Assembly (NCBI GenBank): GCA_000002445.1 | Contig: CP000071.1 | Location: 416,001 to 480,000 of the forward strand | DNA from: Trypanosoma brucei | Taxonomy: Eukaryota | DNA length: 64,000 nucleotides | Reading direction: 5' to 3' | In this document: positions 1 to 64,000 of the stretch, piece after piece | Numbering within the stretch: position 1 is the first letter of the stretch | Layout of the letters: each line of letters begins with the position of its first letter | Position numbers and translations under genes: made by a program | Notes under the pieces: model-generated | The model's input: the letters and a program-made list of their open reading frames with translations, nothing else | The model's database searches: none | What the model was told of the DNA's origin: nothing

Positions 1-1464
1 AGGTCCCCCGCCATTAAAACACATGCCTCGTCCCCAACCAAAACAAGGTTGCGGAGCGGTTTTTCTTCCATGTGGATCCACATCTGCGGGACTAACTCGC
101 ATTCTGTCATAGGGATTATGCTGCATCTTAGACCCATTACCCCTTGGAGACGCCTGTCCGGAGGCCTCAGAGTCCTGCCGCCCATGGAATGAAAAGTACT
201 CTTCAGCCGACAGCGCCAACACATCTCCTCCAATGGTGGTATCGTTAAACGGCACCCACATGCAAGAGAGGTCCTCAACATTTACCTCCGCCACTGCCAC
301 ATCCGACACCCCGTGGACAGCGAAACGCTCCGGGAAAAGGTTCACGAGGGCATCCAGGGCAATACGCCGGGGTCTCAGGCGTGGTGACGCGCCTGAGCGT
401 GGGCGGACGGCACGCACTACCGTGTGCACAAACAACACTACATCGCGCTCCCTTTGGTCATCGCCCTCGGTGGGCACTTCACCATCCTCACCATGATGTG
501 TCAGGCATATGTTCAAGGCAACGGGTACTGGCGGCGGCGGAATCGAGTGGAAGACACGCGGTAATACCTGTTGTGGCCCCTTGGGTTCCTTTCCCGCGCT
601 GACTCCACCCCCACTTTGTTGATTGGTGCTGGCGCTACTCACTGCTTCCTCCTCTTTGACGCTTTCACCAGGGGAGGCAGTGTCTGTCCCCCTTCCTGAC
701 GACGGTGCTTCGTCAAAACCACAAAACGACGTGGGATTGCTTGAAATGCAACTGAAGGCGGCATCATGAATGAGTGCACGCAGCTGATGGGCGTACATGC
801 GCTTCGTACTAGCAAACTCCTCGAGCATTTCAGACACAGACCCCCTATCATCATTTTTTCTCTCCTTTGTCCCCTCGGGAGTTGGAGAGAGCACTAAACG
901 GATGGGAATACAAGCTCGAACCTCGTAGTAACTCGGCTCGCTGCCGTTTATCATCCCTGATACGATTTCGCACGGAAACCCACTCGGAAAGAAACTTACT
1001 TCCATCCTTGGCCAGGTTGTAAGCCTAACAATGTGTGACGTCACCGCACTCCATGTTTGAACAAGAAAATCCAAGCGATTGGTCCTCAGTACATGCAGCT
1101 CCACACCGCTATTACCCTCAGCGTCATCACTGACACATGGCAAAGCAAGCACCCAATCCAGAGTCAGTTGGATGACACGGGGCCCAGCCTCTCCATCACC
1201 GGCAGCCGCGCCAGCAGAATCAGCTGAGAGCAGGTGGAGGCCCAACCCATCCTCCCCAACAGCTAAGCTTCCATTATGTTTGGCGCTGTCAACGGGCACG
1301 GTTGCCTTTACTGCAGTGAGGAACTCAGAAGGTGTCGTCCACGTAATGACAGGCACGGAGGGTGTGTCAAGTAGGGACACCCTATCCGCAACTGTGGCCT
1401 CGTCGCAGCTTGTGCAGGAATGACATGGCAGAACATAGCGCAATGTCAAACTGGAAGGGCTCAT
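1..1464 (-). CDS. Hypothetical protein, partial (C-terminus lies beyond the window start)
   Basis: Manual minus-strand translation gives one open frame of 488 codons from an ATG (plus 'cat' at 1462-1464) to position 1, with the first upstream stop at 1549-1551. It is not in the ORF track, presumably because it has no stop within the window. Composition looks like coding sequence; no family recognised. Confidence 0.6.
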   Translation of the reverse strand, partial: MSPSSLTLRYVLPCHSCTSCDEATVADRVSLLDTPSVPVITWTTPSEFLTAVKATVPVDSAKHNGSLAVGEDGLGLHLLSADSAGAAAGDGEAGPRVIQLTLDWVLALPCVSDDAEGNSGVELHVLRTNRLDFLVQTWSAVTSHIVRLTTWPRMEVSFFPSGFPCEIVSGMINGSEPSYYEVRACIPIRLVLSPTPEGTKERKNDDRGSVSEMLEEFASTKRMYAHQLRALIHDAAFSCISSNPTSFCGFDEAPSSGRGTDTASPGESVKEEEAVSSASTNQQSGGGVSAGKEPKGPQQVLPRVFHSIPPPPVPVALNICLTHHGEDGEVPTEGDDQRERDVVLFVHTVVRAVRPRSGASPRLRPRRIALDALVNLFPERFAVHGVSDVAVAEVNVEDLSCMWVPFNDTTIGGDVLALSAEEYFSFHGRQDSEASGQASPRGNGSKMQHNPYDRMRVSPADVDPHGRKTAPQPCFGWGRGMCFNGGGP

Positions 1465-1852
1465 CCGTCGGGCTCCCAGTTTCTCCTGCCCGCAGAGGCA
1501 ACAAATGAAGTTAACTGAACCCTGAAAGGGAACAAAGTGGGTTAAAACTTACCCAGAAAAGGGGAAACGCGAAGACGGCCGATACGCGGTCAACGATGAA
1601 AAAGAAAGAGAGCGTGCTTGGTGCCTTTTCTCTGCTTACTACACTAAGGTTGGTTTTCTATGACTGTAAATGGAGACGTGCACGTGAAAGACACAGCGAA
1701 CCCAACTACACACTTTGATCGATGCACAGCTTTTTCTCTCCCTTTCCAGCCCTCTATTTTCTCCTTGGTTTTCTTCAGCGCCACGGAAGAGAGAGTTCTG
1801 CAGTGTGCTTCTCGGTAAGCCAAAAGTACGCCCACTCTGGTGACAGGATATC

Positions 1853-1869
1853 AATATATATATATATAT
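1853..1869. repeat. (AT)n microsatellite
   Basis: Direct read of 'atatatatatatatatat' in an intergenic region. Confidence 0.8.
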
Positions 1870-2505
1870 GTACGCGTATATATGGGTGTTTGTTCACACC
1901 CCTTCCTTCTTTCACACTCCTTAGCCTTAGTTAGTATCCTTCCTTCTTCTCTCCCTCGCTCTTCAGCTCTTCGGCTCCTCAGTCTCCTAATTAATGGTGC
2001 CTGTCGTTAGTTCCTCCTTCCCACCTTTTTTTATCGAAAACTCTCACACCTCTCTTCCTCTACCACCAACGCCCCCAAACCGCACCTCGTCGTCCAGGAA
2101 CTGCGGCGGTAGAACCAAAATATGGCGTGGAAGGAAGCCAATATAAAGTGGAAAAGATAGATGCAGAGAAAACGAATGAGAGGCTCTTCTCAAGCTTTCT
2201 TAACCCTATCTCCCCTGTGTGCCTTCCTTCCCCCTTTGCACCTCTGTTTTTAATACTGCACTTTGTCCCTTCTTTGTTGAGCAACAATCGCTGTTTACCT
2301 CCCCTCTCTTCCTTTTCTTCAGTGCGGATTACTTGTCTCACTGCCTTACTTCCTTCACACCTCGATCTTGATTTCTTTACTTATCTTTCTTTTTCCTTGA
2401 TTCGTTGCTGTCTTCCGCCTTGTATGGTTTGAATTCCCCGTTCTTCCTTTTCTTCCTACCCCACGCGCTTGACCAAGTCACTATCACTCTTTTCTTTGTG
2501 AGTGA

Positions 2506-2524
2506 ATATATATATATATATATC
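2506..2524. repeat. (TA)n microsatellite
   Basis: Direct read of 'atatatatatatatatatat'. Confidence 0.8.
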
Positions 2525-2796
2525 TACTAAAGGCTACCACACCGGAGGAACCAAAGAAATGACGAGAGAAAAAGAAAAAAGCAAACACAGAAATAGTGAA
2601 GACTGTCGAGTAACACAAGGAAGCGAATAAGTGCGGACGGAACTAAAATACCGACACTGACAATCGTGGGGGAGAAGTACACATGCGCGTACGTATAAAT
2701 GTGTGCAGTAGTGCTTCAAAGAGCTGTACGCAATCCACATGAAGAGAGGGAATCGTAGCCAAAATCGAGTATGAAGTATAAATGCAGGTTGGGTCT

Positions 2797-2818
2797 CATA
2801 TATATATATATATATATA
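2797..2818. repeat. (AT)n microsatellite
   Basis: Direct read of 'atatatatatatatatatatata'. Confidence 0.8.
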
Positions 2819-3070
2819 CGCACATGCCTGTCAGTTCTTACCTCATCCCCTCACACCTTCACCCACGCCCGCACGACTGGTAAAAAAAAACGCACCATTT
2901 GATGCATGCGGTGGCTTCGAAGTTCTGGAGTTTATTGTTATGACTCCTTAGAGGGCTTCCAGCGCGGTTGCAGTCAACTACTTGTTCATCTGTTCTACTT
3001 TATTTTCTGCTCTTAACCCATAGCTGACCCTCCCCCACAGGGGCATACACGCGCCCCCCAAACATACCAA

Positions 3071-3094
3071 CACACACACACACACACACACACA
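3071..3094. repeat. (CA)12 microsatellite
   Basis: Direct read of 'cacacacacacacacacacacaca'. Confidence 0.85.
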
Positions 3095-3850
3095 AACCGA
3101 TGGATTTCAACGAACTGCAGGAAGCGAGCAGGAAGAGGGGAGCTGTGCTCTATTATATCACAAGTGCGTGTACAGATGTAGAAAAAAAAAATGATAACAA
3201 ATGAGGGAAAGTGAAACCAAAGGATTGTAGAGAGAGAGAGAGGTAAAGAGAATGAGATTGATTGAAGCCACTTACATTGACAACTGTGGGAACGCCACGT
3301 TACTTTTTCGTTTCTGGTGTCATTTTGAAACTTAGCTCGTGACTCATCCTCCCTCCAACCCCTCTAACTCGGGGTTGAGGCGAGGAGGCAACAACAACCA
3401 CAACGCCAATGACGAAACATTATAAATGCCGAGTCGTATTTCTGGCTACCACTTTTTTATTTAAAAAAAAAAGAAACTCTCGTATCCTGCGACTTTCTCA
3501 CCCCTCTTCGGTCCTCCTTCCACACACCTGCTCAAATATCCCTCTATTACTGGCAAGTTCACGGCCCACCTCTCTATCCGGATCTATTTATTTCTCATGA
3601 AAGCGTGCCGCACAAAAATTATGCCCAACAGAGTTCACAGTCGCAAATTCCCTGTCCAACAAAAAAAGTCACAAAGGTAAATGGGTTGGAAGCAAAAAAA
3701 AAAAAACGACGGCAAACCATTAACTAATATCGGCACTCACTTAGCCCGCCACCTCCGATTCCAATAAAACTTCCACCCAGAGGGTGGCCACACACACTAA
3801 CAAAATTCATCAGTGCATGGTGGTCACGGTCGCTGCTTTAGCATTTTGTA

Positions 3851-6019
3851 TTACGATGAAGGCCCTGTGGGCTGCAGCTTGTTCCGCTCCACAATGAACG
3901 ACATGGCGCGCATCCATAGATCCCTGTCCTCTTCGGTAAGGAATGTAAGCGCCAAGTCACGCTCATTGAACCTCAAAACCGCACACATCTCGTTTGGAAC
4001 CGCACTTCCGTTGTGGTCTTGAACGACACCCCGCTTGTCTCGCTTGAAGAAACGCGAAAACTGTTCGAGAGTGCCCTCACACAGAGGAGACGCACAAAAA
4101 AGTGTGTGTAGACTAAGTGCATTCTTGCAACCCTTAAGTGAAGCGCTAGTAAGGGAGGTGGGGGACGGGCCCCAGATGAGATGTGGGGTTGGTGACGCAC
4201 CGCCGCGTTTAGCGGGCAACATCTCCACACGGAAGTAACGCAGATGCGGCCGGCCACCCGTCACGTGCTTGCAGATGTTATTGCCGCGGCGCAGCATTGG
4301 GACGAGACCATGCAGCGGACATCCCACAGCCCTACCGGACACACCGCCACGCTGCCGATTAACGGCTTCAGGAGTGGTTTCCATGGACGTATTTGCGCAA
4401 GCCGCAGCAGACCGACATGACAACGCACGCTGCCTTGAGGCAGCGGATCGGGAAGCGCTACGTCCTGCACGTAACCCGGCGGCACTAAGATCTCGCTGGC
4501 CAAGGGCGCGTGAGTGGGCTCTGAGGCGCTGCCGTGACAGCGCACAGGGTTGTTGCGATTGGGGCAGAGGACCCCCAAACTGGCTTGAATTTACGGGAAC
4601 TGCCCGCCATGCTCTCGCCCCCTCCAAGCCCCTCTCCCCGGAACGATGGTGAGGTGATACATCGCATGCGTCACCTCCGTGTACATCCCTTCTGTCTACA
4701 CTGTGACGAGGGGTTCCCTTCGTTAGGATCGGGAAGTCTTCCGGCTCCACAACACAGGCAACAACAGGGTCCTCATCCTTGAAACCCGCACGACCAATAC
4801 CAACAGAGTCTCTATAGTCACGAACGGTACGGTACATGTCCACATAGAAGCACTGCACGAGGCCAAGCACATCCTCCGGCGTCATCGTTTCGAGCCCCTT
4901 TCGCGATTCTTGTGCATCCAACGCGTAATGGTTCTTCAGATAGTAAATGATCGTGTGGAGGTTTTCCGCGTGTACATCGGAGGGAAAAGTTGTCGGGTTT
5001 GAGCGGTTTTTCCCACCTTCCCTGCGGCCGAGGCTACTGCTGCTGACGTTAGCGGCATTATCAGCGGCCATGCGATCACTGAGCCTGGCGGTAGGTGACA
5101 AGCTACTGTTCACCGGAAAGCTAGAGAAGCCGTTGCCGCTGACACCGGTCGCGAGACCATCCCTCCTGCCACCCGTGGAGTTACTGCTCACCGCAACACG
5201 TTCCGGCCTACTTCCTTGTCGGCTCATATCGGCGCTACCTCGTCGCGAGACTGGCTTGGAGAGCGCGCGATCACAACCGTTACCGCCGTCAGGTCCCGAG
5301 TTTTTGAAACATTCATCGATGGAGGAGTGGTTGTGAACCGCCACAATGAGGCCCTCCTCACCGCCACGCCTCTCCCGCAGTCGCCCTACCTCGCCACGAC
5401 CCTTCGTGCCGTACAAAGCTGTAAGAGAATCGTCGCGCCTCATCAGTGTCTCGTCTGCATCTTGCCGCCTGCCGGAAGGATCCAGCGACGTCACATCCTG
5501 GTAGCATTGCTTCGAGGATGTGCGAAGGAAGGGCTGTGACATTGAAGCCTGCTTAGGATCAGCTTTCGACCCACGTCGTGATGCTGCCGTCTTCCGTACG
5601 CCACCATCAAGCGACGTATTTCCAGGTTGCGAAGGTTGATTGATCATGTGTTTTTTGTCATATCTCAGGGGCTCTGCCTCCACAAACTCCCCGTTAGTTG
5701 CAAGCGATGGCACTCTAGTGGTTGCGCCGGACGCATAATTGGGCCCCTGGTTGTGACTAAAGGTATCTGGACCGACATGCATGCCACTCACCGCACTGCC
5801 CCTTCTGCTGCACCCACCCGGTCGTTCACCAATCGACCTGCGCTCACCAACACTTTGGTGAGGCCTACTGCTGGCACGCATAGGTGCCACCTGGTGGTCT
5901 ATCGAATGGTCGTACGCCGGCGTCACAGATCCTGTCATGTCCTGGTAATGATGTTGCTGTTGGGGGTAAATCTCCTGCTCTAACGGAAAACAACGGGAAG
6001 CCGAATTTCTTCGACTCAT
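3851..6019 (-). CDS. Hypothetical S/R-rich protein with C-terminal PH-like domain
   Basis: 722-aa ORF with an ATG start confirmed (plus 'cat' at 6017-6019). The N-terminal two thirds are low-complexity and S/R/G-rich. The C-terminus (…FKRDKRGVVQDHNGSAVPNEMCAVLRFNERDLALTFLTEEDRDLWMRAMSFIVERNKL) fits the PH-domain pattern of a β-sandwich followed by a helix with the conserved Trp. Confidence 0.7.
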   Translation of the reverse strand: MSRRNSASRCFPLEQEIYPQQQHHYQDMTGSVTPAYDHSIDHQVAPMRASSRPHQSVGERRSIGERPGGCSRRGSAVSGMHVGPDTFSHNQGPNYASGATTRVPSLATNGEFVEAEPLRYDKKHMINQPSQPGNTSLDGGVRKTAASRRGSKADPKQASMSQPFLRTSSKQCYQDVTSLDPSGRRQDADETLMRRDDSLTALYGTKGRGEVGRLRERRGGEEGLIVAVHNHSSIDECFKNSGPDGGNGCDRALSKPVSRRGSADMSRQGSRPERVAVSSNSTGGRRDGLATGVSGNGFSSFPVNSSLSPTARLSDRMAADNAANVSSSSLGRREGGKNRSNPTTFPSDVHAENLHTIIYYLKNHYALDAQESRKGLETMTPEDVLGLVQCFYVDMYRTVRDYRDSVGIGRAGFKDEDPVVACVVEPEDFPILTKGTPRHSVDRRDVHGGDACDVSPHHRSGERGLEGARAWRAVPVNSSQFGGPLPQSQQPCALSRQRLRAHSRALGQRDLSAAGLRAGRSASRSAASRQRALSCRSAAACANTSMETTPEAVNRQRGGVSGRAVGCPLHGLVPMLRRGNNICKHVTGGRPHLRYFRVEMLPAKRGGASPTPHLIWGPSPTSLTSASLKGCKNALSLHTLFCASPLCEGTLEQFSRFFKRDKRGVVQDHNGSAVPNEMCAVLRFNERDLALTFLTEEDRDLWMRAMSFIVERNKLQPTGPSS

Positions 6020-6163
6020 TTTATAAGGGTATCAAAGGGACTTACTACCCCGCCACCTTTCGTCACTGCTCGTTTCTAACACCTGTCAGTCGTTGTCGCT
6101 TGACGCTCCCCTCGACTTGTCGACTTTCTCTACTTCCCCTCCCCTTTCGTCCCTCTTCTTTAT

Positions 6164-6182
6164 TATATATATATATATATAT
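6164..6182. repeat. (TA)n microsatellite
   Basis: Direct read. Confidence 0.8.
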
Positions 6183-6644
6183 GTTGCTAATTCACAAACG
6201 CTGCCTGCAGCCGTGACTCCTTTGATACCAAATAGAATAGTAAACCACGGAAGTCACTCGCACAGAACCACTCGTAACACTCGGAACCGCCACACTCGGG
6301 ATGTACGGCCACAGCAACCGCCACCTCTCAACGCACACGCACACCTCTTCCTTACCACAGGACACACGTTGCACCTTCCCCCCTCGCTTCAAGTGCTTCG
6401 TGTATGGCCGCGTATGAGTGAACCTAAGGTGTATTTGTTTTCACTCTTGTGGACGTACTTCGTAACTGCCCCCACGTCTGTATATCAACCTGTATATCTA
6501 TAAATATATGTTATGTACACCTTTGCAAAGTGACTAGGAACCTAATGCGTCACAAGAGACAAGGGGTCCCGCTACTTACGAGTACGGCCCACTTTCCCTG
6601 CCCTGAAACTGATGGGAACCTCCTCTTGTTGAAATGAAAGAGTG

Positions 6645-6670
6645 ATATATATATATATATATATATATAT
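6645..6670. repeat. (AT)13 microsatellite
   Basis: Direct read of 'atatatatatatatatatatatatat'. Confidence 0.8.
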
Positions 6671-8653
6671 TGCACAAAATAAAATATAATTTAAAGGGAC
6701 CAAATAAGCGAAACACTAGCAACAGAAGTGGGGAAGAAACGCCCCACTTCAACAGTTCCCACCCTTTCTAACTCAGTACTAACGGCAGCGCTACAAGCGG
6801 ATGTTCCTTTCGCCGCTACCATGAGTGCGGGTGGTTTTTAGCAAGCACACACACAAAAAAAAAAGAAAACAAAGGCGAGGCAATAAGAGGAGAATGGGGG
6901 AGAATCGTACCGTCAGTGAGCCTGGCTAAAGGTGCAACAGCTGAATCAGGGAAAAGGGATTTCTAAACAAGAAGGAGATAGTGTGAACAAATTAAGAAGT
7001 TTATAGAGGAAAAGAAAGCAGAACGGATGCACAATAGAACACAATTAACGCGCTACACAAAAAGAATATAATGAAAAGCAGGTGCCTCCCCGTTACGCTA
7101 TTAAATTTCGTTTTTTCACCCCCTCCCCCTCACCACCTAACACAACTCACGAGAGAAGATGGTACCTCTCAAGCTGTAAAAAAGGGGGGATGAAACACTT
7201 GAGAGCAAAGCCACTCACCTCTCCCACCTTACCTTCCACACACCCCCATAACTACCAGCGGCCCTTCCACAGAGATGTGACCTCTACAGACATGCATTCC
7301 TCCTCCTCCTTCCTCCCTCTGCCCACCACGCAAAAATATCACCAGCAAAAGAGGAAGCAACCAGTGCAAAAGACGCCATGACCGCACCTACCAACCACAA
7401 CAAGGGGAAATATCAGGTCATGTCATTGCCCACGCTACACAGATATATCCATGCCTTGTACAACCAATTGCAGCGGCACTGGCGCCGTATGCATGTAAAG
7501 GCAATGACTGAGGGTACATTAATCGAGCAGAGTTAGTACAGAAAGAAAATGAAGAGGATTTTTTTGCAAACCTGGCAGAGTGATACGTAGAACAATATCG
7601 AAGGTGAGCCTCCACAGGAAGAAGGGACTACTAGACTACAACGGCGGGCACAGTAGTAGAAATTATAACAACAAAACCGGTGTTCAGGAGCGAACTGCAA
7701 CGTCCCTGGGTTCTTTTGGCTTGCCACAACATGTGCTGGCTAATCGACTGCAAAGGACAAAAAATTATAATGGTAAAAGAAGGTATGCACTAACAGAGAA
7801 AAGAAGCGGAGACAAGGCGACGAAGAACAGAACAGGCACAGACCTCATGTACAAAAATAGAAAGAGAATCGCTGAGTAGAATTGAATGGTTGACTGTTGT
7901 TACCATCCATAGAAGATAGAGAAAGGGACGCCGTAAGGCCGATAGTGTTTAATACGCGTAACCGCCACAAGGAGTGTAATAATCCTAACCGTACTTGTCC
8001 CCCACTATCATCTTCCCACTTGTGGTCCCATCACAGACACCACACTCAACCAACACAAGGCGATGAAAGGAACTGTAAGGGAAAGGGAACGCATTATTCC
8101 TCTCACCCGCTTGTACTCAACTAGCTGATGCGCTTGCAATTCCCACTTCCTCCTCATCTTATACTCGCTTCACAGCTGCATAACTCCCTTTGAATTGGGC
8201 CTCAGCACAGGACCCATCACACACAAGCAGACACATGCATACACCACTTTGCTGTTTCCGCCAACTCTCCAAGCTGGTAGCCGGGTTTTGTGGGTTGGAC
8301 ATCAACTGAACCGATATATTCTCGGCGGACCACCAACGTAAGGAAACTGGGTGTTGACACAGTAGCTGCACAAAGAGAAATAAAGTAACAGACGTATAAA
8401 TATCAGTCGTATGCACTTCCTGTCATAAACTTCTCAAATGCAAACAGCAACGCGCACGACAAAGATGGATCTGCTCCATACCTTTCAACTTAACTCAACT
8501 CTCACAGTCAAATAAGCTAACTCCATTGGAAACCGTGTGCAGACACAAACACAAACAACTAAAGGGGCACACCAACTACACATTAACTGGCAACCGGCAT
8601 CGTCACTACATCCGCAGTAAGCGCTGAAAAGCAGGCAGCATGGTCCAAAGATT

Positions 8654-9658
8654 TCAGGCAGCCGGTAAAAACCACATATAGAGTGACGATATATAAACCA
8701 TGCGCACCATCGTGAACGCAGCCCCACGATAAAATCCGGCGATCCCCTCCGTCGAAAGTATGTGATGGAAGCAGTGCCGTGCCGAAGCATAGCGAAGCCC
8801 GTCCATCGTAACCGCGATCATCATACGGCGCCTCATCGTGTCGAGGGGATGCAAACCTAACGTCGATACTGCCGAGACACCGACACCTGCGCCCACTTGC
8901 ACCACAGTCGCCGTGTAACCCCCGGGCTCGGATGGTAGTCGCGAGAGAACCTGCTGCGTCAAGCCCGTGTACATGACGCCGTATATTATACTTCCGGTTA
9001 CATAGAGGCCAAAACCCGCGTAAAGGAGATGTGGAGCCTCACTAAACACAGATTGGGCAAAGAAGGCCAAACTGTGACGATAATCATAAAGATCACACGG
9101 ACTACGCCTCAAATCCACCGCAAGGCGGAAACGTGCAAACTCCAGCGGGTATGACACCGCAGAAACAGCCAACGCGCCGCATAGAATTGATGCATATGTG
9201 GCGGCCGAATGCCCGAATGGGAAACCCCGTGGGAAGTTGTTGTATACCCACATCTGCATCGGGCCCCCAAGAAGCATGTGCGCAGCGGTAACGGGAAGCA
9301 ACGACCCTACTTGAACAAGATTACCACGCCAGAAACTACGAATCCCCTCGATAGAATGAATGCAACGGAAGCAGTGCCATGAACTGCGGAAAGTACGATC
9401 AAGAACACCCGTGCGCTGCAGTTCCTTCTGGCACTGCATAACAAACTTAATACGATCAAGTGGAGCGACTATAGTACATAAGCAACACTTCTGAACACAC
9501 GCCACCTGGAGGGACTGCACCGATATGTTGTCAGAGGGATCGTTACTAAAGTCGTTGGGTGCCTCAGACTCCATCTCATTATCCAGAGGAAGTGGATCCC
9601 CCAATGCACGTTTCGCCTGCCGCTGGAGCCCGGGCTCCTCACCATCGCCACCAACCAT
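8654..9658 (-). CDS. Mitochondrial carrier family (SLC25) protein
   Basis: 334 aa, ATG confirmed. There are three tandem ~100-aa repeats, each carrying the carrier signature P-x-[DE]-x-x-[KR] (PLDRIKFVMQ, YPLEFARFRL, HPLDTMRRRMM) followed by Gly-rich or aromatic segments (EGIRSFWRGN, EGIAGFYRGA). The size and six-helix pattern are typical of this family. Confidence 0.85.
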   Translation of the reverse strand: MVGGDGEEPGLQRQAKRALGDPLPLDNEMESEAPNDFSNDPSDNISVQSLQVACVQKCCLCTIVAPLDRIKFVMQCQKELQRTGVLDRTFRSSWHCFRCIHSIEGIRSFWRGNLVQVGSLLPVTAAHMLLGGPMQMWVYNNFPRGFPFGHSAATYASILCGALAVSAVSYPLEFARFRLAVDLRRSPCDLYDYRHSLAFFAQSVFSEAPHLLYAGFGLYVTGSIIYGVMYTGLTQQVLSRLPSEPGGYTATVVQVGAGVGVSAVSTLGLHPLDTMRRRMMIAVTMDGLRYASARHCFHHILSTEGIAGFYRGAAFTMVRMVYISSLYMWFLPAA

Positions 9659-10875
9659 GGAGGACTAAGAGGCCTTCGACTAAACCAGTGGAAGACGAAT
9701 GAAAAGTGAAGTAGTGACAGAGCCTCAAAGGGAAGACATTGAACTAAAAAGCAACGACGAAGTCGAGGCGAGAACCCATTTCTTCCGGTCGCGCTAGGAA
9801 ACGGCTTCCCTTTCTTCACCCTCTCCAGAAACATCAGGGGAATATCGTGGGGATCTACACTGCCAATTGAATACATGCACATCACCCCCTGCTGTTCTAC
9901 CACTCACAACCTGACGCTCGACGAAACACGAGATCCCACTCTGGAGACAGAAAATGGGGATGAAAATGAGTGGGAGATGAAGGAATCCGAGGTTCCACCA
10001 TTTGTTCCGTTGCTCCGTCTCCGCGAGCGCGTGTCTGTGCACCTCACACACTCTGTCCCTCTGCTCATAGCCCCGCATTCGTCTCGCCGACAAGCTTCAC
10101 CATGTGATGTTGCAGCGCCCCTCCACTTTCAACACCAGTAAGCTCCAACCACTTCCACTATTCACACCTTTTGTACCAAGCACTACCAAATGGAAGATGC
10201 GGCGCCAGCAGGTGCGAAGAAGATGATATGAAGAGCAGACAAAACAAAATAACGTACGGACAAGGCAGTGGAGTAGTTTGGAGAGCCCGAGGGGGGGAGA
10301 CTGCAGGGCGAGTGTCAATGCACATCATCACATAGGGAAACAGCGAGGGGAAATTAAGACAGCACCAACTACAATCTCCACGGAGGGGAAGGAAGCTTTC
10401 ACCCGAGTAACGGGTACTCGAAAAAACCAAACAAAGCACAAGTGCACAACACCTTTTCCTCACCAGTATATGCGACCCCCACTCATTTGTTCCCGTCAAT
10501 ACGTGTGAAAAGGCCCCTGCAGCAAACCAATATGACACCTTAAGATAATAGCAAAAGCTGAAAAACGCCGATATGAAGGTAACTGTAAAATAATTTGAAG
10601 GGGCGAACAAAGGGCAACCCGGCAGCAAGAACGGAAGAACAGAAAAACATAACAGTAAACGAGACCCACAGCAGCGTACACCAAACACAAAGAATGTGCT
10701 TCATTAAGGGACTTTCGGCGCACCACAGTCCGTCGTGAAGGAACAAAAAAGCAAAAGAAAAGACCGCATAAGGCATGGAGATCAAGGGTAAGCGAAAAGT
10801 TTTTGGCGTGGCCACGCACAAAACCCATCACCGGCCATTTTCCCCTCCCCCCTCGCCGTACCTGTCCTTCTCTAA

Positions 10876-11598
10876 TCATTTTTCAGCGTTTTTTTTCGCC
10901 TGCCGTTTTTTGTATATCATGACGCCCATCAAAACTGCCATAGCTACCACCAGAATGCCGAAAAGGGACAAAAAGCATTTATCACCGGCCAACTGCCTGA
11001 AAAACCATCGTACATCCCGCCCTGCTCTATCCAACTGTCCCTGCAGCTCCTCCAAACCCTCATCGACCTGATACATCTGCTCGGTCTGCCGCTGCAGAGC
11101 CTGAAGGGTTTCCTGCCCCGTTTCTTCCGTCATAATCATCACCTTCTCCGTCCGCTGCAGGGAGACAAGCATGTCCTTCTGAACGTTCACTGCAGCCTCA
11201 AGTACCTGCTGCGAGTCCTGAAATCCCGACCCATCCGCCCCACCAGGGCCTAAGAGCTCCTCCTCCCGCCTTTCGGCATGTGTCTTCTCTAGTGCTACTT
11301 TGGTATGCTTGGCGTAGACATGCTTCTTTATTTCAGCGTCAAGCACACGAATCTTCTCCTCAGCAGCCCTGCAAACCTTCTCGTAGTGTGACCGCACAGC
11401 GGCATCCTCCGTCCGCCGTAGCTCGTCATTTAGCATTTCCACTTTGCTGCGTGCCTCCCGCATGACAGGTTTCGCCGATAACTCTGCCTGTTTCTTGTCT
11501 AGGGTTGTTGAAGCATTGAAGATGGAGTCAGAAGCGTTCACAAGCTTCTCCAGGGCTTCCTCCACCTCACCCACTAGCTCCTCAACTTTGGACGTCAT
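10876..11598 (-). CDS. Tail-anchored SNARE, Qb type (Vti1/GOS-like)
   Basis: 240 aa, ATG confirmed. It has an N-terminal helical domain and a heptad SNARE motif (…LVSLQRTEKVMIMTEETGQETLQALQRQTEQMYQVDEGLEELQGQL…) with a central Gln. A single C-terminal TM (FLSLFGILVVAMAVLMGVMIY) is followed by a short basic tail. Confidence 0.6.
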   Translation of the reverse strand: MTSKVEELVGEVEEALEKLVNASDSIFNASTTLDKKQAELSAKPVMREARSKVEMLNDELRRTEDAAVRSHYEKVCRAAEEKIRVLDAEIKKHVYAKHTKVALEKTHAERREEELLGPGGADGSGFQDSQQVLEAAVNVQKDMLVSLQRTEKVMIMTEETGQETLQALQRQTEQMYQVDEGLEELQGQLDRAGRDVRWFFRQLAGDKCFLSLFGILVVAMAVLMGVMIYKKRQAKKNAEK

Positions 11599-12241
11599 CT
11601 GCTTCCTTACCTCTTACCTCAACTATTCTTAATAGTCTCCTGGCGCCTCACACACAAACCCCGTACACGAGTTAAGTGCCTGTAGTTGGCACACTGCGCC
11701 TCCGGTACGGGAAAACGGCGAAGGCTAAGCGCACTCTCCACCCCCACCAAACCTCAAATCACTTCTTCCCCAGCAAGCCCCTTGTTTCGCTATTGTCTTC
11801 TGATTATTGATATCTGTTTTCGCCACCCTCTGTGCTTCTCCTCAATTAGAAGACGACGAAACGTGTCAGTCTACGTTTTTAGAAAATGGAGAGGATCAGT
11901 CAAATTTTATTTTATTTTTTTTGAGTGCTCTACACGCCCTTCAAGTCCTACGCGCCCGCCAAGCTTTTGCAGAGGGCCAACCCGACTGAGGAGAACTACT
12001 CACTATACTGAATTCAATGTCCGAAGGTGTGCCAACGTGAAAGAAATAAAGGGGGAGAACGATATTTCAAATGCGTGTGAAGTTGATCGGAAGGAAGGTA
12101 AGAGAAACACTAAACGACCAAAATGCAGTTACCGAAGAACGGACTTCGCTCAGCCGTGCACGGCTGATAGAATCACAAAATTTTTAACGAAAAATAGAAA
12201 AAAAATGAGTAGGATTGTAAGTCCCAACTGAAGGCAGATTA

Positions 12242-13072
12242 CTAAGCGGCTTTAGCGGCGGCATCATTTCCAGCAGTGCGAGCACGCTTCTTGCGCAGTT
12301 CAGCGCGAGACCGGAGCGACAGCTGCAGACCTCCCCATTGGCGACGGATAACGTCACTGCGAGCAAGGAAGCGGGCATTCACAGAGCGAGTAAGGTTCTT
12401 CAGCGCAGCCTGGTCCTCCGCGTTGACGTCGGTAAAGGCAACACACGTGGCGGTTTTGCGACCAATCGCATCACCCAGGCGTGCCTTGTCCTTCACGATG
12501 GCGTACGGAATCTTGTTGGCGCGGCACAGAGTCGGCATCCATAACACCAACTCAATAGGATCCACGTTGTTGGCGATGAGCACAAGGCGCGCCGTCTTCT
12601 TTTCAATTGTGCGCGTCACCTCCTGCAGACCACTCACAACGCAGAGAGGGGCTTTCGTTGACACGGTCCCCTTGGGGTTCTTCTTCTTTTCCTCTGCAAC
12701 TTTTGTCAAACGATCCCTACGCGCCTTTCGGGTTTCCGGGGCGTACTTCTTAACCAACTTCAGCAGCTCGTTGCGACTGGAGCGGTCAAGCACCTTTGTG
12801 AATTGGTTCAGCGCCGGGGGTACCTTCAAGCGTCGCTGTAGCACGCGCTTCTTACGCTGCATCGTCACGAACGTGGGCCACCGCATGAATCGTGAAAGGT
12901 CACGAGCATAAGGGACATCACGCCCGATACCAAAATCCTTCGGGCGCGCCACGAAGGGTGATGGTGCTGCAGCAGAAGCCTTTGCCTTTTTCTGGGTAAC
13001 CTCAGGTTTCTTGTACGGGACCCCAGCCTTTTTGGTGGGCTTTACAGCCTTCTTCACCTCCTTGCCGGCCAT
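12242..13072 (-). CDS. RPL7A: 60S ribosomal protein L7a (eL8), copy 1
   Basis: 276 aa. The true ATG is at 13070-13072; the track ORF starts 9 nt upstream on a GTG. It carries the diagnostic L7a/eL8 block (…PKDFGIGRDVPYARDLSRFMRWP…LVLIANNVDPIELVLWMPTLCRANKIPYAIVKDKARLG…) and a Lys/Ala-rich N-terminus. Confidence 0.95.
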   Translation of the reverse strand: MAGKEVKKAVKPTKKAGVPYKKPEVTQKKAKASAAAPSPFVARPKDFGIGRDVPYARDLSRFMRWPTFVTMQRKKRVLQRRLKVPPALNQFTKVLDRSSRNELLKLVKKYAPETRKARRDRLTKVAEEKKKNPKGTVSTKAPLCVVSGLQEVTRTIEKKTARLVLIANNVDPIELVLWMPTLCRANKIPYAIVKDKARLGDAIGRKTATCVAFTDVNAEDQAALKNLTRSVNARFLARSDVIRRQWGGLQLSLRSRAELRKKRARTAGNDAAAKAA

Positions 13073-13327
13073 TTTCTTCACTCACAATCCACTATGTTAA
13101 TTCAATGAAAGGAGAGGCGAAATGGATATTTTTGTCAATGGTCAAGCGAGTGGCACCGCACACTACCTCCTCAGCCAAATTTACACTGCAACAGAAAGTG
13201 GCAGCATCGGATAGATCAGCCCAGCATCACATGTTCAAAGGAAAAAAATAGAAAGTAGCACGTACACACACACAACGTAGTAAATGCCAGAATACAGGAC
13301 AGATGAAAAGCGGCGGGGCACCAACTA

Positions 13328-14158
13328 CTAAGCGGCTTTAGCGGCGGCATCATTTCCAGCAGTGCGAGCACGCTTCTTGCGCAGTTCAGCGCGAGACCGG
13401 AGCGACAGCTGCAGACCTCCCCATTGGCGACGGATAACGTCACTGCGAGCAAGGAAGCGGGCATTCACAGAGCGAGTAAGGTTCTTCAGCGCAGCCTGGT
13501 CCTCCGCGTTGACGTCGGTAAAGGCAACACACGTGGCGGTTTTGCGACCAATCGCATCACCCAGGCGTGCCTTGTCCTTCACGATGGCGTACGGAATCTT
13601 GTTGGCGCGGCACAGAGTCGGCATCCATAACACCAACTCAATAGGATCCACGTTGTTGGCGATGAGCACAAGGCGCGCCGTCTTCTTTTCAATTGTGCGC
13701 GTCACCTCCTGCAGACCACTCACAACGCAGAGAGGGGCTTTCGTTGACACGGTCCCCTTGGGGTTCTTCTTCTTTTCCTCTGCAACTTTTGTCAAACGAT
13801 CCCTACGCGCCTTTCGGGTTTCCGGGGCGTACTTCTTAACCAACTTCAGCAGCTCGTTGCGACTGGAGCGGTCAAGCACCTTTGTGAATTGGTTCAGCGC
13901 CGGGGGTACCTTCAAGCGTCGCTGTAGCACGCGCTTCTTACGCTGCATCGTCACGAACGTGGGCCACCGCATGAATCGTGAAAGGTCACGAGCATAAGGG
14001 ACATCACGCCCGATACCAAAATCCTTCGGGCGCGCCACGAAGGGTGATGGTGCTGCAGCAGAAGCCTTTGCCTTTTTCTGGGTAACCTCAGGTTTCTTGT
14101 ACGGGACCCCAGCCTTTTTGGTGGGCTTTACAGCCTTCTTCACCTCCTTGCCGGCCAT
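13328..14158 (-). CDS. RPL7A: 60S ribosomal protein L7a (eL8), copy 2
   Basis: The 276-aa protein is identical to copy 1. All three frames of the track are identical over the coding sequence, which implies about 100% nucleotide identity. Identity stops at the ATG and at the stop codon. Confidence 0.95.
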   Translation of the reverse strand: MAGKEVKKAVKPTKKAGVPYKKPEVTQKKAKASAAAPSPFVARPKDFGIGRDVPYARDLSRFMRWPTFVTMQRKKRVLQRRLKVPPALNQFTKVLDRSSRNELLKLVKKYAPETRKARRDRLTKVAEEKKKNPKGTVSTKAPLCVVSGLQEVTRTIEKKTARLVLIANNVDPIELVLWMPTLCRANKIPYAIVKDKARLGDAIGRKTATCVAFTDVNAEDQAALKNLTRSVNARFLARSDVIRRQWGGLQLSLRSRAELRKKRARTAGNDAAAKAA

Positions 14159-14514
14159 TGTGGAGTACTATCGTTTCCCGAAAAAGGAGTAACGGAAGTG
14201 AGGGGTTAGTGAACAAACCTCTAACAGAAAGCGGCTCAGTGGTGGGCAAACACACGGAGCAATGTGAACAGAGAGCGTGAAAATGATGTGTATATACCGA
14301 CAACGAACTATTTGTACAGAAAAGCAAAAACCGCTGTGATTTTGAGTTAGAAACCCTAACACGTTGAACTAGCGAAAAAAACATTTTTTTAACACCTTCG
14401 CTTCATTGGTACTTAGGATCACACTCCCTAAACATGTAACCCCTACGACCTTTGATTCCATGCACACGGCTGTGCCTCTTCCCTTGACACATGTCCCCAT
14501 CTGTGTTTACCTTC

Positions 14515-15603
14515 TTAATCACGACCGTTGGGTCTACTAACGATATCCCGCATATTTTGCCCGGGAGATCCGTTGGAAACTAACAACCGTAGGCCACAGT
14601 TTTCTACCTTAGCACTCGCGACATTGTCATCCTTACCCGTGCCATCACCGTTTGTATCACAGCTCCAGAACTGCATCTCCACATCTCTCTCTATCCTCCT
14701 CTTCTCTCGTTCGAGGAAGTATCGGAACACGCGCCGAAAGGCAGATTGCTCACCCTCACCGTAGAGGTCAGCCTCATCGCTGCTAAAACTTAGCGTGTCC
14801 TCGTCAGAAACGAAGTGGGCGTCGTCTCGTGTGCTCCTGTCTGTGCCCCTGCTATGGTTCCTTTGTAGTGAAGAATCTGTTTCAGAGGTTTTGCCGAGGC
14901 TATCGTTAATGGGGAATTTCCCGGTGTGACCGCCACCCCCTCCCCAGGACTCGTTAAACACCTCGTCATTATTATACGATAAACTAAACCCACTCTCGAT
15001 TTCAAGCTTATTGCGCCGTCGCAACTCCTTACGTATGTAGTGCCCCCTCCCCTGCCGCCCAGGCGGGAAAAGACAGAGCTCCTGCGTACTGAGGTTCATG
15101 AATCGTACCACCCCGGAAGTGGTACGACACAATACCCATCCATCAGGTACGTCATCGACCAAAAGCATCTCCTCGATCATGATCAGGAGGTCGTCATCAC
15201 GCGGGGAGCGCAGCCCAACGCTACAGCGAAACTCTGCTATGTCCTCCACCGATAACATGGTGGCGGCACCTCCATCGCCGCATCTGCCTCCCTCCGCGTC
15301 GCTACCGCCGTCACCGTCCTCGTCTCCGTCAACTTCATCCTCGATGCGCGTGATCACCACGCATGGTGGTGGAACATCACACCCTTTCCACCGCCTAAAG
15401 CCAGAAAACTTACGCTCCGCTCGCTTGCGGGCCGCTCGCCGCCATCTTGCTAAGAAGAGCCTCGTGCGTAAAACCGCCGCATACGCTATGAGACATACGC
15501 CACCACCCAGCCAAGGAACCCACTGCGGAACAGTTGACAGCACTGCGCGCCTTGCATCTGAGAGCGTCTCCGCCTCGTAGAGGTCGTGCCACAGTTTCTG
15601 CAT
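14515..15603 (-). CDS. Hypothetical acidic protein with WW-like segment
   Basis: The track ORF starts on a TTG at 15717; the first ATG is at 15601-15603, giving 362 aa. It contains an acidic stretch (DEVDGDEDGDGGSDAEGG). The segment PDGWVLCRTTSGVVRFMNLSTQELCLFPPG follows the WW-domain layout but has lost the second Trp. Confidence 0.55.
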   Translation of the reverse strand: MQKLWHDLYEAETLSDARRAVLSTVPQWVPWLGGGVCLIAYAAVLRTRLFLARWRRAARKRAERKFSGFRRWKGCDVPPPCVVITRIEDEVDGDEDGDGGSDAEGGRCGDGGAATMLSVEDIAEFRCSVGLRSPRDDDLLIMIEEMLLVDDVPDGWVLCRTTSGVVRFMNLSTQELCLFPPGRQGRGHYIRKELRRRNKLEIESGFSLSYNNDEVFNESWGGGGGHTGKFPINDSLGKTSETDSSLQRNHSRGTDRSTRDDAHFVSDEDTLSFSSDEADLYGEGEQSAFRRVFRYFLEREKRRIERDVEMQFWSCDTNGDGTGKDDNVASAKVENCGLRLLVSNGSPGQNMRDIVSRPNGRD

Positions 15604-16136
15604 TACGACAGTGCAGCCGCACCACCCACGGCCCAGTGGAAAGTAGCAGTGACAATATGGGTGCGCAGCTAATAGAAGCGAAAATCGGTGGGAGCTATAA
15701 AGAGGAAAGCAGAACAATGCTCACACAAATCCTCCCCTGTTGTAAATCTAAGAGGTAGCAGGGGAAAAAATCATACAGTTATTGAAGCGATGCGGAAACG
15801 GTTCGAAGAAAAAACAATTAACGAAGACATCTACCAACTTTTATATGCAGATACATGACCACAGCCATGAAAACATCGGCTCCCACACCGAGTCGCCGAT
15901 CATTGACAATAACAGATACGAAAGAAAGATTTGCTATACATATCCGACGGGAAATAATGGAATACCCTCCTTGAGGGAGCCAACCTGAGACAACGATGAA
16001 AGAAAAAAAGAGACAGCAAACGAACGCACGCCCTCATTGTCAAGTTTCACGGCGCCACGACTACGCTCACGAAGCAACGCGTCACAGGCATTCACCACAA
16101 CTATTCAAAAAAAAAAATGAGTCAACCTACCCTCGG

Positions 16137-19100
16137 TCACGATACGGCTATAAAGAACCCCAAGCTGTCACCAAGGGTGTCCACCACAGGACCACTGGAC
16201 GCCAATGCTTTACGCCCACCTCCTCTGCCGCCCAGTGGTCTTTGCCCCACAGATCGCGGGGGTGTCGCGTTTAACTCCGACCGTTCACAAGCCGGTACTG
16301 TGACGTACAGTGGTAGTTCGAATAGGGGCTGCCAAACGCGGCTGGTTGCCTCGTCGGGCTTATCGTCGGGATTCAGGGGGTGACTCACAGCCCACTGTAG
16401 ATCTAGTCCAACCACCGGCACAGTGGCGACGGACCGTTTTACCACGTCGCAAACCTGAGGGGGTTCAGGTTCTGTCAAGAAAAGAACGCTATTACACATC
16501 GCACTGCCCTCCTGGCGTGGCTCAGAGCCCTTCTTCCCTGAACGCAGGTCCCACAGTACGCCACTCGGCTGTCGCGAAGGACAGTCTGTAAAATCGCTCT
16601 GATACCGAACGGCGATAACGATATCCATATCATGCTTGCTGGCACCTACCTCCTTGTTCCATCTCATTTCACATGGCTTCCAACCGGCCTGTATCGATAC
16701 CTCCCGCTCCAATTGCCGCGAGGGCGCAGCACCAGTGAGGAGGACGTCGTCGTGAAGGAGCATGTAGCGCCGTGTCACTACCAAAACCGCCTCAATGTGG
16801 CTCAGCAAATCACCCTTCCGCTCCAACGCATCTGCCAAGAGTATATTGAGCAGGAGCTTTGGATACTGCAACGCAGGCAGCCATACACTGAGAACGGACC
16901 CGGGCTGCCATCCCCTGAACTGCGCTGTCGCAACTCGCAGCCGTGAGGATAACTCTTTGTGCTGGGCGCGTTCCAATGCCCTGACAGTTTTCTCTCCATA
17001 GACCCCCTCCCACACAAGCAGTAACGATACAGCCGAATTTGACTCAAAGTCTTCATGGGGCTCCGTTTGAGAAGCACCATCTACCCCACCCTGTGAGCAT
17101 AATGGTCCATCTGAGGTGCTAAACAGCGGATCAGCCCTCGTAGAGAAAGGAACACCACAAAGGCTTCTCCGCAAGGCACTACTTGCCATGCTTCGGTATG
17201 TCACAATCGTGTGGTCGTCTCCACAAAGATGGAGGAAACTTTTGTCGGAACGACGCAGAGTCGCCATGAAGACCTCATCAGTTGGCTTCTCCCTGAGAAG
17301 CTCGTCCAGTGCAGTGCTGTAGCACAAACGCCCGTCATCCCTCAGCATCAACAGGGGACCACGCTCGTACAGCATGTTTTCAATTAGCAAACAACCTTGA
17401 TGTCTTTCGCTTCGAGATGTGTACACGAGGTAGGCCACTTTATTAAAGAGACGGTACAGCCGCTCACTAATTGACCTCCTCTGCAAGGTTGCGCTCTTCA
17501 GCTCCGTACTTGACACAGTGTGGGTTGCGGCGTGTAAAGTAGTGGATGGGTGCCTCTTGGATGACGGCTCCTCCTCCTGTGGGTCATCTAGCTGTTTGAG
17601 CGAAACGAGACGCAGGATGAGAAGAAGATCATCAGTGTTGATGTCCGTCCGATACAAATCAGTGAATACGTTGTCAAGTCCCCTATCCTCCACAAGAGCA
17701 CGCTGGACAGCACCCCCAGCACTGATTCCGGCGTGTAGCTCGAGGACATAGCCCAACGGCGTAACCATGGTGTTGCCCCGGTCGCCTCTCTTGCACGAGT
17801 CCAAATGACTGCAACTGACCCCCGATTTGGTACATTCCCTCTCAAGAAGAAGTGTCACACCCTCTCTTTTCCACGGTGGAGCAAACACCTTCCCCCCAAT
17901 GACGGAAAGCAACTGGTGCCGCGGTGACACCGAATCCACTACTACGGGAAAGCACCACTCCTGCATGGCGCGAACCACGTTATTCCGTACCATATTAGGG
18001 GCGCCCCTAACAGTGCAACACAGTACAACAGGTGTGCGTGTCGAGTGGCCACCACCCCGGAGTAGACCCCATATCCCGTACCGCCATAAGGCAGAGAACC
18101 TGCTTGAAATTGCTTGCAGGAATGACGCCTCCTCAGACACGCCAGCTGGCGGCACAAACACGGCCATAACGCAGTGGCCACGCACAACGTGGGTAGGAGG
18201 TTGTTGAAATGAATGACTGACATAACCCACAAGCTGATCCAAGTCCCTTACATTGGTTACGGTGAGGTACCGAAAGAAGAAACTAGCCGAGTTCGCACGC
18301 TGCCTAACATAACCGACCAATTCATGTGTGTTGGCTCCCTTCAGAAGCAATGGAATCGATGTGTTCCCGGAAAACTGCCACCATTCTTCACTATACCGCA
18401 GATTAGTGCACTGACTGTCAAGGGAGTCGTATATGGACAAACCCCCCTCTTCCGTGACTTTCTTCTTCACCGATGTGAAAAACGCGGCATAGAGGTCAGA
18501 AGCAGCCGCATCGCATGCCCTGTGGTTCAGCAACATCCACTGTTGAAAAAGGAAACGGATTAATTCTTCACCAGCTTTCAACACCCATGAAGTATTTGTA
18601 TCCTTAACGAAGAGCGTGCTCTCCAAACTCAGACCGCTCTCGGTGTCATCAAGCGTGGAGTTATCACGGGCAATACTATTTAGCAACGGGTCCATTGATG
18701 ATTCGTACAGGTTCCTTACTGTCTGCTTATCAGCAGCAATATTTTGCCGAGTGAGCAGCCGGTTCAGTACATCGTATTGTTGGGAAGTGAGAAAGGTGAT
18801 GTGGGAAGAATACAGCACACCCGAGTGAGCCAACATAAAGCCGCAGCTGTGCACCACGGTGGACAGAATATACCATGCGAAGATGCCACGCAGTTCCATG
18901 GGCCAGCCGGAAGCCATCACATCCACAAGGCTCTCAACGAAGTTTACCGTTGCATAAAAGTCTCTCTGTGGTGGTGGTAGCTTGTCAAAAGTTCCAGGTG
19001 ATATGCGACGCACGTAGGCACTCGACAAGTTTGTTGCACCCACAATGAACGGTTCCAGCATGCGCCATTCCCACAACCTTCCTAATATCTCTTTCTCTAT

Positions 19101-22100
19101 GACACGTACAGCCCGCTCCGCCGCTTGAATCCCCCGTTTAAGTCCCTCCCACAAAGAGGCCAGTGGTTTTTGCACGCTTTTGTTGTGCGCCTCGATGCGT
19201 AGCACAGTCATGTGGAGGGTGTGCAACTCGCGAAGAAGGAAATCAAGTCGTTCGAGCTCGCCGTTGTTGTTCCCAGCCAGCTCGTCAAGGTCACCGCTTA
19301 ACATCTCTCTGACCTCTGGTAGCGTTACACGAAAGGCACAGAGTGCGTCATTGTCTTGCTTGTCGCGCACACTAAAGACATTCTCCACCAATGGTCTTGC
19401 GTACGCCGTCGGGCACCCTAAGAGTATCGTGTGAACTCCCTCCTCTATCCGACGCGGACTGGGAATGTTGACGACCGTAGTGTAGCAACGCGTGGCAGCC
19501 TTAGCTTCTTCGTGTAGCATAACCGCAGGAGAAACACAAACCATGAGAAAACTGGGCTTTACAGGCACTTCCTGCCCAAATAGTGTGCACCTCAAGTTAC
19601 GCTTTTGCAGCGCCGCCTGCGGTAACGCCTTCAGCAACAACAGTAGAGGTCGCAAACGCTCCAGCACAGAAGGGGCATGCACGTCACATATGAGTAGACC
19701 GATCCCCGAACTAGCTGCCCTAACCACCTCGTCGCAGAAGTCCTTCTGCATTACGGAAACAACGACGCAGTCACCGCAGATGAACGCCAGACAGCGGCCC
19801 AAAACCTCTTCAAAAACGTTTGTTACACCGCAAAAGATCGGGCAGTTGGAAAAGATCTTCTGGAGCAATCCTGCGATGCATTGTCGTTCATAGGTAGAAC
19901 ATGCCGATAGAAGCAAACTTTCGACCGTCTCGTCGACGCTAGGAAACAGCAGTGAAGCTGCGGGGTCCTCCAAATCCGCCGGGGCCTGGATACCCCAATC
20001 ACAAAGAAGTGAGTACAGAGCTTTGTGGCAGGACCGTTGCACCTCAAGTGGTAAAGAGGCAAAAAACGCAAAATGAGCAGCAACCATAATAACGGCACCC
20101 TCACCCTTTGCCATCTCGTTGCACTGCGCCGCAGTTTTGCCTGGTGTATGGAACAAGGAAAACCTATCCAGAGCGTCCGTTATAAATTCAAGGGATTTTT
20201 GGCGCTTCGTCATATCCACTACCGTCGTTTCTAGGCCCTGGCTCTTCTCATCTACGTTGTTAACTTCCTGTTCAACACATTCAATTTTCCTTCTGGACTC
20301 GGAGACGCCACACCCCGCTTCGTTCTTTCTATCTTCAATAGTTGTGTACTCAAGACGCAAGCTGTCTAATTCCATCTGTTCAATCTGCAGCTCCTTCTTC
20401 ACCCGCACAGCCTCCATGACGGACAAAAGGTAATCCGACAAAGCATCAGCAAAGGGTGAAACATCGGTAAACCGTACACCGCGCAACGAGGAATGGACAC
20501 TCGCAAGGGACTCGTACGACAAACTCTCATGATCCAAATCTCGGAGCCGGGCGATAAATTTGGATGCTGTCATGATGCTTCTACCGCGGTCCCACACATC
20601 TCTTGTCGACGTTGCACGAAGATCCTCCCCCAACACCCTACAGACAGCCTTTACAAGCAACACGCCCTTGGGCGAAGGCAAGCTGCTTGCATATTGCCTG
20701 ATCTGCGCCGTCTTCATTGAACACAAACGAGCTTTTGTAGAGGAAAGACCATCGCTGATACTTTCCCTCTTTAGGCGAAGCGCGTTTTCCGCCGCGGTCA
20801 CCAGCGGCAACAAGTCACATGACTTCCTCTGCAAAAATTCCCACTCACTCTGATGCCGTGTGGCGCACTCCTTGGACCTCTCCAACCTAGCCACCAGCTC
20901 CCCACGGTGCTGGACAACGGTCACCTTCGTCTCCTCCGCCTCTTTACTTTTGTTGGCGTACTCCTGCATTTTTGTGGGAATGGCGTTGAACAGATCGTCA
21001 ACTCTAAGGGACTGAGAGACACAATGGCATATCCTAAACAAAGTCCCTCTAAGACGGTTAGCTAGTGTGGCGAACTCCTGCAACTGCTCAACAGAAATCT
21101 CGGTGTTTGTTCGTAGACAAAAAAATATGTCACATAGAAGCTGAGAGTAGGGACGTCCCAGTAGCGTCTCCGTATCCATAGGAACTCCCAAAAAGCAGGG
21201 TATGGACTCCACAGGTGCATCCTTTCCACAACCTTCTCCCCCTGGCGGTACATCCGCACTTTCGGCCCTCCCCGTTTCTGGTACGACAAATGTCGCCTTC
21301 TCGCTGCGGATCACCACATCGACATGTTCTCTCAGCATATCCGGGGCGTGCAGCACCACGGGAAGCATTTGCAGTACGAAAGGAATCACAGTGCCCAGAC
21401 GCCTCATTTCCTCAAAGCTAACAAAATGTGCTACAATACTCAAACGGGAGGAAATGCGTTCCCGCAACTGCACCTCTTCCGCAGGAGTGAGTTTCCCACT
21501 TTGGCGTTGTATGCCCCGCCGTCCGTGTAATAGGTACAGCTGCTCTTCAACAGAAAACAGTTGCCTAACATTACCACCGCGCAGTGTGTAATAAAGAAGA
21601 CTCAGTGGCCAAACCAGTGTTAGCACCTCATTAGGAACAAACACCACCATGCGACTCCCGCTACGGCAGGTGCCTTGCAGGATTTCAATGAGTTCTCGAG
21701 TAAACGAATTCTTCGCATCCGGAGCAGCAAAATCAGACAGCAATGACCTCAAGTTCACGCCCCTTCCGGCGGCCCACACGTGCAGTGCTCGACGGATGCC
21801 GATGCCGTAGGCCCCAACAAGAGCAACATGAGAGCCTTCCTGTCTCAAACAATGGTGCACATCTGATATCAACGAAACCGTCCAATGTGGGGTACAATTC
21901 ACATGCGGCGCCCCCCCAACGGCTGCCTGTTGCTGTGCCTCCTTTGTGGACGGCGATTCCATACGCGACTTGCCCGTCGATATATAAGGGGATTCACTAC
22001 GGATCTCATCGACAAGGGCAGGCGGCATCATCACGTCGTGCTTCTCCAGCCATTTCCTGATGACGTCGTGTCCCACAGATGGATACTCAAGGCTGTTCAA

Positions 22101-25100
22101 CACCTCAGTTACGTAGGTTTCGTCAGCACCCTCGCGCTGGCGTGCGCCAGGGGAGTACCGCATGGTCTCCTTCGCCATCTTAAGAAGCTCAGCCATTAAC
22201 TCTTCTCGGCGGCCTTCGCCAGCAATAAGAGGCATGAAAAACGTGTAAACCGAATGGTATATACCCTTTACGATACTCGCCTCATCTAACTGAGTGGAAA
22301 GAATACGCAACACCTTGTCCACAACCCTGAGAAGAACGTAAGGATAGGGTAACTGTGATTGATTGTCGGCCCTGTCATCAGAAAAACTCAGGAGAGACGT
22401 GTCTTCGAATGCACAAATCCCCTCGATGCTCGCCAGTGTACTCTTCAGCCGATCTAAACCCGAGTGGTTGTCCCCGAGCAGCGAATTTATGAAGTGGAAA
22501 GCCATACTCTGCGAGGCAATGAGAAAGTCGCCCACGCCCTTCAAAAACCCCTCTCCGCGCCGTACGCCCCTTGTTTTGCCAATAAGTTTCTCCACTTCAT
22601 GCAGTATTTCATCCTCAATAAAATCTGGTATCATTATCCGAAGGACGCTGTTTTCCACCTCAGGTTCGTGAGGCGGTGTCGGTAACGAGGTTCCTACACA
22701 TATAACATCCTTTATGGGCACGTAGCCCTTTGACGGTGTGCACAGAGCAGAGTAGTGGTCAATGAAAGCGAAGACACACATGGCTTGGGGATATCCCATT
22801 TCTCCAACGAGGTGGACATCATCAACACATAGCACTAACCTCTGCCCAGATGAAGGTACATATGTGTTGTGTTGGGAGCGAGAAAGACCCTGAAGCAATG
22901 CATCCTGTACATCTCCAGCGGTGCACGCTACCGTGTTGTGAACCAACTCATATGCCCACCGGCTGCTACACCGCATGTGATTTAAGAGAGTCGACTTCCC
23001 CTGACCCCGCTCCCCCACAAGCAGAACTGGCTGGCCCACCGCGGCCATATATTCTAAGTGCATTAGCGTCCGCTGTCGTGAACGCAAGGGGAAAAAGTAC
23101 GTCCACGCGTGTTGTTTAAAGTTTACACCCGGATCCCTGGACGCCCACGGGGTAGGAAACCCAACATCACTAGCCTCCTTGCCCAATTTCTTCCACCCAA
23201 ATGGTGTCGCAATATAGTTCAAAAGGTCGTCGTCTGGTGGAAATATAACATTCTCATCCACACCTATATGCTGTGCCACAGCTGTTAGGCCACTTTGCGA
23301 CTTCTTAAACGCAACAATACCCGTAGAGATTTCGCTTACTTGCATGCATAACATAACCGACCAGCAGGTCGCAAAAACAGCGCACTGAGATGCGAAAACA
23401 TCATCGCTTGAATGTTCGCCCTCCGCCTTGCCACACGATCGCGCAAACGCATACCATCGCTTGTAAAACCTGGAGCAGCGGCACACAACGCCGAACACAT
23501 CTTCGTCTAAACTAGAAATCCTTGGCACTGCGCTCACGTCGAGCACAGCCTCGATAAGTGCCGATATTACAGGGAATGCCGCGCCTGGGCTACAGTTCGG
23601 ATCGCTGTAGAGTTCATTTTTTAGCAAATCCTTCCATCCAGACGGCTCCGGCAGGGCATATATAGCCACCTCACTCACTATACGTGGATTGGCAGATTCT
23701 AAGGTAGTAACCACAGTGATAATGCGTGTTGACGAACCTTGTATAAAATCCGGTCCAGAGTACGACCGGACTCTTACATGCGCTGCGCTCTCCAAAAAAG
23801 TGGGTACATCCACCACGTTCGTGTGTTCCATCACAATCGTATGAGTCGATATCGGGTCCCACTTCCTAGCAATGGAAACAAGTAAACCAGGTCGGGATTC
23901 GTCGCCATACACTTCCGCCGAGCATAGAAGCCGGTGGGAAAGGACAATATAGTGCGTGTCCCCGACCCAACTCTTCCACAACGGGGTCTTCCCGGAATAT
24001 GCAGACCCCACGAGCATGGCGTTTTTGTTGAATTTCATGAAGTAGGTAAAACGTTCCAAACAACTATCGAACCCCAACTTTGACTTGAACTTCTCCAATA
24101 CCTCCTCCAAGACGTGTCGCGGGATCCCAAGTGTGTGAACAACGTTCCACTCGAAGAGTTTCAGCAGTCGCTCGTCCGACTCAATAACGTGCCAAAACTG
24201 CCGCAAAAATGCCGAGCACAGACTTTCAGCCATTGTCCCCGTTTTGCAGTCAGCAGCGTCTCGAATTACCGACAAGAAACTCCTGCACGTGAAGACAGCA
24301 GGCAACATCGCAACAAACTGGGAAAACATTGTGGCCAGTCTTTGCCCAATACTTGCGAAATGAGGCACCCCAAGTGCCTGGAGCGTACCCTGGGCGAGCA
24401 ACCCTAGGTCCACAGAAGGTACATAAATCGGTCGAAAGGCAAGACTGAGAGCGGTGGGTATTTCATCGAGCTCACGTGTTGTGAGAACAACATGAAAGCA
24501 CGCATCCCTGATGGCACATATAGAATTATCGCCTGCCTGAAACTCTACCGTTGACATACCACCGTCATTGTGTCTCTTTTCATTGCGACATGCTGACTCA
24601 ACACCTTTGAGAAGCGCTGAGACTGAATCGGCTAACTCCCTGCCCAGAAGTTCAATGTCCTTTAGGCACAATATCACTCCCGCGCCCAAGCAACCACGTA
24701 AGGCACGCACAATGCCCTCGAATGGCAGAGTCGGATGGCATTGGAGGAACCAACAGAAGCGGCCCAAGTACTGTGCATAATATTCTAGCTCCGAGTTTTC
24801 GTTGTTCTTCCCGATAAGAATAGGGAAGGAAGATGCTCTTATCGACATAAGCATGCTGCACAATCCCTTCTCAACATACTCAGGAGTCAAAATGGGAATG
24901 TTATAGTCTCCAAAAAACTCCATACCGTAGGGTAACTGAAGGCCCATCATCTGTACAACAATTTTTCCGCCTTCCAGCAACGTTTGCACCATCGCTGTGG
25001 CTTTAAGATCCTCCAGCGTTTCAACACCGGATTTGCTGACCAGTCGCAGTTCATCCCGGTACCGTAAGAGAGAGGTAATGGCAGTACTAAGGATTCTCTG

Positions 25101-28100
25101 AACTCTGGCACCTAAGGTATCATCAGCAAGTCGTACATATTCTTCCAAAACATCTTTTGAACGGCGGGTATATGCGTTCATGCCTGCCGTGCCAGCAACA
25201 GAAACAGCCTCCCGCAGGTCATGGTGACAGATTGTGCGAAGAGCTACATCGATCACCTGTACACATGAATCACCCAACCAAACCAAGGTATCCATGCGGT
25301 AATGATTTTCCACCGACATTTTTATTTCGTTGAGAAGTGAGGAACGTAACGTTCTGTCAAACGTTTTCATCCATTGTTCAACAGGTAGAGGTGATAACTC
25401 AATGGGGGTGTCCGTTCTAAGCACAGAACCATCAGTAGTAATAAACGACGTCACAACATTTCCCTCCAGATTAACGTCACAAACCCTGCTGTACAATGTT
25501 GTAAGGTGGCGCTTCAGTTTTGTTGCGTTGTGAACGGACAAGAACGACAACAACGACTCATCATCCATGAGATAAAAACGTGGGAACACCTCCCGCTTCG
25601 CGTCAAGTGAAGATGCAAGAATTTTTCGAACATCACCTAAAATTGTACGAGCCAAAGTGACCTGGTCTTGTATATTCTCCTGCATCATGGCCGTAAAAAG
25701 AGTGTACTGAGCTTTCCGCAAAGTCGCTGCCAGTGACTTGAAAGTATCACTAGTAGATGACACCTTCTCACGCAATAATTTTAGGTCTCGAGGAGTGAGT
25801 CCTATAAAATCCTCGTCCGTTGTGGTTTCAAGGGTTATTCCAAACGGTAGCACCTCCTTCCACTCTTTCTCGACGTCCTCCCACGTTAGTAATGTCTCCT
25901 TCATTCGTTGCACAACAGAATCGAACTCCATTACGGAACTTATGGTATACTGACTAAGATGTTCAACTTGACGTAAAGCACTTAACTCGTGTGAGAATGC
26001 TTCCAGCTGTGAAGATATCGAGGTCCTGCATCTCGGCGAAAGAATGAGGGCATCATTGGATCCCTCGGCAACTTCAAAGACAAAGCGTGTTTTCTTCGCG
26101 TCACTCTTCATGCGCTCCAAAGTAGCTTCCGCCTCAAAATCTAAAAAAGCGGGGTCTACAATTAGTTTTATCTCGTCAAGGTGATCAATGATACCATTCT
26201 CAAGTAATTGCTTTAGTGTGACGTTAGAATCAATCTGAGTCGACTGCTTTCTGCCAAGCTGGAGAATCCTCCCTATCTCCTTCCAGTGATTTTTCCGCAA
26301 GCCAGGTGTTGATAAGTATGCCAAAAGAGTCTGCAGAGACTCGAAGTCTGCCAACACCTGTTCTTGTTGCCTCCCTAGACACACTAAACCCGGATATCCC
26401 CGTAGATTCCGAACTGAGGAATGAAGGAGCCTTCTGCATCGCTGGACTTCATCGATAGTTTTCTCACTGTTCAGGGCACTGAGAGGAATTATATAGTAAT
26501 CCTTGACCCGAGTCGAATCAAAAACGCTGCACCAAAACTGTTCCAGAACGTCAAAAACACGCAACACGGGATGTACGTCATCAAATGTCTCGACAGTTTC
26601 GAGACCAAGTGACTTTTCGCAATAAAAGACGTGGTCAATTCCCTTGACGACGTCGTCAACAATAACTCGCAGCTCCTCACATGTTTGCGCACATATGTCA
26701 CAAACATCAACACTGAGAAGTCCCAATAACTCAATCACACCATTACGGACCACAGTTATTTTACCATGCAAGTCATTGCGGTACTCAACTAACTGAACAA
26801 CCAAAGCAGGCTTCCTCTCAGCGCAAGCCTTCTTCGCATTATTTGTTAACACGAGAAGCTCGTTGGGACATCGCATGAGCTCTGCTGCTACTTCATACAG
26901 TTGAGAATCTGCTGGTATGAGAAGCTTTTCTAAGTAACTAAAGAACTCGATAGCCCTTCTGCAATCGCCTGCCTCTATCTGCTTTGATAAATGTTCTGCA
27001 TATGTAATATCAGATTGCAATTTCTCCAGCTCCTCAACACTGTTTGGAATTACCGATAACTGATCGTTGTAACTACGGCATTTCTCCAATGATGAGCGTA
27101 TGAAAGACAAAATGTCTTTCTGAACCATGTTCAAAAAGCTTTTCAAGTAAGAAGACCATTGTTTTACGTACCATTTCTTCACATCAGTGCAGTTAATAGC
27201 AATGCAGCCGCAAAACACCACATCAGGTGATATTTTCCCCACTTCTAATATGGTATCGCGAAGCAAATTCACATTGCTTACAACTTCTTCCTCCGAGCAT
27301 TTGGTGAAGCACACTCCGTTTAGTGTCGGCATACGAGCAAACATCGAGTACTTCTCCGTTAAGTCCTCAACTACGGTACATGCTGCTCCTAGGTACCTTA
27401 TTAGGGTTGCTTTTCCTGGAAAGCTGTCGTCGTCAAACAAATTTAGGGAGTGTCTCTCAAACTGAATCGTTCGCATAATAACAGTTTCCGGAGTAGGAAG
27501 GTTGTTTGCGCTGTCGAGTAATTCGTCCAGCAGATCAGCGATACCAAAATGAAGTTGAGCGAACGATGGAGAACTTGGTAAACCACAACCACCAACGACA
27601 AAATACACCTCAATAAGGGACATTTTCCGTGCCTTCAACGGTGTCACTATACGATCCCCACCAGTAGCGAAGAATGATACTAAATCATCAATTGCATCGG
27701 ATATAAGAATCCTGATACGGTTGGTTAAAAATATACGTACCATCAAAAATACACGCCACAGTTCACTCTCTTTTAAATCATTCAAATCCATCGACAAAAG
27801 CGTACCTGCCTCGGGGATCGTGGTAAATAAAAGTTGTTCCACCTCCGTATAGAACTCAATCCTTATTCTGGTGAACGCCGCCCTCATAGAACATCCCAGC
27901 TGAGAAAGGAAATCATCCGCGTCTGTTCGCCAGTTGAAGGTAGTTGTGTTGAAAACAGCAAGCCTCTCAAAACGATCCGACCACAAGTGGTGTAACCTCA
28001 CAAAAAAATCATTTTTCCCCTCAGACCATATAAGCGAGTGTTTTAGACAATAAAGGGACTCGTTAAATGCTAAAAATCCCCCGTGGTCAGAGCCGTCATC

Positions 28101-28811
28101 CCGTCCATTGTCTTCTTCGAATCTTTTGATATCTTCATTGCGACAAACGAGGCGCAAGGGTGCCATTATCCTGCGGAAAAGGGAATTGAGATTCATATAA
28201 TCATAAATAGCTTCGACACAAACCCTAATATACACCTGTTCAATCTCTTTCATTGTCCTCTCAACAACATCCCGATGGTCAGCAGTTGTTCCTTGAGTTG
28301 CTAATATGACTATTCGTCTCAAACAACCCGTTTCATGAGTTATACATCCTTTGGCTACATTCTCATATAAATCAATGAGCAATGATGTCCTAAAATCACG
28401 GCCACTTTTACCGGAGGTGCACAAAGCCTCCTCGCTAATCCCAACAGGAACTCGAACCGAACGTCTCTGCGATTGTAACTGTGACACTTGAATGTACTGC
28501 CTCTTTCCATCATAACAAAATGTTCCCACATATGGTGAGTAATGACAACCTATTCTCGAGCTAGGAGATGATGATGCCTTCTTCCATGAGCAAATCGCGT
28601 CGAAAAGATCGCTCTCCTTGAACTCAGGGAAGTGAAGAACTTCGGTTCGTCCCGTGTAGTCGGGTGCTATGCCAAAGGAACCGAAGCCAAAAGTCTCACC
28701 AAACCCTGCATCCGTGGCAACAGTGATAAATGGTCGCGGAATACCATCTAGAAAATAGGCAAGGACCTTTTCAAAACGAATCTGTCCACCACAATCCCGC
28801 CTGTAATTCAT
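16137..28811 (-). CDS. Giant 4,224-aa protein with serial P-loop NTPase motifs; possibly a divergent dynein-heavy-chain-like or AAA+ protein
   Basis: A single 12.7 kb open frame. The track start is a TTG at 28820; the first ATG is at 28809-28811. Walker-A-like motifs occur about 350 aa apart (GSAYSGKT, then VGERGQGKST, then a degenerate VGAYGIGIRR). The N-terminal ~1,300 aa and the C-terminal half are predicted helical. The canonical dynein AAA1 motif GPAGTGKT is absent, so the dynein assignment is tentative. Confidence 0.9.
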   Translation of the reverse strand: MNYRRDCGGQIRFEKVLAYFLDGIPRPFITVATDAGFGETFGFGSFGIAPDYTGRTEVLHFPEFKESDLFDAICSWKKASSSPSSRIGCHYSPYVGTFCYDGKRQYIQVSQLQSQRRSVRVPVGISEEALCTSGKSGRDFRTSLLIDLYENVAKGCITHETGCLRRIVILATQGTTADHRDVVERTMKEIEQVYIRVCVEAIYDYMNLNSLFRRIMAPLRLVCRNEDIKRFEEDNGRDDGSDHGGFLAFNESLYCLKHSLIWSEGKNDFFVRLHHLWSDRFERLAVFNTTTFNWRTDADDFLSQLGCSMRAAFTRIRIEFYTEVEQLLFTTIPEAGTLLSMDLNDLKESELWRVFLMVRIFLTNRIRILISDAIDDLVSFFATGGDRIVTPLKARKMSLIEVYFVVGGCGLPSSPSFAQLHFGIADLLDELLDSANNLPTPETVIMRTIQFERHSLNLFDDDSFPGKATLIRYLGAACTVVEDLTEKYSMFARMPTLNGVCFTKCSEEEVVSNVNLLRDTILEVGKISPDVVFCGCIAINCTDVKKWYVKQWSSYLKSFLNMVQKDILSFIRSSLEKCRSYNDQLSVIPNSVEELEKLQSDITYAEHLSKQIEAGDCRRAIEFFSYLEKLLIPADSQLYEVAAELMRCPNELLVLTNNAKKACAERKPALVVQLVEYRNDLHGKITVVRNGVIELLGLLSVDVCDICAQTCEELRVIVDDVVKGIDHVFYCEKSLGLETVETFDDVHPVLRVFDVLEQFWCSVFDSTRVKDYYIIPLSALNSEKTIDEVQRCRRLLHSSVRNLRGYPGLVCLGRQQEQVLADFESLQTLLAYLSTPGLRKNHWKEIGRILQLGRKQSTQIDSNVTLKQLLENGIIDHLDEIKLIVDPAFLDFEAEATLERMKSDAKKTRFVFEVAEGSNDALILSPRCRTSISSQLEAFSHELSALRQVEHLSQYTISSVMEFDSVVQRMKETLLTWEDVEKEWKEVLPFGITLETTTDEDFIGLTPRDLKLLREKVSSTSDTFKSLAATLRKAQYTLFTAMMQENIQDQVTLARTILGDVRKILASSLDAKREVFPRFYLMDDESLLSFLSVHNATKLKRHLTTLYSRVCDVNLEGNVVTSFITTDGSVLRTDTPIELSPLPVEQWMKTFDRTLRSSLLNEIKMSVENHYRMDTLVWLGDSCVQVIDVALRTICHHDLREAVSVAGTAGMNAYTRRSKDVLEEYVRLADDTLGARVQRILSTAITSLLRYRDELRLVSKSGVETLEDLKATAMVQTLLEGGKIVVQMMGLQLPYGMEFFGDYNIPILTPEYVEKGLCSMLMSIRASSFPILIGKNNENSELEYYAQYLGRFCWFLQCHPTLPFEGIVRALRGCLGAGVILCLKDIELLGRELADSVSALLKGVESACRNEKRHNDGGMSTVEFQAGDNSICAIRDACFHVVLTTRELDEIPTALSLAFRPIYVPSVDLGLLAQGTLQALGVPHFASIGQRLATMFSQFVAMLPAVFTCRSFLSVIRDAADCKTGTMAESLCSAFLRQFWHVIESDERLLKLFEWNVVHTLGIPRHVLEEVLEKFKSKLGFDSCLERFTYFMKFNKNAMLVGSAYSGKTPLWKSWVGDTHYIVLSHRLLCSAEVYGDESRPGLLVSIARKWDPISTHTIVMEHTNVVDVPTFLESAAHVRVRSYSGPDFIQGSSTRIITVVTTLESANPRIVSEVAIYALPEPSGWKDLLKNELYSDPNCSPGAAFPVISALIEAVLDVSAVPRISSLDEDVFGVVCRCSRFYKRWYAFARSCGKAEGEHSSDDVFASQCAVFATCWSVMLCMQVSEISTGIVAFKKSQSGLTAVAQHIGVDENVIFPPDDDLLNYIATPFGWKKLGKEASDVGFPTPWASRDPGVNFKQHAWTYFFPLRSRQRTLMHLEYMAAVGQPVLLVGERGQGKSTLLNHMRCSSRWAYELVHNTVACTAGDVQDALLQGLSRSQHNTYVPSSGQRLVLCVDDVHLVGEMGYPQAMCVFAFIDHYSALCTPSKGYVPIKDVICVGTSLPTPPHEPEVENSVLRIMIPDFIEDEILHEVEKLIGKTRGVRRGEGFLKGVGDFLIASQSMAFHFINSLLGDNHSGLDRLKSTLASIEGICAFEDTSLLSFSDDRADNQSQLPYPYVLLRVVDKVLRILSTQLDEASIVKGIYHSVYTFFMPLIAGEGRREELMAELLKMAKETMRYSPGARQREGADETYVTEVLNSLEYPSVGHDVIRKWLEKHDVMMPPALVDEIRSESPYISTGKSRMESPSTKEAQQQAAVGGAPHVNCTPHWTVSLISDVHHCLRQEGSHVALVGAYGIGIRRALHVWAAGRGVNLRSLLSDFAAPDAKNSFTRELIEILQGTCRSGSRMVVFVPNEVLTLVWPLSLLYYTLRGGNVRQLFSVEEQLYLLHGRRGIQRQSGKLTPAEEVQLRERISSRLSIVAHFVSFEEMRRLGTVIPFVLQMLPVVLHAPDMLREHVDVVIRSEKATFVVPETGRAESADVPPGGEGCGKDAPVESIPCFLGVPMDTETLLGRPYSQLLCDIFFCLRTNTEISVEQLQEFATLANRLRGTLFRICHCVSQSLRVDDLFNAIPTKMQEYANKSKEAEETKVTVVQHRGELVARLERSKECATRHQSEWEFLQRKSCDLLPLVTAAENALRLKRESISDGLSSTKARLCSMKTAQIRQYASSLPSPKGVLLVKAVCRVLGEDLRATSTRDVWDRGRSIMTASKFIARLRDLDHESLSYESLASVHSSLRGVRFTDVSPFADALSDYLLSVMEAVRVKKELQIEQMELDSLRLEYTTIEDRKNEAGCGVSESRRKIECVEQEVNNVDEKSQGLETTVVDMTKRQKSLEFITDALDRFSLFHTPGKTAAQCNEMAKGEGAVIMVAAHFAFFASLPLEVQRSCHKALYSLLCDWGIQAPADLEDPAASLLFPSVDETVESLLLSACSTYERQCIAGLLQKIFSNCPIFCGVTNVFEEVLGRCLAFICGDCVVVSVMQKDFCDEVVRAASSGIGLLICDVHAPSVLERLRPLLLLLKALPQAALQKRNLRCTLFGQEVPVKPSFLMVCVSPAVMLHEEAKAATRCYTTVVNIPSPRRIEEGVHTILLGCPTAYARPLVENVFSVRDKQDNDALCAFRVTLPEVREMLSGDLDELAGNNNGELERLDFLLRELHTLHMTVLRIEAHNKSVQKPLASLWEGLKRGIQAAERAVRVIEKEILGRLWEWRMLEPFIVGATNLSSAYVRRISPGTFDKLPPPQRDFYATVNFVESLVDVMASGWPMELRGIFAWYILSTVVHSCGFMLAHSGVLYSSHITFLTSQQYDVLNRLLTRQNIAADKQTVRNLYESSMDPLLNSIARDNSTLDDTESGLSLESTLFVKDTNTSWVLKAGEELIRFLFQQWMLLNHRACDAAASDLYAAFFTSVKKKVTEEGGLSIYDSLDSQCTNLRYSEEWWQFSGNTSIPLLLKGANTHELVGYVRQRANSASFFFRYLTVTNVRDLDQLVGYVSHSFQQPPTHVVRGHCVMAVFVPPAGVSEEASFLQAISSRFSALWRYGIWGLLRGGGHSTRTPVVLCCTVRGAPNMVRNNVVRAMQEWCFPVVVDSVSPRHQLLSVIGGKVFAPPWKREGVTLLLERECTKSGVSCSHLDSCKRGDRGNTMVTPLGYVLELHAGISAGGAVQRALVEDRGLDNVFTDLYRTDINTDDLLLILRLVSLKQLDDPQEEEPSSKRHPSTTLHAATHTVSSTELKSATLQRRSISERLYRLFNKVAYLVYTSRSERHQGCLLIENMLYERGPLLMLRDDGRLCYSTALDELLREKPTDEVFMATLRRSDKSFLHLCGDDHTIVTYRSMASSALRRSLCGVPFSTRADPLFSTSDGPLCSQGGVDGASQTEPHEDFESNSAVSLLLVWEGVYGEKTVRALERAQHKELSSRLRVATAQFRGWQPGSVLSVWLPALQYPKLLLNILLADALERKGDLLSHIEAVLVVTRRYMLLHDDVLLTGAAPSRQLEREVSIQAGWKPCEMRWNKEVGASKHDMDIVIAVRYQSDFTDCPSRQPSGVLWDLRSGKKGSEPRQEGSAMCNSVLFLTEPEPPQVCDVVKRSVATVPVVGLDLQWAVSHPLNPDDKPDEATSRVWQPLFELPLYVTVPACERSELNATPPRSVGQRPLGGRGGGRKALASSGPVVDTLGDSLGFFIAVS

Positions 28812-29050
28812 ACTATACAATCCCCTTATAACTTATGAATACTAGAACCCTCCACAAAAATAATAATTAATTCAAAAAAAAATACGGGTGCCCGCCGCGA
28901 TGGGGTTACAAACCGAAGTACTCCAAGGAAGACCGTTCGTTCAAGGAAACACGTGGAACGTTAATACGTTATGAACGAACATACAAGTCTAAACCAACGG
29001 TCAGAACGCAGTTGAGATTTGTCGTATAACAAAAGAGAGTAAAAGAAACA

Positions 29051-29512
29051 TTAGCTCCGTAGCTTGTTGAAGTCGAATCTGTGCTCAGCGCCTTGTTTCA
29101 ACTGCTCAGTTACGAACTGTAACCACGCAAGCTGGTTAACTCCCTCCTCGCAGTGGTGCGCGCTGATTCGCTTTAGTTCGTACTCATAGTCCTCCATCAT
29201 CGTGCAAATACGACTGCGCATGAGCATCCCGCGACATGTGTACAGTATTCCATAGAGCACAACACCCATACTAATAGCAGGGGGGAGGGGCCGTGTGTAG
29301 TAGACACTGTTCTTAAATATGTGACGTGGACCCCAGAGTCTGAACACCAGCATAACACTGGACGTTGTGAAGGTTACGCACCCCACAAGATAATACCACG
29401 CCCTGCTCTGATGACGGGCCAACTGTTCCACCCGGTCGGCAACGTGGTGCCTCTGGCTTTGGGAAATCTCCGTAACATACTGTGAAAACTCCTGACCAAC
29501 CTTGGACGACAT
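29051..29512 (-). CDS. Small two-TM membrane protein, hypothetical
   Basis: The track ORF (29051-29572) starts on a GTG. Its first 20 codons are a pure pyrimidine tract on the coding strand (TTTTCTTCTTTCTTTCTTTCTACCTTTCTTTCTTTCAG) ending in AG, followed 2 nt later by an ATG at 29510-29512. I read this as a trans-splice signal, not as protein. From that ATG the protein is 153 aa with two hydrophobic helices (AWYYLVGCVTFTTSSVMLVF, ISMGVVLYGILYTC). Confidence 0.5.
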   Translation of the reverse strand: MSSKVGQEFSQYVTEISQSQRHHVADRVEQLARHQSRAWYYLVGCVTFTTSSVMLVFRLWGPRHIFKNSVYYTRPLPPAISMGVVLYGILYTCRGMLMRSRICTMMEDYEYELKRISAHHCEEGVNQLAWLQFVTEQLKQGAEHRFDFNKLRS

Positions 29513-30030
29513 TACTGAAAGAAAGAAAGGTAGAAAGAAAGAAAGAAGAAAATGCATCAAACCGGGCGACACACACAGTAGCGGAGATCAATCCCACGCG
29601 GGGAACCTCCTCGTTTTCAGGAGTCATACCATCACGCGAGGGGGTGCCCCGTATCGAGCCGGACCCCAAAGGGAAACTCGGAAATGCTGCGGAGGAAGCC
29701 AGGGACTCCGGGGTCCGCGGAGTCTGGACACCGTCGCCGACAGCCGAGTCTTCCACTACGGGCAAGACGACGGCGACCCCTACCACCGGCAGCCGCACCG
29801 CGCCGGCGATACAGTTGCGCGCTCACAGCACCACTGTAGGGGTGCCTCGCCCGTGTAGCCACAACCAGAGAGAAAGGGCAGCGGGGAGCCGACACAACTG
29901 CAGAAGGCTCTCGTCGTCAGAAAGTTCAACAGTGAAATGTAGAAGTGCCTTCTCTCTTCTCTTCTTGTAGCCGTTCAATCCAAGGAATAGTAAGGGCACA
30001 AGGCACATTTTAGTTGGAGCGCGAAATAGC
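29513..30030. promoter_or_regulatory. Compact divergent strand-switch region (head-to-head gene pair), candidate bidirectional RNA pol II start
   Basis: A minus-strand ATG at 29512 and a plus-strand ATG at 30031 face away from each other across ~520 bp of GC-rich sequence. A CT-rich tract with AG (29948-29969) lies upstream of the plus gene, and the minus gene has the pyrimidine/AG signal described in the previous feature. Confidence 0.4.
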
Positions 30031-31095
30031 ATGGAAATGGCGGCGCCACCGCCGCCTGCCCGTAGGAGGCGACAGCCTTTCATTACGTCTTTCCTTGAAA
30101 ACGTATTACCGTTCCTACCGGCACGTGAGTTGCTTGTTTGTGCGACCGTATCCCGCACCTGGAGGGAGGAGTCTAGGGCACTTTCCATCTGGAGAGCGCT
30201 TCTAATCAGTAATCCACGGACAGTACAGTACGGGTATCAAGGGCTTACGCTAGGAGAGATGCAAAAAATAGCCCTCCGAGCCGCTAATTTGTCGGACAAC
30301 CGTGGTGACGCCGGTGGAGTCACTGACCAAGAAACCAGTGGAATGGAAAGAAGTGACTTGAGAGACAGTGAGAGAAGAGCTGAGCCGTCCCTGGAGAACG
30401 CGAGAGGTAAGCAACGCAGACAATTCTCATCATGCGGAGGGGTCTCGACATTAGAAAGAGGTGCAATAATGATCCAGCGGACTGGTGGGGCCATCTGTGT
30501 CGAAACGAAAAGTTGTACCAACGATATACAGAAAACCTTCGAAACCGTTCAAACGTATATCGTACATGTGAGAGAAAACGTTAAGTCAATTGCGTGTGTA
30601 ATCGATGCACTCCGTCAGAAGGTACCAAGCAGTGAGTCTATTAAGTTTCATCAACAGTGTGTTGGGTTGTGGAAGAGGCTCAATGTGTTCGAGGAGATTG
30701 TTATCGATTCGCTTGATGAAGGTGAAACCGCATCACTAAGAGGACTTCGCAACTTTAAGCAGGTGGAGGTGGTGATGTCAGGACAAGTAGAATCGCAAGC
30801 TTACATCCAGTGGTGTTTTTTCAAGCAAGCACTTCCACTTGATGAAACCTATTATGATTACGTAGACCTGCTGTATTCATTAGGTCCAGCCAGATGTGGT
30901 CCCGCGATCGCGACTCTTTCAGAAATAGAGCTGGCCGTAGAGAGGATTCGAATGAACAATCAGCTTCAAACTGTCATCGATGGTGTGATAATGATGAAAA
31001 GTGTGGATATTGGAAGATTATGTTGGGAATCTTTGATGGCTTATGTAAACACAGAGAGGCGTGCAGCAGATCTTGGTGGACGTAGACCTGAATAA
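30031..31095 (+). CDS. F-box-like domain protein, hypothetical
   Basis: 354 aa, ATG confirmed. The N-terminal segment …FLENVLPFLPARELLVCATVSRTWREESRALSIWRALL matches the F-box consensus (LP.EIL..I…L……..VCK.W). The rest is unrecognised. Confidence 0.65.
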   Translation: MEMAAPPPPARRRRQPFITSFLENVLPFLPARELLVCATVSRTWREESRALSIWRALLISNPRTVQYGYQGLTLGEMQKIALRAANLSDNRGDAGGVTDQETSGMERSDLRDSERRAEPSLENARGKQRRQFSSCGGVSTLERGAIMIQRTGGAICVETKSCTNDIQKTFETVQTYIVHVRENVKSIACVIDALRQKVPSSESIKFHQQCVGLWKRLNVFEEIVIDSLDEGETASLRGLRNFKQVEVVMSGQVESQAYIQWCFFKQALPLDETYYDYVDLLYSLGPARCGPAIATLSEIELAVERIRMNNQLQTVIDGVIMMKSVDIGRLCWESLMAYVNTERRAADLGGRRPE

Positions 31096-34000
31096 AATAT
31101 TGGTTCAATTTTGTTTCTTTTTTGACTTCACTAACTAACCCCTTTTCCACTTGATGAGGTGGGTTCAGGAGCTCAAACCAAGAAAGCCATCAACTGGAAA
31201 CACGATTGGCGCATATCATGAAGGTAATGTGTTTGAAAAAGATGGTAAATCGAAAAGCCATACACCTATCAAGTTCGAGACGGACTGTCACCAGCTGGAG
31301 TTATAAATAACTCAATAGGCGCCAAAGTAGAAAAAAAGGATGGACGCGTGGAATTGAGGAAGTGACCCGAACGTAATTGCTTCGGTGTCCGTGTAAACAT
31401 CCTGTCTACAGAATTATTAACAGAGCTTCGACACTTATCTGGATCCCCTTGCTTGATACACGTAACAACTGCTGTTATTCGATAACGGGTACTCACGTTA
31501 ATTTGTTTTGTTTCTGCTCGATAAAGTGTGCTCTTTTTTCATGTCCTACAAATCTAAATAAAGACCAATGTGCTTTACCTGTTTACGTTAGCCATCTTAC
31601 AAATGAAATGCAAAAGAAACTTTGCATGTTATCATCAGTCACCATTACCGACAGAACAGTTGAAACTACGTGATATGACGATACAGCGCATGAGTCATAC
31701 TTTTTCTATTGTAAAGCAAGCAGCGAAACGTACAATATCATAGTCTAAAAATTTACTTCAAAGGAATTTGAAGATGTATTTCGAATCTGAACAACGATGG
31801 GGGATCAAAAAGACTTCTTGATTAGTTAAATATTAAGACTGTTCAACAGCTACGTAAGAAGCAGGAGCTTTTGTGGATGCCCATTCTCTCCCCCGATTCG
31901 TAGGGTTAACAAGAAGAGGGTCGATCCGCATGGTGTAGTAAATCCCTTTATCAGCAGTTGTTGACTTGAGATGGACCGCATTTACTCACAAGTACATAAA
32001 TTTGGATAGTTGAACGATCTGCTGTCACGATGGGACATTAGTTCACATGTAACGAACGTCCCAGGATAACGACAACAAACGTGGGTCCGTGAAAAAACGA
32101 GTTTTATACTGAGCGAAAGAATGTGCGTACATATCATCAGCATGAAATTATGTCCGACTCTCGTACAACTGACTATTTGGATGCGCCGCGGTTATACATA
32201 TCCTCATCGAAATTTCTAAAGGGAGAGAACGGCTGGATCAGTGGCATGAAAATATTTGCAGCTTGTAGTGGGACGGAATGGCAATACTTCGCCCACAATG
32301 CTTGGCTTTGAAGGTCGTCATAACAACGGGAAACTGTTAGGAGAGCCTAGCTCAATCAAACCAATGTAAATTAAGGCGGTGTGCTGATACGCCTGCGCAG
32401 CGTACGGCCTTCTGAATATATACTTTTTAATTTCACTGTGTGGACACTGAGCAACTCACCATAGACGACTAGTTTACTTCGAGTCGTGTTAGCATTATGA
32501 GGCGCCCTTCATTCTCTAGCCAGGTTATGTGGAGCAAAAACAAAAGCAACTGGGGGAGAAGTATGAAGGCGAAGTTTGGTGCTAGAACAGTATCAAATAC
32601 AGTCGCGACGTTTGCGTCGGTTGCGCGCCAAAAACAGAAATTATATCATGCTAATAAACACTACTTAGCGGAAACGTCAGTATGACAGCGTGTCGACGTT
32701 CCCGATGCGCGGGTAGACGGGATCGCCGTCAGATCGATTCCAGAAGAATCCCATCATTTACGTTCGGGGAAACTAAGACTCTGTTGACATGACGGTACGG
32801 GGAATTGTGCGAAAGGGTACTGAGTTTGCAGCGTCTTTCCTCTGTGAGAGCTGGGTTGCGTATTCACCCTCACGGCAGTGGTGAGGAATCAGAGCACCTA
32901 ACAGAGTGACCACCCTACTTCAGATACCAATACTACAAAAAAAGAAAAAGCAGGTATGTGAGAAGTGTCGATAAGAGTAACTTCCATATTTTTGCTTGAA
33001 GTTGAACATTGCGTCACATATGCACTTCTGGGAAGAACCCATACCTTTGTGAACCAACACAAACCGTGAGCAGTACTTTCAGACGTGGTGGGTGCATCCC
33101 CGGCACTGTTTTCTATTGTACGCCGCACAATAAGTAGCACCCCACCGAGCTACCAAATGCAGAACTGCGGCGGATCATCACGGACGAAAACACCAAAACG
33201 GCGTATGAATTCGCATTGCCTGGGCCCAGTAAACGCTGCAACCCATGGAGTCCTTTGATTCTTCCTTTGGAAATGTATAGAGGGGTGGAAACACTTGTTG
33301 CAGCTCTACTGCCCGGTTTGGGGTACGCCTCTGGTGTGAAGAAATAAACGGGTCGGGTTGGGAGCTTTCCATAGCGCGGTAAAAAACCATGACAGCTTCG
33401 TGTTAGTCGCTGCTCTCAGTACCGTTTAGCACAAAAGCCCGCTGTGGTGACGAACGCCCTCCAGGGCCATATGCGCCAGCATATACATGTTGTACTAACT
33501 CTTCTCGCTTCTATTGTAGCGGACATACACCCCATCTAGATTGATTCCATGCTTGGAAGTTCCGTGCATCAGCACGCCTGCGGCGTAGTATGACCTCTCC
33601 CTCTGCGCATTTGAGGGCGAACAAAAAATAGTTACAAAGCGTCAATGCTGACGCTCCTGGGCAGTGACTTGGAGGGGCGTCACTTTGGTAAGGGGCCGGT
33701 CTGCTTCTGATGGCTCGTTGTACCGCTGACGGATATGTGATTGAACATATGGTGACCGTTCTGTCGAACTGTAGGGCTTCTGTTTCTGAAAGATGATACT
33801 TCATACCACGGCAACTCTCGGGGGATAGCTTCTTATTGAGCCGGCCTCTGGTGTGGAGAGTTACTCCCCTTTTTTTCTGTCTTGGTGACAGAAGTGCGGT
33901 GCGTCCACTGTGGCAGTTGTGCACTGTATCGTACCTGAGTCTGGATGGGTAGAGGAATGATGTGCGGGAGCGCTTTCTCTGTTGCTTATGTGCTCGGCTT

Positions 34001-37000
34001 CGTACTGCCTTTTGACTGGGAAAGTCGGTGTTTGGAGTGTGCTGCCGTACTTTGGACGGTGGGGATTCTACTGTCCCGCGGCTTAACAAAAAAAAAAATC
34101 GTACGGTGGCACAGTCCCTGCCCACTACGGTGGATTTATGCGGTCATTACAGGGCAAAGGGTTTCTGGTTTGGATGCAGCGTGTCGCCGCTGTGTGCGCG
34201 TCGCAAACCTACTAAACGTTGTCACTTCAGCGCTACACAACGCGTAAGCCAACGCACGCAGGAAACACTTCTCATCATCTCCACTGTGTTTCCGCGGTCC
34301 TTTGCTTACCTTAGAGGGCGTGTCACGGTAGAATTTGTTGATGTGGTTCGCAATCTAATGAACTTGTCAAAAATGCTTAGCGGGGGCTGTTTTAGGGTTT
34401 GAGACAGGGGGTCAGGTGCGGTTTTAAGTTCTGTATCGTATCTTAATCGGCGTGGCATCCCGCTCTGACCTCTGTTCCGCATCCATTTCATGCGTTTCGC
34501 CTCATCTTCTTTAGCGGCGCACGCCTCCCTGGTATTGTCATGCAGGTGCCTTATTCCGCCCTGTGCGTCCCCGCCCCAAAAACGGAGCATAGCGCTATTG
34601 GCGCCTCTCTTGAAATGGCTTATCGACTCTTCGAAGCTTCCACCCATGTGAACCTGTTATCTCTTGCAACAATGCGGGTGCGCACACCTCCCCTCAAACT
34701 CAGCAGCATACCTTCTGTGGTGGGTTTCCGGCTCCAAGTTATTTCCGCAGAGTATGTGTGTGTTTAGTTGCATCAAGTGCGCCTTGTGTCGTCGTTTTGC
34801 CGGGGCGATGGTGTCGACCATTCACCCCACGTCCAGCTGCAGTTTTCTTTGGAGACTCACTCTTCGGTACGCAGCACGAGTTACATGCAAACGGCGAACA
34901 GACACAGGCGCGTAGCGTTCGAACGCGAAGGGGATCACTCATGTCCACTGCGCCAGGACCTGTCCCCTACGTCTCGAGAAATGAGCAAAAATCGACGAAG
35001 AGAAAGGCTTTTTGTTTGTGGTGCTTTCCTGCGCGTACGAAGCTACTCACTTTGGGAAGCCCACGTAGTATGACAACGCTGTCTTTCCGGTGCCTAAACG
35101 TCGTCGCTCAAGTCCCCTGATGGACGTTACCATCGCAATGCTAAGTGTGGCTGGTATATCTTAGTTAACTCTTCCTTCGGATGAAACTGCAGCCAGCTCC
35201 TCTTTTCGCATCATATGCGCTTCACCCCACAATATCGCACCATGCCACCGGGGTTTCATGGGAGAAATGACGTGGAATGGCAGATTGGGTGAAGGGTCAG
35301 GAAGGCATGACTCTTTCTGTGGCGGCGTATAGTGTTGATGTTTGGAAAGTTCTGCATGATCAGTCGATATCCTATACCCAGGTGCTGTGGGCGCAACGAA
35401 TGCCAGGGGCGATGGAGAGTGGAAATATCAGTTTGTGTTCACCGCCGTGCTCTTCCTCTGAGAGAAGGTGCCACAAAGCGCAGATCATCAATACTTCAAC
35501 GAAGAGAAGATAAGCTCAGTTTGAAGCGGCCGCCGAGTGTCGGCCGAGTGGTGATATCAAAATATCCCCCTACCCCACACTCCCTGCTTTCTTGGTGATT
35601 TAGCTCCGCAGCCACTCCGCCGAAACCTAATTCCGGTGGAGCGGAACGTTGACAGTTTGCCTCCCGTACCCAAAGGACTGCGAGACCTGGACACAACACT
35701 GAGGCGATAGGCATCGCCAGGAGAAAAGGCATTTGTCTTAGTTATCACTGCGTTTGGTTGGGGAAAGGGCGTGTTCCCAGTGCGGTGCTACCCAAGGCAC
35801 TTTTGTAGAACGCTGCTCATCGTTTGCTGTGCTTATCAAACCCGCCCCCTTACAAGCGAATGCCCACCAATCGGAGCCAGGGGCTGCAGGATCTCAAACC
35901 ACGTCGGCCGAAAGGTGGGGAACGCATTTCAAGGGATCACGACGCCGTTCGCTTGGAGACTTGTAACAGCGGGGGTTCAATGCCAAAAAGTTGCTCAGCG
36001 ATGCCTTTCTTAACCGACCGGAACGTCACAGAACATGAAACAGCGGCAGCGGCGCGTAGTGGTTGGCGAATAATAATAACCCCACCCCATTTTTAACATC
36101 TTTAGCAGTCCTCTCTGGGGCTATGGCTGCCAGGCGCCAACGATTTCACTATGAAGAACGGTTGTGAGGCTCGAAGTTAGTGTTTGTGAGTGTTTGAACC
36201 TCTTCGGCACGCTTCCGCACCCGGGATGAGGCAGAATAACCAGTGTGCCCACGGTGACAAAATGGCGGGACGTCGGCACAAGAGGCGGTTAAGGGATGCC
36301 AAATCGCCTGTCAAAACTAGTCGTTTTTTTTAAACCAAGGGTGCATCTCACTGAGGCCGACCAAGTGGCAGTGACGAGCCCCTTTACGAAGGCGCATTTA
36401 CCACAATGGTCCCTAAAAGAGGGCGCTAGCACACCCAAATACCAGCACCACCGAACTATAAGGCATCGATCAAACACTTTTTTGGCTGGTGGGAGCTTCT
36501 TGCCATCGACAGCTACGCCCCAGCCCACAAAGGTTTTTAAGGTAAATCCAGAAACGTTGGAAACGGGTACATTGTGCGAAGTACACGAGGAGGTCGTGCA
36601 CGCAGCCGTCGCACCGCGAGAGTTAAGGGCCTCACCTACAGATGGAGGACGACAAAAACAAACTTGCGGGAACCGGCTTTCCCAGATCGTCACAGTACGC
36701 GGGGCACGGAAAGCGAGTGCGCCGGAATGTCGGATGATGTTCAACCAGTGACCTCTCATCCACTTTGTGGAGCCCATTTGTCAGCGGCTTTATTGCCCAA
36801 CCGACCACACAACACCAATCCAAGGGTGGCACCTCCTTGCCCACTTCCGAGATGAAGACTACCACTTATAACAACGACCCTTTCCCTAAACCACCCTTGG
36901 TTTCCCAACACACGCACCTCCGAGGACATAAGCTAGGAAAATACAACCACCAATGTGCCGCACCCGGCAATACCACGGCATACCTACAAATATTCCAAGA

Positions 37001-38109
37001 CCTTCTGCATATCTGAACGAATAGCTGCCAGGTTGGACGCCCCAAAGGGCGGAAGTGCATCACACCACGAGGCACGCAACCTCTCGACACCAGTGCTGAA
37101 AAGCACAACCCTGTTGCCGGCACTTGCAAACCAACTGGTGTCACCACAAGCACTTCGACGAGCTGGTTTAAAAAAATCCGGCCAGCCGTCCGACAACACC
37201 TTTAAACATGAAGGGGGACGTCATGCCGCATCCATCAGTTAGAACATTTAGACAAAACATTGGGTTATTTGTTAAAAATAGATCCACAACAGCATAGTTA
37301 AAGTATAAACAAAAGATCGCCAAATACAGATTTTGGAGGGAAAACTTCGCGATGCACAAACATCAGAAACAACAGAGCTCCACACACACTCTTCAAACCA
37401 CTTCACAGTCAGCGCACCAGCGTCACATCGCAACCGTCACCCCTCCAATTGGGCATAACCCCGCTACAAACAACAATAAATTACCAGCCGCACGCGTACA
37501 AGATAAAACAACGACAACGATCACATATCACGCACTTCGACCGATCCCCACAAATCCGAAAAAAAAAAAATTACCTAAGCATATTCATTTAAAAACATGC
37601 AACAAAGAAACAAGTAAAATAAAACAATCACACAAGAGATCGCCCAATAACAGAAAAAAACGAAAATAATAATTCGATAACATCATTTAAATATCAAAAC
37701 AAAAAGGAAAAATAAACAAATAATTCAAAAGAATAATATATATAACAATTCCGATGCACATCTATTATTCCATACAAAAGGGTAGGAAAGCAAGTTATGA
37801 AGTTTCCCTGCCTCCTTCCCCATTTTTCCCTCCTTCCTTGCTGTCGTGTTGTCAGCCCTGTGCGCAAAAATTACCGTTATTGTATATGAGATCGGCCATG
37901 GTGGTAGCAACTTTTTCTGGGAGTATGGTCAGTGTGTGTTTCCTCTTGTATTTGCTTGTGTTTATGCGTGTGTGTGTTTGTGCTGGTGCCGAAGGGAGAG
38001 AAGGGGAACTTTTAACGGCAACCAGACAGTGAAGAAACTTAGAAACGGACGATTGGCATAGATTTAACACAAGTTGAATGACGGCTGCAGCTCTAGGAAA
38101 AAAGTTTGG

Positions 38110-38229
38110 GAGAGTACAACACCCCGGGTTCCAGCGCCATCACTGATCGCCGTACTAACGAGGCCTGTGGCCGCTTAACTTCACAAATCGGACGGGATAT
38201 GGTGCATTCGGCCAAGTATGGTCGTACCC
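38110..38229 (-). rRNA. 5S: 5S ribosomal RNA, copy 1
   Basis: The reverse complement reads GGGTACGACCATACTTGGCCGAATGCACCATATCCCGTCCGATTTGTGAAGTTAAGCGGCCACAGGCCTCGTTAGTACGGCGATCAGTGATGGCGCTGGAACCCGGGGTGTTGTACTCTC. This carries the conserved 5S blocks (CCATAC, CCGTCCGAT…GAAGTTAAGC, GGCCTCGTTAGTAC…) and matches the trypanosome 5S as I recall it. It is followed on the minus strand by TTTTTT (plus 38097-38102), a pol III terminator. Confidence 0.9.
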
Positions 38230-38844
38230 GACGTCCGGTAAACCGAATGCGTGCATTTATTCCGATACCCGTCAAACTTGTTCATGAGGGATTTGAAGTG
38301 TAGGAGACGCGAAAAAAAAAAAAAGAAAAGAAGAAAAGCACCTTTCTTACCACTCCATACCATCCCCCCTCCAGTACCTACAGACACCATTTCCATCACA
38401 CTACACGACACTAAAAAGTGGAAGAAAACATAACTTTCCTCTGAGTCCGGAGGGGGGGGGGTTGGGGGCGGATGAAACAGCCGTTCCGATGCACATCTAT
38501 TATTCCATACAAAAGGGTAGGAAAGCAAGTTATGAAGTTTCCCTGCCTCCTTCCCCATTTTTCCCTCCTTCCTTGCTGTCGTGTTGTCAGCCCTGTGCGC
38601 AAAAATTACCGTTATTGTATATGAGATCGGCCATGGTGGTAGCAACTTTTTCTGGGAGTATGGTCAGTGTGTGTTTCCTCTTGTATTTGCTTGTGTTTAT
38701 GCGTGTGTGTGTTTGTGCTGGTGCCGAAGGGAGAGAAGGGGAACTTTTAACGGCAACCAGACAGTGAAGAAACTTAGAAACGGACGATTGGCATAGATTT
38801 AACACAAGTTGAATGACGGCTGCAGCTCTAGGAAAAAAGTTTGG

Positions 38845-38964
38845 GAGAGTACAACACCCCGGGTTCCAGCGCCATCACTGATCGCCGTACTAACGAGGCC
38901 TGTGGCCGCTTAACTTCACAAATCGGACGGGATATGGTGCATTCGGCCAAGTATGGTCGTACCC
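38845..38964 (-). rRNA. 5S: 5S ribosomal RNA, copy 2
   Basis: Identical to copy 1 at a +735 offset; the landmark 'agagtacaac' is verified at 38846-38855. Confidence 0.9.
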
Positions 38965-39580
38965 GACGTCCGGTAAACCGAATGCGTGCATTTATTCCGA
39001 TACCCGTCAAACTTGTTCATGAGGGATTTGAAGTGTAGGAGACGCGAAAAAAAAAAAAAAGAAAAGAAGAAAAGCACCTTTCTTACCACTCCATACCATC
39101 CCCCCTCCAGTACCTACAGACACCATTTCCATCACACTACACGACACTAAAAAGTGGAAGAAAACATAACTTTCCTCTGAGTCCGGAGGGGGGGGGGTTG
39201 GGGGCGGATGAAACAGCCGTTCCGATGCACATCTATTATTCCATACAAAAGGGTAGGAAAGCAAGTTATGAAGTTTCCCTGCCTCCTTCCCCATTTTTCC
39301 CTCCTTCCTTGCTGTCGTGTTGTCAGCCCTGTGCGCAAAAATTACCGTTATTGTATATGAGATCGGCCATGGTGGTAGCAACTTTTTCTGGGAGTATGGT
39401 CAGTGTGTGTTTCCTCTTGTATTTGCTTGTGTTTATGCGTGTGTGTGTTTGTGCTGGTGCCGAAGGGAGAGAAGGGGAACTTTTAACGGCAACCAGACAG
39501 TGAAGAAACTTAGAAACGGACGATTGGCATAGATTTAACACAAGTTGAATGACGGCTGCAGCTCTAGGAAAAAAGTTTGG

Positions 39581-39700
39581 GAGAGTACAACACCCCGGGT
39601 TCCAGCGCCATCACTGATCGCCGTACTAACGAGGCCTGTGGCCGCTTAACTTCACAAATCGGACGGGATATGGTGCATTCGGCCAAGTATGGTCGTACCC
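39581..39700 (-). rRNA. 5S: 5S ribosomal RNA, copy 3
   Basis: Identical at a +1471 offset; the landmark is verified at 39582-39591. Confidence 0.9.
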
Positions 39701-40316
39701 GACGTCCGGTAAACCGAATGCGTGCATTTATTCCGATACCCGTCAAACTTGTTCATGAGGGATTTGAAGTGTAGGAGACGCGAAAAAAAAAAAAAAGAAA
39801 AGAAGAAAAGCACCTTTCTTACCACTCCATACCATCCCCCCTCCAGTACCTACAGACACCATTTCCATCACACTACACGACACTAAAAAGTGGAAGAAAA
39901 CATAACTTTCCTCTGAGTCCGGAGGGGGGGGGGTTGGGGGCGGATGAAACAGCCGTTCCGATGCACATCTATTATTCCATACAAAAGGGTAGGAAAGCAA
40001 GTTATGAAGTTTCCCTGCCTCCTTCCCCATTTTTCCCTCCTTCCTTGCTGTCGTGTTGTCAGCCCTGTGCGCAAAAATTACCGTTATTGTATATGAGATC
40101 GGCCATGGTGGTAGCAACTTTTTCTGGGAGTATGGTCAGTGTGTGTTTCCTCTTGTATTTGCTTGTGTTTATGCGTGTGTGTGTTTGTGCTGGTGCCGAA
40201 GGGAGAGAAGGGGAACTTTTAACGGCAACCAGACAGTGAAGAAACTTAGAAACGGACGATTGGCATAGATTTAACACAAGTTGAATGACGGCTGCAGCTC
40301 TAGGAAAAAAGTTTGG

Positions 40317-40436
40317 GAGAGTACAACACCCCGGGTTCCAGCGCCATCACTGATCGCCGTACTAACGAGGCCTGTGGCCGCTTAACTTCACAAATCGGAC
40401 GGGATATGGTGCATTCGGCCAAGTATGGTCGTACCC
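40317..40436 (-). rRNA. 5S: 5S ribosomal RNA, copy 4
   Basis: The repeat offset of +2207 is inferred from the track-ORF periodicity. Confidence 0.85.
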
Positions 40437-41052
40437 GACGTCCGGTAAACCGAATGCGTGCATTTATTCCGATACCCGTCAAACTTGTTCATGAGGGATT
40501 TGAAGTGTAGGAGACGCGAAAAAAAAAAAAAGAAAAGAAGAAAAGCACCTTTCTTACCACTCCATACCATCCCCCCTCCAGTACCTACAGACACCATTTC
40601 CATCACACTACACGACACTAAAAAGTGGAAGAAAACATAACTTTCCTCTGAGTCCGGAGGGGGGGGGGGTTGGGGGCGGATGAAACAGCCGTTCCGATGC
40701 ACATCTATTATTCCATACAAAAGGGTAGGAAAGCAAGTTATGAAGTTTCCCTGCCTCCTTCCCCATTTTTCCCTCCTTCCTTGCTGTCGTGTTGTCAGCC
40801 CTGTGCGCAAAAATTACCGTTATTGTATATGAGATCGGCCATGGTGGTAGCAACTTTTTCTGGGAGTATGGTCAGTGTGTGTTTCCTCTTGTATTTGCTT
40901 GTGTTTATGCGTGTGTGTGTTTGTGCTGGTGCCGAAGGGAGAGAAGGGGAACTTTTAACGGCAACCAGACAGTGAAGAAACTTAGAAACGGACGATTGGC
41001 ATAGATTTAACACAAGTTGAATGACGGCTGCAGCTCTAGGAAAAAAGTTTGG

Positions 41053-41172
41053 GAGAGTACAACACCCCGGGTTCCAGCGCCATCACTGATCGCCGTACTA
41101 ACGAGGCCTGTGGCCGCTTAACTTCACAAATCGGACGGGATATGGTGCATTCGGCCAAGTATGGTCGTACCC
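41053..41172 (-). rRNA. 5S: 5S ribosomal RNA, copy 5
   Basis: Repeat offset +2943. Confidence 0.85.
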
Positions 41173-41788
41173 GACGTCCGGTAAACCGAATGCGTGCATT
41201 TATTCCGATACCCGTCAAACTTGTTCATGAGGGATTTGAAGTGTAGGAGACGCGAAAAAAAAAAAAAGAAAAGAAGAAAAGCACCTTTCTTACCACTCCA
41301 TACCATCCCCCCTCCAGTACCTACAGACACCATTTCCATCACACTACACGACACTAAAAAGTGGAAGAAAACATAACTTTCCTCTGAGTCCGGAGGGGGG
41401 GGGGGTTGGGGGCGGATGAAACAGCCGTTCCGATGCACATCTATTATTCCATACAAAAGGGTAGGAAAGCAAGTTATGAAGTTTCCCTGCCTCCTTCCCC
41501 ATTTTTCCCTCCTTCCTTGCTGTCGTGTTGTCAGCCCTGTGCGCAAAAATTACCGTTATTGTATATGAGATCGGCCATGGTGGTAGCAACTTTTTCTGGG
41601 AGTATGGTCAGTGTGTGTTTCCTCTTGTATTTGCTTGTGTTTATGCGTGTGTGTGTTTGTGCTGGTGCCGAAGGGAGAGAAGGGGAACTTTTAACGGCAA
41701 CCAGACAGTGAAGAAACTTAGAAACGGACGATTGGCATAGATTTAACACAAGTTGAATGACGGCTGCAGCTCTAGGAAAAAAGTTTGG

Positions 41789-41908
41789 GAGAGTACAACA
41801 CCCCGGGTTCCAGCGCCATCACTGATCGCCGTACTAACGAGGCCTGTGGCCGCTTAACTTCACAAATCGGACGGGATATGGTGCATTCGGCCAAGTATGG
41901 TCGTACCC
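41789..41908 (-). rRNA. 5S: 5S ribosomal RNA, copy 6
   Basis: Repeat offset +3679. Confidence 0.85.
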
Positions 41909-42524
41909 GACGTCCGGTAAACCGAATGCGTGCATTTATTCCGATACCCGTCAAACTTGTTCATGAGGGATTTGAAGTGTAGGAGACGCGAAAAAAAAAA
42001 AAAGAAAAGAAGAAAAGCACCTTTCTTACCACTCCATACCATCCCCCCTCCAGTACCTACAGACACCATTTCCATCACACTACACGACACTAAAAAGTGG
42101 AAGAAAACATAACTTTCCTCTGAGTCCGGAGGGGGGGGGGGTTGGGGGCGGATGAAACAGCCGTTCCGATGCACATCTATTATTCCATACAAAAGGGTAG
42201 GAAAGCAAGTTATGAAGTTTCCCTGCCTCCTTCCCCATTTTTCCCTCCTTCCTTGCTGTCGTGTTGTCAGCCCTGTGCGCAAAAATTACCGTTATTGTAT
42301 ATGAGATCGGCCATGGTGGTAGCAACTTTTTCTGGGAGTATGGTCAGTGTGTGTTTCCTCTTGTATTTGCTTGTGTTTATGCGTGTGTGTGTTTGTGCTG
42401 GTGCCGAAGGGAGAGAAGGGGAACTTTTAACGGCAACCAGACAGTGAAGAAACTTAGAAACGGACGATTGGCATAGATTTAACACAAGTTGAATGACGGC
42501 TGCAGCTCTAGGAAAAAAGTTTGG

Positions 42525-42644
42525 GAGAGTACAACACCCCGGGTTCCAGCGCCATCACTGATCGCCGTACTAACGAGGCCTGTGGCCGCTTAACTTCACA
42601 AATCGGACGGGATATGGTGCATTCGGCCAAGTATGGTCGTACCC
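42525..42644 (-). rRNA. 5S: 5S ribosomal RNA, copy 7
   Basis: Repeat offset +4415. Confidence 0.85.
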
Positions 42645-43259
42645 GACGTCCGGTAAACCGAATGCGTGCATTTATTCCGATACCCGTCAAACTTGTTCAT
42701 GAGGGATTTGAAGTGTAGGAGACGCGAAAAAAAAAAAAAGAAAAGAAGAAAAGCACCTTTCTTACCACTCCATACCATCCCCCCTCCAGTACCTACAGAC
42801 ACCATTTCCATCACACTACACGACACTAAAAAGTGGAAGAAAACATAACTTTCCTCTGAGTCCGGAGGGGGGGGGGTTGGGGGCGGATGAAACAGCCGTT
42901 CCGATGCACATCTATTATTCCATACAAAAGGGTAGGAAAGCAAGTTATGAAGTTTCCCTGCCTCCTTCCCCATTTTTCCCTCCTTCCTTNCTGTCGTGTT
43001 GTCAGCCCTGTGCGCAAAAATTACCGTTATTGTATATGAGATCGGCCATGGTGGTAGCAACTTTTTCTGGGAGTATGGTCAGTGTGTGTTTCCTCTTGTA
43101 TTTGCTTGTGTTTATGCGTGTGTGTGTTTGTGCTGGTGCCGAAGGGAGAGAAGGGGAACTTTTAACGGCAACCAGACAGTGAAGAAACTTAGAAACGGAC
43201 GATTGGCATAGATTTAACACAAGTTGAATGACGGCTGCAGCTCTAGGAAAAAAGTTTGG

Positions 43260-43379
43260 GAGAGTACAACACCCCGGGTTCCAGCGCCATCACTGATCGC
43301 CGTACTAACGAGGCCTGTGGCCGCTTAACTTCACAAATCGGACGGGATATGGTGCATTCGGCCAAGTATGGTCGTACCC
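43260..43379 (-). rRNA. 5S: 5S ribosomal RNA, copy 8
   Basis: Repeat offset +5150; the landmark 'agagtacaac' is verified at 43261-43270. Confidence 0.9.
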
Positions 43380-43987
43380 GACGTCCGGTAAACCGAATGC
43401 GTGCATTTATTCCGATACCCGTCAAACTTGTTCATGAGGGATTTGAAGTGTAGGAGACGCGAAAAAAAAAAAAAGAAAAGAAGAAAAGCACCTTTCTTAC
43501 CACTCCATACCATCCCCCCTCCAGTACATACAGACACCATTTCCATCACACTACACGACACTAAAAAGTGGAAGAAAACATAACTTTCCTCTGAGTCCGG
43601 AGGGGGGGGGTTGGGGGCGGATGAAACAGCCGTTCCGATGCACATCTATTATTCCATACAAAAGGGTAGGAAAGCAAGTTATGAAGTTTCCCTGCCTCCT
43701 TCCCCATTTTTCCCTCCTTCCTTGCTGTCGTGTTGTCAGCCCTGTGCGCAAAAATTACCGTTATTGTATATGAGATCGGCCATGGTGGTAGCAACTTTTT
43801 CTGGGAGTATGGTCAGTGTGTGTTTCCTCTTGTATTTGCTTGTGTTTATGCGTGTGTGTGTTTGTGCTGGTGCCGAAGGGAGAGAAGGGGAACTTTTNAC
43901 GGCAACCAGACAGTGAAGAAACTTAGAAACGGACGATTGGCATAGATTTAACACAAGTTGAATGACGGCTGCAGCTCTAGGAAAAAA

Positions 43988-44047
43988 NNNNNNNNNNNNN
44001 NNNNNNNNNNNNNNNNNNNNNNNNNNNNNNNNNNNNNNNNNNNNNNN
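43988..44047. other. Assembly gap (60 N) inside the 5S array
   Basis: A run of N. The expected position of the next 5S copy (about 43996-44115) falls inside it. Single N calls also occur at 42990 and 43898. Confidence 0.95.
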
Positions 44048-44409
44048 GTTCCGATGCACATCTATTATTCCATACAAAAGGGTAGGAAAGCAAGTTATGA
44101 AGTTTCCCTGCCTCCTTCCCCATTTTTCCCTCCTTCCTTGCTGTCGTGTTGTCAGCCCTGTGCGCAAAAATTACCGTTATTGTATATGAGATCGGCCATG
44201 GTGGTAGCAACTTTTTCTGGGAGTATGGTCAGTGTGTGTTTCCTCTTGTATTTGCTTGTGTTTATGCGTGTGTGTGTTTGTGCTGGTGCCGAAGGGAGAG
44301 AAGGGGAACTTTTAACGGCAACCAGACAGTGAAGAAACTTAGAAACGGACGATTGGCATAGATTTAACACAAGTTGAATGACGGCTGCAGCTCTAGGAAA
44401 AAAGTTTGG

Positions 44410-44440
44410 GAGAGTACAACACCCCGGGTTCCAGCGCCAT
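44410..44440 (-). pseudogene. Truncated 5S rRNA fragment (3′ terminal ~31 nt) at the array boundary
   Basis: The sequence 'gagagtacaacaccccgggttccagcgccat' matches the 3′ end of the 5S gene and then diverges abruptly at 44441 ('ctcgcataaagacgg…'). Confidence 0.7.
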
Positions 44441-44466
44441 CTCGCATAAAGACGGAAAGGGATTCT

Positions 44467-44700
44467 CTTCCACATTACCGGAGAGCAGCATCTTATTGCG
44501 GATGATACTGCTGACAGCACGCTGGCACGTGCCCAGGGACCGAAAAATGAAAAACAGTGTCCCAACAAGACGCTGCTGATCCCTGTGCTGTATGATGCCG
44601 TATCCGGAGCAAAGCAGTGTTCCCCATGAAAGGAACGCTGCTGGCTCTTGGCTTCAGCCGATGAAAGTGGGTACTGGACCCTGGCACTCGTTGAGGTTGG
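44467..44700. repeat. Inverted-repeat arm A (~234 bp)
   Basis: The reverse complement of 44467-44700 aligns to 45941-46173, with a ~190 bp core at about 97% identity and about 90% overall. I checked this base by base over the core. Confidence 0.75.
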
Positions 44701-45940
44701 CGGCGTCGGCAGGGTATTCGCGAGCAAAACACCACAGAAGGTGAGGTGGTCGGCAACCTAAAAGGAATCATTACTCAAAGAAAATAACGCCTTGGGGCTG
44801 CCCGATGGACTCGCCCTTTCGGGTCGATGGTTGCGTATGAAAACCGTTTCTCCTTTCATATCGATCCTTTGCTGCGTATGCGGAGCCGAAAACGCCGAGG
44901 GGCCACCCTTGCAACATCCGTCAATTGCGCGCACATATATTACGGCAAATGTCCCACATCCCCGTTATGGATCAGTTTGCACATATTATCGATTCCACAG
45001 CAAATCCTTGGTCGATTAAGGCGTGTTGGCTTTGCATCGCGGCATTATGAATGAGTATTACGTATCCGCGTTGGCAGAAATTAGTGCACGCACAGAGCGT
45101 CTTGGCCAGCAAGCAGCGGTGATAAATTTGGGTCGATGAGTGTTGGACGTGATGGTCTTGCGGCTACAGAAGATTGTGGCGATAAGCGAGATCAAACAAG
45201 CAAGTCCCTTAACTAAAGGTCGGAATGGCTCAGATTATTACTTTTTGCTCGGATTGGAAGGAGTGTGTGGTTTTTGCGTTTGGTGTGGATTACGACAAGT
45301 CGTCTGCTGGAGATCCCGGCACTGATACGGAAGCATTTCTAATGGAACAGGGACAGTGTAGTGCCCCTCGATTGGTTGGTGACACCCAAGACAGCCAAGT
45401 CCAATTCACACCGAGCAAGTCGTTAAGTTCGCATTCGGGGATTAGGACGCTCTCGATATTACGCGACTACTCTCCACTTTGAAGCTCAAGGAACATGTAA
45501 CAACGCTCACAACAACCAAAGTCGAACATATTCTCGCTCCGTGGGAGATGATGACGCACCCCGTTAGGAGAGGAGGCTTTACAGCATGCTGCAGGCACAA
45601 TTTGTGGAAGAGCATGGCATGGATCCTCACATTATTTTCCAACCAATGAAACACATCTATCCGTTCCGCATGCCGAGGAACACTGTCAGCCACTTGGACA
45701 AATGCACCGCCATGTTGACTAATATGTAGAATAGTGTCCCTATGGTGTAAGCCATGTCTTAGACGAAGGATAAGAGCCATGGGAGCCGCCAGGGCGTTGT
45801 CCCTTCAAGACGCACGGTTATACGATAACAAGGAGGGCGCACGCCACACGCCTGTTGAATACGCAGGACAAGGCTTCCATTCCTTTACAGCAAGTGCACG
45901 TCCCGCTGCTGGAGATATATTGAATCCCCTGGCGATGCCG

Positions 45941-46173
45941 GCCACCTCAACGTGGTGCCAGGGTCCAGTACCCCGTATCACCGGGGAAAGCAAGAGCCAG
46001 CAGCGTTCCTTTCATGGGGAACACTGCTGTGCTCCGGCTACGGCATCATACAGCACAGGGATCAGCAGCGTCTTGTTGGGACACTGTTTTTCATTTGTCG
46101 GTCCCTGGGCACGTGCCAGCGTGCTGTCAGCAGTATCATCCGCAATAAGATGCTGCTGTCCGGTGATGTGGAA
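45941..46173. repeat. Inverted-repeat arm B (~234 bp)
   Basis: Partner of arm A across a 1,240 bp spacer. Both arms are spanned by look-alike track ORFs (the 191-aa minus ORF and the 182-aa plus ORF share …KSQQRSFHGEHC…ASYSTGISSVLLGHCFSF.GPWARASVLSAVSSAIRCC.PVMW…). Confidence 0.75.
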
Positions 46174-48032
46174 CTCCAAAAAAGGATTGCTAATTGACAT
46201 CTTTGGGAGAGTCCAGGGTGGGGGGCTTCTCGCCCCATCTGCTGTATTCCGTTCATCTGCGGAAATACAACAAGAGTTATAGAGGGTGTGTTAGGATGAA
46301 TAAAAAAAGGGAGGCTCTGCCACAGTTGCCAGACCGATAGCATCTCAGGGCTCTACGGTGATGGCTGATGGCCGCGCCAGTGGGGGGAAACTTTCACGAA
46401 GGCACGAAGAAAATTCCAAAAAAAAAATATTGAATCATTTCTCGCTTAAATTCGAGTGTGAAATGTAGATTTCAACATCTCTGGGGACTGATCGGAATGA
46501 GACCAAAAGGGACCAGTGAAAGGAGCCCTCATGTTATTTCCATCGGCGATGATCGTCTACTTTGGAAGGTCGGTATCGTAAAGGATGCCTCCTCCGCACC
46601 AACAGGAGCTCGGGTCATCCCTTTTCTCAGTTGCAGAGGATAAACCCTCCAACGAGCGTCGCTGGTGAATTGCGGGGCCTAAAGAGAAATAACAAAAGCG
46701 GATGAACCTTACGAGGCAATTGTTCCTTTTGGAACACATTTCAAAATACCTCCATGCGGTTACTATCCTGAGTTGTCGACTTTTTCTGTCTGTTTTTTTT
46801 ATTTTTTCTTAGAGGCGTTACGTCGTCGTCTTTTGCCTCGGACAGAGAACTTGTCCCCGCCACAGAGGCCGCTTTGTTGCCACTGTCCGCACTTGGTTTA
46901 GTAAGTGGGTATTACTTTCTTGCCTGTTTAAAAAGAAGAAACGCACGGTTACACCCAATTGGGAACCCGCAGTTGATTTGGTCACAGATGGCTCTTTGAG
47001 GGGTTGTGGGTCTGGGGCATGTCTTCTTATTGGATTCCGGTGAGGTGAAAGTAATGTTATGTGGTGTCGTTGGTTTAAGTTCCCTTTTCTTATCATGCAG
47101 GCTCAGGCCCGTGTCCTCTGACTCTCCTCAGTAGCATTCGTGGAATCCTTTCCCCCTGAGTATTGACATTTGGGTTGATAATACATTCCTGTAAGGCGCG
47201 GAACCAAAAGGAAACACAAAAGCCTACGGTCTTTCTGTGGCCATGGATGAGATGTTTATGATATTTGATTTCCACAACATTAGCACAAATTACTCGTTTA
47301 ACCGCTCCGTCAGCAAACCGGCGGTCGGCTCCCGCGGAGGCACACGGTTAAACTGTGCAAAGTTGGTGAAAGAGTTTAACTGACAAAAGGAAGTGGCGGT
47401 GTCCCGAGGCTTTTGGGGACCACAAGAACTGCCCTTTCACAGGTCTACTGTGAAATAAATATTCCGCTGCTGCTTGCCACCCAAGTTTGTGTCAGATGGG
47501 TATTGATGATTATATATGGTTATACATTTAGTTTATAATTCCTTGCTCCTCGCTTTAATTATATTTAATAAGTTGACCATTCGAACCGCACCGAAACTCG
47601 TATTTTTAAAAGATTTGTTTTCACTCGTCTTGGGGTTTTGTAGATTTTTTTGTATTTACACTCCTTTTTATTCGTTTCAAAGTCGATAATTCTGTTGATT
47701 TTCAATTTAAATGTTGTAAAAGTATTTTTTCTCTTAAATTTATGAGATTCTTCCGTGGAGCTTCAGTTTTTTCTTTGTTATTTGTTTTGTCTTTTATACC
47801 TAAAAATATTTGGAGAGAATCAGTGTGTTTGTGTTTTTTTGTGTAATATTTACCCATATATTTCAGTGGGGAGATTACAGAAGTAATATATATATATATA
47901 AAAGATCCTTTGTATTGCTTATGTGCTTTGTCTTTAAGCGGTTGTTGCTTTTCCTTTTTAACATATATTTTTGAAACATGATTTGGCCACATATTTTTTA
48001 TATTAGTTTTATTTAAATATTCTGTAGATTGA

Positions 48033-50366
48033 ATGGCACGTAATAAGGCTCACAAGCAGAGGTTTGCATCTAAACGTGCTGTTTCGGGTTTGGCAAAGGG
48101 ACGCACTATTCCAACGAAAAAGGAGAGTGTAAAAGCGCTTCATCCGTTGGAGGCCAAAGAGAGATCAAGGCAGTCTTTAGCTGCCCTGCGGGACAAGAAA
48201 AGGGCCAATGCCCTTCAACAAAAGAGAATCGGGAAAATATCCGGGTTGCCTCGGGCTGTTGGTGTTCTACCAGCAAATGAATCGGCTAACACGAACGCGG
48301 TCATTCGGGGCTTGTGCTTTTCTTTGGGGAGTGAAGTTCGTGACACTTGCCTCCCGTTCACTGCAAGTTCGAAAGAAAAGAAGGCATCTTTTACATTTAT
48401 GTCAGAGCGGAATGGCAATCTTCAGAGTTGTGTTGACATCGGTAAGGTCGCTGACTTTTTGGTGTTAGCACTGGATGTCTCGCGATCCGTACAGGAAATG
48501 ATACGTAACGTGCAAGAATCTATGGAAGTAGAAGATTGTGATGATGTTGGCTCCGTTGTGGCTACTACATGGTACGGAGATATTGGTCTTTGTATCACTG
48601 CGTTCACAAGAGAGCTGATTGCAGCTCTTAATGCCCAAGGGGTGCCGAGTGTAGCTGTAGTACTGCAAAATCTTGATACGTTCACTGAAAAGCAGCGTCA
48701 TAAAGTTATTAAGGTTCACCAGCGTTACTTTTTATCTGTTCTCCCTGAAACGACGAAGGTATTTACTGTGATTGATCAGGGTGACTATGACCCGGTGCTT
48801 CGGCATCTCCATGTCGCTAAACTTCGTTCACTAGCATGGCGTGATCAACATCCGTATTTGATAGTGGAGGAGGGATATTTTGATGATGATGCTCAAAAAC
48901 TTGTCGTAGGTGGTTACCTTCGTGGCATGGCACTCTCGGCCGAGCAATTGATTCACCTCACAAACCACGGGACGTTTCAGATTGAGAACATATGCCGGGG
49001 GGACCCAAGGGGTGATGAAGCCCAGGTTATTGATTCGTGTGAGAAGGCACACAGAGAGTCACTTGACTACGTTCAAGTGAATGCCACTCTTGACGATGCA
49101 GACGGACCAACTGAGGAAGATATTGCCTATCACAAATCAATAGGATTCAAAAAGGTCAAAGTTCCAGAGGGTGTATCTGATTACCAGGCAGCATGGTATG
49201 AATTCGAGGGTAGTGATATAAACTCGGAGACAGATATTGGTGAATCGGTACCGGGGGACGATGAGTATGCTGCGTCTGATCACTTTTCTCAGGGGACTTT
49301 AAGAACAACAGTTGACTTTCTTAAGGTGGAGGATGTAATTCGTTTGGAGCGGATGAACGACGACGAACGAGCTGCGGAAATACAGAGACTTAAAGAGGAG
49401 AGTGAAGAAGATGCGTGGAATCCAGATATTGTAGACACACCTTTCAATCTACCAGCAAGGCAAAGATTTATGAAATATCGCGGACTCAAGAGCTTCCAAA
49501 CGGGTAAATGGGACGCGGCGGAGAATCTCCCGCCACATTACGCTTATATTTACAAGTTACAGGGCATAACCCGCATTCGTGAGGCAGCGCTAGCGAAATG
49601 CGCCAGTGGAAGTGTCGCAACTGAGCAATTTGTGTATATAACACTCGTGGATGTTCCAAGTAAGGTCTGGAGAAGCGCTGTCGAAGGCGGTTGCATTATT
49701 GCATCGGGTCAGCTGGAGCATGAGCAGAAATGGTCAGTCCTTCACTTTAGGATTCAAAGGAGCTCGGATTGCGATGAACCAATTAAGTCAAAAATACCTA
49801 TGCTCGCTCATATAGGTTTTAGGAAGTTTTACGTGTCACCCATCTTCAGTGACATTACTACCTCAGATCGTACGAAGTTTGCCCGCTTTTTTCATCCAAA
49901 CGAAAAATTTTGTATGGCGAGTTTTTTTGGCCCTATATCGTATCAGCCTTGCCCTATTCTTTTGTTTGAAGTTCCGTCACTGGAGGAGCAGAATGAGGAC
50001 AATTCATTGCATTTGGCTTGCTTTGGAGGGGCACTACCGCCAAATCCAGACCTGTTGGTGCTCAAGCGTGCGGTACTGACGGGAAGAGTAGCGACTATTC
50101 ACAAAAAACAAATTGTAGTCAAATACATGTTTTTCAACGACGAGGACGTGCAGTGGTTTCAATCTGTGGACCTTCGCACTCGGTTGGGGAGACGTGGGAA
50201 AATAATAAAGGCTGTGGGAACTCGTGGGCTGTTTAAAGCATCCTTGAACGATCAGGTAATGCAGCATGATCTTGTTTGCATGGATCTTTATAAGCGTGTC
50301 TTCCCGAAGTGGACAACTTTGCCGTTTTGCATTTCGGATGTTCCGAAAGTTGTTGCCGAAGAGTAG
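48033..50366 (+). CDS. TSR1: Ribosome biogenesis protein TSR1 (pre-40S GTPase-like factor, Bms1/Tsr1 family)
   Basis: 777 aa, ATG confirmed. N-terminal MARNKAHKQRFASK… is followed by blocks that line up with yeast Tsr1 as I recall it: IGKVADFLVLALDVS against CAKVADFVVFGLS, and AWRDQHPYLIVEEGYFDD against NWRDNRGYVVADFVD. The C-terminal region is the AARP2CN/DUF663 type. Confidence 0.85.
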   Translation: MARNKAHKQRFASKRAVSGLAKGRTIPTKKESVKALHPLEAKERSRQSLAALRDKKRANALQQKRIGKISGLPRAVGVLPANESANTNAVIRGLCFSLGSEVRDTCLPFTASSKEKKASFTFMSERNGNLQSCVDIGKVADFLVLALDVSRSVQEMIRNVQESMEVEDCDDVGSVVATTWYGDIGLCITAFTRELIAALNAQGVPSVAVVLQNLDTFTEKQRHKVIKVHQRYFLSVLPETTKVFTVIDQGDYDPVLRHLHVAKLRSLAWRDQHPYLIVEEGYFDDDAQKLVVGGYLRGMALSAEQLIHLTNHGTFQIENICRGDPRGDEAQVIDSCEKAHRESLDYVQVNATLDDADGPTEEDIAYHKSIGFKKVKVPEGVSDYQAAWYEFEGSDINSETDIGESVPGDDEYAASDHFSQGTLRTTVDFLKVEDVIRLERMNDDERAAEIQRLKEESEEDAWNPDIVDTPFNLPARQRFMKYRGLKSFQTGKWDAAENLPPHYAYIYKLQGITRIREAALAKCASGSVATEQFVYITLVDVPSKVWRSAVEGGCIIASGQLEHEQKWSVLHFRIQRSSDCDEPIKSKIPMLAHIGFRKFYVSPIFSDITTSDRTKFARFFHPNEKFCMASFFGPISYQPCPILLFEVPSLEEQNEDNSLHLACFGGALPPNPDLLVLKRAVLTGRVATIHKKQIVVKYMFFNDEDVQWFQSVDLRTRLGRRGKIIKAVGTRGLFKASLNDQVMQHDLVCMDLYKRVFPKWTTLPFCISDVPKVVAEE

Positions 50367-50769
50367 CAATTCTAAATTTAAGGACGCTGGTGGGAGGGTA
50401 GCTTTCTTTTTTTTAAATAGTGGGTCGCATTAACAGGCAATGAAGTAACTAGTCGTTTAATCAGACTTTATTTGCTTAACCATCATTAGCTAAGTTAGAA
50501 AATTTCCCCCAGATAATACATTCGTGTTTATTTATTTGGATGTTCAATTTTTGCACTTGTCCCAACTTTCAAGTTAATCTGTAGTAAGGAGAAGGAGGGG
50601 GAGAATACTTAGATATTTTTTCCACCTTGAAAGGCATAACTTTTATCCTTTTGTGGGCAATCTCGACCAACATATACATAGGAAGGCAGATAAGTTTCAC
50701 TGTTAGAACAGTATCAATTAAGGGGTTAGCGTGGGAGAGAAACATTCGAATCAAAAAAAAAAAAAGGAA

Positions 50770-52329
50770 ATGAGACGTTTCATTTCTGTTTCTAAGCACA
50801 TGCCCGGCCGTCACTCGTCTTATGCGGCAGGTCTATTCAACTTCAAGATTGTGCCGGATGAGATGTTTCCATACCCCTGTCGTAAGGTTGATGGTGATGA
50901 AGCAGAGAACTTACAATTGTTGCTGGAAGACGTCCGAAAAAATGGCAGCACACTTACAAATCTTTATGGAGCCCGTATAAGTACGGAATATGGTGGGATG
51001 GATCTTGGTCACACCGCCCATGCTTTAATATATGAGGAAGTTGGTGCAAAGTGTAATGCTGACATGCTATCGCTAATAGGCCACAGTGGTATGTGTACTT
51101 ATCTCTTATCGGCAGTTGGGGACAAGTCGTTAAAGGGAGAGTATTTAACGGCGATGTCTGACGGTAGTGTAGTGATGGGGTGGGCGGTTGAAGAAAGCAA
51201 TGGGAGCGACTTTAGCATGACTTCAACTAAAGCCTCTCTCCGCGATGACAAGTACGTATTAACAGGGGAAAAACATTGTTTTAACGCCGCGAAAGCTACG
51301 CATTTTTTGGTCTTAGGTAAGACATTTACTCAAATTGTTGCGGAGGAGGGGGCTACTACAGTCGAACGCCTGTCATTTTTTATATGCGCCAAAGACGCCC
51401 CCGGTGTGAAGGTGGTCGGGAACTCCGTTGCCATGGAAAATACTCCAGCCCGCTGCGCAGTTGGTGTAGTGGGCGAAGGGTTTAAAAACGCGATGATAAC
51501 GTTGTTTACAGAACAATACCTATACACGGCCTCACTTCTTGGGATAATGAAGCGTATCCTTCAAATTCTGGGGGAGTCCAATGCTGGAGAGGGTGCTGGT
51601 GGGCTTATCGGTTCTTTTGCCTGCTTTGTATATGCTATGGAGTCCACTATTTACGCCCTGGCTGCTATAGCGGACACACCTGTGGAGGACAGTCTGCTGG
51701 AGTGTACGTTAACGGCTGCGTTTACCCAAAGCACTGTAACGAAACTATTAAAGGATTTGGAGATATCAATCCCACCAAGCGTGCAACTGGAGGAGTGTAT
51801 TTCTTGCGCGAGAAGCATCTTAAATCAAACGGAGCAGGATCATTTTTTATATGCCGCGGCTGTTTGCTGCGGCATCGAGGATTATGGCTTGTTTTTCCAA
51901 AATGCATCGACATTGCAAGTGATGCAGGCGAGGTTGCTTCGATCGTTGGGGGTGCGCGATCGTATTCCCATTAAGAATGTCAGGAATGCGTCACTGATTG
52001 ACGAGGTGGTTGTGACATTTGGGAATGCCGTGGAAACCACCTTTGTAAGAAGTGGTTCCCACGTTCAGTACCAGCAACTACTTCTTGATCGGTTGGGGGA
52101 AGCTGCATCTCTTATTTACGCAGCATCAGCTGTGGCCTCTCGGGCCTCGCTGTGTGTTGCAAAAGGCCTTCCTTCGTTGGAACTCGAGGAAAGTTTAGCG
52201 GCATGCTTTGTTTCTTCTGCTGTTAGTAGGTCTCGGGTCCTCTGCGAGGAGGTCTGTAACGTAGGTAAGACAGCTGATGATATATTGAGAAGAATTGCCC
52301 TCGATATTTGCGAAGATGCTTTACAGTAG
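50770..52329 (+). CDS. Acyl-CoA dehydrogenase family protein (VLCAD/ACAD9-like), probable mitochondrial presequence
   Basis: The track ORF starts on a GTG at 50731; the first ATG is at 50770, giving 519 aa. The N-terminus MRRFISVSKHMPGRHSS is Arg/Ser-rich and looks like a targeting sequence. The following region follows the ACAD N- and middle-domain pattern: …IVPDEMFPYP…STEYGGMDLGH…ALIYEEVGAKCN…YLTAMSDGSVVMGWAVEESNGSDFSMTSTKASLRDDKYVLTGEKHCFNAAKATHFLVLGKT… (vP-EyGG; aE..GSD…tkA…d.y.LnG.K.wi.na). Confidence 0.75.
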   Translation: MRRFISVSKHMPGRHSSYAAGLFNFKIVPDEMFPYPCRKVDGDEAENLQLLLEDVRKNGSTLTNLYGARISTEYGGMDLGHTAHALIYEEVGAKCNADMLSLIGHSGMCTYLLSAVGDKSLKGEYLTAMSDGSVVMGWAVEESNGSDFSMTSTKASLRDDKYVLTGEKHCFNAAKATHFLVLGKTFTQIVAEEGATTVERLSFFICAKDAPGVKVVGNSVAMENTPARCAVGVVGEGFKNAMITLFTEQYLYTASLLGIMKRILQILGESNAGEGAGGLIGSFACFVYAMESTIYALAAIADTPVEDSLLECTLTAAFTQSTVTKLLKDLEISIPPSVQLEECISCARSILNQTEQDHFLYAAAVCCGIEDYGLFFQNASTLQVMQARLLRSLGVRDRIPIKNVRNASLIDEVVVTFGNAVETTFVRSGSHVQYQQLLLDRLGEAASLIYAASAVASRASLCVAKGLPSLELEESLAACFVSSAVSRSRVLCEEVCNVGKTADDILRRIALDICEDALQ

Positions 52330-52568
52330 CGATTTGCGCCAGAGTGTGGGGGAGGTGGGGAGGCTGGAGACGGGTAGTGAGGGTGATGTGGGGCTTAAGG
52401 TTTCGCGTTAAGAGGTATGTGCACGGTTACCGGCTAAGGCCGGAATGCTGTTAAGTTCGTTGGTTGTCATATCTGTACCGCAGAAGTGCAAATTCTCTTT
52501 CACCCACGTCTTTTCCTGGATCTACCCCTGTGTGACGGTCTTGAAGAAAATATTTATGCTGGGCATTG

Positions 52569-53069
52569 ATGTTCTGCTTCAGTAGAGGATTGTGGATGCG
52601 CCACATTGGTCAGGATGTGCCAAAGCGGCACACTCACTTTGTGCTTGAAAGTAGACTGATGTACGAAAAATCTTTTCGGGACTGTTGGCTTCACAGCGTC
52701 TGCCGGGCCATTTCTCAACTGGACGAACCGCTATCAAAAACTGTTGTGGGGACCCACCAAAAGATGCTTCAGCGAAAGGTCACATGCTTTCAGTACAACC
52801 AGTACGGGTTGTTTAAGACGCCGTACTATCGTTTAGCTAACGTTGATAGGTACCATGCGGTTCAGGGTGTTGCGGGAACGCGGGAGTGGGTTCCATACGT
52901 AAACGTCTCATACTGGACGATGAACAAAATGGTTCGTGGTGGTAACCTTTTGGTACACAGAGTCCACTACACTGGATGGGGAACAGATTCTCATCTCAAA
53001 AAGGGCGGTTGGGAGCATCGGTGGAATAAGGTCCTGCAGCGCAACGTTCTTCAGTATAGTCGGATTTAG
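52569..53069 (+). CDS. Possible small protein-coding gene (166 aa), unrecognised
   Basis: The track ORF starts on a TTG at 52566 with an ATG at 52569. A 166-codon open frame of normal complexity sits in the 0.9 kb gap between two confident genes on the same strand. It has no recognisable motifs and could be spurious. Confidence 0.3.
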   Translation: MFCFSRGLWMRHIGQDVPKRHTHFVLESRLMYEKSFRDCWLHSVCRAISQLDEPLSKTVVGTHQKMLQRKVTCFQYNQYGLFKTPYYRLANVDRYHAVQGVAGTREWVPYVNVSYWTMNKMVRGGNLLVHRVHYTGWGTDSHLKKGGWEHRWNKVLQRNVLQYSRI

Positions 53070-53240
53070 GTTAAGTATCGATGGTAGCATGCGGCGGCTG
53101 TCGATGCTTGTGAAGAGTTAATATTACGTCCTCGTTGTCTTGTTGCCATTGTATGCCACTACCTGTGGTAATGCTGCGCTCATAATATTTCCATTGTTGT
53201 CGTTTATGGACTCACTTTCGCTTTTTGTCGAACACTTAGT

Positions 53241-53729
53241 ATGTTAAAGGTAGGCCAGAGACACATGGGTCGTGTGATTCGGATCGGTGATTTTGCGTCC
53301 ACGCGGCGGGTCATTACGTTAGATGACGTTAAAGCGTTCGGGCCGCTTGTCGGCGATTCCAACCCTATTCATGTGGATGAAGCTGCGGCGAAGGCTGCTG
53401 GTTTTCAGTCTCCAGTTGTGCATGGGATGCTAGCCGGTTCTCTTTTCTCAGGGCTGTTGGGGTCAGAGCTCCCGGGGCCGCAGTCGATTTACATGAGCCA
53501 GACATTGCGCTTCGTGGTCCCTCTGTTTGTTGGCGACGAGGTGGAGGCGCGTATCGAGGTGACTCAATTCAGAAGAACGAAGTTTATGATAGCTTTCCGC
53601 ACGACCGTGTTCCGCATTGACAAGCAAACAGGGGAAAAAACCCTCTGTATCGAAGGCACTGCGGTGGGCATGAACAAGACAGTTACCTTTGAAGGTGAGA
53701 GCGAGTGGAATGTGCCCCGTGTCGAGTAG
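53241..53729 (+). CDS. MaoC-like (R)-specific enoyl-CoA hydratase/dehydratase (hot-dog fold)
   Basis: 162 aa, ATG confirmed. It has the signature …GDSNPIHVDEAAAKAAGFQSPVVHGMLAGSLFSGLL… (a D-x-N-P-I-H motif plus a downstream catalytic H-G), and the size is typical of single-domain hot-dog hydratases. Confidence 0.85.
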   Translation: MLKVGQRHMGRVIRIGDFASTRRVITLDDVKAFGPLVGDSNPIHVDEAAAKAAGFQSPVVHGMLAGSLFSGLLGSELPGPQSIYMSQTLRFVVPLFVGDEVEARIEVTQFRRTKFMIAFRTTVFRIDKQTGEKTLCIEGTAVGMNKTVTFEGESEWNVPRVE

Positions 53730-54463
53730 CGTTTGACGTTAACGAAGAAAGGAGGTTGTGCCGTACCGTTTTGCATTTTCTCGTCTTCTTGTTTTGGGAG
53801 CGTTGGGGGAGGCTGTGTGAGGGTTGTGACTGAGGCGATGAATGCGCATTCTAAGCAAACAAAAGGAAAAGGACAACTAAAAAGTTGAAACAATGGTGAG
53901 GTGGAGCGGGGATAAAAAGACGACTTGTCAACACTTCTTGTCCATGCCGTTTCAATGTTCTTACTTGTATCCACGATCAGCTTCTGTATCCAGGGCAAAC
54001 GCCCATCTAGTACGCGACCGATGGTGGACCCCACTTGAAAGGTGTGGGTATGGAACTCTAGGCGCTGTTGGAGAAAGGAAATTAAGGACGGAAAAAATAA
54101 GTGAGACCGAGCCGTAAATCATGAGCTCAGTAACTTGGGTATAGAGACTCTCCAAATTGAGAGGATTGAAGATAGTGAGTGCAGTACAGTACGCGGTGCG
54201 GATGGTTGTTGCTGCATCGTATCCGCGATTTCGAAGTGAGAGCCCGCTTTGCCGGGCGTGTGGTGACCTGTTTCTCCGGGATAAGAATCATTCTTCCGCG
54301 GTATTTCCCCCTTCCCTCTTCCGTTTGCTTTGTCGGACCAGAAGCTGCTGGTGTGCGTGTGTGTAGACACGGTGAGCGGCGAGACCCGAGAGGGGTCTGT
54401 TTTTGAATATATAAGGTACAAAAGTTGGTGAAAAGCCTTTTATTGCTCCTGATTTGGACTTCT

Positions 54464-55897
54464 ATGATCCGCTGGACTGTAAATCTCGCAGGTGTTGATG
54501 CAGAAGCGGACTTGCAACGCGATGATCGGATGAAAGCACCCGTCAATCCATCTTCGGGCCGTCGGGAATCCGGTAAGCCAGCTGACGCAGCGCGAGCAGG
54601 TGGGGGGACCCCACAGTCGCTGGGAACAGTTGCAACCCTTGCCATGAGCGAGCTCCTGGAGCTGCAACGAGCGAGGCGAGAGACAAGTCTCGCGGACAGC
54701 AGTCTTGGACAGTTCTGGATCGGCCCCCCCCTTTCTAAAGAAGAAGGCGGACATGCAAAGGGGAGCGAGATCCGCATTTTTAGTACCTTTACGAATGCAC
54801 AAGGTAGACGCACTGTGTGCACGGTTCAGGCGAGACAAGCTTTGTTCCGTGGGGTGGATGTAGTGAATGCTTTCCTTCAGCAAACACTTGTGCCCGATGA
54901 ACGTTTGTTTTCTCGCTTTTCGACGAACCCACGGCATTACAAACTGTACATAGCCGACGAGTTTACCGGTGAAGAGGACTTGGTATTTCAGCTAGACAGT
55001 GCCATTCAAAAGTTAACGTGCTTTGCGGTTCAACCCCTCCCCACCGCCAAACTGTTTCTTTTTCCGCAGAGGACTCGGCTGCTGCCAACAGCCGCGGAGG
55101 ACATCAACCTCTCCGTGGAGGTACGACCCTTAGACTCACAGGCCAAAGTTGTCAAGCGCCAGGTGCTTGTCCCAGCTGACATGCTTGCTGAGAGTCTGGA
55201 GCGGGTTATTTTTAGCCGACTCCCCGGCATTTGGCTAGTCGCGGGTTCCCTGCGTATTAAATATGGACCGGTTGAGCTGAATATTAATGAATATTACAAC
55301 TTTGGAACAGGGTGCGGACATATGGATATTCCTGTGGCGGAGCGTACTATACTGTCCCTCCATCGCTTTGGGGTCACGGAGGTTCTCGTACAGGGGCGTG
55401 TGACGGACGGTGCTGCGGATGTGCCAGCACCAGTGGAGGACATTGTTATAAACATTGATGCTGAAAAGGCCCAAACTCTTGAGCAGTTCGAAGTAATTCG
55501 CATTAACAAGCACGGGGCACGGCAGCAACGCATTCTCTGTGTGGATGGGGAGCGGCTGTATATGAAGCAGCCCTACAATGCTGGCAGAGAGGCTTCACAG
55601 GGATGTGAGGAAAAGTTGGTGAGAGACATCGAAGAGGTTCGCTCCTCGCCAACGAGACCCAAGTGTCTAGAAATTTGCTACAATCATGCGTCCAAACACG
55701 AGGATGACCATATTGAATGTACAACAGCATACTGTCGCGCTCTGCTGGACGAGAAGCTCCGCGTCGTTCAGCGGGAGTTGCGAAAGAGGGACGATTCTGA
55801 AAGGCAAAAGGTTGACAATGTGGCACTTTCTCGGCTATTCGGGTGGTTGAAGAGTGGTTTCGGTAAGTATGCACAGCACTCTGACGGTTCGGAGTGA
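54464..55897 (+). CDS. Hypothetical protein
   Basis: The track ORF starts on a TTG at 54425; the first ATG is at 54464-54466, giving 477 aa (an alternative ATG is at 54530). It is a long frame of coding-like composition on the same strand as its neighbours. No family recognised. Confidence 0.6.
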   Translation: MIRWTVNLAGVDAEADLQRDDRMKAPVNPSSGRRESGKPADAARAGGGTPQSLGTVATLAMSELLELQRARRETSLADSSLGQFWIGPPLSKEEGGHAKGSEIRIFSTFTNAQGRRTVCTVQARQALFRGVDVVNAFLQQTLVPDERLFSRFSTNPRHYKLYIADEFTGEEDLVFQLDSAIQKLTCFAVQPLPTAKLFLFPQRTRLLPTAAEDINLSVEVRPLDSQAKVVKRQVLVPADMLAESLERVIFSRLPGIWLVAGSLRIKYGPVELNINEYYNFGTGCGHMDIPVAERTILSLHRFGVTEVLVQGRVTDGAADVPAPVEDIVINIDAEKAQTLEQFEVIRINKHGARQQRILCVDGERLYMKQPYNAGREASQGCEEKLVRDIEEVRSSPTRPKCLEICYNHASKHEDDHIECTTAYCRALLDEKLRVVQRELRKRDDSERQKVDNVALSRLFGWLKSGFGKYAQHSDGSE

Positions 55898-56501
55898 CCC
55901 GTTTAGCGTGTAAATCTGTGGCTGTCTCCGGCTCCTGTGCTTTTCAAGGGGTGGAGAGAAGTACAGTGAAGCACGTGAAATAAAAGGTATCTCTATGTGC
56001 GGAGAGGTGGACCCGAAGTCGCTGCCATACCCAAGTGTGTCTTAATTCATGCTGGCTAGCGCCCCAGTTTGGGGTTGCCAGTGGGCTAACTTATTGAGTG
56101 GTTCTGTCGTCATACACCAGTATTCGTGCGTTTGTAGGTGCATTGAATGTGTATATTGTTCCTACTGTTCCAGCTTCGCGACCAGGAAGGGGTTGTGGTG
56201 CGTTCAAGTAATGGGGTGAGGTTTACTCGGCATTCCCATCATTTTGTTTCATTTTATTCCCTCTCCGCCACGTGTTTCACCACTTCCGTGTCTTCTGTTA
56301 CTCCGTCGTGGAGTTAAGGAGGCGGTGTGGAAGTTGCACATGGCTATTGTCTTTGAATGACGATCCTTTGCCTTTTATCCTCTGCATTGGGACACTTCTC
56401 TCCCTAATCTTATGGAGACGCGTGCACTGAAACGCGAGGTTTGCAACACATTCCTGGAGCAAAGCAACAAAATTCACAGCATTTAACAACACACAAGCAA
56501 G

Positions 56502-57725
56502 ATGGCATCCCAAAATGCAGCAACTAATGGCGATGGTGTAACCGCATACAGAACTGAGTCCGCATCCCTGATGAATGATAACAAACGAAGGAATGACAAG
56601 CAAACTGAGGACCAGCGCCCTCCCTTCACTGTCGGTTCCTATGCACTTGGTATTGTGATGATTCTTTGTGTCGCAGTTATATGGACATATGCTTCAGTGT
56701 TGATCCAGTACATATATGAGGCGGAAGAATATGAGAAGCCATACTTTATGACCTACTTTAACACTAATACGTTTGCTGTCAATAATATCGGGTTCCTTTT
56801 ACTGAGCTCGTGGCGCCGGCTACCGTGGAAAAATGGTGAGCGGACCTCGTCATTGGTTATATATGATGATGCTCTCAAAAGAACATTCGTCTCGGGTGCC
56901 TCGGCACCCGACAACGAGCCCGCGGATGGGGCGGATGTTTCGCGGGGTGGACCACAGAGTGAGGCGGAACGAATAAGGCCATACAGCAAGTTCAGGGTTT
57001 TCAAGTGCGCAGCCTTCTTTTGCCCAATTTGGTTCTTGGCGAATTCCCTGTTCAACGCCTCCCTTGCAGCCACTTCCGTTTCCTCTGTTACTGTTTTGAG
57101 CAATACGTCTGCCATCTGGACCTTTTTACTATCACTCATATTCTTTAATCAGAAGGCCACCTGGCCCTGTCTGCTTGCCATGACGATGACCATTATCGGT
57201 GCGTGTCTGGTTGGGTTCTCTGACGCGGAGAACACTGAAAACGAAACCGTTGGGGGGGATATTTATGCTCTACTAGCTGCTATCTTCTACGCCGTTTACA
57301 CAAGCATCATCAGGTGGCACGCTTCAGACGATGACCGGTATAGCATTTTAATGCTCTTTGGCTTTGTGGGCGCCCTGAACACCATTCTTTTTTGGCCACT
57401 TCTGCTTATTTTTCACTTTACCGACTTCGAGACCTTCCAGACCCCCGGTGGGATTCAATTTGCACTGCTCCTAGTGAACGCACTAGTGGGAACAAACCTC
57501 AGTGAGGTGTTGTGGGCGCGTGCGGTGCTGCTCACCTCGCCCACAGCTGCAACGTTGGGTCTCACTTTGACAACACCTTTGGCTATGACCTCAGACCTCC
57601 TCATAAAGCAGAAGTCCTTCAATGCGATGTACATAATAGGAGCTGTTTTGCTGACACTAGGATTCATTTGCTTTAATTTGGAGCAACAGCTCATGAAGTT
57701 GCTAAAGGGTTCGCGCTCCAGTTAG
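56502..57725 (+). CDS. Multi-pass membrane transporter, DMT superfamily (SLC35F/EamA-like)
   Basis: 407 aa, ATG confirmed. About ten hydrophobic helices fall into two EamA-like halves (…FFCPIWFLANSLFNASLAATSVSSVTVLSNTSAIWTFLLSLIFF…; …LLLVNALVGTNLSEVLWARAVLLTSPTAATLGLTLTTPLAM…). The N-terminus is hydrophilic. Confidence 0.75.
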   Translation: MASQNAATNGDGVTAYRTESASLMNDNKRRNDKQTEDQRPPFTVGSYALGIVMILCVAVIWTYASVLIQYIYEAEEYEKPYFMTYFNTNTFAVNNIGFLLLSSWRRLPWKNGERTSSLVIYDDALKRTFVSGASAPDNEPADGADVSRGGPQSEAERIRPYSKFRVFKCAAFFCPIWFLANSLFNASLAATSVSSVTVLSNTSAIWTFLLSLIFFNQKATWPCLLAMTMTIIGACLVGFSDAENTENETVGGDIYALLAAIFYAVYTSIIRWHASDDDRYSILMLFGFVGALNTILFWPLLLIFHFTDFETFQTPGGIQFALLLVNALVGTNLSEVLWARAVLLTSPTAATLGLTLTTPLAMTSDLLIKQKSFNAMYIIGAVLLTLGFICFNLEQQLMKLLKGSRSS

Positions 57726-59214
57726 GGCTCATGGAGTGTGTCACTGAGGAATGTGATGGAAGGGCATAATTGAAGCTAAACATATAAATAATAATCAATT
57801 CGTGTCATAAAACATAAGTGTGCATATGTAAGTATGGTAAGAAATAAAGTGAAATTGGTTTCAAAAAAAAAAAGGAAAAAAAAACAACTAAAAAATAGTA
57901 ATTGACTAACGAGGAAAAACAAAAACTTCGTGGCTAAGTTTAATTGGCTTAGCGTGGGAGGCGGTAACGCTGCTAATATGAGAAGAGTGGGTAATGAGGA
58001 GGAGTGTCGTGCAGGACCCGTTACCCCTTTGGAGGATGGAGTAAAGTGCCCCTTTGCAAAGCACTGCAAGCTTCCGTCATCTGCGGGTTCCCTTTTGTCT
58101 ATCCAGCAAAAGAAGGAACAACGTCATGTGAGCGGCTTGCCGTTGAGTGAAACGGAAAGGGTAAAAATAATAACAGCGGTGAGAAGGAGCCGCAGTACTT
58201 CTGCAGCATCAGGAGGATAGATTCAAAGAGAGCTGGGAAAGCAATGGTAAACGAGGAATGTTAAGTGACAAATGCATGATTGTAAGTAAAGTGAAGTACA
58301 TCGTGTTTCCGTCTTTGTCTTTTTTTTGGTACGGCTACAACGCGAAGCTAGAAGTGGTAAATCCTGTTTGACCTTCATGGTTGCACATTTACACGTGAGC
58401 GAAGGCCGGGACGAGGTTATGTAAAGGGATGAATGACATGGGGAGACGGTGAAATATGTTAGGGAAATTAAGGAAAGAACGCAAAACAGCGAGAGGGCAT
58501 GTGCTGCATGAATTAGTGTGAGATGTGTCCTGATGAAGTGTCGAAAGGTAACAAAAGAAAAAGTGGCTTGTACTTGTGTTTATGGACGCATTTGTTTATG
58601 TATATGTTTGTGCTTATGGTCTTTAAACACTTTTTTTTTACTTTGTGGCTTCTAACCTCCCTACAGCGGTTGACTCGAAAAGTTGCCGTCATATGCACCC
58701 ATTGCTCACAAGCGTAAGGGAACCAACTGGCAATGGCACCTTCGTTTCCGTTTACAGGCCGCGTTTGGTCCTCCCGCTCTTCGTTCCCCGGTGTATCATG
58801 AGTGAAACTGGTGCGTGACTTGGGACGGGGAGAAGACGGGAGGGTAATACATGGTTTGGTTAGCGTAGGTACCTGCCCCTCCATTTATTTAAATTTGATA
58901 TTCGCTTCTGTACTTCAATTTTTCGGTGTTGCTCTTGCGTCATCATATGTCTTTACCCCAGCGGGCACTGTTCTGTATTTTATTTCCTCCCTCTCCTGCC
59001 TATCATCTTTTCCACAGCTTCTCCTTTTCGTTGCCGTGGGGCCCATGGAGTGGGGAGAGTGGGACCGGTACAGGGGGGGGGGGAGAAAATCAGATAAAAA
59101 CCGTGACCTCCAGTGGAGGAGACAGCGCGCGTGGTACCGTTGTTCGATTATATCACCGGAGAATCGACGATACAACACCCACATCTCTTGTCTGTCCTTG
59201 AGAAGTTAGTCTGA

Positions 59215-59234
59215 TGTGTGTGTGTGTGTGTGTG
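59215..59234. repeat. (TG)10 microsatellite
   Basis: Direct read of 'tgtgtgtgtgtgtgtgtgtg'. Confidence 0.8.
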
Positions 59235-59944
59235 CGCGAGGTAGGAATGGAGTGCCAATATTGGAAACATTAGGCTCGCCCGTTGGGTTCTATTGTGTGC
59301 GGGCTGTTCAACATTTGTTTGTTCTTCCACCCCACCGTAGGGTTTCAGAGGAAGGAAGCAGGCTTGCGGTTCCTTCCTAAAATTTGTTTTACTTGGTTAA
59401 CATCCCTTTCAATCCCGACCGCACACGGTATGTTTCAAAAGACAGAAAAGAACCAGAGATGTTGATTTTTACCCCACTAACTATGGGGGGATCATATAAG
59501 TCATTTGCTCTGCATCTTGGGATCTCCCTTATATGGGATGAAGTGCTGGGACTGATTGGTTTCCAAGGGGTGTTTTTTGTCTTCTTGTTTTTTGCTTGGA
59601 TGAAGACTGTGGTTAACGGGCTGAGTCACTCAAGCCACCCAATTGCTTTGAATATTGTCTGATTTAGTGTCGAAACTGACCAGGAGAGTGTCAGAGGAGT
59701 GCAGAGGGGGAGTGAGTGGGTGTGCATTGCTTAACATTGCCCTTTCTCACTGTTAGCTCTTTATTGATCTTTTTTTTCGTTCTGCTTTTGTTTCGAATCG
59801 TGTATACGAAATCCAACGCCGGTCCGATGAACTATGCAGTAGGGGGACGCTATTGGTCCGAGGCACCAATAACAAAAAGAGACAGGCCAAGAGTGTCGAT
59901 AGCGGGATCAGCGACAAGGAAGGGAGACATTGGGGGTGCCCCGG

Positions 59945-61681
59945 ATGGAAAGGGGTATGTGCCTCGTGGAGCGAGATGTTGACGGCCTCTCCTGCAAGAC
60001 GATGCTTGCTCCACAAGGGTGGGTGCAGCGCGTGCACCACGACGTGAGGGACAAGTGCTCGGTGAATGTTACACACTTCACGAGCCTTGATTCATTATCT
60101 ACGTCCCTTTATGTAACAGAATACTTTCTTCCACGTCCCACCTCGGTTGAGAGCGGTTCATCAGCGGGGGTGACACCCGAAGCGTTGGCCGCTTCCTTGG
60201 CACAGCTCTTAGATCCGTCTAAGTTCTCACTCTGCACTGCGTGGGAGGTCCCACAGTCTGCCCCCACTGAAAGCTGCGGCCCACTTGGGAAGTTGCTATG
60301 CAAGTATGTTCTTTTGGTTAGTGTTGCACTCTCTACAAGAGAGAGGGATGCTACATACGCGAGATGTAGTTTTGATGCAGTTGTTTATGACTTGAAGGAA
60401 CGCTACCTGCAGCTCTCAAGAGGGAGCGATGTGGTTGGGTTAAGTTCCACTGAGTGGGTTGCTGGAAATAGCGCTGTCTGTACGAGACGAGGCTGCTGTG
60501 TTATCCATGTCACCGCGCCTCCAGGAAGAAATATTTGTTGGCATCCACAACTAGGTGGTGAGGCCACCTGCAAACTCGGAGAGGCTGCGAAGGAGCTAGG
60601 TCTTGTATCTGAGAATTTGAACTTTCTCTTGTATGAGGACGCCGCTGGCAGTGTGGAAGTGATGTTTGCCCTCCTACCCCTCACTCCTGGTGTCTGCATA
60701 ATGAAACGCGGTGACTTGCAGCGTGCTTGGTTGCGGCGTACCCGCGGCAGTAGGTGGCGTTCGTTGCGACTTCCAACACCACGTCTTACCACGGGGGTTG
60801 TTGATCCGTGTAATTCCCTCTATGACGTGCGACCGCCCGGCTCCTTTTATTTGCTAGTGAGGGGTGAGGGCGGTACAGCGCGTAGCGTCATCGCATGGCT
60901 GATGGAGCCGCGTGTAGGAAGTGACAGCTCTATCGTTTTGCTGACCACCTTTCACACGGCCAGAGGCGGAGCTGTTTCCGCTACCGCTAGTGTCGTCGCT
61001 ACTGACGCGGCTATTACTGTTGATACTGCTGCCGTTGACCCGGCAACTGCAGCGCAGTGTCTAAAACACTGCAAATGGTTGCGCTCTACATTTTGCGCGT
61101 CTGTTGGGATGACTTTTTCGTGGTCTGCGCTATGCGTGGGAAAAAGTCCCGGATTATTGTTCCGCCAGGGGAACCTTGTGATCCAACTTCCCTCCGAGTC
61201 TACGCGGTATGCGAGCGCCAGCGCTGTAGCGGCCGCTTCTGCGGTCAGCAGAGGCAACGAAAGCGCAGCGTTGGGTTCCATCACGGTGGAAGCTGTAGAC
61301 CGTGCGGACGGAACGGAGCGGCGAGCAACGATTACACTGTTGCGTGAGTTCCGATGCGCCATCGACTTTATGGATTACGTTGTTACAGAGTTCACGTATG
61401 AAGCCCACGTTGACCGGCGTTCTGCAGTCATGCGGAGGTGTAAGGCTCCGTTGGCGCTTCTTCCCGGTGGAGGGCAGGGCACGGGTAAATGCCCGGAGGC
61501 ATACAGCTTTTGGATCCGCCTTGGGGAGAGGGATGCGATTCATTATGTTGTGCGTGAGTGTGGTATCGGCCGCCTTCTGCTAGCGCAGGCGTGTGTGACA
61601 GACTGCAGTCCCTTCAGTGATGTGGTGGCGGAGAGGTGGGAGAGCTGGGTGGGTGGTATTGGCGTCGCTTCCATTCTTTGA
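59945..61681 (+). CDS. Hypothetical protein
   Basis: The track ORF starts on a TTG at 59930; the first ATG is at 59945-59947, giving 578 aa. It is Ala/Ser/Val-rich. No family recognised. Confidence 0.65.
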   Translation: MERGMCLVERDVDGLSCKTMLAPQGWVQRVHHDVRDKCSVNVTHFTSLDSLSTSLYVTEYFLPRPTSVESGSSAGVTPEALAASLAQLLDPSKFSLCTAWEVPQSAPTESCGPLGKLLCKYVLLVSVALSTRERDATYARCSFDAVVYDLKERYLQLSRGSDVVGLSSTEWVAGNSAVCTRRGCCVIHVTAPPGRNICWHPQLGGEATCKLGEAAKELGLVSENLNFLLYEDAAGSVEVMFALLPLTPGVCIMKRGDLQRAWLRRTRGSRWRSLRLPTPRLTTGVVDPCNSLYDVRPPGSFYLLVRGEGGTARSVIAWLMEPRVGSDSSIVLLTTFHTARGGAVSATASVVATDAAITVDTAAVDPATAAQCLKHCKWLRSTFCASVGMTFSWSALCVGKSPGLLFRQGNLVIQLPSESTRYASASAVAAASAVSRGNESAALGSITVEAVDRADGTERRATITLLREFRCAIDFMDYVVTEFTYEAHVDRRSAVMRRCKAPLALLPGGGQGTGKCPEAYSFWIRLGERDAIHYVVRECGIGRLLLAQACVTDCSPFSDVVAERWESWVGGIGVASIL

Positions 61682-62122
61682 GGTTAGGGTTGAAGGGAGA
61701 AGGACGAGGCGCAGGGTAGAACGGAGGACGCCACGGCTAACTTGCACATCGCAGCGAGTTGTTGCAGTTTTCTGTTTTCGTTGTTTACTATCTTTTCGTG
61801 CGGCCTTTAGTGCACCGCTGACAAATCGTAAGACTTTAGTTACATCGCCCTTCGCTAAAGTATTAACCCTCGGGGCTGATCACAACCGCGTTTTCGTGAG
61901 TGCGAGCCTGTGTTGGGAAGTTTTCAATGGTGCTTATTCTTTTCCAACATGCTCCTCCCCCGAACATTTCTTTTGGTGTGTTTCGTTTGACGGGGAATGG
62001 TCCAGTATACATGAGGAGGTAGATTAACGACCCCCTTGTGCACATCGAAAAGGAAAGTATTGGTTTGTGTTTATATATAGGGTGGTAAGCAGTTCTCGTC
62101 AATTTTTGCGTACCTGTGCATC

Positions 62123-62461
62123 ATGTCACTTAGTGGTATTCTTTTCCCACAGAGATGTCATCATGCGGCACACGCGTTTAGTTCCCGTGGGGAACTGTGG
62201 ACAGCATTGGTTACCGATCACAATTTCTTAGTGCTACGCGGTGGGACGCTATGCGCAAGTGGGCCACTCTCTGCGCCGTGCGATGGTGATGGCGCTGGGT
62301 TTGAAGCTGAGGCCCATTCGGACTTGCCCGAGCCACCTCCAACCCCTTTGGCGTGCCGCATCTGCTGCAGCGAAAGGGATGATGACATTCGTGTTATCGT
62401 CATATCCATGAGTGGTGTGTACGTTGTTGATGTTACGGGGCCACGCATGCAGATGACGTAT
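62123..62461 (+). CDS. Short ORF (112 aa), uncertain
   Basis: Manual translation in frame 2 gives MSLSGILFPQRCHHAAHAFSS…ICCSERDDDIRVIVISMSGVYVVDVTGPRMQMT*. It is absent from the ORF track. It lies in the same frame as the downstream partial gene but is separated from it by three stops (62459 taa, 62465 tag, 62516 tag) and a (GT)6 tract. Confidence 0.25.
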
Positions 62462-62536
62462 CATAGTTTGTGTGTGTGTGGAGGCATACCGGGATGTTCC
62501 CGTGCTACGGTCCATAGTTCCCCTAACGAGGCCCAG

Positions 62537-64000
62537 ATGCCGGTTTGCCTCTCTGAGTGGTCTCATACACAGAAAGAAGAGTGTGCACGGAAGGCACTCG
62601 ATGCCGAGTTCGTGACGTCCACCGTTCTTGTGATTGCTTACAGTGATGCAGTTGAACTCATCGAGCTTAGTTGGAGAGGGCGGCAGTGGCACGAGCGGAG
62701 GGACCGGAATGAGGAGGAAAGGAGTAGGGGAGTAATGCGGTGGCGTGTGCGTGGATCCTATAGCAAACTGGCAGTATGCCGCGTGAGTATGTATCTGTCC
62801 GTTTCCCAGCGATCCTCTCTGGTGGAGGTATTTCCTCTGCAGCCGAGGTTAAGCGATCAGGAACAGAGGACGGAGCAAAGCACCGTTTCTTTTCCTCCGG
62901 TACTTCACGCTCCCCGAGAGGCTTGTGTCGATTCCTTCAGGTCGCTCTCTTATCGGACCCCCACCCCTTCACTCCTCGAAACAGCAGAGGGCAGTGCATA
63001 TGTGTGGCGGGGTGCATCTACGAGGTTGTGCAACTACAAGATTACATCTCTGGAGTGGCATCGTGTCTCAGGGTACTCTCTTTTGTGTGTCACGTGTCAT
63101 GAGTCGGATAGAGGACAACCCTTCATCGTATTTTTCATCGCGCAGCTGTGCCCAGTACATGAAGGGGCGCACGTGCGAGCGGGGTTGGAGACACAGCATG
63201 GAAGTGGTATGGTTGGGGTGAATTCTTCAACTGTTCACGAAGTCATGTTGACGCTTGTGCCCGCTGGGAAGGTGCCGCACAGCTCCATATCAGGCACCCC
63301 TCTTTCAGTTCACATTGTACCCAATTACATTTGTTCTCACAGCGAGGTACAGGGGAGTGACAAGTTGGAGCTTCTCTGCGTTGAAAAGGATGGATCTGTC
63401 TTTCGCTCTAGCTACTGCTACGACCCCCACCAAGGCAACTGTCTTGTGCGTTGCTCTTCCACTGAATGCTTGGTGCCGCAGCTACTAGGCCCAATCCAAA
63501 AACACTACGGTGATATAACTACCGTGGATGTGTTGCCCGCGTGGAGGCCCCGGGCTGTAGCGTTTGGCCCCTTAACTCCGGCTGTAGCGGCGCTATTGGA
63601 GGCACAGCGATACCGTCTTGTGTTGCGGTTCCGAAATGGTATGGTCGCGAGGGTCGTGGTGGATCTTGCAGCTGCGACAGTGCGTGTGGAAGCGTTTTTG
63701 ACGCTCGGCGTGGATGCGCACCCGCCACTTCTCGCTACGGCTGTTGTTGATGGTGTTTCTGGTCCGCAACAGATTGTGTTGGGCCTCACGCAGGACCGGC
63801 TGTTCGTGGTTCGTCGTACTTTGTTCTCTGGTGGTTTAACCGAGGCTTCAGTATCCGTTGTTGGACCACTTGCTCTGGAGCATCTCCAAAAGTTAGTTTG
63901 TGGTTCCTCTGTGTGTGGGGACGATGACGCTGGTAACGAAATGAAGGGGAACACTTGTGTGGAAGAAAGTGAAGCGTTGCGGTCTTTCATGCAAGCCAAG
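62537..64000 (+). CDS. Hypothetical protein, partial (continues beyond the window end)
   Basis: Manual translation gives frame 2 open for 494 codons from 62519 to 64000 with no stop. The first ATG is at 62537-62539 (MPVCLSEWSHTQKEE… through …EESEALRSFMQAK). It is not in the track because it has no stop. The antisense 164-aa track ORF at 63505-63999 is probably a shadow of this frame. Confidence 0.55.
   Translation, partial: MPVCLSEWSHTQKEECARKALDAEFVTSTVLVIAYSDAVELIELSWRGRQWHERRDRNEEERSRGVMRWRVRGSYSKLAVCRVSMYLSVSQRSSLVEVFPLQPRLSDQEQRTEQSTVSFPPVLHAPREACVDSFRSLSYRTPTPSLLETAEGSAYVWRGASTRLCNYKITSLEWHRVSGYSLLCVTCHESDRGQPFIVFFIAQLCPVHEGAHVRAGLETQHGSGMVGVNSSTVHEVMLTLVPAGKVPHSSISGTPLSVHIVPNYICSHSEVQGSDKLELLCVEKDGSVFRSSYCYDPHQGNCLVRCSSTECLVPQLLGPIQKHYGDITTVDVLPAWRPRAVAFGPLTPAVAALLEAQRYRLVLRFRNGMVARVVVDLAAATVRVEAFLTLGVDAHPPLLATAVVDGVSGPQQIVLGLTQDRLFVVRRTLFSGGLTEASVSVVGPLALEHLQKLVCGSSVCGDDDAGNEMKGNTCVEESEALRSFMQAK

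Follow-up and report, generated by a model that had tools for sequence, protein, structure and literature searches.

Dyneins mutated in AAA1 do not move and remain attached to microtubules. Both the binding and the hydrolysis of ATP at AAA1 are required for dynein motility and microtubule release, and it is ATP at this site that triggers release (10.1101/152645). In addition to the canonical classes, Kollmar (2016) described 75 unclassified dynein heavy chains (DHCs) and classes 10-17, which include human DNHD1 (class 11, reported to be metazoan-specific) and Chlamydomonas DHC12/pcr4, and considered orphan dyneins with axonemal-type tails to be likely axonemal; the kinetoplastid Bodo saltans is part of the species key of the tail tree that includes the orphans (PMC5100056). 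Here we describe a Trypanosoma brucei protein that appears to be a dynein maintained by natural selection without working AAA1 and AAA4 sites but with AAA2, AAA3, the linker, and the microtubule-binding domain (MTBD), and which may show what the machine does without its engine.

The protein is encoded by a single, complete open reading frame (ORF) on the minus strand of the window, the 64,000-nucleotide stretch of T. brucei DNA that was analyzed. The ORF occupies positions 16137-28811, with its ATG at 28811 and its stop codon at 16137-16139; all features given below are likewise on the minus strand. Its 12,675 nt encode 4,224 amino acids plus the stop codon and make up 19.8% of the window, which an earlier note on this DNA had given as 20%. 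The three P-loop motifs quoted in that note, GSAYSGKT (aa 1602-1609), GERGQGKST (aa 1933-1941), and GAYGIGIR (aa 2333-2340), were all confirmed on this one ORF, and their spacings of 331 and 400 aa are consistent with the approximate distance of 350 aa proposed there. Two strict P-loops (G....GK[ST]) are present, whereas shuffling the protein sequence 5,000 times gives an expectation of 0.07 (P about 0.003), and both align exactly onto the canonical dynein AAA2 and AAA3 P-loops.

The ORF product is 100% identical to RHW71028.1 of T. brucei equiperdum and shares one 90%-identity cluster with TREU927 XP_846972.1 (UniProt Q57VL9), a T. brucei chromosome 8 protein. It has a mass of 480 kDa. As bracketed by the neighboring L7a genes, the gene corresponding to Q57VL9 is probably Tb927.8.1350/1360, less likely 1310/1320, and the Leishmania counterpart, bracketed in the same way, is probably LmxM.07.0480/0490. 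None of these identifiers was mentioned in the main texts of the literature searched, and a full-text literature search found no localization, expression, phenotype, or biochemistry for the Q57VL9 protein. The neighboring genes encode a mitochondrial carrier, two L7a proteins, an F-box protein, Tsr1, and an acyl-CoA dehydrogenase. This genomic context gives no clue to function, as is expected of kinetoplastid polycistrons.

Our analyses identify the protein as a full-length, collinear, and highly diverged dynein heavy chain, consisting of a tail, a linker, AAA1 to AAA5, a stalk with its MTBD, and a probable AAA6. A profile-profile alignment with dyneins runs collinearly from aa 32 to aa 4206 (E=2e-94), and hhalign placed the linker, AAA1, AAA2, AAA3, AAA4, the stalk, and AAA5 each independently at the cognate position (73-99.9% probability overall and 73-98% for AAA1 to AAA5). 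Every match in a PDB sequence search was a dynein, and Pfam recognized three dynein domains (DHC_N2, AAA_6, and AAA_7) out of about a dozen. The stacked AAA+ modules envisaged in the earlier note are thus dynein-like and very divergent, but the three quoted P-loops belong to AAA2, AAA3, and AAA4 rather than to AAA1 to AAA3.

The N-terminal tail (aa 1-750; positions 26562-28811) was defined using AF2, Foldseek, and hhalign. AF2 predicts that aa ~260-800 form helical bundles folded like the tails of single-headed inner-arm dyneins (IADs); the tail model, built from a family-only alignment without canonical sequences, has a mean pLDDT of 77.8. Foldseek matched the tail to single-headed IAD heavy chains in each of the 23 top positions (E 2e-14 to 1e-7), and aa 400-750 scored 74% probability in hhalign. 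A Pfam search of the tail yielded no match to DHC_N1 (PF08385). Residues 1-260 are conserved inside the family; no relatives were detected outside it, and canonical inner-arm tails have no counterpart. The linker (DHC_N2; aa 751-1250; positions 25062-26561) was detected by both Pfam (PF08393, aa 752-1165, E=4.4e-48) and hhalign (99.9%, E=4e-33). It is the best-conserved part within the family, with 54-56% identity within Trypanosoma, and together with AAA1 constitutes the most conserved parts of the protein. With AAA1 beginning near aa 1280, the earlier estimate of a tail of about 1,300 aa was roughly right in length, but this region comprises a tail proper of about 750 aa and a linker of about 500 aa. 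Nor is the tail anomalously short, as had been suggested: single-headed inner-arm dyneins normally have tails this long.

AAA1 (aa 1280-1595; positions 24027-24974) lies about 270 aa upstream of the first quoted P-loop and is recognizable by Pfam (AAA_6, E=3.6e-8) and, at its cognate position, by hhalign (97.9%). As judged from the alignments, its fold framework has been kept while its catalytic site has been destroyed. The dynein AAA1 signature GPAGTGKT, noted previously as missing, is indeed absent from the 4,224-aa sequence: the Walker A remnant (aa 1331-1352, ILIGKNNENSELEYYAQYLGRF; positions 24756-24821), which aligns to the canonical GPAGTGKTETTKDLAKALGK, reads ILIGKNNENS at the equivalent site in T. 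brucei, and no AAA1 P-loop is found in any trypanosomatid orthologue in the alignment. The Walker B remnant (aa 1382-1389; positions 24645-24668) reads CLKDIELL versus the canonical CFDEFNRI. All trypanosomatid orthologues lack the catalytic Asp-Glu pair, and Leishmania reads MNCE at this site. Given that motility and release depend on AAA1, a protein with a dead AAA1 should be unable to run the dynein power-stroke cycle, and minus-end-directed, ATP-driven force generation is predicted to be absent. Of the two roles offered in the earlier note, motor or scaffold, the scaffold is better supported, and a motor is unlikely because AAA1 is dead. The automatic name "Dynein heavy chain" implies a motor, whereas the sequence argues against one.

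The remaining modules differ in what they have retained. AAA2 (aa 1596-1895; positions 23127-24026), identified by alignment and hhalign, carries the P-loop GSAYSGKT (positions 23985-24008), in which G1607 and K1608 are invariant across a 12-sequence alignment of kinetoplastids and diplonemids that omits T. vivax; the T. vivax P-loop, outside this alignment, reads GSAFSKAT. AAA3 (aa 1896-2290; positions 21942-23126), detected by Pfam (AAA_7, E=3.4e-11) and hhalign, is the sole site retaining both Walker A and Walker B, namely the P-loop GERGQGKST (positions 22989-23015) and the axonemal "DD"-type CVDDVHL (aa 1995-2001; positions 22809-22829). Four of its residues, K1939, T1941, D1997, and D1998, do not vary in the wide family (12 sequences including diplonemids). 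Conservation is poor in the part of AAA3 that follows Walker B and at the AAA4 arginine expected to complete the AAA3 site, and the sensor and arginine-finger positions align poorly. AAA4 (aa 2300-2595; positions 21027-21914; hhalign 93%) contains the degenerate P-loop GAYGIGIR (positions 21792-21815), and neither the P-loop lysine nor the acidic residues of Walker B remain in any of the aligned orthologues.

Between AAA4 and AAA5 lies the stalk (positions 20037-21026; hhalign 97.9%, E=4e-13), which is composed of CC1 (aa 2596-2695), the MTBD (aa 2696-2815; positions 20367-20726), and CC2 (aa 2816-2925). Both CC1 and CC2 have normal lengths, and no other stretch of the protein is aligned as confidently as the MTBD (per-residue confidence 8-9). 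AAA5 (aa 2926-3400; positions 18612-20036) aligns to its cognate AAA_9 region (hhalign 73%), with an AF2 pLDDT of 70-90 for aa ~3225-3400. The following region (aa 3401-3850; positions 17262-18611) is probably AAA6. Its similarity to canonical dyneins by hhalign is lost (not significant), and at aa ~3484-3625, the expected place of the AAA6 large subdomain, the AF2 model contains an alpha/beta domain with five strands (pLDDT 75-92). All 72 significant Foldseek matches were dynein motors, obtained with a model whose AF2 input alignment contained canonical dyneins. In the C-terminal region (aa 3851-4224; positions 16140-17261), neither Pfam nor hhalign detected a Dynein_C or AAA_lid_11 signal, and AF2 pLDDT is <50 beyond aa ~3630. 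The one resemblance to Dynein_C comes from a short family-invariant motif, VWLPALQYPKLLL (aa 3976-3988; positions 16848-16886), with a weak match to the canonical motif FWISGFFFPQAFLT; in the form VWLPALQxPxL, it aligns weakly to FWISGFFFPQAFL.

An exhaustive HMMER search recovered family members from Leptomonas, Strigomonas, Angomonas, Bodo, Apiculatamorpha, diplonemids, and environmental sequences; family-profile k-mer searches, whose candidates are tied to the words of the query, added no further members. The family spans kinetoplastids, including the prokinetoplastid Apiculatamorpha, and also reaches diplonemids, and is not specific to kinetoplastids as first proposed. The branching of the clade mirrors the species tree, and the clade predates the kinetoplastid-diplonemid split. 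AAA1 decays stepwise across the series of diplonemids, prokinetoplastids, bodonids, and trypanosomatids, which provides evolutionary intermediates of AAA1 loss. In a crude neighbor-joining tree, constructed with a bounded gamma distance and without full sampling of dynein classes, the family forms its own clade (200/200), and its nearest neighbors are IAD-3- and IAD-4-like sequences. In the PDB, the T. brucei, Diplonema, and Apiculatamorpha proteins match DNAH1/DHC2 best, with alignments extending into the tail. The family profile scores 830 bits for DNAH3 and 790 for DNAH1, compared to 560-620 for two-headed axonemal dyneins and 520-580 for cytoplasmic dyneins. These alignments and models indicate an old paralogue lineage that is nearest by score to single-headed inner-arm dyneins of the DNAH1/DHC2 and DNAH3/7/12 types. 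The protein is a candidate microtubule-associated protein conserved across all trypanosomatids, human pathogens included.

Taken together, the sequence comparisons lead us to favor, with moderate confidence, an inner-arm-dynein-derived pseudo-motor that serves as a microtubule tether, with the flagellum as its most likely site. The tail would dock on a cargo microtubule or an axonemal site in the manner of inner-arm dynein tails. The MTBD would grip a neighboring microtubule constitutively and with high affinity, in a "rigor-like" state largely insensitive to ATP; this property is extrapolated from cytoplasmic dynein mutated in AAA1. The nucleotide at AAA2 and AAA3 would not be fuel but a cofactor with a structural or regulatory role, and the protein would be a static or load-bearing crosslink or a regulator instead of a force generator. 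Judging from the conserved linker and AAA1 and the AAA3 Walker A and B motifs, some nucleotide-driven conformational change could survive.

A flagellar site has to be weighed against the solved structures. The protein is missing among the modelled chains of the 96-nm repeats 9e5c (T. brucei) and 9y6s (L. tarentolae), in which the best matches have E values of at least 1e-24 and do not represent identity. None of the defined repeat positions (a, b, c, d, e, or g) is occupied by it in these models, and the published protein inventory of 9y6s does not include it. An axonemal site is therefore without support from solved structures, and a non-axonemal role is quite possible. Absence from averaged maps is nevertheless weak evidence, because averaging misses asymmetric components. 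In the flagellum, the proposed tether would be sub-stoichiometric, doublet-specific, or regionally restricted, and such a position would be lost from the 96-nm repeat average. Being missing from current flagellar atomic inventories, the protein may mark an asymmetric or non-axonemal structure hidden by averaging.

The same pseudo-dynein tether might alternatively act outside the axoneme, which we regard as possible though somewhat unlikely. There it would crosslink or anchor microtubules of the cytoplasm, for example those of the subpellicular corset, of the quartet at the flagellum attachment zone, or near the basal body. Its absence from both trypanosomatid repeat models and from one published inventory points in this direction, as does the family-specific nature of the N-terminal ~260 aa. 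Furthermore, the range of the family matches that of corset-bearing organisms, as kinetoplastids and diplonemids have a subpellicular microtubule corset in common. On the other hand, aa ~260-800 fold like an inner-arm tail, the closest relatives are all axonemal, and the absence from averaged maps carries little weight for the reason given above. The placement of orphans with axonemal-type tails likely in the axoneme (PMC5100056) also speaks for the flagellum.

The retained nucleotide sites of AAA2 and AAA3 raise further possibilities. A dynein derivative without AAA1 might be an AAA3-driven, nucleotide-gated latch or else a permanent "rigor" bridge, although we find this rather doubtful. As a permanent bridge, it could correspond to an inter-doublet bridge on specific doublets of the trypanosome flagellum or to the crosslinks of the subpellicular corset. 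The diplonemid-to-Leishmania series would then record a motor turning into a structural protein. We think it quite unlikely that the protein is still an ATP-driven machine whose mechanochemical cycle has been transferred to AAA3 and moves the linker or stalk. Such a machine would be consistent with the invariance of K1939, T1941, and D1997-D1998 and of the AAA2 GK across the family alignment (T. vivax omitted), and with the linker, its lever, being the best-conserved region. However, the Walker B "DD" lacks the catalytic Glu, as is normal in axonemal dyneins, whose AAA3 is regulatory; AAA3 beyond Walker B and the AAA4 arginine are poorly conserved; and no dynein is known to be motile in the absence of AAA1 hydrolysis.

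We also considered a regulator or assembly decoy that does not tether but pairs with an active heavy chain, or sequesters actin, p28, and centrin during pre-assembly. An inner-arm-type tail and absence from mature axonemal repeat models would fit this role, yet it is very unlikely: a decoy needs neither a 3,400-aa ring nor a well-conserved MTBD, nor AAA2 and AAA3 pockets kept since the kinetoplastid-diplonemid ancestor.

A functionless, decaying relic, or "ghost gene," is highly improbable. Divergence is very fast, with identities of 41-48% within Trypanosoma and 28-29% to Leishmania, catalytic motifs have been lost, and AAA6 and the C-terminus are eroded. By contrast, none of the trypanosomatids examined has an interruption in the 12.7-kb ORF, invariant residues are numerous over the entire length including the C-terminus, and the clade is older than the kinetoplastid-diplonemid split. 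The dN/dS value, computed with the T. b. gambiense allele as the comparison sequence, is 0.21, indicating that the gene is under purifying selection, in agreement with the earlier presumption that it is functional. Intact ORFs and this dN/dS value effectively refute a pseudogene. Finally, midasin/Rea1, which had been named as an alternative, or another AAA+ scaffold with isolated P-loops has a negligible probability even though Pfam sees just three of about a dozen dynein domains, given the dynein linker (E=4e-48), the end-to-end collinear alignment, the stalk and MTBD between AAA4 and AAA5, sequence and fold matches that are all dyneins, and no midasin-type match in Pfam or PDB.

Among known dyneins, the putative tether most resembles IAD-4 (human DNAH1, Chlamydomonas DHC2 / IDA d) and IAD-3 (DNAH3, DNAH7, and DNAH12), which have the same architecture and a size of ~4,000-4,300 aa. 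These are the nearest by sequence score to Q57VL9 and its less-eroded relatives; shared features are a tail without the DHC_N1 dimerization region, whose predicted fold matches theirs best, and an AAA3 Walker B of the axonemal "DD" type. Unlike them, Q57VL9 has a destroyed AAA1 Walker A and B and AAA4 P-loop, an AAA6 and C-terminal domain unrecognizable by sequence, and a family-specific N-terminal ~260 aa, and it fills no site in the solved 96-nm repeats; its MTBD also lacks a short insert of the DNAH3 template.

Like the orphans of Kollmar (2016), Q57VL9 is a true DHC homologue with a highly divergent motor, a tail like that of one of the nine canonical classes, and a restricted taxonomic range, and the tail of Chlamydomonas DHC12 is IAD-4-like too (PMC5100056). 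No match named DNHD1 occurred among the named relatives, in a comparison that contained no DNHD1 sequence. Stepwise AAA1 decay, retention of AAA2 and AAA3, and a kinetoplastid-diplonemid range are not described in the main text of that study (PMC5100056). The trypanosomatid IFT chains DHC2.1 and DHC2.2 are also lineage-specific DHC paralogues, one of them without DHC_N1, but all typical dynein domains, from the AAA modules and the MTBD to the C-terminal signature, are retained in them, and they have been demonstrated to be motors (PMC4148251). They belong to the cytoplasmic dynein 2 class, which is not close to Q57VL9 by family-profile score.

As a functional analogy only, cytoplasmic dyneins with engineered AAA1 Walker A or B mutations ("rigor" mutants) likewise have no AAA1 ATP use but an intact stalk and MTBD. 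Whereas these are laboratory point mutants of an otherwise canonical dynein, Q57VL9 appears to be a natural, selection-maintained counterpart with further losses at AAA4 and in which AAA6 and the C-terminus have been remodelled.

The gene encoding the dynein-like protein (window 16137-28811, minus strand; ATG at 28811, stop codon 16137-16139) is a single open reading frame of 4,224 residues, and its 19.8% of the window agrees with the one-fifth share stated in the earlier note. A motif search of the translation located each of the Walker-A motifs quoted there, GSAYSGKT at residue 1602, GERGQGKST at 1933 and GAYGIGIR at 2333, and bore out the lack of a canonical GPAGTGKT, which was not found in the 4,224 residues. 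Two strict P-loops were observed, while 0.07 were expected from shuffles of the same protein (P ~0.003). The translation matches a T. brucei equiperdum protein at 100% identity and belongs to the same 90% cluster as the T. b. gambiense and T. equiperdum proteins and XP_846972.1 (UniProt Q57VL9), which is encoded on the 2.48-Mb chromosome 8 of T. b. brucei TREU927. GenBank names the cluster "hypothetical protein, conserved", and UniProt, automatically, "Dynein heavy chain". Two genes away lie two tandem copies of ribosomal protein L7a (12242-13081 and 13328-14158, minus strand; Pfam L7Ae, identical scores), listed in the literature as Tb927.8.1330 and Tb927.8.1340; given these neighbors, the gene ID is most likely Tb927.8.1350 or Tb927.8.1360. 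The 400-aa ORF directly downstream of the gene (14515-15717, minus strand) has no Pfam match, and the locus is syntenic with Leishmania chromosome 7. A divergent strand-switch region occupies positions ~28812-30030, with all large ORFs to its left on the minus strand and all those to its right on the plus strand, and GC skew flips sign at ~30 kb; the dynein-like gene therefore opens its polycistronic unit. Further along, eight 5S rRNA genes form a minus-strand tandem array (38111-43379; 89.1 bits each, period ~736 bp), and the short ORFs within that interval are repeat artefacts.

Pfam recognized only three domains in the protein: the dynein linker DHC_N2 (E=4e-48), AAA_6 at AAA1 (E=4e-8) and AAA_7 at AAA3 (E=3e-11). 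All 67 PDB sequence matches, made through the linker and AAA1, were dynein heavy chains, with DNAH1 the best. In a profile-profile alignment of 11 kinetoplastid orthologues against 12 canonical dyneins, the two were collinear, residues 32-4206 matching DNAH3 32-4043 (E=2e-94). Since strongly matching regions might by themselves account for such a global alignment, the family alignment was cut into domains and each was run alone. The linker (99.9% probability), AAA1 and the stalk (97.9% each), AAA3 (98%), AAA2 (97%), AAA4 (93%) and AAA5 (73%) each matched at the cognate position, and neither AAA6 nor the C-terminal domain gave a signal in this test. No part of the protein aligns more confidently than the microtubule-binding domain (MTBD; per-residue confidence 8-9), and the stalk coiled coils on either side of it, CC1 and CC2, are normal in length. 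For the C-terminal third, where similarity had not been detected, AlphaFold2 modeling of residues 3025-4224 gave a mean pLDDT of 54, with 70-92 at residues ~3225-3625. A five-stranded alpha/beta domain is predicted at residues ~3484-3625, the expected spot of the AAA6 large subdomain, and no fold is resolved in this model beyond residue ~3630. All 72 significant Foldseek matches to it were dynein motor domains; canonical dyneins were, however, among the sequences of the input alignment, and the test is therefore not independent. A motif invariant in the family, VWLPALQxPxL, aligns weakly to the canonical FWISGFFFPQAFL of Dynein_C. The dynein scaffold is probably complete, and its stalk and MTBD are intact.

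Alignments with canonical dyneins placed AAA1 ~270 aa upstream of the first P-loop, so that the P-loop register proposed in the earlier note was one module off. At AAA1 of T. brucei, GPAGTGKT is replaced by ILIGKNNENS and the Walker B FDEFNR by LKDIEL; Leishmania carries LVRASDE... and MNCE at these positions, and the framework around the dead site (LGRF...C, LRG...G) is kept. GSAYSGKT is the retained P-loop of AAA2, and GERGQGKST that of AAA3, whose Walker B, CVDDVH, is intact and of the "DD" type found in canonical axonemal dyneins. GAYGIGIR marks AAA4, in which every orthologue has lost the lysine of the P-loop and the acidic residues of Walker B. Invariant columns in a 12-sequence alignment of kinetoplastids and diplonemids include G1607 and K1608 in AAA2, and K1939, T1941, D1997 and D1998 in AAA3. 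AAA1 and AAA4 are dead, and the AAA2 and AAA3 pockets are conserved. Because the AAA2 P-loop is altered in T. vivax (GSAFSKAT), which lies outside that alignment, and in T. theileri and T. melophagium (GKM, not GKT), nucleotide binding at AAA2 may be dispensable in some species. AAA3 probably binds nucleotide. Hydrolysis at AAA3 is doubtful; conservation is poor downstream of its Walker B and at the AAA4 arginine expected to complete the site.

A linker-AAA2 profile, run with HMMER exhaustively against 1.84 billion representatives, recovered family members from Trypanosoma, Leishmania, Leptomonas, Strigomonas, Angomonas and several further assemblies, from environmental sequences (617-392 bits) and from Bodo saltans (592 bits, annotated "dynein-like protein"). 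After a drop to ~248 bits came the prokinetoplastid Apiculatamorpha and the diplonemids Diplonema papillatum and Artemidia, so that the family extends beyond the kinetoplastids, to which the earlier note had suggested it might be specific. The search profile also scored 208 bits against the linker/AAA1 region of MDP2060001.1 (387 aa, on a 1,195-bp contig of a "Flavobacteriaceae bacterium" MAG), which is almost certainly a piece of a eukaryotic dynein assigned to the bacterial bin by mistake. A neighbor-joining tree (694 columns, 77 taxa, gamma distance, 200 bootstraps), which is crude and prone to long-branch effects, supported the trypanosomatid clade (199/200), its union with Bodo and the environmental sequences (199/200), and the further addition of the prokinetoplastid and diplonemid sequences (200/200). 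Its branching, with diplonemids first, then the prokinetoplastid, and last bodonids and trypanosomatids, follows the accepted species tree and so favors a single paralogue passed on by vertical descent.

Read from its Walker A and B motifs, AAA1 erodes in order along the series from diplonemids to Leishmania. Canonical dyneins have GPAGTGKT and FDEFNR; Diplonema has GPPCSGKT and FDAV, Artemidia GPTGVGKT and LDGI, Apiculatamorpha GPINTGKS and LHNI, two environmental examples GSWGVGKT and GRHGSGKS with "ED", Bodo GIGKRQ and "DD", Trypanosoma no Walker A and "KD", and Leishmania neither motif. The catalytic glutamate is absent even in the deepest members, and nucleotide binding appears to have been lost later. 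The less-eroded relatives likewise have no Pfam match to AAA6 or C-terminal models. Orthologues differ to an unusual degree, with 41-48% identity within Trypanosoma and 28-29% to Leishmania. Those of Leishmania, at 4,700-4,900 aa, are 470-700 aa longer than those of Trypanosoma through large insertions that cluster in three places: ~100 aa in AAA3, ~240 aa in the putative AAA6 and ~130 aa in the C-terminal region. Conservation is highest in the tail, linker and AAA1 and lowest in the coiled coils and AAA6. Despite this divergence, the ORF is uninterrupted in all orthologues, and comparison with T. b. gambiense revealed 36 synonymous and 25 non-synonymous differences (dN/dS 0.21). The gene is under purifying selection, and the function presumed for it earlier is thereby supported.

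Several lines agree in pointing to a single-headed inner-arm dynein as the ancestor. When the proteins of T. brucei, Diplonema and Apiculatamorpha were compared with the PDB, DNAH1 and Chlamydomonas DHC2 (inner-arm dynein d) ranked highest, in alignments that extend into the tail, with DNAH12, DNAH7 and DNAH3 close behind. The wide family profile scored 830 bits with DNAH3, 790 with DNAH1, 560-620 with two-headed axonemal dyneins and 520-580 with cytoplasmic dyneins, and in the neighbor-joining tree the sequences nearest the family are DNAH7-like and DHC2/DNAH1-like. An AlphaFold2 tail model (residues 1-800), built from an alignment of family members only, had a mean pLDDT of 77.8, with 80-94 across residues 260-800. 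Every one of its top 23 Foldseek matches was a heavy chain of a single-headed inner-arm dynein, taken from an in-situ axoneme structure (E 2e-14 to 1e-7, TM 0.32-0.53), and cytoplasmic dynein tails came next (TM ~0.2). For the family-conserved N-terminal ~260 aa, neither the profile-profile test nor the tail model detected a counterpart.

Dyneins depend on ATP hydrolysis at AAA1 for motility, and ATP binding at AAA1 triggers microtubule release (10.1101/152645). With AAA1 dead, we therefore infer that a power-stroke cycle is impossible for this protein. It would be a pseudo-motor serving as tether, bridge or regulator, anchored via its inner-arm-type tail and holding microtubules in a high-affinity, largely ATP-insensitive state, with nucleotide at AAA2 and AAA3 as a structural or regulatory ligand. 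PDB sequence searches found the Q57VL9 protein absent from the chains of the T. brucei 96-nm repeat 9e5c, and the L. tarentolae orthologue absent from those of 9y6s; the published 9y6s inventory, which gives gene IDs for all heavy chains, has none at the syntenic chromosome-7 locus. In PDB 9fqr, several chains of 4,000-4,700 residues, plainly dynein heavy chains, carry unrelated names ("putative malate dehydrogenase 1B", "Radial spoke head protein 9 homolog", "Cilia and flagella associated protein 57"), and its molecule names look shifted and untrustworthy. An asymmetric or sub-stoichiometric flagellar site would reconcile the inner-arm tail with absence from averaged maps; residence on a microtubule array outside the axoneme is an alternative to be taken seriously. 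That AAA3 drives a conformational switch has low probability, and we keep this reading because a purely static role does not explain why the linker and dead AAA1 are so highly conserved.

The gene is already recorded in databases. A literature search found no report of localization, phenotype or biochemistry for the Q57VL9 protein, and no description of dead AAA1 and AAA4 combined with conserved AAA2, AAA3 and MTBD, of the kinetoplastid-diplonemid distribution, or of a graded AAA1 decay series. The pseudo-motor proposed here shares the dynein scaffold and probably descends from inner-arm dyneins, but unlike them it lacks a catalytic AAA1 site and a position in the 96-nm repeat. The most suitable grouping for it is among the "orphan" heavy chains of Kollmar 2016 (PMC5100056), divergent motors on canonical-type tails, of which human DNHD1 and Chlamydomonas DHC12 are the best known.

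Follow-up and report, generated by a model that had tools for sequence, protein, structure and literature searches.

A tandem 5S rRNA gene array at a published RNA polymerase II unit boundary on chromosome 8 of Trypanosoma brucei

The 5S rRNA genes on chromosome 8 of Trypanosoma brucei lie on the minus strand between two plus-strand RNA polymerase (Pol) II units, which raises the question whether the Pol III-transcribed repeats themselves stop Pol II and force a new start, or whether they occupy a boundary that was already there. The locus was analysed within a window of 64,000 nucleotides, i.e. the whole stretch of DNA under study.

The Rfam cmscan search of the window identified exactly eight full-length 5S_rRNA matches (RF00001), all on the minus strand, at 38111–38229, 38846–38964, 39582–39700, 40318–40436, 41054–41172, 41790–41908, 42526–42644 and 43261–43379, each with 89.1 bits against the gathering score of 38 (E-value ~9e-18). 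All eight genes were identical in sequence, and each was followed by CCCAAAC-TTTTTT. The first-pass annotation, which had read these elements as eight complete minus-strand 5S rRNA genes of 120 nt, was thus correct on identity, number, strand and completeness, but not on length, which is 119 nt according to Rfam. By blastn of one reference unit against the window, together with repeat spacing and variable columns, eight complete head-to-tail repeat units were delimited on the minus strand across 37749–43632, with a period of 734–736 bp and 99.5–100% identity, and the only differences between units were the lengths of two homopolymers, a single substitution and a single N. The array was not returned by Tandem Repeats Finder, the longest period of which (500) is shorter than the unit. 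The T. brucei-group origin, proposed earlier in comparison with the T. cruzi 5S unit of roughly 0.48 kb, was confirmed: five proteins encoded in the window have identical counterparts on chromosome 8 of T. b. brucei TREU927, of which the window covers 416,001–480,000. The repeats are the annotated 5S rRNA array of this chromosome (Tb927.8.1381 and the following genes), and both the array and its position between two Pol II units are already known.

The eight complete units are followed by a partial unit (43633–43987, minus strand; unit positions 1–355, 99.7% by blastn), which consists of spacer only, without 5S sequence, and runs up to an assembly gap of 60 N (43988–44047) inside the array; single Ns are also present at 42990 and 43898. 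Beyond the gap, a terminal partial unit (44049–44441, minus strand; unit positions 1–393, 100% by blastn) ends with the 3′-terminal 31 nt of a 5S gene (44411–44441), which is the truncated ninth copy noticed previously. This fragment at the upstream end of the array is dead, as it lacks 5S nt 1–88 and thereby the internal promoter region. The earlier description of the array up to 44440, with eight units and a truncated ninth, held in these respects, but the gap and the second partial unit had been overlooked. Because the gap lies inside the array, eight copies are the minimum given by this assembly, in which the array has been collapsed to eight copies and a gap; 100-N gaps occur at or in the array also in the sister assemblies of T. 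b. gambiense and T. b. equiperdum. The literature estimate of the T. brucei 5S copy number is in the hundreds, and if this is true, the array would be a much greater obstacle than it appears from the assembly.

On the left side, the window offset of 416,000 was obtained from Tb927.8.1370, which is located at 445051–445557 of chromosome 8 (Kolev et al. 2010, Table S1) and at 29051–29557 (minus strand) in the window. It is the first gene of a minus-strand Pol II unit, i.e. the first ORF of a ‘Divergent’ unit in Table S14 of the same study, and has orthologues of 73–75% identity in L. major and T. vivax. The divergent strand-switch region between Tb927.8.1370 and Tb927.8.1380 (29558–30030) was recognised from the ORF strands, from the GC skew, which changes sign at ca. 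29–30 kb where the ORF strands switch, and from Table S14, in which both flanking units are labelled ‘Divergent’. The plus-strand F-box gene Tb927.8.1380 (30031–31095; Pfam F-box-like, identical to XP_846974, called F-box adaptor in PMC12816148) constitutes a Pol II unit of one gene, being both the first and the last ORF of its own unit in Table S14. Its position directly at the divergent strand-switch region had been overlooked in the first-pass annotation.

The flank that follows (31096–37249) is gene-free, with no ORF longer than 204 aa, no Pfam match, no Rfam match at E≤1, no retroelement coding similarity and no novel transcript in Kolev Table S7, and it is ca. 97.7% conserved in T. b. 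equiperdum. An A-rich tract (37250–37748; 47% A, 35% G+C) adjoins the downstream (3′) end of the array, with 15 runs of four or more A (window average, 3 per 499 nt), including A12 at 37559–37570; on the 5S-sense strand these are T runs. No tRNA genes were found in the 64-kb window.

On the right side, the broken 5S gene is joined directly to a 5′ fragment of an ingi-type non-LTR retrotransposon of ca. 273 nt (44442–44714, minus strand), which shares 92% identity with nt 1–247 of the RIME described below. Beyond the RIME junction, the fragment reads on into GNVEENPFP, a 2A-like motif corresponding to GDVEENPG of the T. theileri element, and it carries a degenerate Pr77 hallmark. A complete RIME-type retroposon (45927–46426, plus strand) points toward TSR1. 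Its Pr77 hallmark is intact, it has an A10 tail, and it is flanked by the target-site duplication ATATTGAATC (left copy 45917–45926, right copy 46427–46436, plus strand), a 10-mer with only two occurrences in the window. The start of the element, CCCTGGCGATGCCGG-CCACC-TCAA-CGTG, with CCACC at positions 16–20 and the downstream element CGTG at 25–28, agrees with the Pr77 features given in PMC4748587. RIME copies of 92–94% identity, each with its own 12-nt target duplication, are present on T. b. gambiense chromosomes 7 and 2, and the first 242 nt of the element at this locus share 70% identity with the 5′ end of a T. theileri autonomous element. Two annotated plus-strand pseudogenes, Tb927.8.1390 (44827–45729; chromosome 8 460827–461729) and Tb927.8.1400 (46702–47460; 462702–463460), are located in the same flank, and for neither was a transcript detectable (Kolev Table S2). 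A T-rich leader region of low GC (47500–48032, plus strand; GC 27–28%), presumably a splice-acceptor or 5′UTR region, precedes the TSR1-like gene Tb927.8.1410 (48033–50366, plus strand; Pfam RIBIOP_C, AARP2CN and Tsr1_G-like), which is the first ORF of its Pol II unit and encodes a product identical to XP_846975/Q580I2. The flanks named earlier, a plus-strand F-box gene ending at 31095 and a plus-strand polycistron starting at 48033, were thus recovered.

In Kolev et al. 2010 (Table S14), the one-gene unit of Tb927.8.1380 is split from a separate plus-strand unit, Tb927.8.1410–1650, the start of which is described as ‘next to rRNA’, and the array does stand at a Pol II unit boundary, as had been proposed. 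These units were defined in procyclic cells by 5′-triphosphate RNA-seq, in agreement with histone marks, and on an assembly in which the array is interrupted by a gap. No novel transcript was recorded for chromosome 8 426,182–513,118 in these data, and the number of processed transcripts detected in the 6.6 kb between the F-box gene and the array was zero. It could be argued that the boundary is not functional, i.e. that Pol II reads through and that the apparent gap reflects unmappable repeats and unstable RNA, since read mapping is unreliable over a repetitive array with an assembly gap and steady-state RNA-seq is blind to unstable read-through transcripts. The enrichment of 5′-triphosphate reads, however, indicates an independent start for Tb927.8.1410, and reads can be mapped to the unique flanks (6.6 kb and 3.6 kb), where neither novel transcripts nor transcripts of the pseudogenes were recorded, which makes continuous read-through extremely improbable.

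According to another explanation, the 5S array itself is a Pol II terminator or insulator, in which dense, head-on Pol III/TFIIIB complexes block Pol II and force a downstream start. Pol III genes are present at ca. 20 of the 154 annotated T. brucei termination regions, where they have been proposed as roadblocks, and tRNA genes are cited by Kolev as strong Pol II stops; at this locus, the 5S genes are oriented head-on to the F-box unit, and separate Pol II units lie left and right of the array. Occupancy of the 5S cluster by RPC1 and TBP has been published from ChIP-seq, T. brucei 5S repeats are reported to contain base J, and in T. vivax, which is without the array, the F-box and TSR1 genes are on one strand and separated by a single transporter gene. 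On the other hand, the same published ChIP-seq data show the cluster without BDF7, ELP3b, PHD2, PHD4, TFIIS2-2, DOT1A and TRF, which mark tRNA/snRNA-type termination regions (seven of the eight such factors, as counted here). In addition, L. major TSR1 heads its unit without any Pol III gene, and already the 6.6-kb stretch before the array is without detected processed transcript. That the array is the active terminator is therefore somewhat doubtful.

The restart of the TSR1 unit might instead be driven by Pr77 of the RIME, with the degenerate inverted ingi 5′ end at 44714 as the antisense half of a bidirectional start. The Pr77 hallmark of the RIME is directed toward TSR1, and the 5′ ends of the RIME and of the ingi fragment face away from each other at a distance of 1.2 kb. 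Pr77 is reported to be a Pol II-dependent promoter in T. cruzi that binds TBP and SNAP50. Two other RIME copies are in apparent Kolev start regions (chromosome 2 ‘next to snRNA’, chromosome 7 ‘Divergent’), matched by neighbouring gene content and not by coordinates, but the resulting three of three copies are a biased sample, comprising annotated ORF-bearing copies only. Pr77 transcripts are reported as unspliced and element-length, and both extension into a polycistron and RIME promoter activity in T. brucei are putative. Moreover, L. major starts its TSR1 unit without this RIME. Start regions of T. brucei are broad and generally lack defined promoters, which likewise counts against a RIME promoter, and this explanation is considered quite unlikely.

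In L. major, TSR1 is the first gene of its unit and is preceded by a divergent strand-switch region of 7.6 kb, on the other side of which lie the orthologues of Tb927.8.1370 and dynein; neither 5S nor tRNA genes were found in that region. Because TSR1 heads the L. major unit without a Pol III gene, the restart site is probably older than the array. The order in T. vivax is F-box, amino-acid transporter and TSR1, all on the same strand, with no 5S gene at the syntenic position. T. theileri has a retrotransposon upstream of TSR1, and the contigs of T. cruzi, T. rangeli and T. grayi end 0.7–6.6 kb upstream of TSR1. The array, previously described as inserted, is lineage-specific: neither T. vivax nor L. 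major has it at the syntenic position. Since the three T. vivax genes share one strand, transcription in the Salivarian ancestor may have continued into TSR1; the unit could then have been split by the array, or by whatever events introduced it, and the restart site would be new.

On this evidence, it is likely that the array occupies a pre-existing boundary, which it would reinforce rather than create. The 119-nt gene, one per 736-bp unit, is transcribed by Pol III on the minus strand and ends at the T6 run, and the array is placed within a 17-kb interval without detected processed Pol II transcript, separating two plus-strand units. The one-gene F-box unit would start at the divergent strand-switch region, ca. 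29.6–30.0 kb, and the Tb927.8.1410–1650 unit somewhere within the 3.6 kb that separate the array from TSR1. As TSR1 heads its unit in Leishmania too, the array and the retroposons beside it most likely arrived at an already existing unit start; accumulation of retroposons at polycistronic transcription starts has been reported (PMC4748587). Pol II coming from the F-box gene would halt in the 6.6-kb spacer or at the array, and as the spacer is without detected processed transcript, termination may take place before the array, the Pol III/TFIIIB complexes, positioned nucleosomes and base J of which would reinforce the boundary.

In comparison with the published T. brucei 5S repeat (Tb927.8.1381 cluster; Cordingley 1985; Maree et al. 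2017), the locus is the same, with eight identical genes and ca. 620-bp spacers, and there is no biological difference; a single chromosome 8 cluster of eight identical 5S genes with three positioned nucleosomes per unit was described by Maree 2017. By the 416,000 offset the array is at ca. 453.7–460.4 kb, which agrees with the interval 454,171–460,512 given for strain 427. Visible in the window, but absent from the T. brucei 5S-cluster papers compared, are the 60-N gap, the truncation of the terminal copy and the junction with the retroposon. Other trypanosomatids likewise have a conserved 5S gene that Pol III transcribes, but the copies of Leishmania, 9–11 in number, are dispersed and linked to tRNA genes. 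With the Pr77-bearing ingi/RIME retroposons (L1Tc/ingi clade), the element at 45927–46426 shares the Pr77 5′ hallmark, the size of ca. 500 bp, the poly(A) tail and the target-site duplication, and the fragment at 44442–44714 shares the ingi-type 5′ end and a remnant 2A-like motif; the latter differs from ingi in being truncated on its 3′ side and fused to a broken 5S gene, which is not a normal product of target-primed insertion. Other T. brucei Pol II units beside Pol III/rRNA genes (Kolev et al. 2010, Table S14; Siegel et al. 2009; Staneva et al. 2021) show the same plus-strand end and restart across Pol III genes. The tRNA/snRNA-type termination regions, however, comprise one or a few genes, whereas the 5S locus is a multi-kilobase tandem array, with RPC1 and TBP and without the seven other factors. 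In yeast tDNA/TFIIIC chromatin insulators, Pol III complexes likewise stand between differently regulated Pol II domains, but trypanosome TFIIIC has been reported to be reduced to four subunits (PMC10781861), and barrier or enhancer-blocking activity of the 5S array is putative.

Eight full-length 5S rRNA genes were identified on the minus strand at 38111–43379, each matching RF00001 (Rfam) over model positions 1–120 with a score of 89.1 bits, when the curated gathering score of the model is 38, and the elements are thus 5S rRNA genes, as claimed in the first-pass annotation. The gene sequence was identical in all copies and directly followed by CCCAAAC-TTTTTT, placing the start of the TTTTTT Pol III terminator 8 nt past the 3′ end in each of the eight genes. 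The surrounding sequence forms a tandem array of head-to-tail, constant-length and sequence-homogenised units, eight of which are complete (37749–43632, period 734–736 bp) with identities of 99.5–100% to an aligned reference unit. Variation among the units was confined to one A-run length, one G-run length, one substitution and one ambiguous base. Units were defined by direct repeat search and blastn; Tandem Repeats Finder reported no repeats, due to its period limit of 500.

The eighth unit is followed on its right by a partial unit of 355 bp devoid of 5S sequence (43633–43987), which an assembly gap of 60 N (43988–44047) separates from a terminal partial unit of 393 bp, terminating in the 3′-most 31 nt of a 5S gene (44411–44441). 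The previously noted eight complete copies and truncated ninth were thereby recovered, but with a gap inside the array, eight is a minimum. Each of the three Trypanozoon assemblies has an N gap within or adjoining the 5S array, at 5706–5805 and 17783–17882 in the comparison sequences L012 and L008, respectively, in addition to the window. The TREU927 sequence combines 60 N with eight 5S genes, Trypanosoma brucei gambiense combines 100 N with 12 or more units, and T. b. equiperdum has six genes and a gap of 100 N located at the left junction; the distance from the F-box gene to TSR1, the protein-coding genes flanking the array, is 16.9, 20.2 and 15.3 kb, respectively. A review-cited estimate of several hundred 5S copies fits these gaps. 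Identity of the reference unit to the T. b. gambiense units was 97.8–98.8%, and the T. b. equiperdum alignments spanning the array were ca. 98.3–98.4% identical.

No tRNA genes were found by a tRNA scan of the whole window, and Rfam searches at E-value ≤1 over 29.5–48.1 kb returned the eight 5S genes only, with no snoRNA, tRNA-like element or ribozyme. Sensitive blastn of the repeat unit against both flanks of the array gave matches at chance level only, so no hidden 5S remnants are present; a 14-nt match resembling 5S, on the right-hand side of the RIME retroposon at 45927–46426, was likewise at chance level and is not regarded as such a remnant.

These 5S genes have published identifiers (Tb927.8.1381 and following), and correspond to the single chromosome 8 cluster of eight identical 5S genes described by Maree et al. 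(2017), who reported three positioned nucleosomes per unit, an upstream nucleosome-depleted region, and a putative box A at 5S positions 51–62. ChIP signal of RPC1 and TBP on the cluster was reported by Staneva et al. (2021), ChIP of C82 has been published using Tb927.8.1381 primers, and base J has been reported in the T. brucei 5S repeats.

Five window-encoded proteins are fully identical in sequence to T. b. brucei TREU927 proteins of a 2.48-Mb contig. The window was placed on chromosome 8 (v4) at 416,001–480,000 by the published coordinates of Tb927.8.1370 and a poly(A) site of Tb927.8.1420. The F-box gene (30031–31095, plus strand) is Tb927.8.1380, TSR1 (48033–50366, plus strand) is Tb927.8.1410 (UniProt Q580I2), and an EamA transporter gene is Tb927.8.1460. 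Open reading frames are on the minus strand over 1–29.6 kb and on the plus strand from 30031, and the GC skew flips at the same place, locating the F-box gene directly at a divergent strand-switch region. This position was absent from the first-pass annotation. Separating Tb927.8.1370 from the F-box gene, the strand-switch region (29558–30030) is only ca. 470 bp long, and its Leishmania major counterpart, extending to TSR1, is 7.6 kb. Within the minus-strand block, the adjacent ORFs at 12242–13081 (279 aa) and 13328–14158 (276 aa) look tandemly duplicated, each with a 211-aa antisense ORF, and, judged by their location, probably represent Tb927.8.1330 and Tb927.8.1340.

The 5′-triphosphate RNA-seq unit map of Kolev et al. 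(2010), reported to agree with the histone-variant maps of Siegel et al., lists in Table S14 a divergent minus-strand unit from Tb927.8.1370 to Tb927.8.480, Tb927.8.1380 alone as a one-gene, divergent plus-strand unit, and a plus-strand unit from Tb927.8.1410 to Tb927.8.1650 annotated as “next to rRNA”. The array hence marks a Pol II unit boundary, as had been proposed, and both the separate units on either side and the independent downstream start come from published data and were not derived from the sequence. The pseudogenes Tb927.8.1390 and Tb927.8.1400, located between the array and TSR1, were without detectable transcript, and the tables of the same study hold no novel transcripts between 426,182 and 513,118 of chromosome 8. 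The earlier observation is confirmed and its interpretation partly supported, in that the boundary is real. With the array annotated, its chromatin mapped, and the boundary beside it in the literature since 2010, the finding itself adds little. The supplements of Reynolds 2016 did not mention these genes, the text of Cliffe 2010 made no mention of 5S, rRNA or tRNA, and the supplements of Staneva et al. (2021) included no table for the 5S locus.

The first-pass annotation went further and proposed the array itself as a candidate Pol II terminator or insulator. As a candidate contributor to termination, the array has its 5S genes facing the F-box unit head-on, occupied by Pol III and TBP and carrying the reported base J, but two observations speak against a mode of action like that of tRNA-type termination regions: from the factor set of tRNA and snRNA termination regions, TBP alone (with RPC1) was present on the 5S cluster in the published ChIP data, and the other seven of eight factors, i.e. 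BDF7, ELP3b, PHD2, PHD4, TFIIS2-2, DOT1A and TRF, were not enriched (Staneva et al. 2021). Moreover, a long stretch lacking any detected processed transcript precedes the array. It runs for 6.6 kb from the F-box gene to the array, and neither a convincing ORF nor a Pfam domain or Rfam match was found in it.

Most of the left flank (31096–37249, 6.2 kb) has a normal GC content and a largest ORF of at most 204 aa, resembles no retroelement, has no published transcript, and is ca. 97.7% conserved in T. b. equiperdum. Three short ORFs are annotated in the equivalent region of T. b. gambiense. Pfam searches with the nine longest flank ORFs returned zero matches. A weak, inverted match to Pr77, the promoter hallmark of the L1Tc/ingi clade, at 35684–35724 was considered as a trace of a degenerate element and dropped, since tblastx of the Trypanosoma theileri retrotransposon against the left flank gave no match at E-value <0.1. 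The last 500 bp of the flank (37250–37748), abutting the 3′ end of the array, are A-rich (47% A) with an A12 run. Read on the 5S-sense strand, this tract is densely packed with T runs, and it could be a candidate back-stop for Pol III read-through.

The 3.6 kb from the array to TSR1 include, together with the two annotated pseudogenes, an inverted repeat of 253 bp with arms at 44468–44719 and 45922–46173 (92% identity). A DNA transposon was rejected as its origin, because the arms are the 5′ ends of two retroposons. The right one, classified by its sequence as a complete RIME of ca. 500 bp (45927–46426), points toward TSR1 and is located 1.6 kb upstream of it. It starts with CCCTGGCGATGCCGG-CCACC-TCAA-CGTG, with CCACC at positions 16–20 and a CGTG downstream element at 25–28, and 45927–45954 accordingly carries the Pr77 hallmark and downstream core element described for the L1Tc/ingi clade (PMC4748587). 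The 3′ end is an A10 tail, and a 10-nt target-site duplication, ATATTGAATC, is found at both sides (45917–46436 overall). Over its first 242 nt, the RIME shares 70% identity with the 5′ end of a T. theileri autonomous element (L005 2069–2312), a segment immediately preceding ORFs that encode endonuclease, reverse transcriptase and RNase H domains.

Two paralogues of the RIME, 92–94% identical and each with its own 12-nt duplication, were retrieved from T. b. gambiense (L015 10045–10553, L016 10025–10530). One is in a divergent strand-switch region of chromosome 7; the other, on chromosome 2, is 213 bp away from the U2 snRNA gene. Both seem, from the genes around them, to correspond to published Pol II start regions. 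Retroposons are also expected at the present locus, since PMC4748587 reports members of the L1Tc/ingi clade to accumulate where polycistronic transcription starts. The pseudogene Tb927.8.1400 (46702–47460) has the same length, 759 bp, as Tb07.30D13.60 and Tb07.30D13.110 (Kolev Table S2), two “hypothetical protein, conserved, pseudogene” entries located close to the chromosome 7 end, and the equal lengths hint at another dispersed repeat.

The left retroposon, on the minus strand from 44714 down to 44442, extends past the RIME junction to include a 2A-like motif (GNVEENPFP versus GDVEENPG in T. theileri) and so derives from the 5′ end of an ingi-type element, with a degenerate Pr77. Its 3′ side, at nucleotide ca. 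273 just past the 2A-like motif, is fused directly to nucleotide 89 of a 5S gene. Judged from the sequence, this join, located at the array's upstream end, is a non-homologous rearrangement junction and no normal insertion, and it looks like the scar of a rearrangement that placed or bounded the array. Conservation of both retroposons and the junction extends to T. b. gambiense and T. b. equiperdum.

On chromosome 7 of L. major, TSR1 heads the plus-strand genes and is separated by the 7.6-kb gap from the minus-strand orthologues of Tb927.8.1370 and dynein heavy chain, and the interval upstream of TSR1 contains no 5S or tRNA gene. The gene order in Trypanosoma vivax is Tb927.8.1370 orthologue (minus), F-box, amino-acid transporter and TSR1 (all plus), with no 5S gene between F-box and TSR1; the transporter gene (L009 5874–7262) sits where T. 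brucei has the 5S array, and tblastn with the transporter against the window found no remnant. A non-LTR retrotransposon is located upstream of TSR1 in T. theileri. Contigs of Trypanosoma rangeli, Trypanosoma grayi and Trypanosoma cruzi end 6.6, 0.7 and 2.5 kb upstream of TSR1, respectively, and the 2.5 kb of T. cruzi held no called gene. The F-box homologue search returned T. congolense and T. equiperdum as the only species, and the 2.5–10 kb preceding TSR1 in T. theileri, T. rangeli, T. grayi and L. major contained no F-box gene. On the basis of synteny, presence of the array at this position is confined to the T. brucei group and the role of TSR1 as unit head looks older, so that the restart of transcription upstream of TSR1 would seem to predate the array, which argues against the array as the cause of the boundary.

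We therefore rate the array as an occupant, and perhaps a reinforcer, of a pre-existing boundary above the array as terminator. A contribution of the RIME Pr77 to the restart at TSR1 is speculative. In a joint reading, which we regard as improbable, a domesticated Pr77 of the RIME at 45927, back to back with the decayed ingi 5′ end, would supply the restart of the TSR1 polycistron, and the 5S array would have arrived by the rearrangement fusing a 5S gene to the ingi. If the retroposon-promoter reading were true, retroposon 5′ ends and not Pol III genes would be the working parts of starts “next to rRNA/snRNA”. Whether a Pol III array is the cause or an occupant of a polycistron boundary is a real question in trypanosome transcription, for which the present locus could serve as a clean test case, given that array-free versions of the same neighbourhood occur in related species.

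Follow-up and report, generated by a model that had tools for sequence, protein, structure and literature searches.

The analysed window is a 64,000-nt stretch of Trypanosoma brucei DNA (contig CP000071.1), most likely from chromosome 8 of T. b. brucei TREU927, and all coordinates refer to it. It holds a tandem array of 5S rRNA genes whose last member is cut mid-gene and, 26 nt further on (44442-44467), the first arm of an inverted repeat. The two arms, A (44468-44719) and B (45922-46173), form a 253-nt inverted alignment with 92.1% identity (E = 4e-101; BLASTN of the region against the whole window) and are separated by 1202 nt (44720-45921). The repeat search of the window returned the same structure as three collinear inverted segment pairs, 44468-44655/45986-46173 (188 nt, 96%), 44651-44687/45955-45991 (81%) and 44689-44719/45922-45952 (84%), which BLASTN merged into the single alignment; no third copy of the arms was found in the window by BLASTN. 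Both searches confirm the inverted repeat that the original prediction placed beside the truncated array. Of the arm limits proposed there (44467-44700 and 45941-46173), the outer ends stand and the inner ends were set about 19 nt short. The features of the locus, with the assignments argued for below, are:

37750-44441, minus strand: tandem array of 5S rRNA genes with a repeat unit of about 736 bp; eight of the genes, at 38111-43379, are complete (Rfam RF00001, 89 bits per copy)
44411-44441, minus strand: last 5S gene, truncated; its 3'-terminal 31 nt (GATGGCGCTGGAACCCGGGGTGTTGTACTCT) are kept, followed by the normal T-run
44428-44441, minus strand: ingi/5S junction with imperfect microhomology (ingi GATGCAGTGGAAC, 5S GATGGCGCTGGAAC), where both homologies overlap
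44428-44714, minus strand: probable 5'-terminal fragment of an ingi non-LTR retroposon, about 287 nt, starting with CCCTGCCG (44714) and matching an ingi locus (L009)
44442-44467, minus strand: probable ingi-specific stretch past the RIME half-junction, with remnant 2A-like NPGP codons; absent in RIME B
44468-44719, minus strand: arm A; ingi nt 1-247 plus five flanking nt (GAATA)
44638-44714, minus strand: Pr77/79-bp signature of the ingi fragment; exact GTGCCAGGGTCCAGTACC at 44670-44687
44715-45926, no strand: 1.2-kb spacer between the elements, with no recognisable gene; its right-hand 45915-45926 is the RIME duplication copy (10-12 nt)
45917-45926, plus strand: target-site duplication of RIME, upstream copy (ATATTGAATC); extended to a 12-mer starting at 45915, it matches at 11 of 12 positions
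45922-46173, plus strand: arm B; RIME nt 1-247 plus five flanking nt (GAATC)
45927-46003, plus strand: Pr77/79-bp signature of RIME; exact GTGCCAGGGTCCAGTACC at 45955-45972
45927-46427 (body 45927-46426), plus strand: complete RIME, about 500 bp, starting with CCCTGGCGATG and ending in ten A (46418-46427)
46174-46426, plus strand: RIME 3' half (ingi 3' end), outside the inverted repeat, from the alignment with two RIME copies (L001, L002)
46427-46436, plus strand: downstream copy of the target-site duplication (ATATTGAATC)

Retroposon sequence in the two arms

Tbingi is a 5.25-kb autonomous non-LTR retroposon of the ingi clade, and TbRIME (ribosomal inserted mobile element) is its 0.5-kb non-autonomous partner in T. 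brucei. RIME corresponds to ingi without the central 4.7 kb (PMC2323293; PMC3447711). Arm B corresponds to nt 1-247 of a RIME that runs 253 nt past the arm. This element matches, over its full length, two RIME copies of about 500 bp on T. b. gambiense DAL972 chromosomes, L001 (10025-10530, 94%) and L002 (10045-10553, 92%), each of which has its own poly(A) and a target-site duplication of about 12 bp. Copy B likewise ends in a run of ten A and is flanked by a duplication of 10 bp (or 11 of 12), the last A of the run (46427) being readable equally as the first base of the downstream duplication copy. Its upstream flank agrees with the ingi4 insertion motif (PMC3820030) at 7 of 10 positions; among random 34-mers, 0.4% attain this score. 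At 500 bp it has the size of TbRIME, and it follows L009 through its first 247 nt and diverges exactly where the ingi-only sequence starts. The signature CCCTG...GTGCCAGGGTCCAGTACC opens both copies (two matches, 0.08 expected), and its layout in RIME is that of the signatures in the supplement of PMC4035085. The short ORF of copy B is frameshifted by the loss of 1 nt at element nt 65. On these features arm B is assigned to a complete non-LTR retroposon RIME. SIDER1 and SIDER2 were rejected as the family; past the signature, TbSIDER1 and TbSIDER2 (PMC4035085 supplement), compared by eye, are unrelated to the arms. With regard to an HDV-like ribozyme of the L1TcRz type in Pr77, no ribozyme family of Rfam matched even at E <= 10; the pseudoknot of such a fold lies beyond MFE folding. 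Ribozymes of this type have a nested double-pseudoknot fold and cleave themselves just upstream.

Arm A matches the ingi locus L009 (7132-7420) over 290 nt at 88% (BLASTN), reaching window position 44428, whereas the match of RIME B to L009 spans 249 nt only. Arm A extends 39 nt past the RIME half-junction in ingi-only sequence, the codons of the 2A-like peptide (ENPGPSLRGMQWN). These 39 nt encode ENP(G>F)PSLRGMQWN, that is, the 2A-like peptide and the next residues, as in the proteins P0063 and P0064, the second of which is named 'Tbingi protein' by its source. The copy A peptide reads ...SGN(V/M)EENPFPSL(CE/RGMQWN), and the arm A translation runs ...SSIIRNKMLLSGNVEENPFPSLCE as compared with ...SGDVEENPGPSLRGMQWNCAGL in ingi (P0062, P0063, P0064). 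A search of all representative proteins with the arm A peptide returned two proteins, with P0062 among them, and led to the ingi 5' end; P0062 itself had no Pfam match. The counterpart of 44442-44467 in DAL972 and T. b. equiperdum is ENPFPSLRGMQWN. A MAFFT reading of these 26 nt as pieces of the RIME 3' half was dropped, as the same 26 nt match ingi contiguously. The 2A-like sequence lies in the ingi N-terminal region, just upstream of the endonuclease domain (PMC3708506). The 39 extra nt are probably ingi sequence, judged by three short annotated proteins and one truncated DAL972 locus (L009), itself a short 5' fragment of ingi that runs into stop codons some 75 codons in.

Copy A keeps its 2A-like NPGP motif as a mutated remnant (G>F, D>N), has no ATG, carries a 1-nt deletion and a stop codon, and in this strain has a private cluster of substitutions at element nt 48-61 of its signature. 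The long ORF of Tbingi, with endonuclease and reverse transcriptase, is absent, about 287 nt remaining before the 5S junction. By these defects copy A is judged to be a dead ingi fragment, not a functional member. The outward ORF that had been drawn over the arms is a frameshifted reading; the true frame of the element is the one encoding the 2A-like peptide. The upstream flank of copy A agrees with the ingi4 insertion motif at 3 of 10 positions in the expected register. Its 3' end is deleted, and the poly(A) and 3' target-site duplication went with it; because this duplication is lost, the ingi insertion is not reconstructible.

The inverted repeat is thus very likely two separate ingi/RIME retroposon copies lying head to head next to the 5S rRNA genes. 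The length of the arms is explained by the fact that 247 nt is exactly the stretch common to ingi and RIME, and as two ordinary retroposon copies the arms would be mobile-element debris, not a new hairpin or terminal-inverted-repeat element. Further copies elsewhere in T. brucei genomes bear out the expectation that the arms are dispersed mobile-element sequence. A single mobile element with terminal inverted repeats (a DNA transposon or foldback element), whose insertion cut the 5S gene, had been suggested by the architecture, with inverted arms of about 250 nt around a 1.2-kb core beside a truncated gene. It is almost certainly not what lies here, as the arms are the outward-reading 5' ends of non-LTR retroposons, the homology of arm B continues to the poly(A), the duplication flanks B alone, and arm A runs on in ingi-only sequence. 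There is no duplication around the whole unit, the outer flanks GGAAAGGGATTCTC (left) and CTCCAAAAAAGGAT (right) sharing no repeat, and no transposase lies between the arms: the largest spacer ORFs (75-112 aa) have no Pfam match and none is transposase-like. The spacer has no second copy in the window (BLASTN) and no Rfam match; Rfam returned the 5S genes and chance-level matches only (gathering scores over the whole window; E <= 10 over 44300-46400), and ARAGORN no tRNA. All further copies that were found are lone RIME or ingi ends and none is the composite, and DNA transposons are reported absent from trypanosomatid genomes (PMC2323293). A second possibility is that one RIME 5' half was duplicated in inverted orientation to form a palindrome, for instance when the broken 5S array end folded back during repair; this would account for the outer ends of both arms falling at the same element position, nt 247. 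However, nt 247 is the ingi/RIME deletion junction, so a shared end there is expected of an ingi-RIME pair. Arm A also has the 39 nt of ingi sequence absent from B, six A/B differences (element nt 10, 17, 27, 28, 113 and 240) are fixed in all three strains compared, and the target-site duplication of B is intact, so that B inserted on its own; an inverted duplication is accordingly very improbable. What was first read as a terminal-inverted-repeat element or palindrome is better described as two separate insertions, of different non-LTR retroposons, that face opposite ways.

The junction with the 5S rRNA genes

That the 5S array is real and cut mid-gene is borne out by Rfam and by comparison with the full unit: the last unit is identical to it up to 44441, where the identity stops. 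The left edge of the array was read from the sequence; TRF gave no 5S array because its period limit was 500. A five-way alignment of ingi, 5S and the junction from three strains places ingi (...GGGATGCAGTGGAAC|TGCGCC) and 5S (...GTGATGGCGCTGGAAC|CCGGGG) against the junction, which in DAL972 and T. b. equiperdum reads ...GGGATGCAGTGGAACCCGGGG. The ingi fragment and the 5S 3' end meet in a microhomology, TGGAAC (6 nt perfect, or 13-14 nt imperfect); as far as sequence can tell, a fusion of this kind marks a microhomology-mediated deletion. In the window the 5S-like tract extends 8 nt beyond its limit in DAL972 and T. b. equiperdum, which leaves the exact crossover ambiguous and means that one lineage was secondarily converted. 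In LINE-type elements it is usually the 5' end that is lost, through incomplete reverse transcription. The ingi fragment lacks its 3' end instead, which indicates a later deletion. Of the earlier proposal that an inserting element cut the 5S gene, the link to an element holds, and the insertion as cause gives way to a deletion that joined ingi to 5S at the microhomology.

It should also be considered whether the assembly joined 5S repeats to collapsed ingi/RIME reads. The array contains an assembly gap of 60 N (43988-44047) at a distance of 394 nt from the junction, and this gap and two single Ns fall within 1.5 kb of the junction; both sequence classes are also multi-copy. However, the junction and the arms occur as well in T. 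b. gambiense DAL972 (chromosome 8) and on a T. b. equiperdum chromosome, loci which were reached through the DAL972 and equiperdum cluster members of the window's TSR1 protein. The architecture there is the same, window 44048-50400 being collinear with both at 97.8%, and the junction is contiguous in all three assemblies, with strain-specific differences within the junction itself, which means independent sequence data. An artefact, which the original prediction had named as a ground for giving up the repeat, is highly improbable for an arrangement common to assemblies of three T. brucei subspecies.

Divergence of the arms and the hairpin question

The three assemblies, two of which are nearly identical at the locus, are a small sample for comparing the divergence of its parts. 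Between the window and DAL972, arm A has diverged by 8.5% and arm B by 4.0%; the RIME 3' half stands at 6.3%, and the unique spacer at 2.6%, the same as the downstream unique DNA. Both arms are frameshifted and diverge faster than the unique flanks, in agreement with the earlier view that they are not under protein-coding constraint. At element nt 200, 201 and 220 both window arms share derived bases, and all six other sequences agree on another base (expected coincidences 0.074, P = 6e-5). In T. b. equiperdum, arm B has the arm-A-lineage states at nt 72, 90, 160 and 162; arm B of DAL972 still shows the RIME consensus at these sites. These short shared-derived tracts indicate gene conversion from arm to arm; the shared derived sites could in principle come instead from selection for pairing or from consensus errors in the assembly of multi-copy repeats.

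Selection for pairing would be expected of a hairpin locus in which read-through gives a double-stranded RNA stem of about 250 bp, cut by Dicer-like enzymes into siRNAs against ingi/RIME, with arm complementarity kept by selection. The arms co-fold at -488 kcal/mol, as compared with -195 +/- 5 with shuffled partners, both lie in a region flanked by plus-strand genes, and three sites changed jointly in both arms. In T. brucei, siRNAs are known to arise from long inverted repeats, and 52% of AGO1-bound small RNAs come from ingi/RHS-class sequences (PMC3447711). On the other hand, the arms of the window and of DAL972 differ at 31 points, of which only 6 are matched (the three sites, in both arms) and 25 are one-sided, the arms evolve faster than the neutral-looking flanks, and the unpaired RIME 3' half evolves equally fast. 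The seven siRNA inverted repeats on record have 99-100% identity and measure at least 422 bp (PMC3447711); the arms, with 92-94% identity, are both less alike and shorter. A selected hairpin is, on balance, unlikely, and the arms bear no apparent sign of selection. It is similarly doubtful, at about the same level, that the head-to-head ingi/RIME 5' ends act as a standing hairpin siRNA source in a plus-strand polymerase II unit, conserved in three subspecies and kept partly complementary through gene conversion. If this were true, the locus would help prime silencing of the whole ingi/RIME family, a part of the kind that hairpin-RNA and piRNA-cluster loci play in animals.

For the two retroposon copies, the proposed history begins with a full ingi that would once have stood beside the 5S array. 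Repair of a double-strand break by microhomology-mediated end joining would then have deleted some 4.9 kb of ingi together with 88 nt from the start of the 5S gene next to it. Later, short tracts may have been exchanged between the arms by gene conversion, probably also with other ingi/RIME copies, leaving a repeat that presumably has no selected function. RNA polymerase II read-through on the plus strand could give an imperfect hairpin of about 250 bp, a possible by-product source for the ingi/RIME siRNA pool, which is abundant.

Significance and comparison with known systems

The main yield is the removal of a false lead, in that the 250-bp inverted repeat at a broken 5S gene is resolved as two ordinary retroposon copies. 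ingi/RIME is the most abundant retroposon family of T. brucei, and the present reading explains how ingi/RIME pairs give inverted or direct repeats that stop exactly at 247 nt. The locus further offers a clean natural case of ingi fused to 5S through a microhomology, in line with the end-joining pathway that experiments have shown in T. brucei. Its sequence also gives evidence that inverted retroposon ends lying close together exchange short tracts by gene conversion. Current understanding is unchanged.

In T. brucei, chromosomal breaks are repaired by end joining through 5-20 bp of microhomology, and classical non-homologous end joining has not been found (PMC3045614). The microhomology-mediated end joining described there (Glover, Jun and Horn 2011, PMC3045614) resembles the ingi/5S junction in the length of the microhomology and in the tolerance of mismatches; the deletion proposed here, deduced from the sequence, would be about 5 kb or more, as compared with an experimental mean of 284 bp. 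The inverted repeats IR1-IR7 (Tschudi et al. 2012, PMC3447711), members of a siRNA-producing class recognised by near-identical arms of about 400 bp or more and by AGO1-bound small RNAs of 22-25 nt from arms and spacer, resemble the locus in combining an inverted repeat and spacer, in lying in a transcribed chromosome core and in their potential for a long RNA hairpin. However, they measure 422-10,011 bp and are 99-100% identical, whereas the repeat described here is 252 bp long, 92% identical, made of retroposon ends and not among IR1-IR7. Arm A shares with Tbingi the first 247 nt, which are also those of RIME, followed by the ingi-only 2A-like NPGP codons and SLRGMQWN; it differs in comprising only the first 287 nt or so, with a mutated 2A motif and no start codon. 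Copy B shares with TbRIME the length of 500 bp, the 5' 79-bp/Pr77 signature, the poly(A) and a target-site duplication of about 12 bp, and its upstream flank partly agrees with the insertion motif. Its identity of 92-94% to other RIME copies fits the reported median divergence of 4% from the consensus (PMC2323293), and apart from the 1-nt deletion at nt 65 there is no essential difference between copy B and TbRIME.

Structure and setting of the inverted repeat

The original prediction placed a pair of inverted repeats beside the 5S array, and both a repeat search and BLASTN confirmed it. The repeat search found three collinear inverted segments, which BLASTN joined into a single alignment when 44441-46200 was compared with the full 64 kb (44468-44719 versus 46173-45922; 253 columns, 92.1% identity, E = 4e-101), and no third copy of the arm sequence turned up there. 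The arms are 96% identical in the outer 188 nt and 81-84% in the inner ~65 nt, and are separated by a spacer of 1202 nt. An assembly artefact was rejected, since the arrangement is found in T. b. gambiense DAL972 chromosome 8 (L008) and a T. b. equiperdum chromosome (L003). Both align collinearly with window 44048-50400 at 97.8% identity, across the junction, the two arms, the spacer and the duplication of the RIME; strain-specific substitutions are present within the junction. The DAL972 and equiperdum loci also contain 100-N gaps.

Features of the window
1-29 kb, minus strand: dynein heavy chain, two L7Ae-family genes, mitochondrial carrier
30 kb onward, plus strand: F-box protein, TSR1, acyl-CoA dehydrogenase
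38111-43379, minus strand: eight complete 5S rRNA genes (Rfam), spaced about 736 bp
44468-44719, minus strand: arm A
45922-46173, plus strand: arm B, within copy B

The 5S array is oriented opposite to the surrounding plus-strand gene block. Its last unit matches the full unit through 44441, and only the 3'-terminal 31 nt of the 5S gene remain. A 60-N gap (43988-44047) and single Ns at 42990 and 43898 all lie inside the array, so the real number of 5S units is not readable from the assembly. The TSR1-like protein encoded at 48033-50366 has the same sequence as XP_846975.1 of T. b. brucei TREU927 and differs from the equiperdum and gambiense proteins by 1-3 residues, which places the window in T. 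brucei, most probably on TREU927 chromosome 8. Near 30 kb the sign of the GC skew flips, coinciding with a divergent strand switch at 29000-30100, where the minus-strand dynein heavy chain gene ends at 28820 and plus-strand genes start from 30031. The L7Ae/L30e-family ribosomal protein genes form a near-identical tandem pair (12242-13081 and 13328-14158, minus strand; 279 and 276 aa) whose two members score identically in Pfam; each also has a probably spurious antisense ORF of 211 aa. The stretch of about 6.6 kb from the F-box gene to the 5S array (31100-37700) has no ORF longer than 204 aa, the seven ORFs tested there all lacked a Pfam match, and no retroposon signature was found; the final 250 nt ahead of the array are very A-rich.

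Identity of the two copies

The inner ends of both arms begin CCCTG...GTGCCAGGGTCCAGTACC (two exact matches, 0.08 expected). This is Pr77, the 77-79-bp 5' signature common to trypanosomatid non-LTR retroposons (PMC2323293; PMC4035085), and its position at the inner end of each arm implies that the two elements read outward, head to head. When the arm B peptide was used as query in a protein search, two DAL972 ORFs annotated as "T. brucei-specific/unlikely" were recovered. Their loci are ~500-bp elements that align with window 45927-46428 at 94% and 92%, extending 253 nt past arm B. Poly(A) terminates all three, and every copy is flanked by a ~12-bp target-site duplication of its own; for the window copy this is ATATTGAATC (45917-45926 and 46427-46436). 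In the upstream flank of copy B, 7 of 10 positions agree with the insertion motif published for ingi4 (PMC3820030), a value reached by 0.4% of random 34-mers. The full-length matches, poly(A) and duplication together identify copy B as a complete RIME; it has the size, 5' signature, poly(A) tail and target-site duplication expected of that element, and a 1-nt deletion at nt 65. RIME is a 0.5-kb non-autonomous ingi derivative with the central 4.7 kb deleted (PMC2323293; PMC3447711).

Arm A corresponds to the first ~287 nt of an ingi. Its match to RIME ends exactly at element nt 247 (counted from the retroposon 5' end), after GATGTGGAA. In a search of all representative proteins, the arm A peptide recovered a protein, P0062, whose sequence ...SSIIRTKMLLSGDVEENPGPSLRGMQWNCAGLSQGKRLAL is the 2A-like peptide of ingi. 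This peptide has been placed in the ingi N-terminal region, just upstream of the endonuclease domain (PMC3708506). A third protein search linked the 2A-region sequence to P0063 and P0064, the latter named "Tbingi protein" by its source. The P0062 locus in DAL972 (L009) matches arm A over 290 nt (88%) versus only 249 nt for copy B; the additional 39 nt of arm A translate as ENPFPSLCE in the window and ENPFPSLRGMQWN in DAL972 and equiperdum. The RIME half-junction cuts through the 2A codons, ingi having DVE|ENPGP and RIME DVE|LQKRIAN-stop. The length of the arms, 247 nt plus 5 similar flanking nt, is explained by 247 nt being the entire 5' share of ingi and RIME.

Arm A carries the ingi 5' signature and a 2A remnant; the coding body is absent, so copy A is a fragment. 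Its ATG is gone, a 1-nt deletion and a stop codon are present and the 2A motif is mutated; the outward ORF originally pointed out is a frameshifted reading. Both retroposon remnants are dead. A terminal-inverted-repeat transposon, as first proposed, was rejected, as a duplication flanking the whole unit and a transposase are both absent. A second 5'-only ingi copy occurs in DAL972 (L009 7132-7600, FN554973.1), with the signature, the 2A peptide and about 75 codons, followed by stops and unrelated sequence. LINE-type elements are usually 5'-truncated, and 5'-only fragments are the reverse; they may be a recurrent deletion product in T. brucei.

The ingi/5S junction and evolution of the arms

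The junction was compared in a five-way alignment of ingi (...GCGCGGGATGCAGTGGAAC|TGCGCC), 5S (...CAGTGATGGCGCTGGAAC|CCGGGG), DAL972 and equiperdum (...GCGCGGGATGCAGTGGAACCCGGGG) and the window (...ATGCGAGATGGCGCTGGAACCCGGGG). The crossover falls within microhomology of 6 nt (perfect) or 13-14 nt (imperfect). Chromosomal end joining in T. brucei reportedly uses microhomologies of 5-20 bp and tolerates mismatches, with no classical NHEJ found (PMC3045614). A microhomology-mediated deletion would have removed the remainder of this ingi together with the initial 88 nt of one 5S gene. The 5S-like tract is 8 nt longer in the window than in DAL972 and equiperdum. This difference probably arose by conversion at a later stage, either from adjacent 5S units or, in the other lineage, from ingi copies.

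Compared with DAL972, the window diverges by 8.5% in arm A and 4.0% in arm B. The value is 6.3% for the RIME 3' half, which is unpaired, 2.6% for the unique spacer and 2.7% for unique DNA farther downstream.

Both arms exceed unique DNA, so purifying selection on them is absent, in line with the initial view that they are not under protein-coding constraint. Retroposon segments as a class diverge faster than unique DNA, a pattern compatible with ectopic conversion by other copies. The arms differ at six positions that are fixed in all three strains (element nt 10, 17, 27, 28, 113 and 240), indicating independent insertions. At nt 200, 201 and 220 both window arms share derived bases where all six other sequences carry one alternative base (0.074 coincidences expected, P = 6e-5), and equiperdum arm B has arm-A-lineage states at nt 72, 90, 160 and 162, where DAL972 arm B has the RIME consensus. 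Tracts this short and clustered speak for gene conversion between arm A and arm B. Arm A also contains, at 44654-44667 (nt 48-61, within Pr77), a tight cluster of strain-private substitutions (CCCACTTTCATCGGCTG versus consensus CCCCGTATCATCGGGGG), which looks like either a patch converted by a divergent element or a local burst of mutation.

RNA folding and possible function

Co-folded as RNA, the two arms reach -488 kcal/mol versus -195 +/- 5 for shuffled partners, a plain consequence of their 92% complementarity. Sense-strand RNA from the 5' half of the RIME (45927-46173, plus strand; 247 nt) folds at -118 kcal/mol (z = -5.9 versus shuffled controls) into several discrete hairpins, one of which covers codons immediately upstream of the 2A motif. 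In the decayed arm A much of this fold is gone (z = -2.4). No Rfam family besides 5S was matched, and the spacer ORFs (75-112 aa) had no Pfam match.

The best-supported reading is retroposon debris with no function. A plus-strand read-through transcript could form a hairpin contributing to the ingi/RHS-class small-RNA pool. That class makes up 52% of T. brucei AGO1-bound small RNAs, and documented siRNA sources include long inverted repeats (PMC3447711). A selected role of this kind is nevertheless very improbable: the window and DAL972 differ at 31 arm positions, of which just 6 are matched (three sites changed in both arms) and 25 are one-sided, which argues against selection for pairing. 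The observation of the inverted repeat is correct, and the arrangement is an ordinary one of known elements in a well-studied genome. The seven siRNA inverted repeats described in T. brucei, among which this one is not listed, are longer and far more perfect than the arm repeat.
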